From a virus (lineage: Duplodnaviria > Caudoviricetes), in IMG/VR virus record IMGVR_UViG_3300024518_001869, positions 1 through 34,304 of that record: a stretch of DNA of 34,304 bases. One strand, 5' to 3'. Of the stretch, positions 1 to 34,304 are shown one piece after another (positions within the stretch are counted from its first letter, which is position 1; every line of letters begins with the position of its first letter). The notes beneath the pieces were generated by a model, which searched no databases, was not told the origin of the DNA, and saw only the letters and a program-made list of their open reading frames with translations. The position numbers and the translations under genes are program-made.

Positions 1-2151
1 CGAGCCGTCGATGTCGGCGTTCGAGAACACGTTGCCGTCGACGATGCTGGCGTGGGCGAGATTCTTGAAGCAATGCTTGGAGCGCGCCGGGCCAAAGCAG
101 ACGTTGCCCTTGTAGATGAATTGCCCGATTGACGTTTCAGCGTAAAAAGTATGGCTGTCGGAGTATGCGCTGATATTGCCGACCATTTCGACATAGGTCC
201 GTGGCCAGTCGCCGCGTGAATTGCCAAAAAAATGAACGTGGCTCGACGAGCCGTAATATTCGTTGCCGTGCATGACCGCGAACGTCGTGAAATTGCGGTT
301 GTCGGTGCTGTCGCCCTTGCCCGGCCCCTGGCCGACCGTGTGCTGCCCGCCGCCGCTGAATATCAAGCCGCGCACGATCATACCCACGCCGCCGCGCACG
401 CCGACGTTGCCCTTTATCTGTGGCTTGCGGCCCGCCGCGTCGGGCACGCCGATAAACTCGGTGCATCGTGCCCTAGAGCGCCCACCGGGGAGCGGCACGA
501 TCTCCCCCGCGCTATCATGTAGGGCGTGGACATAGACCCGCAGGTTGCCGACGCCGTCCGTCGTGTTGTCGAGCCCGGTCAGGTCGGCGGGGACCATCGC
601 TTGGCGCACTGTCCACGAGCCGGCGCACAGTGCATCGATGTCAGGCGCCGCGCTGCCCGCGTGGGCGCGTGTGACGGGCTCATCCCATGCGGCCAGCGCG
701 AACGGCTTGACCGCGACGGGGACGCCGCCGATCGACGGCAGGTTGTCGATGTCGATCAGGTATTGGTCGAAGTTTGCCGCCACAGGGCTTGGTACTGTTC
801 CGGCGTCATCGGGGGGCTCACCATTGTCGGCGGTATCGGTTTCTTCTCCAGTGTCCGGTAGACCACCCGATTGCGATCCCAGCACCGGCTTATAAACCCA
901 GAGCCCTTGGTTAGTTGACGCGGTGCCGATGCATGTCTGTGATTGGCCATCCCAGCTCCATTTGTTGTAAACCTTGCGGCCTGTCGTGACAGCCGGCCCC
1001 GGCACGTCGATCGTGAGCCACGCCACGCCATCGAAGCGGTGTAGCTTGTTCGACTTAGACCAGACAATTATCGAGCCATCCGGGATCACGCAGATACCCG
1101 GTCCCGAGCCGATGTCTGGCACGATCGACGCGGGGATAGGACCGGACAAGGCCACGTCCTTGGTGAACACGCCCGCCGCGTCGCGACCGATGAAAGCGAT
1201 CATGTCGGAGTTCGGGTTGATATTCCAGTACCCGTTCCGCGCGTTATCCCAGGCGAAGCCGCCCGAGGCGTGGGCGCTGGGCAAGCCGCCCTGACACGCC
1301 CCCTTGCCCGGTCCTACCGGCATGAGCAAATCGAGCACGCAAGCCTTGGCCGCGTCCAGACCCACGACTTGTGTCGGGTCTTGGTTGTCGGTCGGGACCA
1401 AGAAAGGAAAGCGCAGGAACCGGCGACCGTCCGCCTGGACAAGGTCAGGCAGCCGCGTCCAGGCCAGCGTGACCGGATCGAAGCTGAAAACCGTGTTGCC
1501 CTGCCAGCCCTTCGGGATGTGATAGATTTTGCCGTCGTTGCCAAGGAATTTGCCGAAATAGGTATGCGACGAGGCCGGCTGGACGATATTGCCGCTGGCG
1601 TCCACGACATGAACCGTCTGGTAGTCGCCGGCAAGCCCCGCGTTCAAGGTCGCGTGCGGCACCAGCGTTTCGGCAACGCCGTTCTGAATATCGTAGCGGT
1701 AAACCCCGTTGTCGAAGCCATCGTCGTGCCCGCCGTTCGCCAGCAAATAGGCATAGTCGAGCCCGTCACGTACCCAGCCTACCCACGGGTCCGTGACAGC
1801 GCTGTACTTGCCATCGAAGCCCGCAGCGTGCGCGCCTGGGTCGATCTCGCGCAGCCAAGCATACGGCGCCGTCGCATCCCACGGCTGGCCATATTCGAGC
1901 CACGTCCCGGCAGCCATGTTGTTGATCGCATCGGGCACGCCACCCTGTGGCGGCGGTGTGGGATCAGGATCGGGGTCTGGATCGGGAGGGGGACACACGG
2001 GACATGGCGGTGGCGGGCCGGGGTCATGCTCGTGATTTTGTAATTCAAGAATTGCGTCGTTGAGGCTGTCGATCGTCGGCTGGACATCGTGGGCGTTTAA
2101 CCCCCCCGACCACCAGAGCAACAGCGCAACACTTGTCAGAAAGGTCTTCAT
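1..2151 (-). CDS. Large exported protein, partial (>717 aa): signal peptide, Pro/Asp linker, Kelch-like beta-propeller, then a probable right-handed beta-helix
   Basis: Read by hand: ATG at 2151 with no stop down to base 1. It begins MKTFLTSVALLLWWSGGLNA-HDVQ, then PPPPCPVCPPPDPDPDPDPTPPP, NGGHDDGFDNGVYRYD, PASSHTY, and later GNVCFGPARSKHCFKNLAHASIVDGNVF. Absent from the ORF track because its stop lies outside the window. Confidence 0.85.
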   Translation of the reverse strand, partial: MKTFLTSVALLLWWSGGLNAHDVQPTIDSLNDAILELQNHEHDPGPPPPCPVCPPPDPDPDPDPTPPPQGGVPDAINNMAAGTWLEYGQPWDATAPYAWLREIDPGAHAAGFDGKYSAVTDPWVGWVRDGLDYAYLLANGGHDDGFDNGVYRYDIQNGVAETLVPHATLNAGLAGDYQTVHVVDASGNIVQPASSHTYFGKFLGNDGKIYHIPKGWQGNTVFSFDPVTLAWTRLPDLVQADGRRFLRFPFLVPTDNQDPTQVVGLDAAKACVLDLLMPVGPGKGACQGGLPSAHASGGFAWDNARNGYWNINPNSDMIAFIGRDAAGVFTKDVALSGPIPASIVPDIGSGPGICVIPDGSIIVWSKSNKLHRFDGVAWLTIDVPGPAVTTGRKVYNKWSWDGQSQTCIGTASTNQGLWVYKPVLGSQSGGLPDTGEETDTADNGEPPDDAGTVPSPVAANFDQYLIDIDNLPSIGGVPVAVKPFALAAWDEPVTRAHAGSAAPDIDALCAGSWTVRQAMVPADLTGLDNTTDGVGNLRVYVHALHDSAGEIVPLPGGRSRARCTEFIGVPDAAGRKPQIKGNVGVRGGVGMIVRGLIFSGGGQHTVGQGPGKGDSTDNRNFTTFAVMHGNEYYGSSSHVHFFGNSRGDWPRTYVEMVGNISAYSDSHTFYAETSIGQFIYKGNVCFGPARSKHCFKNLAHASIVDGNVFSNADIDGS

Positions 2152-2155
2152 GGTT

Positions 2156-2335
2156 TCACCCGTATGTGTCTAGGAAATCCTTCACCACGTCCTTGCGATT
2201 AGCCTTGAGTGCCGCCAGTTCCTCCGGCGTCACGTCGCGGCCTTCATTGGAAGCTTTGTTGAGAATCTCGCTCGCTTCCGCCGCGGCTTGGAGAAGCGCC
2301 AGAATCAGATTCGTGACGATGATGGCTTGGGGCAT
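2156..2335 (-). CDS. Small 59-aa lysis-module protein with hydrophobic/amphipathic N-terminus
   Basis: Hand translation MPQAIIVTNLILALLQAAAEASEILNKASNEGRDVTPEELAALKANRKDVVKDFLDTYG. GGAG lies upstream and the ORF fills the gap between its neighbours; it is below the ORF-track cutoff. Confidence 0.75.
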   Translation of the reverse strand: MPQAIIVTNLILALLQAAAEASEILNKASNEGRDVTPEELAALKANRKDVVKDFLDTYG

Positions 2336-2338
2336 GAC

Positions 2339-2653
2339 TTACTCCGGCTGTGGCAGGGCGACCAGTGCGGCCCTGACGGTCGCTAGTTGACCGCTGATAT
2401 CGTTCCCGCCCAGGACTAGGGTGTGGGCCACATCCAGCGCCACATCGCCTGTACGGACGTACTGGGCCGCGTCACGGCACTTGTCTAGCGCGATCACGCC
2501 CACGTCGCAGTGTGCCTTGAGTTCTCGGACAGCCGACGTGAAGCCGACTTCGAGGGCGGCGAGTTTCTTGGCGGGAGTGTCGATGGATAGGCCCTGGCAT
2601 GCGGAAAGGACCAACAATACACATGCCAGGGCCATCGCGGGCTGTACCCGCAT
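2339..2653 (-). CDS. Lipoprotein in the lysis module (possible spanin component)
   Basis: MRVQPAMALACVLLVLSA-CQG contains the lipobox LSAC. Start moved from 2800 to ATG 2653, 1 nt after the holin stop; 2635 is an alternative. Confidence 0.7.
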   Translation of the reverse strand: MRVQPAMALACVLLVLSACQGLSIDTPAKKLAALEVGFTSAVRELKAHCDVGVIALDKCRDAAQYVRTGDVALDVAHTLVLGGNDISGQLATVRAALVALPQPE

Positions 2654-2654
2654 T

Positions 2655-2837
2655 CTAGCCGATCGCACGACGGATACCAAGCGCGGAGAGTGCGAGTTGG
2701 ATGGTCGTCTCGGGGTCGATGTTGATCCCGAATGCGGTGAGAATCGAGTTGTCGAACCAGCCGACGATGCCAATAACCAGGAAAACGACACCCGTGGCAT
2801 AGGTCAGCTTGCCCTTGAACAAAGTCATGGGATTCAT
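2655..2837 (-). CDS. Holin-like small membrane protein
   Basis: 60 aa, KGKLTY followed by hydrophobic segments and a basic tail; directly after the endolysin; AGGAG SD. Confidence 0.7.
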   Translation of the reverse strand: MNPMTLFKGKLTYATGVVFLVIGIVGWFDNSILTAFGINIDPETTIQLALSALGIRRAIG

Positions 2838-2846
2838 GCGTATCTC

Positions 2847-3242
2847 CTACGTGTAAGACCAGACAGCCGGTCGAAGCGCGTGCTCGAACTCGCCCGGTTC
2901 CAGTGTGTCCAGGTGGATAAATCGCTTGTCATGCGGGCCGTGTTGCTTGACGCCGATCCCGCGAAACGCCCAGGCGTGAGTCATTATCTTCCAAGCCAGC
3001 GTCCCGGACGCCTGGATGTCCGCCGCCTTGCCCGTGGGGTGCGCCGGCCCACCGCCCACCCGCGCGTTATGCACGGCGCAGCGAAATCCCGACGTGACAA
3101 TCATCGGCGTGTGGATCGATGACCGGAGGCGTTGCAGGTATTCCATGAAATTAGGGGCCATGGCAGCCTGTCCGCCGCAGCAATCCTCGCCGTGACAGCG
3201 GAACTCATCCTCCGAGAAGTTCGGGTACAGGTCCCAGTCCAC
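2847..3242 (-). CDS. Endolysin, peptidase M15A family (Zn D-Ala-D-Ala peptidase-like)
   Basis: PNFSEDEFRC, VTSGFRCAVHNARVGG, HPTGKAADI (H-x6-D) and FIHLD are M15A motifs. Confidence 0.9.
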   Translation of the reverse strand: MDWDLYPNFSEDEFRCHGEDCCGGQAAMAPNFMEYLQRLRSSIHTPMIVTSGFRCAVHNARVGGGPAHPTGKAADIQASGTLAWKIMTHAWAFRGIGVKQHGPHDKRFIHLDTLEPGEFEHALRPAVWSYT

Positions 3243-3616
3243 TACTGGTTGCGCCTAATTTCACCGATGCCGCGGCTAATGTCTTCCAGAAGCGCCCGGT
3301 TCTCCGACACGTCTTCCTGCGTGTCCACCACGATCTGCTCGATCACGGCTTGCCGCTTGTCGATGACGTGGAGCTGCTCCTCTGCGCGGCGAATTTTGTT
3401 CTGTGTCTCTAGCGGGTTCGGGTCGTGGTGTACTCCACGATGGGTCGCGACCGACAGGCGAGTCGTGTCCTGGACCTGCGTCAACAGGTTAATCTGGCCT
3501 TGCAGTGCAACGGCCTTGGTGTCTATCGCCTTGTCCAGGTCGTAGTACGCCCCGAAAATTGCCGCCAGCAACAACAGTGCGGGGATCCCCACTTTCAGGC
3601 CCTCCATGAGAGTCAT
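3242..3616 (-). CDS. Single-TM membrane protein with coiled-coil C-terminus (lysis-associated)
   Basis: N-terminal hydrophobic helix VGIPALLLLAAIFGAYY followed by a helical charged region; its stop overlaps the endolysin start. Confidence 0.65.
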   Translation of the reverse strand: MTLMEGLKVGIPALLLLAAIFGAYYDLDKAIDTKAVALQGQINLLTQVQDTTRLSVATHRGVHHDPNPLETQNKIRRAEEQLHVIDKRQAVIEQIVVDTQEDVSENRALLEDISRGIGEIRRNQ

Positions 3617-3618
3617 GG

Positions 3619-3855
3619 TTACGACTCGCTTTCGCCGTAACCAATATATTCAGCACAAACGACATTGATCGACTTGATCCCACGCTTGGCAGCCTGCGTG
3701 TCCCCGTGGACCTCCTCCTTGATGAAGATGTCCGCGTGGTCACGGCATGCCTGTTCTGTCGGGAAATGCTCCCGCACCGTCTGGTACTTGCACGGGATGT
3801 GTGTTGGCGACATTGCCGCCGTGCCGAAGCACCATACAACGAGTAAGCCGTACAT
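3619..3855 (-). CDS. Small Cys-containing hypothetical protein with hydrophobic N-terminus
   Basis: 78 aa, fills the gap, AGGGGG upstream, FPTEQAC motif. Confidence 0.6.
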   Translation of the reverse strand: MYGLLVVWCFGTAAMSPTHIPCKYQTVREHFPTEQACRDHADIFIKEEVHGDTQAAKRGIKSINVVCAEYIGYGESES

Positions 3856-3868
3856 GCTGGCCCCCTGG

Positions 3869-4156
3869 TCATGTCGCCAGATTCGGGTTTATCGTGTCTA
3901 GTGCGGCCGAATCTGTCGCCGTATTGATTGCTGAAACAGTCTGTTGGTACTTATCTCGTAAGGTCGTGTCTGTCGCCGTCGCCAAATATCGTTTCACGAC
4001 ACGCCGAATAATGCGTGCCTCGATCGCCTCGCGCAGGGCCACTTTCCTGGCCGCAAGGCGGTCGGCGTTGTTGACGCTCTGATCCTCGATAACCGCCGTT
4101 TCTTCCGCCGCGGTGAGCTTGATCCTGTGGCCATTTTCAATGCGGTATAAAGGCAT
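3869..4156 (-). CDS. Hypothetical tail-tip-associated or fibre-assembly-like protein
   Basis: 95 aa, coupled to the upstream gene by TAATG; position follows the tail-tip genes. Confidence 0.6.
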   Translation of the reverse strand: MPLYRIENGHRIKLTAAEETAVIEDQSVNNADRLAARKVALREAIEARIIRRVVKRYLATATDTTLRDKYQQTVSAINTATDSAALDTINPNLAT

Positions 4157-4722
4157 TACACGGCCCCCCGTCGCAGTCCGTACATGGAGAACATGCCGCC
4201 ATCGATGTTGCCGCCGCTCAGGAAGAACCGGAATCCGGTAATCGCGGTCGTGTCCGTCCAGGAAGACGAGCCGAAGGACGTGTGAACGAGCGCCCCGTCC
4301 GTCGCGCCAACATGCCAGTTGATGATGGAATGGTTCGTGTCGTCGAGCATGGAAAGCTGGACCCAGCCGGAAGCAGCCTCAAGCGAGCCGTTTGAGAGGG
4401 CAATTCGCGCCGCTGCCTTCGTGTCTAGATTAGCGCTGACAGCGTCCGTGCCGCTCGCGATGTAATGTTCCGCGTTGTAATACTCGTTCGAGCCCGATTG
4501 CCACGTCGGCGTGGCTCCCGTGCCGACACGCATTTCGAAATCGTTCGGCGTGGAGACCGCTGTCAGGCTCGAAATCTGCCAGTGATAGACGTCATAGTCA
4601 GTCGCGTTCAGGCTCGTGAAATCCACGGACGTGACACTCGTCGTGACTTCGGTCGATTCAAGCCACTCCCACCACGACTTGATCCGTGGCCCGTTTACCG
4701 GTCCTGTGACAGCGCGGGGCAT
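4156..4722 (-). CDS. Putative virion tail-tip/receptor-binding beta protein
   Basis: 188 aa, Ser/Thr-rich beta-type sequence (SVDFTSLNATDYDVY ... ITGFRFFLSGGNIDGGMFSMYG); coupled starts and stops. Confidence 0.6.
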   Translation of the reverse strand: MPRAVTGPVNGPRIKSWWEWLESTEVTTSVTSVDFTSLNATDYDVYHWQISSLTAVSTPNDFEMRVGTGATPTWQSGSNEYYNAEHYIASGTDAVSANLDTKAAARIALSNGSLEAASGWVQLSMLDDTNHSIINWHVGATDGALVHTSFGSSSWTDTTAITGFRFFLSGGNIDGGMFSMYGLRRGAV

Positions 4723-5087
4723 TAGACCGTCGCCGAGGCCCTGTTGACCCAGCCGCTAATCGCGATCAAGCCCGTCGCCGTGCAGTACGCGCCGATCGTC
4801 GCCGCGGTGCCGGTCAAGGTCAGGCCGGGGGACACGACATGCAGGCCGTCACCGTCCACGATGTCCTGGCGAATCTCGTCGGCCGTGGCGGTGCCGCCCC
4901 AGTGGATAATCACCCGCTTGTCCGTGGTGGCCAGCAGGTGCGCGTAGAGATAGACCTCTTCGCGGTCGCTGGTTCCCGTGGTCTGTGGCGTGTGGATCGA
5001 CTGGCCCGGCGAACTCGTCGAGTCCACGGAAATCGGTCGCCCGTTCGTCGAGTTGCTAAGAAGCTGTCGGCTGTATGTCAGTGCCAT
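4722..5087 (-). CDS. Putative virion structural protein
   Basis: 121 aa, Thr/Gly-rich, GGAG SD, abuts both neighbours. Confidence 0.65.
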   Translation of the reverse strand: MALTYSRQLLSNSTNGRPISVDSTSSPGQSIHTPQTTGTSDREEVYLYAHLLATTDKRVIIHWGGTATADEIRQDIVDGDGLHVVSPGLTLTGTAATIGAYCTATGLIAISGWVNRASATV

Positions 5088-5810
5088 CTAAAGACTCCAA
5101 ACGTCGCTGGCGACGATATAATTCTCGGATTCACGAAAGCCTATGCCGTTCTCAAGAAGCTGCTCGGCATTCACGGTCCCGGCCCCCAAGTCGCCACCAT
5201 CGGGGTTCCCGACTACCAATCCCGACTGTATTGTAAGGCGGTCGGTGCCATCGGTTGCAACAATGACCCGCTCGCTGCCCGAGTTGTACTCCGCGCGTAA
5301 GCTCGCGACAGTGTCATTCGTGTCGGACCCAAAAGACAGCTTGCCGGCGTTTGCGTCCGGGACATGGATCGACAGCCCCGCGTCACCGTTGGATTCGATC
5401 AATAATTCGTCCGCGCCCGTGTCAATCGTGATCGTCCCGGCGTCGCCGGTCTTGATTGTCTGCTTGGCCGTGAAGGTGTTCGCCGCGTCGAGCTTGGCGT
5501 AGTTGCCTTCAATGGCCGTGAGGCGCCCGTTAAAGCCCGCCGTGGCCAGTTCGGCAAGCTGGTTGGCGTTCGAGTAGGTGTTGATCCCGACGATCAAGCC
5601 TTCCTCGCCTGGGTCGTCCGTGATCACCAGCGAGCCGAAGGCGGCGTACACGTTGGTATCAATCCCCTCCGCGAGGGACTTGACCGGGTCGCCTAGCTTG
5701 GTCTTGTGCTTGGCCCACTCGACCTTGTTGGCGTTGGACTGCGTCCCGTCGTCGGGCGGCGGACTCGCGTTGTAGCCAACGATCGTGACGCTGGTATAGG
5801 GATTGGCCAT
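5088..5810 (-). CDS. Putative tail fibre/needle protein, paralogue B
   Basis: Start MANPY at 5810 (TGATG overlap, GGAGG SD). Aligns end to end with 5810..6535; contains a fibre-like ANTFTA motif. Confidence 0.7.
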   Translation of the reverse strand: MANPYTSVTIVGYNASPPPDDGTQSNANKVEWAKHKTKLGDPVKSLAEGIDTNVYAAFGSLVITDDPGEEGLIVGINTYSNANQLAELATAGFNGRLTAIEGNYAKLDAANTFTAKQTIKTGDAGTITIDTGADELLIESNGDAGLSIHVPDANAGKLSFGSDTNDTVASLRAEYNSGSERVIVATDGTDRLTIQSGLVVGNPDGGDLGAGTVNAEQLLENGIGFRESENYIVASDVWSL

Positions 5811-6535
5811 CAGGCAAGCCTCCACATGCTGCGCGACACCACGGCTTGCGCCATGTCAGCCGGGTTCACGCCGTTCTCGAATAAGCCATTAGCCGCATTG
5901 ATCGCGCCCGCCACGTCGCCGCTCGACGGAGACCCGATCTGGAGACCTGTCCTGATTGTCAGTCGGACGGTGCCACCGGTAGAAATCGTGATTTGCTCGG
6001 TTCCGCTGTTGTATTCGGCGGAGAGTTTGGCAACGTCGTCTTGGGTATCGGAACCAAAAGCCACTGCCCCGGCATTGGCGTCGGGTATATGAATGGAGAG
6101 ACCCGCATCGCCGTCACTTTGGAGCAAAACCTCGTCCGCGCCACTAGCAATACTGATGGCCCCAGGACTACCCGTGCTGATCGTTTGTGGACCCGCCGTG
6201 AAGGTGTTGGCTCCAAGCGTTGCATAGTTGCCCTCGATGTTCCTGATCCGCTTCCGCATCGACTGGACTAGGTGGAACACCATCGCCCGCGCCGCGGAAT
6301 AGAATTGCTGACTGATCGTCAGGCTCTCGTTGCTCGCGCCGTCGAGGAAGATCAGGCTCGCGAACGCCGCCGTGATATTCAGGTCAACCTGCTCAAGTAG
6401 GTCCTTGATCGGGTCGAACAGCTTGTCCGTGTGATAGGACCACTGGACTTGATCGTCCGGCTTGATCCCGCGATCAGGCGGCGGGCTCGCGTTGTAGCTC
6501 GCGATCGAGACCTGGGTGTAGGGATTACTGGGCAT
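5810..6535 (-). CDS. Putative tail fibre/needle protein, paralogue A
   Basis: Start MPSNPY at 6535 matches the N-terminus of paralogue B. Shared blocks: YNASPPPD, IEGNYA, GDAGLSIHxPDANAG, AEYNSG. Confidence 0.7.
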   Translation of the reverse strand: MPSNPYTQVSIASYNASPPPDRGIKPDDQVQWSYHTDKLFDPIKDLLEQVDLNITAAFASLIFLDGASNESLTISQQFYSAARAMVFHLVQSMRKRIRNIEGNYATLGANTFTAGPQTISTGSPGAISIASGADEVLLQSDGDAGLSIHIPDANAGAVAFGSDTQDDVAKLSAEYNSGTEQITISTGGTVRLTIRTGLQIGSPSSGDVAGAINAANGLFENGVNPADMAQAVVSRSMWRLA

Positions 6536-9116
6536 CGACTTGTTCCCGTCCTCTCGGACCCAAAACGAAGTCCGGGACACCAACCTCCACGAAGTCCTTG
6601 GCGGACCTTTCCATATCCGCCGCCGTCTCCATCATAATAGCCGTCATGACGCGTGCCGTAGTCAAGTCCGACGTGCGGCCCTTTGTCCCCGTCATGAAAT
6701 TCCGGAATTTAGAACTCAACATGAGGCGCCCGACTATGGCGTTCGACGCGCCCTGCGTGAACGCACTTATAAAACCCCGTAAGCGGCTCGTACCACCCGT
6801 CGTTACCGCCTCGATAGGCATTCCGGCCGCACCGATCAATCCGGCGCCGATTTCACCCGCTTGCAATGCCGCGCCCACGTCCTGCATGTCTTCCATGAAC
6901 GACGCGACAAGTCGCTGATTCCGCAAAAACTCGATTTCTTCCGGGAGAAGCGTCGCGGCGAGCATGCCCCTTTTTTCCAGCGCATCAATCGTGGTGCTCA
7001 GTCTCTTAAAATTGACCTGGGAAAATCCCTTCTTTTCCGTTCGCCCCGAAGCGTCCACGATATGCTGGAACAGCGCACCGCGCAGTGCCTCGCCCTGTGC
7101 CGACTGCTTGCCGCCGCTGTTGGCTAGAATCCGCCCCACGTCCGTGGGCGTGCCTTTTTCCACGACGAACAGATGCCGCCCTTGTCCTGCTTCGACCGTG
7201 TCCCTGGCCTTCCGCGCCGCGGACGATTGCCACGCCTCGTGCGTCCGGCCCATGCCGCGGAAGACGACATGTTCGTCTGGCGTGAGTAGCGCGCTTAGTG
7301 CCCGTGGGTCTCGCCTGTAGCTGTCCAGACGCGCAATTATTTTTTCCGGCTGCGACGCAAGATCATTCTTGAACGACTCTTGGACAGTAGACCAGTGCTC
7401 TGGCGCAATCCTCTGCATCATACGCATGAACCGGGCGTTCCCCGGCTGGGTCACTTCGTCCAAAATTTGCGCGTTGTCGTAGATGCCAGTCTGGGCGATC
7501 ATTCGCGTGTGAGCGGCGGTCATGAGTGTGTCGCGCTTGTGATGGCTTATCGACGCCGCTTTGTATAATTCCTTGAACCGTGGGCTGCCCCCGATCGGAT
7601 TGTCCATCGCGTCCGTTAGGGCCGACCACAATTGCGCCGCAAGACGGTTCTCTTGCGTTGGAAGCGCGCCCGGTTGTGGCGTTTTTAGGTCATACAACGA
7701 GCTTCGCAGCGCCTTAATCTGGTCGAAAGCACTAATGTCCTGGAACATGGCTACCCGCGAGTCCAGTGACAGGATAATCGTGAGTTTTTCCGCCAGTGCC
7801 CCGTTCGGGTCAAACGAAACTTGCGTCCCTGATAATGCGTCCCTCTCTGCGTCGGTCAGCGGGCGCTCAAGGATTGCCTCACGAGCCGCCACGCGGGCGT
7901 CGATGATGTCTGGGCGCAGCTTGCCGCGCACCCCGCCGCTAATTTCCTCCGCAACCTCCTGGGCTTTGCTGATCTCGAACTCGACACCCTCAGAATGTTT
8001 TGCCGCCGCAAGATATTTCTTGTCCCGGCTCACCTTCGTGACATCGTCAAGGTGCGCCGTCGCGAGTTGTAGGGCGCGCCGTCCCGCCGCGGGATTCGGC
8101 GCAGGAAAGTCCCCCAACATAGCCAGTACATCGCGCTCCGCGGCATCCACGACAGTCGCCAAGTCAACGTCGCGCATTTCCCGCAGGTTCACGTCCGACA
8201 GCGCCTCATAGCGGCGTTTCATGCCCTCGATAACCGCCTCGGACTCACGAAGCCTCTGAGTCTCGACCGGCTTGGACGTGCGTTGCGCTTGGCGTTCCGC
8301 GACGCCAGCAAGCGGATGGAGTGACCCAAGGGGCAACCCTTCCTTGACGCCCGCGTCCCGCAGGGCTTTGTTTGCCTTCAATTCCGTCTCGCTCAACTGA
8401 ACCGCACCCTGGCCTTTTTTGACGCCATTCACCAGAAACCGCATAGGGGCGAACAAAATCTCCCCCGCCGCCGCCAGCCCACCGGACAGCACGGACTCTG
8501 CGGCCATTTCATTGAGTGCAATCTTCTCGTAACCACGCGCATTTTCCACGGCCAAGTCAGCGGAACGACCCGCAAGCCCGCCGCCAAACTGGTAGGCCGC
8601 GCGTCCAATCAGCTTCCGCCCCGCGCCCGCGATGCCGCCCGCAATGGTCCCTAGTGTCTCAAGGTTGACCATGAAACCGGCAACGTCGGCTACGTCCGAC
8701 AGGGTCTTCAAATCATCATTGTCCAGAATCACCGCGGCATCGTCGTTCGGGCCACGGAGCGCCACATTTTGCCCGCCGAATGGGTCGTCCAAGACGGTGA
8801 TGTCGTATTGCGGATAGCCGACCTTCAACTTCTCGACGCGGCCTTCAAATGTCTGGCTACGCGCGAGATCGAATCGTGTCCCCGGCTTGTCAAATTCAGC
8901 CACGGCCCCGGTCTCCGTGCGCGCCAATGGGCCGGCCTGCATTTCAAACGAGCCTTCGCGCACGGCTGCGCGCTCCTGCCGGTTCATATCGGAAAGCTGT
9001 TTTTGGACAACGCGGAACTTTTGTGCCTCCGCGCCGCCCGTGACAACGTCACTCGGCGATGGCGGCGGCCGGCCGACCCGGTCTTGTTCGTCCTGTACGA
9101 CGCGGAATTTTGGCAC
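6525..9116 (-). CDS. Large internal virion (DNA ejection) protein
   Basis: 863 aa, Ala/Gly-rich and helical with GxxxG-rich hydrophobic stretches; third large gene after the nozzle, as in podoviruses. Function is inferred from position. Confidence 0.6.
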   Translation of the reverse strand: MPKFRVVQDEQDRVGRPPPSPSDVVTGGAEAQKFRVVQKQLSDMNRQERAAVREGSFEMQAGPLARTETGAVAEFDKPGTRFDLARSQTFEGRVEKLKVGYPQYDITVLDDPFGGQNVALRGPNDDAAVILDNDDLKTLSDVADVAGFMVNLETLGTIAGGIAGAGRKLIGRAAYQFGGGLAGRSADLAVENARGYEKIALNEMAAESVLSGGLAAAGEILFAPMRFLVNGVKKGQGAVQLSETELKANKALRDAGVKEGLPLGSLHPLAGVAERQAQRTSKPVETQRLRESEAVIEGMKRRYEALSDVNLREMRDVDLATVVDAAERDVLAMLGDFPAPNPAAGRRALQLATAHLDDVTKVSRDKKYLAAAKHSEGVEFEISKAQEVAEEISGGVRGKLRPDIIDARVAAREAILERPLTDAERDALSGTQVSFDPNGALAEKLTIILSLDSRVAMFQDISAFDQIKALRSSLYDLKTPQPGALPTQENRLAAQLWSALTDAMDNPIGGSPRFKELYKAASISHHKRDTLMTAAHTRMIAQTGIYDNAQILDEVTQPGNARFMRMMQRIAPEHWSTVQESFKNDLASQPEKIIARLDSYRRDPRALSALLTPDEHVVFRGMGRTHEAWQSSAARKARDTVEAGQGRHLFVVEKGTPTDVGRILANSGGKQSAQGEALRGALFQHIVDASGRTEKKGFSQVNFKRLSTTIDALEKRGMLAATLLPEEIEFLRNQRLVASFMEDMQDVGAALQAGEIGAGLIGAAGMPIEAVTTGGTSRLRGFISAFTQGASNAIVGRLMLSSKFRNFMTGTKGRTSDLTTARVMTAIMMETAADMERSAKDFVEVGVPDFVLGPRGREQVDAQ

Positions 9117-10561
9117 TACTGAATCGGGACCAGTTTCCCGCCTCCCGGATTGGCGGGATCGGCAACGCGAGTGTAACGATTCCCGTGCTCATCCTCGATA
9201 ATCACGCCGAACGGCATGCTTTCAAGGTCGCCGAAGTCCTCTTGCGGTTCCGCGCGTGTCGTGACGGGCGTCTGTGGCGTGCCAAAGTCAGTCCCGAAGA
9301 ACACGTCCCCCGACCTCAGTTGCCCCGCCGTCCTCGATTGCAAGTCTTCGGTCATACTAATGATCTGGTCCATCGTTGCTATGGCGACATCCGGGTTCGA
9401 TGTAAGTTTTTCCAGATTCGACGCCCGCCGAAGAATCTCGATTTTCGGGTTTGTCAGGCGGTCATCATTGTCTAGGACGTAGTTCGCCATCTGGCCCATG
9501 GTTTGGAGAAATTGCGATCGCGCCGTCAGCGCCTTATTCACCGTCTCCGTGTCCAACCCCAGCCCCGCTCCGATAGTGTTCGCGATCGTCTTCGTAATGG
9601 CGGTCTGTTGCGCGGCGGCACCCACCGTCCGGCTTACCCCTGCCCACAGGCCAACTGTCTGGTCATTGATCTGTGCCCGCGACGCTCTCGCCGATTCGAG
9701 CAATCCAACACTCGCGTCGAACCGTGTTTGCAGCTCCCGTCGCATGACCTTGTCAATCTGCCCACCAGACTCCCCGCCCGTGTCGATATTGATGGTCTGG
9801 CCACCGCCAAGTTCCGACTTGATAGCAGCGTCCCTGTCCACCCCCGGAATCTGTGAAAGACCCTCAATCGTCGCGCCAGTCTCCTGTGCGTCGCCGCGGC
9901 CCACGCCCGCGCGATACTCGGCCTGCGAGGGGAGCCCGCTAATAAGCTCCCCAACGAAATTTTGCATTTCCGGCATGGTCTCAACCATGCTGTTGAGCAC
10001 ACCTTCAATCTGTGCGACTTCCATCCCATCGTCGACGAGAAGACGTGTCGCCGTGTCCGTCAGCAACTTCTGTGCATTCCGGAACTCTTCCGGGTTCATG
10101 TTCGCCGCACCGGTTGACGACATTTGAAAAAGGAGTTCCGCACGCCCTTGCGGGTCACTCACACCCACGGCGCCCAGTGAAGCCGCTGTCTCCTGTTTCA
10201 GGCTGTCCACCATGGCGGCAAGGCTTGGCGGGACTTGTTGTCCTGTCCCCGTAAGTTCGCCAATCAATTTTCCAAATTCGGATAGTTGTGTGCTGTTGCT
10301 CGTAGCACGCGCACGCGCAGCCTTTGCCCCATCCTCTGCAACCGCGCGGCGGAACTGACTCTCTTGAACACCAACTGCACGGTCTCTTAGCTCGAAGTCC
10401 CTATTCGCGCGCCGCTTGTCTTCCGCGAAGGTCCGCTGAAATCGTTCTTCTTCACGCCGCGCGGCAAGCGCCTGATGGATCGGCGTGAACAGCGCGCCGA
10501 CAGGATCAAGCTGCCCGCCGAATGCCTGTGCCCGGAAAGGCTGTATGGAGTTAATTGCCAT
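9116..10561 (-). CDS. Internal virion (DNA ejection) protein
   Basis: 481 aa, helical; lies between two ejection-like genes. Confidence 0.55.
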   Translation of the reverse strand: MAINSIQPFRAQAFGGQLDPVGALFTPIHQALAARREEERFQRTFAEDKRRANRDFELRDRAVGVQESQFRRAVAEDGAKAARARATSNSTQLSEFGKLIGELTGTGQQVPPSLAAMVDSLKQETAASLGAVGVSDPQGRAELLFQMSSTGAANMNPEEFRNAQKLLTDTATRLLVDDGMEVAQIEGVLNSMVETMPEMQNFVGELISGLPSQAEYRAGVGRGDAQETGATIEGLSQIPGVDRDAAIKSELGGGQTINIDTGGESGGQIDKVMRRELQTRFDASVGLLESARASRAQINDQTVGLWAGVSRTVGAAAQQTAITKTIANTIGAGLGLDTETVNKALTARSQFLQTMGQMANYVLDNDDRLTNPKIEILRRASNLEKLTSNPDVAIATMDQIISMTEDLQSRTAGQLRSGDVFFGTDFGTPQTPVTTRAEPQEDFGDLESMPFGVIIEDEHGNRYTRVADPANPGGGKLVPIQ

Positions 10562-12077
10562 CGATCTGCTCCTTTAACTCCTGGACTTCCGCCGACAGGG
10601 CCTTGACCGCCGACATGAGGACGCCGGTCAGGTCCAACAGGTCGATCGTCTTCCCATCGCCAAGTCCCGTCGCGTCGTGCCAGTCCTCGGCATAGGTCCC
10701 GACGTGTTCGTTGTCGTCCTTGAAATCGGACTTGTATCTCCAGATTTCGATCGGGAGGGTCTGCACGATCGCCAGCGCCGCGTCGTGATCGACCGGGCGT
10801 CCCGGTAGCTTGTAGTCGCGTGACGATGCCATGAACGAGCTTCCCATGACAGCCGCCGCCGACAGCGCCTTGGACTGGTTCGGGCTACTCGTTGCCGCAG
10901 CGCCACCGCCAGCCGCCGCGAATCCACCGGACGTGCCAGCCTTCGTGATGTTCGAGCCCGCGGGGCTCGATGGGCTACTAACCCCAGGCGACAACGGCCC
11001 CGCGCCCAGTGACAGGACGTTACCCAGGAAACCAAGCTGCTGCGTGCTGGTGAACAGGTCGTTATAGGCCCGCTGCGACGCCGCCTCGGTCTGTAAATTC
11101 GCCTCTGCCATGCCGATCTGTAGCGCCTGTTGCGACGCCGCGTTGATGATGTTCGCCGACACGCCAAGCTCGGACAGTTCCGCCTGAATCTGCGCGATCC
11201 GGCTGTTGACCTCAAGCTGGATGCCCTGCATTTGCTGCGCGTACAGGCCAGCTTCCGCCTGGGTCAAGCCAAGCCGCATGCCCACGAGCTGGGCTTGCTG
11301 CGCGATATTCTGTTGATCCAGCACAAGCAAGTTCCCCGCCGTGCTGATCAGTGCCCGTGTCTCGTCCAGGACCGCGCGCTGCTCCGCGACGGTGCCCAGC
11401 TCGCCAAGCAATATCTGGCCGCGTGTCTGCGCGATCTGCGCCGTCGCCGCCATCTCTTGCTGGAATGCCTGTGCGCGTGCCGCTTCCTCGCGCTGCGAGA
11501 AGTCCATTTCAAGCCTACGCTGCTCGTGTAGAGCAAGGCTGGACCCGGACAGGTTCCTCTGCGCGAAGTTCTCACGAAGGTTCCCGCTCGCCGCGGCGCG
11601 CTCGTTCCGGACCTGATTGACCAGCGCGTCGGTCAAGCGCCCGAAGCCCGGCTTGATGCTGTCGGACACGCCCGCCAGCTCGCCTTCAAGCGCCCCGAAG
11701 CGCGAGCCGATACCGCCCGCCGCGTTGAACAAGCCACCGGCTTGCGGGATTGTCTGTTGAATCTGGCGTTGCAGCAACGCGTTGCTGTCAAACAGGCCCG
11801 ATCCCATTTGCTGGAGACGGACCAGACTTGGGTCGAGCGCCTGAACCCCCGGTACTAAGCCCCCGACCTGCGAGTTAAGCCCGCCGATCTGGCCCGCCGC
11901 CGCTCCCAACTGATTGAAGGCCTGGCTGTTGCGGTCAAGAATGACCTTGGCGCCATCGCGCCGGAAATCGAAACCCCCCGTATCGATATCGAAGAACGTC
12001 TTCTCAATGGATTGCTGCACGGGCGCGGCGGAAACATCCTTCGTGTTCCCCGTGAAAATATCGACAATGCCGCCCAT
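10551..12077 (-). CDS. Internal virion/pilot-like protein with C-terminal peptidase S74 (intramolecular chaperone) domain
   Basis: Gln/Ala/Gly-rich coiled coil, then SSRDYK ... LPIEIWRYK ... HVGTYAED ... MSAVKALSAEVQELK, the S74 pattern. Confidence 0.75.
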   Translation of the reverse strand: MGGIVDIFTGNTKDVSAAPVQQSIEKTFFDIDTGGFDFRRDGAKVILDRNSQAFNQLGAAAGQIGGLNSQVGGLVPGVQALDPSLVRLQQMGSGLFDSNALLQRQIQQTIPQAGGLFNAAGGIGSRFGALEGELAGVSDSIKPGFGRLTDALVNQVRNERAAASGNLRENFAQRNLSGSSLALHEQRRLEMDFSQREEAARAQAFQQEMAATAQIAQTRGQILLGELGTVAEQRAVLDETRALISTAGNLLVLDQQNIAQQAQLVGMRLGLTQAEAGLYAQQMQGIQLEVNSRIAQIQAELSELGVSANIINAASQQALQIGMAEANLQTEAASQRAYNDLFTSTQQLGFLGNVLSLGAGPLSPGVSSPSSPAGSNITKAGTSGGFAAAGGGAAATSSPNQSKALSAAAVMGSSFMASSRDYKLPGRPVDHDAALAIVQTLPIEIWRYKSDFKDDNEHVGTYAEDWHDATGLGDGKTIDLLDLTGVLMSAVKALSAEVQELKEQIDGN

Positions 12078-12078
12078 G

Positions 12079-12762
12079 TCACTTACCTACGCTTTGGAAT
12101 AGTGTCCCGTCCTCGCCGTCGGGGTAATACCCCAGAACCTTCCCGATCGGACGCAGTAGCCCATAGTTACATAGGTGCCGGAAGTAGCCCAAGTTTGCCT
12201 CTTGCGTGGCAATCATGACCAAGTGCGTCTTCTTGAGCGACATGACGAACCGCGCGCCGATATCGACACGAAGGCGCGGCGTCGCTTCCGGGAACCATGC
12301 AACGTGCGGGTACGCCTTATTGTTGTCGTAATTCACGATGATCAGGCCCACGGGCAGCTCGTTCGCGGTCGGGATAATCACGCTCCCGCCCGCATCCATG
12401 AACTTGCCCAGCCGGTCAGTCATGACCCAGCGGAACTCTTCCACGTCCATGTCTTCCGGCATACCGTCGTATTTCGAGAACGCGCCCCGCTTGTACGCGG
12501 CCCAGATATATTTCAGATGCTCGTGGCTCGCCGGCTCGAACGTGATCCCGCCGCGGTGAAGCAGGCGCCCGCGCTTGAGCCTGCGTGGCTTGTTACGTGG
12601 GCGAGGTACGGAACTCGATTCCGACTTCTTGGATGTCCCATTCGTTGCCGCTGGTGACGGAGACTTCAACTTGGATGTGGCTGGAATGTCCGGCAGCGCC
12701 CCAGTCTTGCCGGTAGATTCGGGTGCTGAACGTGCTTCCGTAGAGTGTGTCTGCGTCTCCAT
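12079..12762 (-). CDS. Hypothetical protein, possibly a GNAT-like virion assembly factor (P22 gp14/T7 gp13 position)
   Basis: AAGGA SD before ATG 12762; disordered N-terminus overlapping the nozzle gene by 170 nt, then an alpha/beta domain; lies between nozzle and ejection genes. Confidence 0.55.
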   Translation of the reverse strand: METQTHSTEARSAPESTGKTGALPDIPATSKLKSPSPAATNGTSKKSESSSVPRPRNKPRRLKRGRLLHRGGITFEPASHEHLKYIWAAYKRGAFSKYDGMPEDMDVEEFRWVMTDRLGKFMDAGGSVIIPTANELPVGLIIVNYDNNKAYPHVAWFPEATPRLRVDIGARFVMSLKKTHLVMIATQEANLGYFRHLCNYGLLRPIGKVLGYYPDGEDGTLFQSVGK

Positions 12763-14185
12763 AGTATTCCTTGTCTCCGTTGTAGACGGACACGGCCGGG
12801 TTTCCCGGCATCTGTAATTCGATTTCCTGGTCGTAGATCGCCACCCCGCCGCCGAGAATCGTCAGCGTCGCTGTCGTGTCGAACAGTTTCCGGTAGTGAA
12901 TCCAACCGGTGATATCGAAAATGTTCCCCTCGGGAATGGTGATCAGGCCCGATCGCCGCGTCGCGGTAATCTCGTCCTGTCCCCCGTCGAGCCCGCCTGC
13001 CCCGTCGAAGACGAAGATGTTCCCCGTGCTGTCCCCGAAATAGACCACGTCATTCGACGATACCGGATCGACCAGCGCCATGACCGTCGTGGGCGAGAAG
13101 TCCACGTCATGCTCCGTCGTCCACTTCGACCATGGGGACAAGCCCTGCGCCGCCGGGTCGGACAGCATCGGCTTATACATGACGTAGACCGCGTCCTGCG
13201 TGCCTGGGAAGCAATAGACCCGCTGCAAGCGCCGGTCATATTCGATCGTCCAGCTAGACTGATCGTCAATCAGGCTGTTGATCTGGATGCTCAGGTCGTT
13301 CGATTCCACGTCGCCGAAGTTTAGCGTGCCGCTCAGTGTCTCGATCCGCCCCGGCAAGCCCATGACCACGTCGTTGCCGATGTTCTTCATGGCTTCCGCG
13401 CCGACAACGGCGGACCCTACATGAAACTCGTTGATGTCGAAGTCGAAGGCGTTCGCGCCGGCCAGGATGTAGAGGCGGCCGCGCTCGGTCGAAATCAGAA
13501 ATTGCCCGAAAGCGGCTTCCAGGCCGTTGATCGGTCTCAGGTCAGGCACGATGATAAAGAAAGCCGCGCTCAGTCCCAGGCTGGAGGACGGGCGATTGGC
13601 GTTGGATAGCTGCTCGGAATCACCGACCTCTGACCCCAGCACGACATGAGGCGTGTCCGTCGTGGTCTTGATATTGGCGAAGAACGCGCGCTCACGATGG
13701 ACCCGGCAATACTTGGCGAAGAAATTGGACCCAAGGTTGTGCGCGAAGTCCTCGAACGTGGTCCCGTCCCACTTCTTGACGACGGTGTTCTTCTCCAGGT
13801 CCGTGACAATCACGATTTCGTCGAGCGTGAAGTTGTGTTCGCGCGGCCCGCGCAGCTTGGTCCCCGCCGCGACCGTGCCCACGGACGTGAATGTCGTGGT
13901 TCCGTCCCATTCGTAGACTTCCGTCCCGGCCTGGATCAGCGTCGAGACAGTGCCGTCCTGCTTTATGAGCTGGGCATAACCGTTGATTGCTCCCGCGTTG
14001 GGCGCAGTGGCGACCAAGTCGAAGGGCTTCCGGCGCTTAAAAGCATGGTACTGCGCGTCGAGATCGAAATTGAGGCTGGCATCCACACACTCGGAATGGT
14101 GAACGTCCGCGGTTCTTCGTCGTGCATTGAGCCCTCCGCCGAAGGTGAGGACGATAGGACCTTCATTACGCGCCACGGCGGACAC
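12593..14185 (-). CDS. Tail nozzle/DNA-stabilisation protein (P22 gp10 / T7 gp12-like)
   Basis: 530 aa, beta-propeller-like composition, N-terminal FGGGLN, directly after the adaptor gene. Confidence 0.7.
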   Translation of the reverse strand: MSAVARNEGPIVLTFGGGLNARRRTADVHHSECVDASLNFDLDAQYHAFKRRKPFDLVATAPNAGAINGYAQLIKQDGTVSTLIQAGTEVYEWDGTTTFTSVGTVAAGTKLRGPREHNFTLDEIVIVTDLEKNTVVKKWDGTTFEDFAHNLGSNFFAKYCRVHRERAFFANIKTTTDTPHVVLGSEVGDSEQLSNANRPSSSLGLSAAFFIIVPDLRPINGLEAAFGQFLISTERGRLYILAGANAFDFDINEFHVGSAVVGAEAMKNIGNDVVMGLPGRIETLSGTLNFGDVESNDLSIQINSLIDDQSSWTIEYDRRLQRVYCFPGTQDAVYVMYKPMLSDPAAQGLSPWSKWTTEHDVDFSPTTVMALVDPVSSNDVVYFGDSTGNIFVFDGAGGLDGGQDEITATRRSGLITIPEGNIFDITGWIHYRKLFDTTATLTILGGGVAIYDQEIELQMPGNPAVSVYNGDKEYYGDADTLYGSTFSTRIYRQDWGAAGHSSHIQVEVSVTSGNEWDIQEVGIEFRTSPT

Positions 14186-14906
14186 CCCACCGCTTACTTG
14201 CGGTCTGGCGCGTTGCCGTCTGGACCGCGCGGATCAAGCTGGACTGGAACAGCGAGGAATCAAATTCCTTCTTCATGACCCGCGTCCAGCCCTCCGCGCA
14301 GACAGGCACGAACGCGTCCGCGACCGTGTCCGAGAACGGTAGTGTCTGCGTCGCCATCGTAGACGTGAGCTGTAGCCGCTTGTGGTACAGGTACTCGTAA
14401 GAGATACCGTCCTCGTCGCTGGTCGGGTAGCTGTCCAGGACCACGTTGCCGCTGATCGGGGAAATCACGAACGCGTCCGGCTCGCCGGTATAGTCCGTCG
14501 CGATAGGCCTTTCCGCGAACAGCTTGTCGTAACCGCCCTTGTACTCCCGCAGGATGCGCCCGTTGGTCACGCCGCGGATAATCATCGTGCGCTCGTCGTC
14601 GCCCGCCATGCGCTCGAAATCGGACGGGACCGTGTATTCGTTGGTGTCCGTCACAAGGTTCATGGTCGCGGTATTCACGCCGCTGGCCAGCATGCCGAGA
14701 TTGTAGAGGACGTGCGTCGCCTCGTTCCACATCATGATCATCAAGTCGATCTGGACCTGACGCCCGGAATCCACGAACGCCCCCGTCGCGGTCAGGCCCG
14801 TCGCGGTGGACGTGACCGTGGACGTGGCAAGCTCACCCGCGTCACCTTGAATGACACGCACGCGCTTCAGGCTGGCATTGATTGCCGCAAGGAATGTGAT
14901 CGCCAT
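14166..14906 (-). CDS. Head-to-tail adaptor protein
   Basis: 246 aa; TFLAAINASLKR N-terminal helix and EYTVPSDF ... GEPDAF ... YPT pattern; directly precedes the nozzle. Confidence 0.65.
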   Translation of the reverse strand: MAITFLAAINASLKRVRVIQGDAGELATSTVTSTATGLTATGAFVDSGRQVQIDLMIMMWNEATHVLYNLGMLASGVNTATMNLVTDTNEYTVPSDFERMAGDDERTMIIRGVTNGRILREYKGGYDKLFAERPIATDYTGEPDAFVISPISGNVVLDSYPTSDEDGISYEYLYHKRLQLTSTMATQTLPFSDTVADAFVPVCAEGWTRVMKKEFDSSLFQSSLIRAVQTATRQTASKRWGVRRGA

Positions 14907-14922
14907 GCCTTAGTTTCCCACT

Positions 14923-15477
14923 CTATCGCCGCCTGCCCCAACTTTGGGTGCGCTGCGCCCAGTTTCTAAGCGGCCTGCCAAGGGCGCCTATACCCGCCAA
15001 GCCGGTCAACGTGTTGTCGATCGGTGGCCCGTCCGGATCGATGTCGGGTATGCAAATGGCAATCGCCGGGCAAATGATGTGCGACAGAAGCCGCTGCGTC
15101 ACGATATTCGCCACGCCCACCGCGGTTGCCGGGCAGACAATTTGATACAGCGACCCACCCATCTTGATGATCGCGACACAGACCGCGGTCGCCGCCATCG
15201 CGACGTTGCGGAGAAGTGACATATTGGCCACACCGATCGCGGTCGCGGCAAGCGACTGGTTCGTCGTGACCCGCGTGATCGTGACCGCGAGCGATACGAC
15301 CTGTGTCACGCGGACTTCCGGCGCGTATGTCAGCCCAAGTGACGTGAGCTGTGTTGCGCGCACCTCGTCGGCGTGCGTGACCGCGAGAGAGACAAGCTGC
15401 GTCAACCGCCCAAGCGAAAGCTGGATGTCGGCAACGCCGATCGCCGTCGCTGCTAGGGTTTGGTTGAAGGTCGTCAT
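14923..15477 (-). CDS. Repeat-containing virion protein (LAATAIGVA-type repeats)
   Basis: About 5 repeats of the type found in 16514..18106, plus 3 R-x-TQ-[LV]-x-SL repeats; basic C-terminus. Confidence 0.7.
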   Translation of the reverse strand: MTTFNQTLAATAIGVADIQLSLGRLTQLVSLAVTHADEVRATQLTSLGLTYAPEVRVTQVVSLAVTITRVTTNQSLAATAIGVANMSLLRNVAMAATAVCVAIIKMGGSLYQIVCPATAVGVANIVTQRLLSHIICPAIAICIPDIDPDGPPIDNTLTGLAGIGALGRPLRNWAQRTQSWGRRR

Positions 15478-16517
15478 TATGCAAGCTCGGCACCCGCCTC
15501 ATGCGCGTTGTAGCCCGACACGGTCCACTGCGTCATCGTGTCTGGGTCGGTCTCGTAGGTCTCGTAAAGGCCCGTGTAGACGCCCGATGTCATGACCTGT
15601 GCCGAGCCCGTGCCCAGTGTCCCATTCGAGTTGTTCAGGAGCTTCAACTGGCTTGAGCCGCCCGCCGTGCGCTTGACCGCCGCGCCGACCTGCATCCCGA
15701 GAACCGTCTTGCGGGTCGTTGGCAGAGAGCCCATCCCCACGAGGAATTGGTTGCCCACCGTGCCGGTCTCCAGATAGGTCGTGTCGTCGTCGATTACCGG
15801 GTCGTCAATCTCGACATAATCGTCGCCGCCGTTGAGCGGGGTCCATTGCCGGACGCTGCCGTTAGCGTTGGGGAGCGTGGCGTCAACCTGCGCCTCCACG
15901 GTCAGAACCGTGTTGTTGGTCGAGCCATTCGTGTCGAAGACGAAGAAATCATCGATCTTGCACTGCCGCACGTCCCGCACGATCTGGAAGTCATTGAAGA
16001 ACGCGGACCCGCCGTTTTGCGTGTCGGCGCCTGTGAGATTGATAATCTGTGCGCCGTTCAGATACATATTCACGTACCCGGTCGTGTCATTGACCTTGGC
16101 TTCGATCCCGAAGAAATTCCAGTTCTGCAAGGTCAGAACGCTGTTGGCCGATGTTGCCAAGGTCGTGCCGTCGCCGTTCTTGACCACGATCCCATTCAGG
16201 GAATTACGTTCGATGATAATGTGCGTCGTGAAGCCTGACCCCGTGTTATGGCGGCAGTTGAACAGCACCGCGTTGTCCGCCAGGGCGCTGTCAACGTAGA
16301 AGCCAAGGTGCGGGCAAAGTGTATCCTGCTCGGCTGGCGACGTATAACTAAGCAGGCCAGCGGAGCCCAAGTGGCAACACATGACCCCCGTCCGGAACTC
16401 ATCGTCGTCCACGGTGGCGACGCTTGAATTATTGAACCCGTTCGCCGCGTTCCAGGTATCAAGCGCAGTGCCATCCGGAACCACGTAGTCCCACGAGCGT
16501 GCAATCAATAACGTCAT
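15477..16517 (-). CDS. Putative virion protein with LamG/ConA-like beta-sandwich domain
   Basis: 346 aa, Asn/Thr/Gly-rich; WNFFGIEAKV ... YVNMYLNG ... KIDDFFVFD fits a LamG-type pattern. Confidence 0.55.
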   Translation of the reverse strand: MTLLIARSWDYVVPDGTALDTWNAANGFNNSSVATVDDDEFRTGVMCCHLGSAGLLSYTSPAEQDTLCPHLGFYVDSALADNAVLFNCRHNTGSGFTTHIIIERNSLNGIVVKNGDGTTLATSANSVLTLQNWNFFGIEAKVNDTTGYVNMYLNGAQIINLTGADTQNGGSAFFNDFQIVRDVRQCKIDDFFVFDTNGSTNNTVLTVEAQVDATLPNANGSVRQWTPLNGGDDYVEIDDPVIDDDTTYLETGTVGNQFLVGMGSLPTTRKTVLGMQVGAAVKRTAGGSSQLKLLNNSNGTLGTGSAQVMTSGVYTGLYETYETDPDTMTQWTVSGYNAHEAGAELA

Positions 16518-18106
16518 TTTCTACCCCATCCTCTACGTGGTCCGACCCATTTGCGCCTGTGCGAATAACCAAGCCCGCCACCGCCCGTGAACGGCGCGAA
16601 GAATTGCCTGTAAAGCGCCACGATCGACGCGACGCCGACCGCGACAGCCGCCATCGTCACGAGGTTCAAGACCCCCGTGGCCGACGCAATCCCCGGAATA
16701 CACACGGCGGTCACTGACAAGAGTACGAAAAACGTGGCTTTTCTACCAAGTCCGGCGACGCCCGTGGCTGTAGCCGCCAATGTCCGGAACGCCTTCAAGC
16801 GCGTGGATATGCTCGCCACGCCGATCGCAGTGGCCGCTAGGGCTTGTTGGACAACCGCCGTCAGTTTGGTAGCGGTCATGCCCGCAACGCCCGTGGCGGT
16901 CGCTACGAGAGCCCGGAATGCCGTCAGCATCGTGTTGATCGTCGCGCTGCCCGTAGCCGTGGCCGCGAGCGTGCGGAAGAAACTGGACTCAGTCGCAATA
17001 CTAGCCACGCCGACCGCGGTAGCCGCGAGAGCCTGTATCGTGGCACTGATCTTGTCCGCGATTAGCGTCGCACTGCCCACGGCGGTCGCCGCAAGCGTGC
17101 GGAATGCCTTTAAACGCGCGGATAGGCTCGGCGACCCGGTCGCGGTCGCGTCCATGTCCTGTTGCGTGAATGGGCGATTGATCGCGATTGTTGCGGAACC
17201 TGCGGCGGTCGCGCTCAGGTCACGGAACGCGGATAGCGCCGTCGCGATGTCAGGCACGCCGATTGCGGTAGCCGACAGTGCTTGAAGTGTCGCGCCGGAC
17301 ACATCCGGGATGATAATTGTTTGCCGGGGAATGGGCCGATAGATTTCCCATCGCGTCCCAACATCTACAACGCGCCTGATATCCCCCGCTGTCAGACAGT
17401 GGTCATAAACCCGCATGTCAAAAATTTGGCCGTCGAATGGGTTGTTGGCGCCTTCCGACGAACCGATTACCGTGCTATTCGTCTGACTTCCAAAGGCATT
17501 TGCCGCTGAATGACTTTCGAGGATGCCGTCGCGATAGAAGGTGTAATTCCCAACGGTGCCGCGCGCGCCGCCGTTGAAGCTGATTGCGATATGATGGGTT
17601 TGACCTAAATCGCTGTCCTGCCAAGCCCCGTCCGATTGCATTTCCGGCATGTTGCTGGAGCCACGAGAGCCAAAGGCGAATGGTTCGAGCCCCGCGACGG
17701 CCGTTGTAAACATCGCGCGGATCGGCTCGCCGCCGTTATTCGTGGTCTGAAATTTAAACGGCGCTGGGTATGCGTCCGGCGAATAATCATCCAGCCGGTA
17801 CCAGAACGCCACTGTCCAGTCCGACGCCGCGTCCAGAATGAAGCCATTACTCAGATGATCCCCGGAATTGGCGCCAAACTCCCACACGTTGGCACCGAAA
17901 ACGGACGGGGCCATCCTCTGGTCGTCCGTAGACCCGACAATCGTGTTGTGGTGGCCGTACCCGCTAATGTCAAAAAGATGGTTTGAGCCAAACAATGGCC
18001 AACACGCGGTAAGGTGCTCGACATGCCGTTTCGTGCGGTCAAGCGTGACCGGCCCCTTCGGAAGAGAAAGCCAGTCCGGGCGCCTTGGGATAAGGATTTG
18101 GGCCAT
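16514..18106 (-). CDS. Head-fibre-like protein: N-terminal LamG/ConA-like lectin domain plus about 11 ATA(T/V/I)G repeats
   Basis: DISGYGHH, WTVAFWY, HHIAISFNG, FYRDG and FDGQIFDMRVYDHCLT are LamG3-like motifs; the C-terminal half is repetitive. Confidence 0.8.
   Translation of the reverse strand: MAQILIPRRPDWLSLPKGPVTLDRTKRHVEHLTACWPLFGSNHLFDISGYGHHNTIVGSTDDQRMAPSVFGANVWEFGANSGDHLSNGFILDAASDWTVAFWYRLDDYSPDAYPAPFKFQTTNNGGEPIRAMFTTAVAGLEPFAFGSRGSSNMPEMQSDGAWQDSDLGQTHHIAISFNGGARGTVGNYTFYRDGILESHSAANAFGSQTNSTVIGSSEGANNPFDGQIFDMRVYDHCLTAGDIRRVVDVGTRWEIYRPIPRQTIIIPDVSGATLQALSATAIGVPDIATALSAFRDLSATAAGSATIAINRPFTQQDMDATATGSPSLSARLKAFRTLAATAVGSATLIADKISATIQALAATAVGVASIATESSFFRTLAATATGSATINTMLTAFRALVATATGVAGMTATKLTAVVQQALAATAIGVASISTRLKAFRTLAATATGVAGLGRKATFFVLLSVTAVCIPGIASATGVLNLVTMAAVAVGVASIVALYRQFFAPFTGGGGLGYSHRRKWVGPRRGWGRK
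16620..17290 (-). repeat. Degenerate tandem coding repeat, about 20-23 aa per unit, about 11 units
   Basis: LSATAIGVP, LSATAAGSA, MDATATGSP, LAATAVGSA, LAATAVGVA, LAATATGSA, LVATATGVA, LAATAIGVA, LAATATGVA, LSVTAVCIP, MAAVAVGVA. Boundaries are approximate. Confidence 0.85.
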
Positions 18107-18115
18107 AAAAGGCCC

Positions 18116-18586
18116 TTATGCGTGTGGCCCGAGAGCCTTGGGCGTGACGGTCAATGCCCAGCCGGTCGCGAAGTCAACGCCGGTCTGGTTCTCGACATAG
18201 AAATTGTAAACCTGACTGGTGTAGACGTTGGGCAGCGGAATTTCGATCGACTTGACGGTGTCTGTCCCGGTTCCCCAATTCGGATCAATGTGGAAGGTCC
18301 CGAATGGTTTTTCCTGATAGCTCGCGTCAGGGACAGCCTCGTCGTCCGTCCCGTCAACATTCATCAGGCGACCGTATAAGTTCACATACGGCGCGGACCC
18401 AACCGTCCCCGTAGCGTATTGGCAGCGCAGGACGGCGGCGGCGTAATTCGCGTCGTCGTCGTTAGTGAATGCGTCTAGGTCAGTCGTGCCGTTGGAAAAC
18501 GCGCCGTCCGTAACGGCTGCCACGGAATTTGATAAATCCGTCGCCGTCCCGAAAAATTCGATTGCGGCGTTCGTCGTGATCGACAT
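18116..18586 (-). CDS. Putative virion structural protein
   Basis: 156 aa, acidic, Thr-rich beta-type sequence in the structural module. Confidence 0.65.
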   Translation of the reverse strand: MSITTNAAIEFFGTATDLSNSVAAVTDGAFSNGTTDLDAFTNDDDANYAAAVLRCQYATGTVGSAPYVNLYGRLMNVDGTDDEAVPDASYQEKPFGTFHIDPNWGTGTDTVKSIEIPLPNVYTSQVYNFYVENQTGVDFATGWALTVTPKALGPHA

Positions 18587-18589
18587 GGT

Positions 18590-18955
18590 CTAGGTCTGTT
18601 CGAGCGTGATCGTGAATTGAATCTGATCATCCGTGGCCAGCCCGATCCCCGTGAACGTGCCAATAATCGGCATGGACCCGTCCGTCGCCGCGGTATGAAG
18701 ACCCGCCTCGCTGATCGTCTTGGTCGCGGCGCCACAAGTGTGAATACCGATCCACCTATTGGTTTGCGTGGTGGACTGATCTTCCGTGGTGGCCGTCACA
18801 CGAACCTCGGTCGCTTCATTTTCTAGGCCTGTTGACGACTTGCCATCCGTGACCGTGCCTGACCCCCAAGAGATATACCAACCCGTCACGGACGTGGAAT
18901 GGTCGATTAGATCGACAACAAGTTCCTCGCCCTCGGTCGTGTAGGTCGTGCCCAT
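18590..18955 (-). CDS. Putative virion structural protein (tail-collar-fibre-like N-terminal module)
   Basis: YISWGSG ... GLENE ... TISEAGLH ... DDQIQFTI resembles a common phage structural module; AAGGA SD. Confidence 0.6.
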   Translation of the reverse strand: MGTTYTTEGEELVVDLIDHSTSVTGWYISWGSGTVTDGKSSTGLENEATEVRVTATTEDQSTTQTNRWIGIHTCGAATKTISEAGLHTAATDGSMPIIGTFTGIGLATDDQIQFTITLEQT

Positions 18956-19102
18956 TTACTTGTCCTTCATCGCCAATTTCGCGAGTAGCTTGGCTGCCGA
19001 ATCGCGAAGTTTCACCGTCTCATGGTGCCGGAATTTCGTGTCGCCCTTCCGTTTGACCCGAACTTCCAGCTTCGCTGTCGGCTGCGCTGTCGCTGCTTTC
19101 AC
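18956..19102 (-). CDS. Small basic protein, 48 aa (not in ORF track)
   Basis: GTG start with GGAG 8 nt upstream; MKAATAQPTAKLEVRVKRKGDTKFRHHETVKLRDSAAKLLAKLAMKDK; its TAA abuts the next ATG. Confidence 0.55.
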   Translation of the reverse strand: MKAATAQPTAKLEVRVKRKGDTKFRHHETVKLRDSAAKLLAKLAMKDK

Positions 19103-19562
19103 CTGTCGTCTCCGCTAGTATTTTCAGCATATCATCGATGGTCGCGCCGCCAGCAACCTTGACGCCCCGCTTCGAGCACAGCTTTCGCAACGCGATCAGC
19201 GGATTCTGCGCGGCTTGTTCCTGCCGTTGAGCTTTTGCCAGCTCTCCCGGCGTCGGGATGGCTTCGAGTTCTTCCGGCAACGGAGGAAGTGGCTCCTGAT
19301 CGCTGTTGCGCTGGGCACGGCGGAACGCACCACGATTGATAGGCTCCTTATCCAGGACCCCCGCTTGCTGGGCATTGATCAGCGCGGGGAGGATATGGGG
19401 CTTGGGTGCATCCCGGTCGATCGGGATTTCATAGGCGTCGGCCAGATCAACGAGCTGGCGGCGGCGTAGCGACGTTAGAGGCGTGACCGCTATCGGCATT
19501 TGCCCCGGTAGTGTCGGGCCTTGTACTCCCGACTCCGGGAAACTGTCCGTGAAGTTTGCCAT
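19020..19562 (-). CDS. Hypothetical protein with two helix-extended-helix (Rho-N/LEM/SAP-like) motifs
   Basis: LTSLRRRQLVDLADAYEIPI...ILPAL and LIALRKLCSKRGVKV...DDMLKIL; AAGGA SD. Confidence 0.55.
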   Translation of the reverse strand: MANFTDSFPESGVQGPTLPGQMPIAVTPLTSLRRRQLVDLADAYEIPIDRDAPKPHILPALINAQQAGVLDKEPINRGAFRRAQRNSDQEPLPPLPEELEAIPTPGELAKAQRQEQAAQNPLIALRKLCSKRGVKVAGGATIDDMLKILAETTGESSDSAADSEAGSSGQTEGRHEIPAP

Positions 19563-20532
19563 TTGCTTGTCCTTGTCCGCTTGAATCTTCGGGATTGTAC
19601 GAATCGGTGTTGATCGGTGGCATCGGGAAGCCGGGCGGTGTCGATGGCCCTTCTTTCTTGAACTTCTCCGCTTCCTCCGGGGTCACGTACTGGAACGTGT
19701 CGCCGTCCTGGAGCTTGACAACGGGCTGCTCCTTGTAGCCGTACACGCCGCCGTCCTTGATCGAGTCCACAAGGCTCGTGCCGTGGCTCAATTCGACCTC
19801 CATGCCCGACAGCGATGCCATCGTGACCCACGCTTCCGTGCAAGCCCGCCCGGACTCGGCGTACTCCCGGTTTGGATAGGTGAAGTCGCAGCCGAACAGT
19901 TTCAGCTTCTTGACCCCAATATGCATCGCGTAGGCGATCGCCTGGGCCACGCCGTTGTTGAGATACGGCTTGCCAAGAACCGGCTGCGAGATTTTCGAGA
20001 CCTCGTCGATCGGGTAGTCATAGGACAGGGGGATAACGTCCGGGTAAGCCTTGGACGTGATCACCGGCTTGCCACGGCGCCGCAGCAACGTGAATAGGCC
20101 GGGCTTGAATGTCTCTTGGTCGTGAAGATCGTCCATCCAGAACACGACATCGTGCCAGATCAGGTTCGCCGCCATGTTGATCGCCCAGATTTCATCGGCG
20201 AAGTCCGGCGACGCTTCCTGGGTCAGGACCTTGTTGAACAGGTCCGCCACGGAAGGCCCCATGCCGCACAGAGCGACGGTCTTGGGCGCGTGGTCGAGAT
20301 ACCGGCGTACCGTGCCGTCCTCTTGCTGGACTAGCTTCTCGCGGGGCCTGCGGGCCGCGTGAGCGGCTAATGCTTCCTGCCGGTAGGCTTCCGCCTGCTT
20401 GCCGATTTCCTCGCCAGCGTCTTCCAGCGCGTGGGCGTACTCGATCAGCTTGGCTTTGGTGGCTTTGGTAAGGTCGGGACGGTCTAGGTGGCCGTCGCTA
20501 TCGTCGCGCCGCTGTTCTGAATCATTCGCCAT
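19447..20532 (-). CDS. Putative nonulosonic-acid transferase (CstII/GT42, GT29, Maf-like fold)
   Basis: KTVALCGMGPS ... EIWAIN ... DVVFWMD ... NNGVAQAIAYAMHIGVKKLKLFGCDF follows the order of the CstII/Maf motifs (GNGPS ... N ... SG/A-rich helix-LGxKEIYLxGxDF). Confidence 0.65.
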   Translation of the reverse strand: MANDSEQRRDDSDGHLDRPDLTKATKAKLIEYAHALEDAGEEIGKQAEAYRQEALAAHAARRPREKLVQQEDGTVRRYLDHAPKTVALCGMGPSVADLFNKVLTQEASPDFADEIWAINMAANLIWHDVVFWMDDLHDQETFKPGLFTLLRRRGKPVITSKAYPDVIPLSYDYPIDEVSKISQPVLGKPYLNNGVAQAIAYAMHIGVKKLKLFGCDFTYPNREYAESGRACTEAWVTMASLSGMEVELSHGTSLVDSIKDGGVYGYKEQPVVKLQDGDTFQYVTPEEAEKFKKEGPSTPPGFPMPPINTDSYNPEDSSGQGQANGKLHGQFPGVGSTRPDTTGANADSGHASNVATPPPAR

Positions 20533-20840
20533 TTTGATCCCACAAACTCCAATTTCACTAGGTCATCCGCCTGGGTGAAGACAATCTGGCCGGTGGCGGT
20601 TCCGGTCAAACTCAATGATGCTTCCCCCGTCGCGGTAACGAATATGACTTTCTGCTGGCCTTCTATGCCGTCCTCTAATGAATAAACTGTAACCCCGAAT
20701 CCAGTCGGACCCGCTCCCAGAATGTTCGCGCTTACGTCCAGGCAAATAGCCTGCGCGGTCGTCGCTGCCGTCAGTGTCTCGGTCGAGTGATAGCCCGGCC
20801 CCCGTGTGGGGACCGGGCCACCTGTAATTGCGACCGACAT
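20484..20840 (-). CDS. Thr-rich putative capsid decoration protein, paralogue 2
   Basis: 118 aa; shares ATGEAxLxxxGTATG..VF and a terminal GATxATAT with 20844..21218. Confidence 0.65.
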   Translation of the reverse strand: MSVAITGGPVPTRGPGYHSTETLTAATTAQAICLDVSANILGAGPTGFGVTVYSLEDGIEGQQKVIFVTATGEASLSLTGTATGQIVFTQADDLVKLEFVGSKWRMIQNSGATIATAT

Positions 20841-20843
20841 TCA

Positions 20844-21218
20844 TCAAGTCGCGGTTGCGAGGGTCGCACCTTGGGAGAGAGTCACGAACCAAGTCCCGGC
20901 AACCTGCTTGAGCACCACGAAATCCGTATCGGCTTGGAAAACGTGGGCACCCGTCGCGGTGCCGGAGAATTGAAGCGTGGCCTCGCCAGTCGCGCCCATC
21001 TGCACGACCTTTTCCATCAGCTCGTGCCCGTCGCCAGTCGCCAGTAGATACTGGTTCCTGAGTAACGAGCCAGTCGCCGTCCCCGCGCCAAGCGTCGTGA
21101 CTTGGTGCGTGGTGGAAATGGTCTGTTGTGCGGTCGCCGTCGATTGCGTCATAGCCTCGACGCCGTCCACGGAGTTGATCGGGCGGACTTGTGCGCCTGC
21201 CGTTGTGGTAATAGCCAT
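20844..21218 (-). CDS. Thr-rich putative capsid decoration protein, paralogue 1
   Basis: 124 aa, immediately after the capsid gene, AGGGGG SD, ends GATLATAT. Confidence 0.65.
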   Translation of the reverse strand: MAITTTAGAQVRPINSVDGVEAMTQSTATAQQTISTTHQVTTLGAGTATGSLLRNQYLLATGDGHELMEKVVQMGATGEATLQFSGTATGAHVFQADTDFVVLKQVAGTWFVTLSQGATLATAT

Positions 21219-21227
21219 GATTACCCC

Positions 21228-22313
21228 CTATGCGCTCAGAACAGAGGCGGCGTGGCGGATGCAACGGCCCCAGTTCGAGTTGAGGACAACACCGGCGTGC
21301 CACGATTTCCAGCCCATGGTCGTGACCTCGTTAAGAGGATCAGCGGAACCCGCCGAGCCCTTACCGTGGCTGATCATCTGAACGCCCGGAAGGCGATCGC
21401 CGACCACATACGACTCTTTGACGTGACGCGTACCAAGACCCACGGAACCCACGGCTTCCTTGCCGTAAATCACCGTGTTGTAGACATCGGAACGGTTTGT
21501 CGTGCCGCGCACGTCCACCGTGGCCGATCCGGTCGTGGTGTCGCCCGATCCCGTGTCGATGCTCGCTTCCGTGGTGGCAATCCAACGGACGCCGCCAACG
21601 GACCCAAACTCGCCGCGCTCGACGGCTGTCTGGCTGGAGTATTGCTCCACGGGAACAAAACCGGTCAAAGTGCGGATGTCTTCCTCGGTATCCACATGAC
21701 AGAAGCCCCAGTACGCGGACCTGATCGGCGTGGTGCCGATGTTCCGCGAGCCTTCCGTCTTCGGGAGGAACAGCATCGCATTTTGTCGGTTGAGCTGGTT
21801 TACGGTCGTCGCGATCTCGGAAAGGCCAAGACCCGCAAGGGCCACGGTCCCGCCAATATCGGTCGCCGTAGTGGCCGCGCCCGCAAGCACGGCGGTGAAG
21901 TTGTCTTCCGCGATATCTCGTTGAAGACGGTTAAGAGACTGGCCTGCGTTCATGCCGAGAATTTCGGACAATTTCGCCGCCTGACCGTTGAAGTTGATCA
22001 GATCAACCTCTTCGTTCAAGAGGATGTAATTGCCGTATTTCGCGACAGTCGCGGTCAGGTCAGTCACCGAAGGCTGCACGCCCTGCCTTGTCGGGAAGGA
22101 AATGCTGCCAGATAGCTCGGTCAGTGCGGTCGTTACGGGAGTCAGGTTTTCAATCCGACGCCACTTCGCCGTGAACGTGCCAGAATGCTCCGAAATCTCC
22201 GCGGGCTCAGTCCCAAGGTAATAGGGCGCCAGAGCCTTCGCGTTGCGAAGCAGGTTGACCTGAAACACGACGTTTACTGGACCGGCAATTTCCGTTGTGG
22301 TGGTGAGTGCCAT
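21228..22313 (-). CDS. Major capsid protein, N4-gp56 family
   Basis: 361 aa after the scaffold; KWRRIENL, AKYGNYI, GEFGSVGGVRWI and SADPLNEVTTMGWK match the N4-gp56-type pattern. Confidence 0.88.
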   Translation of the reverse strand: MALTTTTEIAGPVNVVFQVNLLRNAKALAPYYLGTEPAEISEHSGTFTAKWRRIENLTPVTTALTELSGSISFPTRQGVQPSVTDLTATVAKYGNYILLNEEVDLINFNGQAAKLSEILGMNAGQSLNRLQRDIAEDNFTAVLAGAATTATDIGGTVALAGLGLSEIATTVNQLNRQNAMLFLPKTEGSRNIGTTPIRSAYWGFCHVDTEEDIRTLTGFVPVEQYSSQTAVERGEFGSVGGVRWIATTEASIDTGSGDTTTGSATVDVRGTTNRSDVYNTVIYGKEAVGSVGLGTRHVKESYVVGDRLPGVQMISHGKGSAGSADPLNEVTTMGWKSWHAGVVLNSNWGRCIRHAASVLSA

Positions 22314-22328
22314 GTCATCGCCTGTGTG

Positions 22329-22946
22329 TTAAGCGGACTTGACCATTTGCTGCTCCATGAAGTTTTCCCACTCCACGTCGCTCATCTGCGACATTTCAAC
22401 AGCGTTCGGGCCAGTCTTATCGTCCGCTTGGGTTACGGTTCCTTGCACTGCCGCTGTCGCCGCCTCGATGTCGTCCCTAACCGTGTCGCCGCCGCCGTTG
22501 CGATATTCCACCAGCGTATCTTTCACCCACTCACGCCCTGATTCGAGCGCCGTACTCCAGGCTGCCGGATTTTCCCCGCGTTCCGCGAACGCTTTCACAA
22601 ATCCCGGATCGTTCCGGCCGTAAGCCTCAAGCATGCCAATCGCAACGTCGCTCTTGATACCCTTGAGTTCTTCCGCCTGACCAACGAACTCGACGGCACT
22701 ATCCAGGTCTTTCTGGACGGAACTCGCCTGTTCCTTCGCCATAGCCTGTTCGGCAAAATCAACGACCGGCTTCAATGCTCGTAACGCAGCGGTGTCGGCC
22801 TTCGGGGCAACTGCCTCGGTAGTGCCTTCACCAGCGTTCTCGAATTGATCAAGAAGCTGGTCTAGCGCCGATTCCCCAGTGCCGCCCTCAGCCGTGCCCG
22901 TTGGGGCTGGATTGGACGCATTCTGCTTACCCGGCATGTTCATCAT
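22329..22946 (-). CDS. Capsid scaffolding protein
   Basis: Acidic, Ala-rich helical protein just before the capsid gene, with C-terminal MSQMSDVEWE helix; AGGAG SD. Confidence 0.7.
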   Translation of the reverse strand: MMNMPGKQNASNPAPTGTAEGGTGESALDQLLDQFENAGEGTTEAVAPKADTAALRALKPVVDFAEQAMAKEQASSVQKDLDSAVEFVGQAEELKGIKSDVAIGMLEAYGRNDPGFVKAFAERGENPAAWSTALESGREWVKDTLVEYRNGGGDTVRDDIEAATAAVQGTVTQADDKTGPNAVEMSQMSDVEWENFMEQQMVKSA

Positions 22947-23175
22947 CTCCTATTAGCTGTACCACGATGGATTTTTCACCGGCAACTTTGCCGGACTCGT
23001 AGGCATATCGAAGCCCCACGGACTCCGGATCACGCTGTTCCGCCGCCCTGGGCTGCCAGGGCCGCAAGTGCGTCCGGGTTATCGCCGAGAGCAGTTCCCG
23101 GAACTCCGGGCTGGCTCGCAGGTTGTCCCTCAACGCCTTGAGGTGCGGCTGCCTCGCCAAAGAATCGTTGGGCAT
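22927..23175 (-). CDS. Small hypothetical protein between portal and scaffold
   Basis: 82 aa, GGGAG SD 7 nt upstream; overlaps the portal tail by 146 nt; ends AYESGKVAGEKSIVVQL. Confidence 0.6.
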   Translation of the reverse strand: MPNDSLARQPHLKALRDNLRASPEFRELLSAITRTHLRPWQPRAAEQRDPESVGLRYAYESGKVAGEKSIVVQLIGDDEHAG

Positions 23176-24874
23176 TCTGTTCTCCCGAGAGGACGAAAGC
23201 GTGGTTGATCACTTCCATCCAGTTAACTGGTATCGGTTGCTCCAGCGCACGCGCTTGTTCCACGATCTGGAGCGCGAATTGGATCGCGCCAAAGAAATTC
23301 TGGACCCGCTCGCGCTCGTCGAGCACGCCGGCCGATCCGTGGACCTTGAACGTCACAAGATCAGGTAGGTCCGCCGCGGCGACGCGGGCGTAGCCCTCAA
23401 TCCCGCCAGCATCCACGTTAATCTCGCGCGGGGTCTTCATGACCTTCTTGATGATTTCCCACTCGTGATACAGGATCGTCGTCAGCGGGCCTTGTTCCAC
23501 TCCCGTAACGAAATCATCCGTCCTCGCGATACCCCGTGACGCTTCCAGCTCGTGCGCGCCCGTGCCCGTGTGGGACTTGACCTGTCCGCCACGACGCGGG
23601 TCGTTCACGCCAGTCACGTCCTCGTACTGCTTGAGCAAGCCCACATAGATGTTGAACAGCGCGGACGGGTCGCCCACGTCCTGCGGCTCGATCGCGTTGG
23701 GCGCGTCCGTGGGCCAGCGTGCGCCGGGGAATATCTCCGGGCCACCCATCGCCGCCAGTTCCGCGTCGTGGCGGTCATAGGCGATCGGCGGGCGGGCATT
23801 CAAGGCTGCCACAGCCATAAGGTCGTTCGCGGCGGCGGTCGCGGCTTCCTGGATCGGCTGCCCCTTCATCAGAGGCGAGGACCCGTAGGAGCTGGACACA
23901 TCGTCGCGCATGTAGTGACCCACGACGTAGGACCTGAATGACGCGTTGTTTTTCTCGAACCGGATCGCGCGGGCATCGCCTTGATGGACCGCGACGGTAA
24001 TCGTGACATTGGGCAGGAAGATCGACGAGCGAGACTTGGGCACGACAACGTCGCCCTCAAACTCGATAACCTCGACCTGACCACGCCGGTTCATATCGTC
24101 GTTGCGAATCTCCAGCTTGTTGACCTGGGACATGATCCAGCCCCGCTTTGACCCACCCTTCCGGGCCGCGCGCTTCAATGCCTCCAGGTCCTGCCAGCGA
24201 GGCATGATCACGGACGGGACAAGCGCCACGCCCTGGTGCATGACCGATCCAGGCGAATCGTCGAGATAGACGTGCTTGAGAGACATGGGCAGGACAGCCG
24301 GCCCCATCGTGTTCTGCGCGATCACGCCACGCGGATCATGACGGAACTCCGCCAGCTTGACCGGGAGAATACGGACCACGCCCGTGCCATAGCGGATCAT
24401 TTCGGAGTCGAATAGTTCGATCGATTGGCGGAAATCATAGCTTTTATGGAAGTGGTCGATCGTCGCGTGAACCAACACGTCGGACGTTTCCTGGTCTAGT
24501 TTGATCGGCGTAGCCGCGTCGCCGATCAGCGGCACGTTTTCACGGCGCCGGTTCCAGCGATCCCGATAGGAATCCGACACGTCCGAATGTACGGCGTACC
24601 ATTCCGTCGAGCGCGGGAACTTCAAGCGCCGGGCATCGGCCGCGATCACTTCCAGGGCTTGGGCCTGCAATGGAAGCTCGATATTGGGATACCAGTCCAG
24701 TTCCTCGCCCATCGCCATGTCTCGCGCACGGGGCATCATGGAGATTTGGCGATCGATGTCCTTCCACATGGCTTCGCGATCGCGGCGATTTTCCCGGCGA
24801 CGCGTCAGTTCCTCCTTGATCCAGGCGCCGATCGCGTCCCAGTCGTTCGATGAAAGCCTTGGCTTGTCAGGCAT
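23030..24874 (-). CDS. Portal protein
   Basis: About 614 aa from MPDKPRL (24874, overlapping the upstream stop); IRYGTGVV, YGSSPL and YEDVTGV motifs; lies between terminase and scaffold. Confidence 0.85.
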   Translation of the reverse strand: MPDKPRLSSNDWDAIGAWIKEELTRRRENRRDREAMWKDIDRQISMMPRARDMAMGEELDWYPNIELPLQAQALEVIAADARRLKFPRSTEWYAVHSDVSDSYRDRWNRRRENVPLIGDAATPIKLDQETSDVLVHATIDHFHKSYDFRQSIELFDSEMIRYGTGVVRILPVKLAEFRHDPRGVIAQNTMGPAVLPMSLKHVYLDDSPGSVMHQGVALVPSVIMPRWQDLEALKRAARKGGSKRGWIMSQVNKLEIRNDDMNRRGQVEVIEFEGDVVVPKSRSSIFLPNVTITVAVHQGDARAIRFEKNNASFRSYVVGHYMRDDVSSSYGSSPLMKGQPIQEAATAAANDLMAVAALNARPPIAYDRHDAELAAMGGPEIFPGARWPTDAPNAIEPQDVGDPSALFNIYVGLLKQYEDVTGVNDPRRGGQVKSHTGTGAHELEASRGIARTDDFVTGVEQGPLTTILYHEWEIIKKVMKTPREINVDAGGIEGYARVAAADLPDLVTFKVHGSAGVLDERERVQNFFGAIQFALQIVEQARALEQPIPVNWMEVINHAFVLSGEQNAQRFFGEAAAPQGVEGQPASQPGVPGTALGDNPDALAALAAQGGGTA

Positions 24875-25151
24875 TGGAAAAGACCCCCTTGGCCTGCATT
24901 TCCTCGGTAAACGCGGCTGCGTCGTTGACCAAGACCTGCCGCACCGTCCCCAGATTCGTGTCCTTCTTGAAGTGGATCGTCCGCGCCGTGCCGTTGCACG
25001 CCCATAAGCCGTGCGGGCAGCCATCCAGGTCCACCTTGGTCGCGATGTAGATCATGCCGATTTTCTTGTCCTCGACACTGGCCATGTCCAGCTTGTCGCC
25101 GGGTAAATTGCGGGCAATCCGCTCCGCTATCTCTAGCTCGCTCGTTTCCAT
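24867..25151 (-). CDS. Hypothetical protein between terminase and portal
   Basis: 94 aa, GGAGG SD, overlaps both neighbours. Confidence 0.7.
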   Translation of the reverse strand: METSELEIAERIARNLPGDKLDMASVEDKKIGMIYIATKVDLDGCPHGLWACNGTARTIHFKKDTNLGTVRQVLVNDAAAFTEEMQAKGVFSNA

Positions 25152-26593
25152 GACTGGCCTCCGACGATCGGTTTCCTTGGTCCTTTACGCTTGGGCTTGG
25201 CGGGCGGGCGGACAATGCCGTAGCGCCGCATCATGAACGCGTATCGCATCGCGGACATGATGTCGTCACGTTGCGCCACAATGACGCCATCTTTCCTGTG
25301 GTAGAGGCGCTTTTCCTCGAACCACTGGGTTAATGTGTTGAAAACCTTGAATTTGCCCGTTCGCATGTATTCGAATATTTCGATTACACCCGGCTCGCGG
25401 TGGTTGCCGCGCTCGTCGGGATAGTGGGCATGTTCCTTGAGCATCCGCAGGCCGTGACTGCGATATTGGTCTTTCAGGGCCACGCCGGACCCCTTGTCTC
25501 GATTCAGGCCGTCATGCGGCCACGCGGTCGGTATCCAATCGCCGTGCTTCCGCATGGCCTGTGCGTGGTAAACCGGAGTTTCACCGGGAGCGCGATAGCA
25601 GTCGTAGACGTAGATGGTATCCGCGTCACGATCGTGAGCAAGGAAGGCGCCCGCGGCAGGGTGGTCGATCCCAAAATCAACACCGTTAATTCGGGCGAAG
25701 TGTGGCGGTATCTCGAATGGCGGGATAGATATCGCGTCGTCGGCGATCGGAAAGACGCCACCGGAGCCCAGCATTGGCGTCCCGGATACCCTGGTTTCTC
25801 GTTCATGCGGCGGGAAAGACAGCTTGAGCCGCTCTTTCTCGTCCGGGTCCAGGTGCGGCGCGTCGTCCCATCCCACATTCGTCGAGTAAATCCCGCGACC
25901 CGCTTCGGCGTTGATAAAGTGGAGAACAACATCATCCGGACCTAGCAATGGGGTGAACGTGAGGACGATCATGCCCTTGGAATCGGCGGTGCGTGTCAGA
26001 GCCTCCGTGTAGATGTCCATCGGCGGTTCTTCATCGAGCCAAACCCAGTCCAGCTTGGCGCCCTGCCACTTCTTGCGGCCCTGTTCGTAGGTTTTCATCG
26101 AACACATCGACACGCCACCGGCCTTGTGCTTGACCTTGATCGTGTCCACGACCTCGGTCACGCCGGCTTGGCGGTATTTAACCTCGATCAAACTTTCCTT
26201 GGGTATCCAGCCGGTTCCGTGCTCGCCTTCCTTGCCCAATAGCTCGAACTGGACAAGATCGCGTGATGCCTCGCTGGACTCGGACCCGCACCAGCCGCGT
26301 GTCGCGCGGTCCCATTTGCGGCCCTTCCACCATTTCGGATAGAAGCCGGTCAGGTGGCAGGCCATTTCCGCGCCCGCGCTTCGAGTTTTCCCCACCCTGT
26401 TCGCGGCCATCAACATGCGCTCGGGGTTTTCAGCCCCGGCGTTGTGGAAGTCTATTTGCCAGTGATACGCCCCGATATTCGGATGGCCCCACGGCTTATC
26501 GTGGTCGTAGGGCTTCCCGTATTCGAGAAAGAGTTTCCTCTCTCTAGTTCGGCGTTCCAGTTCCGCTAAGGCGCGGTCTTCGGCTAATTTCAT
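25133..26593 (-). CDS. terL: Terminase large subunit (P22-like)
   Basis: Walker A MAANRVGKT, Walker B VWLDEEPP, LTFTP coupling motif, nuclease GVDFG, AWPHDG, DDIMSAMRY. Confidence 0.95.
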   Translation of the reverse strand: MKLAEDRALAELERRTRERKLFLEYGKPYDHDKPWGHPNIGAYHWQIDFHNAGAENPERMLMAANRVGKTRSAGAEMACHLTGFYPKWWKGRKWDRATRGWCGSESSEASRDLVQFELLGKEGEHGTGWIPKESLIEVKYRQAGVTEVVDTIKVKHKAGGVSMCSMKTYEQGRKKWQGAKLDWVWLDEEPPMDIYTEALTRTADSKGMIVLTFTPLLGPDDVVLHFINAEAGRGIYSTNVGWDDAPHLDPDEKERLKLSFPPHERETRVSGTPMLGSGGVFPIADDAISIPPFEIPPHFARINGVDFGIDHPAAGAFLAHDRDADTIYVYDCYRAPGETPVYHAQAMRKHGDWIPTAWPHDGLNRDKGSGVALKDQYRSHGLRMLKEHAHYPDERGNHREPGVIEIFEYMRTGKFKVFNTLTQWFEEKRLYHRKDGVIVAQRDDIMSAMRYAFMMRRYGIVRPPAKPKRKGPRKPIVGGQSWKRAS

Positions 26594-27594
26594 GCAACAT
26601 CGCGGCTATTCCGGTCCAGGAAAGTCTGGTACCAGCCCATATATTGCATCATCCCGGTCTCTAACGTGAACTTTGGCGTCCAGCCGAGCAGGTTCTCGGC
26701 TTTTTGGACACTTAGCGTGCCCCTACGCGGCTTTTCCGGATCATCCGGGAGATATAAAACCTCCGCGCCGGTCTTCTCGACGACGATGTCCGCCAACTCC
26801 TGCAACGAGCGGCCATGCCCGCCCGTGATGTTGAATGTCTCTCCGGCGGAAGTTTGGCGTTTATTTATGATCGACCTTGTGCCAGCCACCAGATCATCGA
26901 TGTAGGTGAAGTCCGACAGGATCGAGCCGTCGCCGAATATGCTGATTGACTGGCCGGCGAACGCCTGTTCCATGAACTTCTGTGTCACCCGCCCCGATAT
27001 GCAGCGCGGGCCGTACAGCGCGGACGGGCGCACGATCGTGGTGTCGATCCCGAACGTGTCCCGATACCCCGCCACCATCTGCTCGCCAGCCGCCTTCATG
27101 CGCGCGTATATCCCGATCGGATTGAGCGGCGTGGTCTCCATGACCGTGCGCCCTTCCGTGTTGCCGTACGCAGTGCTTGAGGAAAACCACACGACATGCG
27201 GTGGCTTGGGCAGGTTACGTGCCACGTCGAGCGTGTTTTGGAGGGTGATCAGGCTGTTGTCGAAAGTCCGCTTGGGGTCCTTGTTGGACCGATCGACGTG
27301 CGCGACCGCGGCCAAGTGGATGATCACGTCCGGCTCCAGCGCGAGAAGCGCGGGGCTCAACTGGTTGTAATCGGCCGCGTCGATCCGGATCACCGGGATT
27401 TCCACGACATTCAGCAAGTTAAGCCTGTGCTCCGTGATCAGCACGGAATCGGCCGGCGACGTGCGATCAGCGCGCAGGCTGTAGTAGTTGTTCACCGACA
27501 GCGAGTCGATCACGGTCACGTTGTTCTTGGCGACCATGCCGAGCGCCATGTGATGCCCGATAAAGCCCGCCCCGCCGATAATCACGATATTCAT
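26590..27594 (-). CDS. NAD-dependent nucleotide-sugar epimerase/dehydratase (extended SDR)
   Basis: GGAGFIG, IHLAA, SSSTAYG, YARMK (YxxxK), RPSALYGP, DFTYIDD. Confidence 0.92.
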   Translation of the reverse strand: MNIVIIGGAGFIGHHMALGMVAKNNVTVIDSLSVNNYYSLRADRTSPADSVLITEHRLNLLNVVEIPVIRIDAADYNQLSPALLALEPDVIIHLAAVAHVDRSNKDPKRTFDNSLITLQNTLDVARNLPKPPHVVWFSSSTAYGNTEGRTVMETTPLNPIGIYARMKAAGEQMVAGYRDTFGIDTTIVRPSALYGPRCISGRVTQKFMEQAFAGQSISIFGDGSILSDFTYIDDLVAGTRSIINKRQTSAGETFNITGGHGRSLQELADIVVEKTGAEVLYLPDDPEKPRRGTLSVQKAENLLGWTPKFTLETGMMQYMGWYQTFLDRNSRDVA

Positions 27595-28691
27595 GTCGCC
27601 TGCCTCACTGGTTCCGCCACGTCACAGGCGATCTTAAATTGCTCAATCTGGAACGCAAGCTGTTGACGCGACAGGTGCGGGCCGCACGACAGGCAGATTG
27701 TCTCACGCGAGATTTTCTCCGCGATCGGGAAATCGCCAGCGGCGTAACCCAGGTCCATGTAGTACGGCGTCAGTGGCGGGATCGGATTGTAATACACGCT
27801 CGTTTCGACCCACCGGGCGTGCATCGTGTCCCGGATCGTGTCCCGCGACATGCCCTCCGGCGCGAATACCGACATGGCATAGGCAGCGCCCGGCATGGAC
27901 TCGATCCGGCCAAAGTCCCGCAGATGGTGGCGCAGGATCGCGTGATTGCTTTCGCGGCGGTCAAGCCACAAGGATTGCTTCTTGAGTTGAGCCAGCCCCA
28001 GCGCCGCCTGCATTTCCGACATTCGGTAGTTCATGCCGATATCGACGAAATTCCCCGCCTCATCCTTGCCGAAGGCACGCAGCCGCTTGGCGCGCTCCGC
28101 AAGCCCTGGGTGCTTGGTCAGGAGCATTCCGCCCTCGCCCGTGGTCATGTGCTTCACGGGGTAGAACGAGAAGGTGCCTACGTCGCCCCACAAGCCCGCG
28201 TGACGGCTCCTGTGGCGTGCCCCTAGGGCAAGGGCGCAGTCCTCGATCACGGACAGGCTGTGCTCGCGTGCGATCTGGTTGATCCGGGCCATGTCGCACA
28301 GTCGCCCGAGATAGTGGACCGGCATGATCGCGGCCGTGCGTCTCGTCAGGGCCTTCTTGATTTCCTCCGGATCGATGTTCCCGGTCGCCGGGTCCACGTC
28401 CACGAATATCGGGTCCGCGCCCACGAGGCTGACAGCAAGCGCCGTGGCGGGGTGCGTCAGGGCCGGGACAATGACCTCGTCGCCGGGTTTGACCAGCATC
28501 AAGCACGCGATATGGAGCGCGGCCATGCACGACGTAACGGCGGTCGCCATGCCGCCCTGAGTGTATTCGGAAAACGCGGCCTCGAACTCGGTCACGCGCG
28601 GCCCGTTGGTCAGGGTGCGCTGCGCGAGCGCGGCGACGACCATGTCGCGGTCATCTCTGCCTATCAGGGGCTTGCCAAATTCAACTCTCAT
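27591..28691 (-). CDS. DegT/DnrJ/EryC1/StrS sugar aminotransferase (PseC/LegC-like)
   Basis: PGDEVIVP, AIMPVHYLG, IEDCA, FSFYPVKHMTTGEGG (PLP Lys), GMNYRMSEMQAALG. Confidence 0.93.
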   Translation of the reverse strand: MRVEFGKPLIGRDDRDMVVAALAQRTLTNGPRVTEFEAAFSEYTQGGMATAVTSCMAALHIACLMLVKPGDEVIVPALTHPATALAVSLVGADPIFVDVDPATGNIDPEEIKKALTRRTAAIMPVHYLGRLCDMARINQIAREHSLSVIEDCALALGARHRSRHAGLWGDVGTFSFYPVKHMTTGEGGMLLTKHPGLAERAKRLRAFGKDEAGNFVDIGMNYRMSEMQAALGLAQLKKQSLWLDRRESNHAILRHHLRDFGRIESMPGAAYAMSVFAPEGMSRDTIRDTMHARWVETSVYYNPIPPLTPYYMDLGYAAGDFPIAEKISRETICLSCGPHLSRQQLAFQIEQFKIACDVAEPVRQAT

Positions 28692-29151
28692 CGCCTGCCT
28701 CGCGTAGATAGGTGTTCTGAATATGGTGGAAGCCGAATTTCTTGAACAGGGCTATCGAGGCGGGATTGTTCGGATTGATATTGGCGACCCAGCCCGCACG
28801 GCGCTCGGACGGCTTGTACGGGAGCGGTTTGAAAGTCACCATCAGGACTCTCAGGGCTTTCGACGCATAGCCCTTGCGGCGGTATTTTTTCAGAATGCTG
28901 ATGCCAATCTCGTTCCGTTCCGTGACACGCAACTGGCCGACCGTGCAAGCTGCTTCCGTATCCAAGATCAGGAACCACCGCGCGAAAGGATGGTCCTCAA
29001 CGAAAGCATCATGTCGCCTCCGGCTCGGCAATTCCTTGTGGCTGATGTTCGTGTGGGCCTCGGACTCGTCCGACCGCTCTTTCAGTATTCTCCATAGGAC
29101 GTCCGCGGCGCCCGGAGAACCATGAACATCTTGTAAAATTACGTTTGACAT
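28681..29151 (-). CDS. GNAT N-acetyltransferase (PseH-like)
   Basis: EIGISILKKYRRKGYAS and NPASIALFKKFGF; start moved to ATG 29151, which has a GGAGG SD. Confidence 0.88.
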   Translation of the reverse strand: MSNVILQDVHGSPGAADVLWRILKERSDESEAHTNISHKELPSRRRHDAFVEDHPFARWFLILDTEAACTVGQLRVTERNEIGISILKKYRRKGYASKALRVLMVTFKPLPYKPSERRAGWVANINPNNPASIALFKKFGFHHIQNTYLREAGDES

Positions 29152-29702
29152 TCTGCCTCCAGTTGCGGGCGTAGCCGCTCCAGGTCTTCCGGCGTGTCCA
29201 CTGTCCACGAGTCTTTCTTCCAGAACGACGTGACGTGTTCACGGTCGTACTCGTTCATGAATGGCAGGCAGCGCAGGAACTCGTCAGTCCACACGCCCTC
29301 GGCCTGGAAGCCCGGTGTCGAGACCGCGGGAGGCGCGTACCGCACACCCCTTTCCAGCCGCTCGACAATCTGGTCGATCATCATCGCGGTTATGAACGGC
29401 GAATCCGCGCACACGCGCACGAAGGCGTCGCAGGGATAGCAGTGAATGGCCCAATCGAACCGCGCCACAACGTCCTTTTCCAGGCCCGTAACGATTTCTA
29501 CGTCCTGACGCGATGTCAAATAATGGAGAAGATCATCATTTTCCTCGGTGGCTGGAATCGCGACCACGGTCTTGTCCACGCTCGCGCCGACGATCCTGTC
29601 CAACAGGATACCGATTAGCGGCTTGCCCGCGACCTCCGCCATGACCTTACCGGGAAAGCGTGTCGAGCCCATGCGGGCCTGTACGATCGTGTTGATGATC
29701 AT
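29139..29702 (-). CDS. Cytidylyltransferase, SpsF/PseF-like CMP-nonulosonate synthetase
   Basis: IVQARMGSTRFPGKVM, VRVCADSPF, REHVT, WTVDTPED. Confidence 0.9.
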   Translation of the reverse strand: MIINTIVQARMGSTRFPGKVMAEVAGKPLIGILLDRIVGASVDKTVVAIPATEENDDLLHYLTSRQDVEIVTGLEKDVVARFDWAIHCYPCDAFVRVCADSPFITAMMIDQIVERLERGVRYAPPAVSTPGFQAEGVWTDEFLRCLPFMNEYDREHVTSFWKKDSWTVDTPEDLERLRPQLEAECQT

Positions 29703-30442
29703 GAAGTCATCTCCTGGACCGCGTCGCGGTAGTCACAAATCACCTTTAATTGGTCCGGCAATATTTCGACAGCGTGGTCCCGGCTTTTTTTGCCACGAGC
29801 GTCCCGAAAATGAACCTCGACCATCGGGCATCCGTGGCTGATCGCGTAGAGTGACGGCCAGATCGTGCCGGAGTGATCGGACAGGCCCATCTGGGTTATG
29901 CGGTGCCTATAGTCGCTCGTCAAAGCCTCTGACAAGGGCGCGGGATATTTTGCAACGCAACTCAAAAACTGACATTCGCGGCCCTTGATCAGTGGCCCGA
30001 TCTTTATCCAGTCCCCGCGCTCCATCATCCCATTCGAGACAATCAGCGGCAAGTCGGTCTCGTCGTATGGGAACGTCATCGCGGCGCGTGACGCGACCTT
30101 GGCTGCGTCGCACAGCTTGAGCAACCGCATGGCCTCGTCCTGGAAGACCGACAGGATGAAGTGGATTCCCGCGTCATGGGCGCGTCGCGAGACTCCCAGC
30201 CACCCGTCATAGCCCAGCACCGTGTCGTTCCAGTACGGCATGCGCTCATCGTCGCCTTCGACGGGGCAGAACAGCGGCGCGTCCTTGACGAACGCCTGAA
30301 ACTTGATCGCGTCCGCGCCACACTCAGCCGCGACCGTGACGAGTTCCTTGGCACGCTCCACGTCGCCGAAGTGATTCGTCCCGGCTTCCGCGATGATGTA
30401 GGTCGGGTTCCCGTTGCCTATCTCGCGCTCGCCTATAATCAT
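29699..30442 (-). CDS. neuB: NeuB-family nonulosonic acid synthase (NeuB/PseI/LegI/SpsE), short form
   Basis: YIIAEAGTNH, GADAIKFQ, KVAS, CVAKYP, GLSDHS, EVHF, RDH; 247 aa, ending before the usual C-terminal AFP/SAF domain. Confidence 0.92.
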   Translation of the reverse strand: MIIGEREIGNGNPTYIIAEAGTNHFGDVERAKELVTVAAECGADAIKFQAFVKDAPLFCPVEGDDERMPYWNDTVLGYDGWLGVSRRAHDAGIHFILSVFQDEAMRLLKLCDAAKVASRAAMTFPYDETDLPLIVSNGMMERGDWIKIGPLIKGRECQFLSCVAKYPAPLSEALTSDYRHRITQMGLSDHSGTIWPSLYAISHGCPMVEVHFRDARGKKSRDHAVEILPDQLKVICDYRDAVQEMTS

Positions 30443-30473
30443 CGCACGCTCCGCATGCTCGAAGTTTCACACA

Positions 30474-31289
30474 TCACGGGAAACACTCCTGCCATTTGCG
30501 GAAGAACTCCGCGACTTGTCCGGGGTCGTCGAACGGGGCCTGGACGGTCCTGTATTGCTCGCTCCTGGCGGCTGTCACGACCAGCCAGTCCGAGTCGCCC
30601 CAGTAGTTCGCGTCTTCCGGCTCGAACCCGGCGAGGCGCAGGGCTGCCTTCAAGGTATTCAATGAGAAGCGGAACGAATGAAGGTCGGCCTTCTGCTTCC
30701 CGAGGTATGCCGACAGGGGCTTCTTGAATGGCACCATCAGGCGCGACCCGGTCGCGACGACGATCCTGCCGTCCGGCGTAAGGCAGTCGCGCGCACGTTC
30801 GAGCATGCCGATGCAGTCGCCGCAGTTCTCCAGGGTCCAGAGGATCGTGACCACGTCAACCTCGCTCGGGACAAACGTCTCGATCGGTCCCTTGTGGCTT
30901 GGTATCCCGGCCATGATCAGCTTCTTGACGTTCTCCTGGGCCGGCTCGACCGCGGACACCACGGCGCCACGCGACCGGATCATCTTGAGAAAGTCCCCCT
31001 CGCCCGCGCCGACGTCCAAGACGCGCTTCTTGTCCCAGCCATATTTCTGATCGAACCATTCCGCCACGAAGAACAGCCTCGCCTGCACGGCGGGCCACTT
31101 CGACGTGTAGCCTTCGCCCCAAATCCGGTCCCAGTCCGCCGCGATCGCCTCGACTGAGCGGCGCTCCTTGGCGTACACGAAACCGCACCCACCGCAGATA
31201 TGCGGGAGACCGTCCGGCTTGTAGTCGCCCGACACGGGGATAGGCGCGCTGTCCGCCGTGCCGCACAAGTCACAAACATGCGTCGTCAT
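30474..31289 (-). CDS. Class I SAM-dependent methyltransferase with N-terminal Cys motif
   Basis: CDLC ... CGGC, VLDVGAGEG, AVEP, LTPDGRIVV; start 31289 by ATGA overlap. Confidence 0.88.
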   Translation of the reverse strand: MTTHVCDLCGTADSAPIPVSGDYKPDGLPHICGGCGFVYAKERRSVEAIAADWDRIWGEGYTSKWPAVQARLFFVAEWFDQKYGWDKKRVLDVGAGEGDFLKMIRSRGAVVSAVEPAQENVKKLIMAGIPSHKGPIETFVPSEVDVVTILWTLENCGDCIGMLERARDCLTPDGRIVVATGSRLMVPFKKPLSAYLGKQKADLHSFRFSLNTLKAALRLAGFEPEDANYWGDSDWLVVTAARSEQYRTVQAPFDDPGQVAEFFRKWQECFP

Positions 31290-32410
31290 TCGGCCCAACC
31301 CTTCCTGTCATGTGCGTCCTCGTTCCAATGCGCGTCTATCACCTGGTCAAGCTGGCCACGCGTCATGTCGAGATATTCAAGAACCTTGTGAATGAATTGC
31401 GCCGGGAGCTCATGGTCGTATTCCAGCGCGAGCTTCATGCCTTGGTCCCTAGTCATGTGCCCGCCTTGTATTAGCCGACTAGCCATCCGCGTGGCGCGGC
31501 CAAAACCAAACTTGACCCACATGAGATAGAAGTCCAGGCCGTCGATCATGTCATCGATCGAGTCGAAGCCCTCGAATGATCCATTGGACTTGCCCCACCA
31601 GCGGACGCCCCAGTGGTTTTGCCAGTCAACAAGCCGGGGGTAATCCGCCACCCGGCCGCGCTCCTGTTGGAAGCCCATCTGCTTGCGCGCGTCCTTGGCA
31701 TTGCGGTAGATATCCCAGTCGAAGAAATACGACCAGTAGTATGCTTTTATTTCGCCTGCGTCTCCCGGATAAATATACGGCGCCAAGTCTCGTTCCGAGA
31801 TGTCGTCGTCCGCCCAGTTCAGCGGATGGTCCCCAACCTGATTTTCAAGCACTTCATCCAGGTTCCGGGTACGGCGCGACTCGTCATCCAGCACGAGCCC
31901 GCCGTAGAAGGACTCACCGTGCTCGGCGTAGAAGACTGTCTTGATCCCGTATGCCTTGGCAACTTGTAGCGGGACACTGTTGACCCCTGCATCATAGTGC
32001 TGCTTGGGGTGCCCACGCTCGATCGTAAATCGTCTAGCAAGAGCGCGACTGACACGCTGATCCACACGATGGTAATGAATATCGAAACCGCTATTACAAA
32101 CAGCATCGAGATTATGACGGCCCACATCAGTCCATAGCATCTGACCATAGCAGACCAGAAGCGGGTTAAGCCCGAAATCATGTTTCAGCCTCCATGCGAT
32201 CATCGCGGAATCCTTGCCGCCAGAAAACGGCACGACACAGTCATAAGGCGCGCTGCCAACAAACCCCGCGATCAGGTTCTTGAACTCGCGCTCGCGCACG
32301 ACCCAGTCAATATTCTTCCTCGCGTCAGCCTCCAGGCACGCATTGCAGCGACCGTCCGTGAACACGACGCGCGGGCGCGTGTCCGGCATGAGACATGTCT
32401 TGCAGATCAT
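31286..32410 (-). CDS. N-acetyl sugar amidotransferase (PseA/WbuX/PtmG family)
   Basis: CKTCLMPDTRP ... CNAC, YDCVVPFSGGKDS (PP-loop), KFGFGRAT; start 32410 by ATGA overlap. Confidence 0.92.
   Translation of the reverse strand: MICKTCLMPDTRPRVVFTDGRCNACLEADARKNIDWVVREREFKNLIAGFVGSAPYDCVVPFSGGKDSAMIAWRLKHDFGLNPLLVCYGQMLWTDVGRHNLDAVCNSGFDIHYHRVDQRVSRALARRFTIERGHPKQHYDAGVNSVPLQVAKAYGIKTVFYAEHGESFYGGLVLDDESRRTRNLDEVLENQVGDHPLNWADDDISERDLAPYIYPGDAGEIKAYYWSYFFDWDIYRNAKDARKQMGFQQERGRVADYPRLVDWQNHWGVRWWGKSNGSFEGFDSIDDMIDGLDFYLMWVKFGFGRATRMASRLIQGGHMTRDQGMKLALEYDHELPAQFIHKVLEYLDMTRGQLDQVIDAHWNEDAHDRKGWAE
31819..32181 (-). CDS. Putative overprinted membrane protein nested out of frame in the amidotransferase gene
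   Basis: GGAGG 7 nt before ATG 32181; 32 consecutive uncharged, mostly hydrophobic residues (18-49); host-frame codons over this stretch are strongly T-ending. Confidence 0.55.
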   Translation of the reverse strand: MISGLTRFWSAMVRCYGLMWAVIISMLFVIAVSIFITIVWISVSVALLLDDLRSSVGTPSSTMMQGSTVSRYKLPRHTGSRQSSTPSTVSPSTAGSCWMTSRAVPGTWMKCLKIRLGTIR

Positions 32411-32715
32411 TGTACAGCTCTCCAAACCGCCGCCTGACGGCCGCTTTTGTTTCTGCGGCGCACGCCCGTGTCCTCGATATACCCAGCGGCGTGCAACTCC
32501 GAGACACGTGGGCGAATCGACAGCACTGAAAAACCAAGCACGGACGAAATCTCATCGGCGGTCCTAGTGTGGCCCGCGCGGTAATAGTCGAGCACCAAAC
32601 GGCGAAGCGTTTCCGCCTTTGGGGCAATCGCCTCCGCAGCCACAACAGATGTCTCCGGCGCCTCGGTCTTGTGTCCAGGGAACAGAGGGTACGTCTCGCC
32701 AGGGTCCATCGTCAT
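32407..32715 (-). CDS. Winged helix-turn-helix DNA-binding protein
   Basis: TADEISSVLGFSVLSIRPRVSELHAAGYIEDTG...SGRQAAVW; AAGGA SD. Confidence 0.75.
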   Translation of the reverse strand: MTMDPGETYPLFPGHKTEAPETSVVAAEAIAPKAETLRRLVLDYYRAGHTRTADEISSVLGFSVLSIRPRVSELHAAGYIEDTGVRRRNKSGRQAAVWRAVQ

Positions 32716-32742
32716 AGTCCTTTCATGTTGACCGTCGCATAC

Positions 32743-33480
32743 CTAGCGGCATGCTCGGGGAGGACCGAAATGGTCTTCGACCATCGGCCTCATAGGAATC
32801 CCGGCTTCCGCGATCTTGCGCTTGAACATCGCGACGTGTTTCCGCGTGAAATGGAAGATATTCGACGTCGCGCACGCGGACGCGCCAGCGTTAAACGCAT
32901 CTATCATGTGTCCCGGTACCCCGCAGCCCGACATGGCGATGATGGGCTTGTTAAACAGCGCCGCCAGCTCGCGGATAAAGTCCACGTCATAGCCCTGGAG
33001 AGACCCGTCCCGTGAAAACGTCTGGGACAGAATCTCGCCGCACATCGAGAACGAAAGACCGTCATAGTTCGGCGGCCGCCGCTCAGGGGGGTGCGCCTCG
33101 ACACCCGCGACAACCGACGACGAGCCCAGCTTGCCTACAAGCCGCTCGATGAACATCACGTCATTCAAGGCATGATGCCCAACGACAATCTTATCAGCGC
33201 CAGCATTCATCAGCTCCCGCGCATAATCCCACGTCCTGACATGACCACCAACAGCCAGCGGCAGGAACAAATCACCCGATAGACGCTCGACAACCTCGAT
33301 AAACCGCGTCGTCGATGTCGCGTCAGGCTCCGGCGTGATGTCCAAGACAACAAGCTCGTCAGCGCCCTCCAGATCAACGAAATCCAGAGAATACGTCCGG
33401 TCAGCACGGAAATGCTTGGAACGAACCAGCTTCCCGTCAGAAACCGTCAAGGCAAGGATCATGCGGCGCTTCAACGCCAT
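32743..33480 (-). CDS. hisF: HisF-like TIM barrel (WbuZ-type, partner of sugar amidotransferases)
   Basis: GADELVVLDIT, PLAVGGHVR, AGADKIVV, RDGSLQGYD, PIIAMSGCG, SNIFHF. Context and catalytic-site changes argue against a role in histidine synthesis. Confidence 0.85.
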   Translation of the reverse strand: MALKRRMILALTVSDGKLVRSKHFRADRTYSLDFVDLEGADELVVLDITPEPDATSTTRFIEVVERLSGDLFLPLAVGGHVRTWDYARELMNAGADKIVVGHHALNDVMFIERLVGKLGSSSVVAGVEAHPPERRPPNYDGLSFSMCGEILSQTFSRDGSLQGYDVDFIRELAALFNKPIIAMSGCGVPGHMIDAFNAGASACATSNIFHFTRKHVAMFKRKIAEAGIPMRPMVEDHFGPPRACR

Positions 33481-34016
33481 TTTTTCTCATCCTCATCGTA
33501 TCCCGCTGTCTCCGCCGCACGGCGGGCATTGGCCAGAATACCCCTGGCCTTGCGCCGACGCTTGCGAGCACGCTTGTCAGCGTCCGTGTCCACAACCGCC
33601 TCGTCCCGCAAGCACGCGCGCAAGGTCCTGACCTGCTTCCAGGAGAAAACCAGCCGGCGCGGCCCACGGCCATTCCGCAACTGACTAAGCGCGCTCTTGC
33701 CCATCGAATGGATAAAAGCCAGCGCGCTCCGTGGCAGGTCATCCGCCTCCATCCGTCGCTTGAGACCCACGACCAACTCGCGCCAGCCATCAATACGCCG
33801 CCAGTTGTCAGGACTCCCGCGCTTGTCACCCAAATACATCCAAACCCCAATGTCCGGCGTAAGAAGCGCCTCAAACATCCGCCGAAGCCCTAGGCGGCCC
33901 TTGGAGAGCCGTATCCCGTCCTCAGCACGGGCTCCCAAAACCGCGTTCTTGAGAGCACGCGCATACGGGTCGAATCCATGGCCAACCGCGCCACCCTGCT
34001 TGGGAGACCTAGACAT
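33471..34016 (-). CDS. Basic hypothetical protein, first gene of the operon
   Basis: Long open frame whose stop overlaps the hisF-like start. Start is uncertain (34016 or 34058); no family recognised. Confidence 0.5.
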   Translation of the reverse strand: MSRSPKQGGAVGHGFDPYARALKNAVLGARAEDGIRLSKGRLGLRRMFEALLTPDIGVWMYLGDKRGSPDNWRRIDGWRELVVGLKRRMEADDLPRSALAFIHSMGKSALSQLRNGRGPRRLVFSWKQVRTLRACLRDEAVVDTDADKRARKRRRKARGILANARRAAETAGYDEDEKKWR

Positions 34017-34108
34017 GACTGAAACAAAAGACGCGCCCGCGACAAGCCAGAAGGACATGGCATGCAGCGGACGCGTCCAGGATGCTAGGGGGTAACATCA
34101 TGAAATCA

Positions 34109-34137
34109 TGAATAACCGAGACATGAAAACGTGTCAA
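34109..34137 (-). promoter_or_regulatory. Candidate sigma70-type promoter for the leftward operon
   Basis: Perfect TTGACA at 34137-34132, 17-nt spacer, then a weak -10 TATTCA, in an AT-rich gap just downstream of a terminator. Confidence 0.4.
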
Positions 34138-34153
34138 TAGTGTAGCGTAGTGT

Positions 34154-34183
34154 AAGAAAAAAGCCCCAGTGCGGACCGGGGCT
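34154..34183 (-). terminator. Rho-independent terminator
   Basis: Minus strand AGCCCCGG-TCCGCA-CTGGGGCT-TTTTTCTT: an 8-bp GC stem with one G.U pair followed by a U tract. Confidence 0.7.
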
Positions 34184-34304
34184 GCACCGTCGCACGCTAC
34201 CGCGTGCTCAGGGGGGCCAAGAGGCCCATAGTCGTGTGGGCGGGGGACGGGGTTTCCGAACCTCCCACAGGGAGGGGAATGCGCCCCGCGTCCTAGCCAC
34301 GGTG

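Follow-up and report, generated by a model that had tools for sequence, protein, structure and literature searches.

What a phage does with a nonulosonate that it is predicted to make, and which enzyme would attach the sugar, is the question raised by the tailed-virus record studied here. The record was analysed over its whole length of 34,304 nucleotides (the window, a linear record that is about 57% complete). An earlier note had proposed that an unannotated gene among the head genes encodes a CMP-sugar transferase of the CstII/Maf fold with a virion acceptor. The results below make it probable that the product is a reduced CMP-nonulosonate:protein O-transferase of a mostly viral kind, acting directly on virion proteins to coat them. 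That, in the clade of the window, this coating proceeds by way of a Thr-Ala-Thr (TAT) sequon is a more tentative proposal and one that we regard as somewhat doubtful. To our knowledge, virion glycosylation in tailed phages is known from mycobacteriophages only; a literature search, largely outside subscription journals, found no phage that makes its own nonulosonate and attaches it to its virion.

The gene and its family

The reading frame of 361 amino acids exists as first described (Table 1), homologues were found, and the quoted motifs were located in the protein: DLTKATKAKLIEYAHAL at residues 20-36, VALCGMGPS at 86-94, IWAIN at 115-119, VVFWMD at 129-134 and GVAQ...FGCDF at 194-217. In alignments of homologues the invariant columns of the family fall inside these motifs. 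The stretch encoding the C-terminal tail shares 116 nt with the next gene (19020-19562). There are 227 homologues at E<=1e-3 among 6,023 candidates, and the best 120 of the 227 (the close homologues) make up alignment A1. A profile search for the family gave 1,351 representatives at 50% clustering. The three atlas clusters nearest by features are 96-100% viral (scores 0.88), which is evidence at the level of a lead. Genome scans for family members gave three archaeal matches, on short MAG contigs, and no bacterial match.

A search of 50,697 GenBank phage records gave no match to the window protein. Two distant family members both match gene XAN61349.1 of the cultured Microcystis phage Mvi-Yong1342-1, and a third member tried has no match. 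XAN61349.1, which immediately precedes terS and is annotated 'type 11 methyltransferase', is distantly related (hhalign 98.5%, 22% identity; HMM E 1.5e-20). It had been expected that standard pipelines would call the window protein hypothetical, and there is indeed no Pfam match at E<=0.01 and no PHROG or NCBIfam match at E<=0.001; the sole Pfam trace is to PF01973 (E 0.08, 13.1 bits against a cut-off of 34.6). The reading frame is a real, unannotated member of a mostly viral family with a predicted Cst/Maf/MptE fold.

Table 1. Features of the window discussed in the text
Feature	Position	Strand	Basis
Predicted CMP-nonulosonate transferase gene, 361 aa	19447..20532	-	ORF call and predicted model
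Predicted CstII/Maf/MptE-fold core, residues 74-295	19648..20313	-	conserved
Conserved residues of the transferase-candidate core: G92, S94, W116, N119, D134, D135, G214, D216, Y219, E226, R229, E233, YGY 264-266			
N-terminal extension, predicted helix 26-60	20314..20532	-	one other homologue only
C-terminal tail, Pro/Gly-rich, low confidence	19450..19647	-	predicted model
Thr-rich beta-sandwich protein 1, predicted spike/decoration, 4 TAT, candidate acceptor	20844..21218	-	
Paralogue of protein 1, 40% identical, 3 TAT, candidate acceptor	20484..20840	-	
N4-gp56-family major capsid protein, two variable loops with TAT/SAT, candidate acceptor	21228..22313	-	
Laminin-G fibre-like protein, 5 TAT in C-terminal repeats, candidate acceptor	16514..18106	-	
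SU10-like adaptor, 4 TAT, candidate acceptor	14166..14906	-	weak Pfam match
NAD-dependent nucleotide-sugar dehydratase/epimerase	26590..27594	-	family match
DegT-family aminotransferase	27591..28691	-	best NCBIfam PseC, below cut-off
GNAT acetyltransferase	28681..29208	-	family match
CTP_transf_3 cytidylyltransferase, of the class making CMP-activated keto-acid sugars	29139..29702	-	PF02348
NeuB-family nonulosonate synthase, 247 aa, no SAF domain match	29699..30442	-	PF03102
Class I SAM methyltransferase	30474..31298	-	family match
WbuX N-acetyl-sugar amidotransferase	31286..32425	-	TIGR03573, 258 bits, above cut-off 203
WbuZ/HisF-like amidation partner	32743..33480	-	below cut-off

Predicted fold

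The AlphaFold2 model built from A1 (pLDDT 83, pTM 0.71) has a confident core and is of low confidence past residue 295. With this model, Foldseek placed CstII at ranks 1-9 and Cst-I at rank 10 (best E 2.4e-5), followed lower down by MptE at 12 and Maf at 23. The exhaustive VIA structure search gave its top Z to the archaeal pyrophosphokinase MptE (8SD5; Z 11.5-11.6, 146 aligned, rmsd 2.8); the GT42 structures CstII and Cst-I reached Z 9.5-11.2 (Cst-I 11.2, 163 aligned, rmsd 3.4), SteA (9HMY) 10.9, Maf (5MU5) 10.8 (171 aligned, rmsd 3.9) and thiamine pyrophosphokinase (TPK, 2OMK) 8.4, with only the N-terminal part of TPK aligned. It is clear that the CstII/Maf fold suggested by the earlier note stands as a prediction; MptE and SteA, which that note did not list, score as high. 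GT29, which it had named beside CstII and Maf for comparison of an AlphaFold model, is less similar (Z 6.8-8.0, the highest being ST8SiaIII at 8.0). The predicted fold class is common to transferases, pyrophosphokinases and one regulator, and since MptE and SteA equal the transferases in Z, the fold alone does not fix the function.

Against PDB sequences at E<=10, sequence profiles of diverse members match Cst-I/II alone, and these matches are weak (A2 E 0.04; A5 E 0.3); MptE and TPK are absent from the matches of four profiles at E<=10. Searches of the PDB sequences with the single sequence and with the close family (A1) gave nothing relevant. A match of alignment A4 to CstII at E 3e-6 was not counted as independent support: A4 was hand-picked from members with PF01973 matches and two outliers, including a second Cst-like gene, and A5, picked without that selection, reached E 0.3 only. 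A match of residues 10-82 to an EF-hand protein (E 0.004) was taken as chance because this region lacks conservation.

The structural matches to MptE (top of the VIA search), SteA and TPK would also suit a diphosphokinase of the MptE/TPK kind, or a non-catalytic, SteA-like nucleotide-binding factor in head assembly. Weak matches to PF01973 in 12 of the 147 distant homologues and in 13 of the 120 close ones (the best 120 of 227) point in the same direction, as does the lack of NeuB in most carriers (see below). PF01973, however, is also the Maf_flag10 family, according to the available part of bioRxiv 2020.06.03.131540, and Foldseek places Cst above MptE. Furthermore, no pterin, folate or thiamine genes were found among the window ORFs or 138 scanned neighbours, and the gene lies within NeuA-NeuB cassettes in two distinct lineages. 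We consider the kinase or SteA-like role quite improbable.

The helical N-terminal extension had been suggested to target the protein to procapsids. AlphaFold2 does predict a helix at residues 26-60, but it is present in only two of the 120 close homologues (P0001 and P0002; best 120 of 227) and missing in the other 118, most of which start 15-35 residues ahead of the GPS motif. Because it is so poorly conserved, the helix is not a targeting device of the family, and the procapsid role was rejected.

Conserved residues and candidate active site

Across 125 diverse core domains, conservation is at least 90% at G92, S94, W116, N119, D128, M133, D134, P174, Y190, G214, D216, E226, G228 and YGY 264-266, and no histidine is conserved above 50%. 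In the predicted model a helix (222-241) follows five residues past D216. GxGPS and GxDFY are what we take to be the CMP-binding motifs in CstII. In the window protein, binding of a CMP-sugar is predicted to involve GPS 92-94, N119 and GCDF(T)Y 214-219; the acids predicted to act in catalysis are D134, D216 or E226.

Maf is described as requiring E324, D415 and a conserved serine, with spacings of 62 and 23 residues in the C. botulinum protein, and as moving sugar from CMP-Neu5Ac and CMP-Kdo onto Ser/Thr (bioRxiv 2020.06.03.131540, available part). D134, position 194 and D216 are spaced by 60 and 22 residues, a correspondence to the Maf residues that is one of spacing only. Position 194, which by its spacing would match the Maf serine, is glycine in the window protein and in 108 of the 120 close homologues (best 120 of 227), and Thr/Ser in 73 of 86 diverse homologues.

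The profiles, being nearest to Cst-I/II and not to Maf, leave room for an enzyme that adds sugar to sugar in the manner of CstII and caps a virion glycan set by another host or phage enzyme. Two related loci are in keeping with this: L058 holds the second Cst-like gene and L026 has an Anp1-like glycosyltransferase alongside the family gene. The Pfam scan of ORFs, in a record about 57% complete, showed no other glycosyltransferase in the window. CstII has a lid region with the catalytic His188, and in the window family neither the predicted model nor the conservation of histidines offers a counterpart to it. On this evidence capping of an existing glycan is unlikely, and direct transfer to protein is preferred.

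The sugar pathway in the window

By family matches, the sugar genes sit directly upstream of the terminase gene on the same strand. The minus-strand order is WbuZ/HisF-like, a small ORF, WbuX, methyltransferase, NeuB, cytidylyltransferase, GNAT, DegT aminotransferase, dehydratase, terL, portal-like, scaffold-like, N4-gp56-type capsid, the two Thr-rich paralogues and the transferase candidate, after which come fibre, adaptor, tail genes and endolysin; 'portal-like' and 'scaffold-like' are labels taken from a PHROG head-tail adaptor match and position. A search for promoters and terminators gave no more than chance would. The candidate had been placed about 6 kb from the sugar cluster among virion genes, and the interval is 6,058 bp (20532 to 26590), with the gene between the capsid and the adaptor and tail genes. 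WbuX is the only sugar enzyme of the window above an NCBIfam cut-off, and the NCBIfam scan found no PseG or WbuY in the window. The eight-gene pathway would yield, late in infection, a CMP-linked, amidino- and methyl-tailored sugar of the Pse/Leg type.

Glycosylation of DNA exists in phages, and a sugar placed on phage DNA or on a modified base could serve to escape restriction. The methyltransferase fusion carried by 21 of the 147 distant homologues might be read in this way. The gene, however, belongs to the late head module rather than to a set of replication genes, it is tied to a spike-like protein (see below), and Pfam and PHROG scans showed no base-modification genes in the window; we regard modification of DNA as very unlikely.

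Linkage to NeuB in related loci

Among 34 viral records with the transferase-candidate gene, NeuB is present in 9 and CTP_transf_3 in 8. One control set, fetched by the capsid gene of the window, comprised 30 loci, 7 of which had already been counted; the 23 new ones include 3 with the gene, and NeuB occurs in 1, which is one of those 3. A second set was fetched by HK97- and SU10-type capsid genes (45 loci); 10 that repeated or were near-identical to gene-positive records were left out, and of the 35 tested 1 has the gene and 0 have NeuB. In total, 10 of the 38 gene-positive records have NeuB, as against 0 of the 54 capsid-matched records that are gene-negative. The Fisher p of 7e-5 overstates the link, because the records are fragments, some are duplicates and most N4-like negatives belong to one clade. 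One counted record is another assembly of the window phage.

More telling than these statistics are the arrangements of genes in two loci from distinct lineages, in both of which the transferase candidate lies within a NeuA-NeuB cassette. L028, which has an HK97-type head, reads portal, protease, cytidylyltransferase, an unknown gene, NeuB, transferase candidate and capsid. In L058 a cassette moved to a place upstream of terL has, in order, a PseF-like gene, NeuB, the second Cst-like gene, a methyltransferase, a spike homologue and the transferase candidate. On a quick enzyme tree the NeuB-positive carriers occupy three places; this tree marks L094 and L073 as 'NEUB' by manual assignment based on other sugar genes, NeuB was not seen in these two loci, and they were not counted. 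Together with the pathway in the window and the co-occurrence, these cassettes favour the CMP-nonulosonate donor that had been proposed.

The other 28 of the 38 gene-positive records are without NeuB, including the complete G026 and G027 and two more with terminal repeats, and 9 NeuB-less records that were tested are also without an epimerase. Loci L054 and L055 have the transferase candidate and neither NeuB nor the spike gene. Relatives without the pathway would need a donor from the host, either CMP-nonulosonate or CMP-Kdo.

Virion context and candidate acceptors

The transferase-candidate start is within 5.5 kb of the major capsid gene in 24 of 24 measured loci, which have four types of head (N4-gp56, HK97, SU10 and Phage_capsid_4). 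A spike-like family, that of the two Thr-rich paralogues of the window, is encoded within 1.5 kb upstream in 33 of the 35 close homologues for which sufficient sequence exists, in 1 of 25 distant homologues (L058) and in 0 of 20 capsid-matched gene-negative loci. This family is modelled as a beta-sandwich (pLDDT 80). Tailspike domains match it structurally, Solidus gp83 at Z 10.7 and CBA120 TSP4 at Z 8.7; further matches are to a baseplate protein at Z 8.4 and to the capsid spike of a Pseudomonas phage at Z 6.8. The best Foldseek E is 1.5e-3. Because the model matches tailspike, baseplate and capsid-spike folds, the spike-like proteins are predicted to be outer proteins of the particle. The position in the head module and the proximity to the capsid gene favour a virion acceptor. 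The proteins encoded at 20484-21218, put forward before as acceptors, remain good candidates, as they travel with the gene and have a predicted phage spike/tailspike fold.

Alternatively, the enzyme could act on the surface of the host (LPS, capsule, pilin or flagellin), so as to block other phages or convert the serotype. CstII itself modifies lipo-oligosaccharide. An integrase is present in the related locus L011, and prophage genes that alter pseudaminic acid capsules of the host are documented (PMC12053666, available part). Set against this are the position of the gene within head modules of four types, its movement along with a spike-like gene in L058, and a Pfam scan of the window with no membrane flippase or polymerase genes; a host-surface target is unlikely, and we continue with the virion as the predicted target.

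A candidate Thr-Ala-Thr sequon

The spike family repeats TAT at several conserved places. In the virion module of the window (23 genes assigned by position) TAT occurs 27 times against a shuffle mean of 6.4 (maximum 14 in 1,000 shuffles) and ranks first of 3,456 tripeptides; the 16 other genes of the window, a weak control, have 0 against a mean of 1.1. In ten loci of the clade it again ranks first, of 6,925 tripeptides (169 against 47), and in nine gene-negative relatives it is at rank 238. The clade has 3.3 TAT per 1,000 aa, and each of the two control sets has 0.9. TAT clusters in the genes for spike, adaptor, capsid and fibre proteins; few occur in the enzymes, terminase, portal or scaffold. 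All 9 gene-positive phages compared have it in their adaptor orthologue, against 2 of 10 gene-negative ones. In most carriers the capsid protein bears TAT/SAT in two loops prone to indels, and that of the main gene-negative clade has none there, in a comparison where L056, L060 and L062 are fragments of undefined gene status; the loops probably face outward.

Several other sources of the signal were rejected. A DNA repeat does not account for it, as 15 different codon triplets are used across the 27 sites, nor does a general Thr-x-Thr strand bias, since TAT is at 3.6x and most other TxT are at 1.6x or less (TFT 2.1x). A Ser-Thr dipeptide as the sequon was discarded for want of enrichment (1.06x, rank 101/400).

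A sequon common to the whole family was rejected as well. In 21 distant gene-positive loci, pooled, TAT is 1.76x over composition, against 1.65-1.86x in gene-negative controls, and 7 of 30 control loci reach at least 3x. Because the distant carriers match the controls, the signal is limited to one clade and some suggestive cases, namely the L058 spike homologue with 4, L028 with 11 against 2.8, and Mvi-Yong1342-1 with 13 against 4.2; L055 has no excess, and a pool of L031, L129 and L131 was chosen after the counts were seen.

Discussion

The predicted fold, the sugar genes and the TAT-rich particle proteins lead us to think it likely that the phage sugar-coats its own particle, with TAT as the candidate place of attachment. 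Transfer would occur in the cytoplasm and directly to Thr/Ser, by analogy with Maf on flagellin. The likely acceptors would be the two upstream spike-like proteins, the capsid loops, the adaptor and the LamG fibre, on threonines that may be those of TAT. An anionic coat might, speculatively, make the particle more stable, shield it from proteases or decoy receptors, or adjust adsorption. The broader picture, in which the family consists of widespread, virus-specific minimal enzymes of the Cst/Maf fold with which tailed phages apply a sialic-acid-like coat made by their own pathway, and the enzyme of this clade reads TAT that the phage has placed in its capsid loops, spikes, adaptor and fibres, is offered as a conjecture that is rather less likely than not.

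If virion coating is correct, sugar clusters filed as auxiliary metabolic or host-conversion genes belong, at least here, to particle assembly, and an enzyme of 220 residues that recognises a short linear sequon would offer an uncomplicated means of site-directed sialylation. With its 1,351 clusters (50% identity) the family concerned is large, mostly viral and invisible to standard annotation. A linear TAT sequon is of interest because flagellin acceptors have no known consensus in the available part of PMC7591256; if the TAT reading is true, nonulosonate O-glycosylation here would be programmable by sequence, unlike in those flagellin systems.

Comparison with known systems

Phage-encoded glycosylation of the virion has a parallel in mycobacteriophage Che8, where a phage glycosyltransferase O-glycosylates the capsid protein (Freeman et al. 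2023, as cited in PMC13445384). The distinction from the Che8 type is one of description and not of compared enzyme sequences: the window phage also encodes a sugar pathway, and its enzyme is predicted to have a CMP-nonulosonate donor and a Cst/Maf fold. The Acinetobacter prophage genes epaA/epaB are likewise phage genes that act on nonulosonic acids; they epimerise a sugar of the host capsule, and the available part of PMC12053666 describes no transferase or virion link for them.

MptE, SteA and TPK share the core fold (Z 8.4-11.6), with no profile match at E<=10 and no cofactor-pathway context in the window. CstII and Cst-I of C. jejuni (GT42, PF06002; PDB 1RO7, 2P56) are the best matches by Foldseek and by sequence profile. 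The stretch Y...A.A..G...L.G.DF aligns, GxGPS does so as a sub-threshold piece only, and identity is 12-16%. PF06002 has no match at E<=0.1 in the 120 close homologues (best 120 of 227) nor at E<=0.01 in the 147 distant ones, and the GT29 family of Pfam (PF00777) has none in the window protein or in close or distant homologues. The acceptors of CstII are sugars of lipo-oligosaccharide.

Maf (PF01973/Maf_flag10; M. magneticum, PDB 5MU5) resembles the window protein in its CstII-like central domain (Z 10.8), in two candidate acids spaced like E324 and D415, in the linkage to a nonulosonate synthase and a cytidylyltransferase (PF03102 and PF02348 in the window, and in relatives too) and in the likely cytoplasmic O-glycosylation, on Ser/Thr, of a surface structure that assembles itself. 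It differs in length (632 aa against 361, with the overlap confined to Maf residues 255-498), in the required serine, which by spacing is a glycine here, and in acting beside flagellin; the 41 window ORFs include no flagellin family match, and the family is mostly viral. The window protein stays below the PF01973 cut-off, as does the best of the 147 distant homologues at 20.1 bits, and a candidate TAT sequon takes the place of acceptors that have no known consensus (PMC7591256, available part). By the tests that define these families the window protein belongs to neither GT42 nor Maf, and in its action it is most likely Maf-like.

Possible insertion beside the capsid gene

The ORF downstream of the predicted transferase gene (window 19020-19562) overlaps the tail of that gene by 116 nt. 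A homologue of this ORF lies directly after the capsid gene in two loci of other phages (L054 and L055), which suggests that the two spike genes and the transferase gene have been inserted between the capsid gene and the ORF. Also in the window, the LamG fibre-like protein (16514-18106) carries ATATG/ATAVG units that form the core of imperfect C-terminal repeats.

The major capsid gene of L063 (9989-11310) and L064 is in two parts, of 118 aa and 219 aa, and the insert between them is possibly an intron. In L008 the adaptor and tail genes are separated by an inserted ART-PolyVal ADP-ribosyltransferase-like ORF (11885-13033), whose match is just under the cut-off.

Sugar clusters and additional transferase-like genes

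Features of the window and of related phage loci
Feature	Coordinates	Position
Nonulosonate pathway, WbuX/WbuZ amidation pair and methyltransferase	window 26590-33480	immediately upstream of terL
Second, distinct Cst-like gene	L058:3241-3858	within the L058 cassette
Anp1-like glycosyltransferase (PF03452)	L026:5465-6223; L172-L175	second gene past the capsid gene
Gene with HIPKxGG motif	L028:4950-5636; L013:3-1478	adjacent to NeuB

The window NeuB is short (247 aa) and has no match to the SAF domain; neither the WbuY glutaminase nor PseG was seen in the window. The same cluster is also present in four other viral records (G003, G004, G006 and G009), with a Gfo/Idh/MocA oxidoreductase as an extra gene in some of them. 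In L150 (G009:15000-25352) and L009 (4184-5670) several HNH-endonuclease-like ORFs break up the cluster, and terL is present as two ORFs.

The HIPKxGG gene, for which Pfam gave no match at 1e-4, may tailor the sugar; its motif is reminiscent of sulfotransferases. The second Cst-like gene has weak matches, to CstII only. Its relatives (L155:8196 and L163:1554) occur in HK97-type phages without the family studied here, where they come after the head-tail adaptor. The Anp1-like gene occurs in SU10-type phages both with and without the studied gene.

A fusion with a class I methyltransferase is seen in 21 of the 147 distant homologues of the studied protein (P0121-P0267), for example at L010:6831 and L026:9359. 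Another distant member of this Cst/Maf-fold family comes from a cultured phage, Microcystis phage Mvi-Yong1342-1 (PP496355.1; L195:11653-12456), in whose record the protein, XAN61349.1, is annotated as a 'type 11 methyltransferase'.

Follow-up and report, generated by a model that had tools for sequence, protein, structure and literature searches.

The wbuX gene of a tailed phage probably carries a second, genuinely overprinted gene in its +1 frame, with translation starting at an ATG at 32181 on the minus strand. With less assurance, we lean to the reading that this gene encodes a recently overprinted single-pass membrane protein, likely an accessory inhibitor of a membrane protein in the host envelope. 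The DNA under study, called the window throughout, is a tailed-phage fragment of 34.3 kb in which a terminase large subunit and a capsid of the N4-gp56 type were recognized; the DNA of locus L001 is identical to it and runs on to the terminase small subunit, and the three sequencing runs that contain most of the window are labelled seawater metagenomes, two of which may be where this DNA came from. Nested membrane genes in phages are of a known kind. What is new here is repeated, seemingly independent gene birth at one tailed-phage locus, accompanied by matched negative controls (the other frame, another gene region, other genes and cellular homologues); a literature search, mainly of openly accessible papers, gave no account of genes nested within wbuX or hisF of phages, nor of a phage-borne operon of this type.

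The nested frame and its host gene

The host gene and the parts of the nested frame lie as follows.

31286 to 32410, minus strand: host gene (ancestral frame), WbuX-family N-acetyl sugar amidotransferase of 374 amino acids (TIGR03573)
32189 to 32193, minus strand: Shine-Dalgarno (SD) GGAGG of the nested ORF, 7 nt 5' of ATG 32181
31819 to 32181, minus strand: nested ORF of 120 amino acids, shifted by +1 relative to the host gene (32410-31286)
31984 to 32181, minus strand: nested residues 1-66, in common with the closest relative, L047; N-terminus with two basic residues, membrane helix and short polar tail
32035 to 32130, minus strand: hydrophobic run, nested residues 18-49 (host codons 94-125)
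31819 to 31983, minus strand: Ser/Thr-rich tail, predicted to be disordered; absent in L047

By sequence, the host frame is a member of the WbuX family: it scored 257.8 bits against TIGR03573 (cut-off 203.2) and matched the profile of 8wex at E 3e-60. The family is recognized by a PP-loop, SGGXDS, and a tetracysteine motif, according to the report on the Legionella enzyme LpNASAT, 8WEX (PMC10607449), and the window protein likewise has both, with the PP-loop SGGKDS at residues 63-68 and Cys 3, 6, 22 and 25; its amidotransfer activity is putative. It belongs to a phage-borne subfamily that is only 28-45% identical to its 80 best cellular matches, and these cellular sequences, unlike the phage subfamily, are without nested membrane ORFs. 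Annotated phage records yielded no relative of wbuX, and a single-protein genome scan gave no match.

The earlier note on this DNA had drawn attention to a perfect GGAGG at 32193-32189, formed by the host codons TGG AGG, and these coordinates were indeed correct, as was the shifted frame of 120 amino acids with its hydrophobic run (ORF 32181-31819). The duplex of this element with the anti-SD was calculated at -9.3 kcal/mol, and an in-frame TGA (32187-32185) immediately precedes the ATG. Two qualifications are in order, namely that AGG, cited as a rare Arg codon, is uncommon but not very rare (89 of 733 Arg codons), and that the SD, put forward as independent of the other two signals, is together with the ATG tied in part to the host protein, as L025 has the same two elements and no hydrophobic stretch. 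A second start at Met19 was considered and rejected; it is lost in the strain variant X1, and ATG 32181 is therefore the shared start. An assembly artefact was ruled out, since contigs of sequencing run X4 span 31807-32200 with 0 differences to the window, and a contig of run X3 spans 31244-32215 with 4.

The nested protein consists of a 17-residue N-terminus with two basic residues, followed by a helix of 21 to 32 residues. AlphaFold, run on a two-row alignment, gave a helix at residues 3-56 (pLDDT 87-97 at residues 11-50) and a disordered tail; being a low-depth model of a hydrophobic peptide, it adds little beyond one helix and a disordered tail. From the two basic residues before the helix and the lack of net positive charge right after it, the predicted topology is N-in/C-out, and we infer insertion as a signal anchor. 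No homologue of the nested protein was found in a search with candidates of 66-210 amino acids or in the ESM Atlas, nor for residues 1-66 among 1.84 billion representatives, and no family match was obtained in Pfam, NCBIfam or PHROG. These blanks fit a de novo origin, but gene callers also skip nested frames. The host protein, on the other hand, has 1364 homologues at E<=1e-60, and an ancient, widespread host frame combined with a lineage-restricted nested frame is the pattern that would mark de novo overprinting.

The T-rich patch and its persistence in relatives

Host codons 94-125 are strikingly biased at their third positions (T 22, C 7, G 3, A 0; n=32), which bears out the count reported in the earlier note, although the lack of A adds little (0/16 four-fold sites in the patch versus 16/151 elsewhere). 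Among the 36 other genes, the best 32-codon window reached 16 T, in hisF, and the next best 13. The hisF window, at 33255, is without a clear nested ORF. In 3000 synonymous shuffles under each of three nulls, none reached either 22 T or the +1 Kyte-Doolittle 19-mer value of 2.97; it is to be noted that the genome-usage null took the portal gene out of frame, while the other two synonymous nulls are unaffected. The open length of the nested frame, however, was not significant, being reached by 575-819 of the 3000 shuffles, and ORF length was rejected as evidence. The same shift of third-position T into hydrophobic residues, to which the earlier note had likened the patch, is described for phiX174 gene E, which overlaps gene D in +1 (PMC8227390).

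Several other origins of the patch were tried and rejected. The earlier note had named an AT-rich donor as a possible source, but there is no excess of A, and four-fold sites are poor in purines both in the window patch (2/16, P 0.002) and in L047 (3/14, P 0.002), so the patch is not from such a donor; the same depletion rules out simple C-to-T drift. RNA structure was rejected as its cause, since the folding of the region did not exceed that of shuffled sequences (z 0.13 and 1.37). An antisense gene was also rejected: L047 has a 146-residue antisense ORF over the region, and the window has none of at least 50 residues spanning the patch.

Relatives were collected in scans that yielded 37 metagenome and 11 viral loci; the alignment held 41 loci and the window, after removal of window copies, viral duplicates and the partial distant matches L011 and L014. 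The closest host protein, that of L047, is 81% identical to the window over residues 2-140, and L042 is the downstream half of the L047 gene from a sister strain. Together they share 99 of 196 synonymous sites with the window, which is close to the saturation value of 0.41. Host codons 71-77, which hold the SD and ATG, are identical in L047, the +1 frame is open, and over the patch T3 is 19/32 and the 19-mer hydrophobicity 2.82, with the hydrophobic core in common at about 32121-32059. Nonetheless, 13 of the 26 synonymous sites in codons 94-125 differ, and a count by hand over codons 94-120 gave 6 gains and 5 losses of T. Hydrophobicity of the helix is thus kept while the DNA sequence has turned over and stayed T-rich. 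The suppression of synonymous variation that had been anticipated was not seen in the helix.

In L047, the +1 frame ends at host codon 143, after 66 residues, and the Ser/Thr-rich tail must therefore be dispensable; present in the window, it was dropped as evidence, and the claim of a conserved open frame stands for residues ~1-66 and fails beyond. By hand, none of the 10 listed differences of X1 makes a stop, nor does any of the 5 listed among the 9 of strain variant X3; one strain-variant difference removes an Asp at the helix start and one changes Ala to Val, and X1 shows a net loss of two T-ending codons at 94-99. In L047 and the strain variants, the SD, the ATG and the open frame, whose conservation the earlier note had proposed to test in homologues, are intact, and so is the hydrophobic core; neither this check nor that for an AT-rich donor, both set out in the note as refuting, spoke against the nested gene. 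Relatives of at most 69% identity, including L017 (69%), lack this nested ORF, which is present in two phage species only, the window and the L047/L042 group. The start signals and open frame appear to be kept by selection in these relatives, in one other species.

These data bear on a neutral explanation, namely that an old T-rich patch, from a mutation burst or foreign donor, is decaying in both lineages next to an SD and ATG that arose by chance. T3 is indeed raised in the genes of this genome end (0.22-0.26 versus 0.08-0.20), the chance of AGG and CAT being retained is by itself P 0.11, and the probability of both observed T counts under neutral decay of an all-T ancestor rises to 0.095 at the upper, most favourable bound of divergence and retention. 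The point estimate, however, is P 0.005, and the unraised A3, the depleted purines, the failure of all 3000 within-gene shuffles and the family-wide enrichment with clean controls described below also stand against such a relic, which we regard as very unlikely. Codons 56-76 differ at only 3 of 21 third positions between the window and L047, and this near-identity of two co-occurring phages could be a recombination tract. As a separate observation, the minus-strand genes at 31286-34304 have T3 of 0.22-0.26 and a mostly low A3.

Nested frames across wbuX and hisF

The +1 frame was then considered over the whole family, counting 34 of 42 rows (left out were 2 duplicates, 5 rows without the 5' part or too short, and 1 with an internal stop). 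An SD, an ATG and at least 45 open +1 codons within host codons 1-140 were found in 19/34 homologues (3.9-4.4 expected), and an SD-led +1 ORF with a membrane helix in 6/34 (0.03 expected). At p<=0.006, a +1 helix occurs in 6 of the 42 rows: the window, L047, L027, L033, L028 and L029. Their ORFs start at four sites (host codons 77, ~45, ~55 and ~116), each behind an SD of -6.9 to -12 kcal/mol; an upstream SD with ATG, present in all six, has a background of 3-14%. Those of L027 and L033 have two hydrophobic segments. The helix label needs at least three changes on the quick tree; the rows are related and not phylogenetically independent, so that the counts overstate independence. Beyond the window and L047, the SD-led hydrophobic +1 ORFs of wbuX, of 85-86 amino acids and regarded as independent, are:

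L027, 979 to 1236
L033, 1635 to 1895
L029, 4347 to 4604
L028, 3525 to 3782

A further start, at host codon 37, is shared by 11 rows, whose synonymous divergence between subgroups is ~0.5-0.7, near saturation. All 11 frames are open for 106-167 codons, and over codons 37-113 openness is found in 11/11 rows with this start (1.3 expected) versus 7/19 without it (2.7 expected). By inspection, six of the 11 begin with a twin-arginine (Tat)-like leader, although in the two tested, L021 and L018, Pfam TAT_signal scored below cut-off (E 0.003 and 0.023, respectively); several others have no hydrophobic leader. The subclade of the window and L047 is without the codon-37 ORF on the quick tree, and their own nested gene therefore looks like a later replacement. 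These ORFs, behind an SD, lie at:

L018, 1262 to 1765
L021, 4104 to 4607
also in L038, L040, L036, L044, L020, L022, L030, L039 and L045

The neighbouring hisF-like gene behaves similarly, with an SD-led helix ORF in 3/14 rows (0.02 expected), plus L018. The viral scan with hisF returned the same phage only. The hisF ORFs start at an A-D-E motif, and loop insertions of the host protein read as helix in +1. The locations are:

32743 to 33480 of the window, minus strand: HisF/WbuZ-like gene, no significant nested membrane ORF (p 0.13)
L021, 2645 to 2806; L028, 2542 to 2700; L029, 3290 to 3445; and L018, close to the start of that locus: hydrophobic +1 ORFs of 51-53 amino acids
L029, 3897 to 3989; L021, 3849 to 3995; L007, 3355 to 3555; and L031, 3349 to 3462: free-standing hydrophobic ORFs of 30-66 amino acids between hisF and wbuX

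The controls were clean. In wbuX, +1 codons 180-320 gave 1/29 (1.4 expected) and the +2 frame 0/34. Cellular wbuX, with the proviso that these controls are only 28-45% identical to the phage subfamily, gave an SD-led +1 ORF in 1/80 and a helix in 0. Genome-wide, a nested SD-ATG-helix ORF was present in 4 of 193 genes of 11 phage contigs (0.7 expected), which cover 7 of the 13 terL loci used, and three of the four were wbuX or hisF. The DegT aminotransferase genes of L029 and L022 also have hydrophobic +1 segments (p 0.003 and 0.007), with weak SDs.

Two explanations that dispense with a functional nested protein can be weighed against this pattern. The first places selection on the RNA or DNA, favouring a U/T-rich patch as unstructured RNA, as a protein-binding site or as a U-rich membrane zip code; the hydrophobic frame would then be an untranslated by-product. 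Third-position T and +1 hydrophobicity do amount to a single signal, the folding of the patch is matched by shuffles, and an SD with ATG can come from host codons, as in L025. But T is raised at third positions only, even in the variable loop insertions of hisF; the start signals of all six helix ORFs and the open codon-37 frames would be unexplained; and no promoter- or terminator-like site was found in the wbuX gene. We consider this explanation improbable. The second, which we find no more probable, holds that the helix or signal is a targeting tag only, whereby co-translational targeting would keep the late polycistronic mRNA, and with it the sugar enzymes, at the membrane, and any hydrophobic or signal sequence suffices. 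It would account for the free turnover of sequence, the varied start sites (host codons 37, 45, 55, 77 and 116), the restriction to the 5' portion of the operon's leading genes and the Tat-like leaders. Against it, 15/34 homologues have no such ORF in wbuX, several of the codon-37 ORFs lack a hydrophobic leader, and the free-standing small membrane ORFs of the hisF-wbuX region (L007, L018, L021, L029 and L031) suggest that the proteins themselves are wanted.

The hisF-like and wbuX genes at the head of the phage sugar operon may form a standing nursery for envelope-targeted genes, in which lineages independently wrote one-helix, two-helix and Tat-signal +1 proteins and swapped them, an interpretation that falls slightly short of an even chance. 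A parallel exists in the leviviruses, where single-gene lysis (sgl) proteins evolve repeatedly in the +1 frame of rep, with rapid gain, loss and replacement; some of these are reported to have been shown lytic, and these ssRNA phages are under size limits and need a lysis gene (PMC7693330). The likeness to that account lies in the repeated, sequence-unrelated, SD-led membrane ORFs at different +1 positions of one host gene. In contrast, the present, putative hot spot is a sugar-modifying enzyme gene with its hisF neighbour, in phages of at least 34 kb, and the nested ORFs of wbuX overlie a conserved region just past the PP-loop. If true, dsDNA phages would have in this nursery their own version of the sgl hot spot, from which new host-envelope inhibitors could be drawn. 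The nested ORFs also offer a natural series of SD, start and helix arising under a conserved enzyme, and about 10 small proteins, unannotated so far and within reach of synthesis, that could be screened for toxicity and for suppressors, as was done for the ssRNA-phage lysis proteins that gave new envelope targets.

Genome context and possible function

The genes relevant to function lie at the following window positions.

26590 to 33480: sugar operon, between terS and terL
19447 to 20532: MptE/Maf-like gene (weak match), adjoining the capsid gene and two small Thr/Ala-rich genes
2156 to 3616: lysis cassette, with a 124-residue helix-and-coil ORF, endolysin, a 60-residue two-helix ORF, a lipoprotein-like ORF and a 59-residue ORF

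The operon comprises, in order, HisF/WbuZ-like, a small HTH gene, the WbuX amidotransferase, methyltransferase, NeuB, cytidylyltransferase, GNAT, DegT aminotransferase and epimerase genes, and its product would presumably be an acetamidino-modified nonulosonic acid; no HisH/WbuY glutaminase gene was identified in it. G001 and G003 are syntenic with this operon, and G003 has an integrase and a repressor. The MptE/Maf-like gene beside the capsid gene is a candidate virion glycosyltransferase, suggesting glycosylation of the virion. Its relatives often lie directly 3' of wbuX.

From its place between terS and terL, the nested gene is probably expressed late. Ribosomes would load at the GGAGG and ATG 32181 on the late transcript, and the protein, made alongside the sugar operon and inserted as an N-in/C-out signal anchor, may then inhibit a membrane protein of the host envelope, as phiX174 E does with MraY (10.1101/2023.10.16.562596). 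Such inhibition could leave the envelope weaker or masked, and sugar precursor would be saved for use by the phage pathway. By analogy, the foremost candidates for the target are host membrane enzymes of cell wall or LPS synthesis that work with the lipid carrier or with UDP-GlcNAc, although this specific guess is more likely wrong than right. As the phage has its own endolysin-centred cassette, the nested gene is probably accessory and not the primary lysis gene.

The same cassette could instead supply the partner, if the nested product were a real membrane protein acting as an antiholin-like timing factor on the phage's own holin. Its late position and predicted N-in/C-out single helix would suit this role, and a 60-residue two-helix holin-like ORF (2837-2655), with two close Met codons, adjoins the endolysin, which matches phrog_894 at E 1e-20. 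Yet the nested ORF lies ~29 kb from the cassette, and the recurrence of unrelated one-helix, two-helix and Tat-like versions, with many relatives having none, is a poor fit to a specific holin partner, leaving this an unlikely alternative to inhibition of a host envelope protein. Holin features are themselves wanting, given the lack of a Pfam, NCBIfam or PHROG match and the distance from an endolysin with its own two-helix neighbour.

Among other small envelope genes, the nested gene resembles phiX174 E in being a +1 gene with a helix drawn from T-ending host codons, its own start and a small membrane product. E, however, serves a small ssDNA phage as its only lysis gene and has been proven to inhibit MraY, whereas the present gene resides in a tailed dsDNA phage with an endolysin cassette, and its product has no sequence similarity to E. 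The N-terminus of E is out, unlike the predicted N-in of the window protein. A small SD-led +1 ORF with a transmembrane helix, as in single-gene lysis (PMC7693330), is present here, but a sole lysis gene belongs to small ssDNA or ssRNA phages without endolysin, and this phage has a terminase, an N4-gp56-type capsid and an endolysin. These contrasts extend to the spanins. In lambda, the embedded o-spanin gene Rz1 is nested in Rz, which is likewise an out-of-frame envelope gene within a tailed-phage gene; unlike Rz1, however, the window protein has no lipoprotein signal and has its single N-terminal Cys (15) ahead of the helix, the host gene codes for an enzyme instead of an i-spanin, and a separate lipoprotein-like ORF resides in the lysis cassette. 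By the features compared, the nested ORF is thus outside the single-gene lysis, holin and embedded-spanin families, but as a gene birth it would work like E or sgl, judging from sequence evidence. Finally, past the window end, L001:1-2300 carries oppositely oriented small genes, several of which, by eye, follow a repeated motif of ~20 bases that contains an SD.
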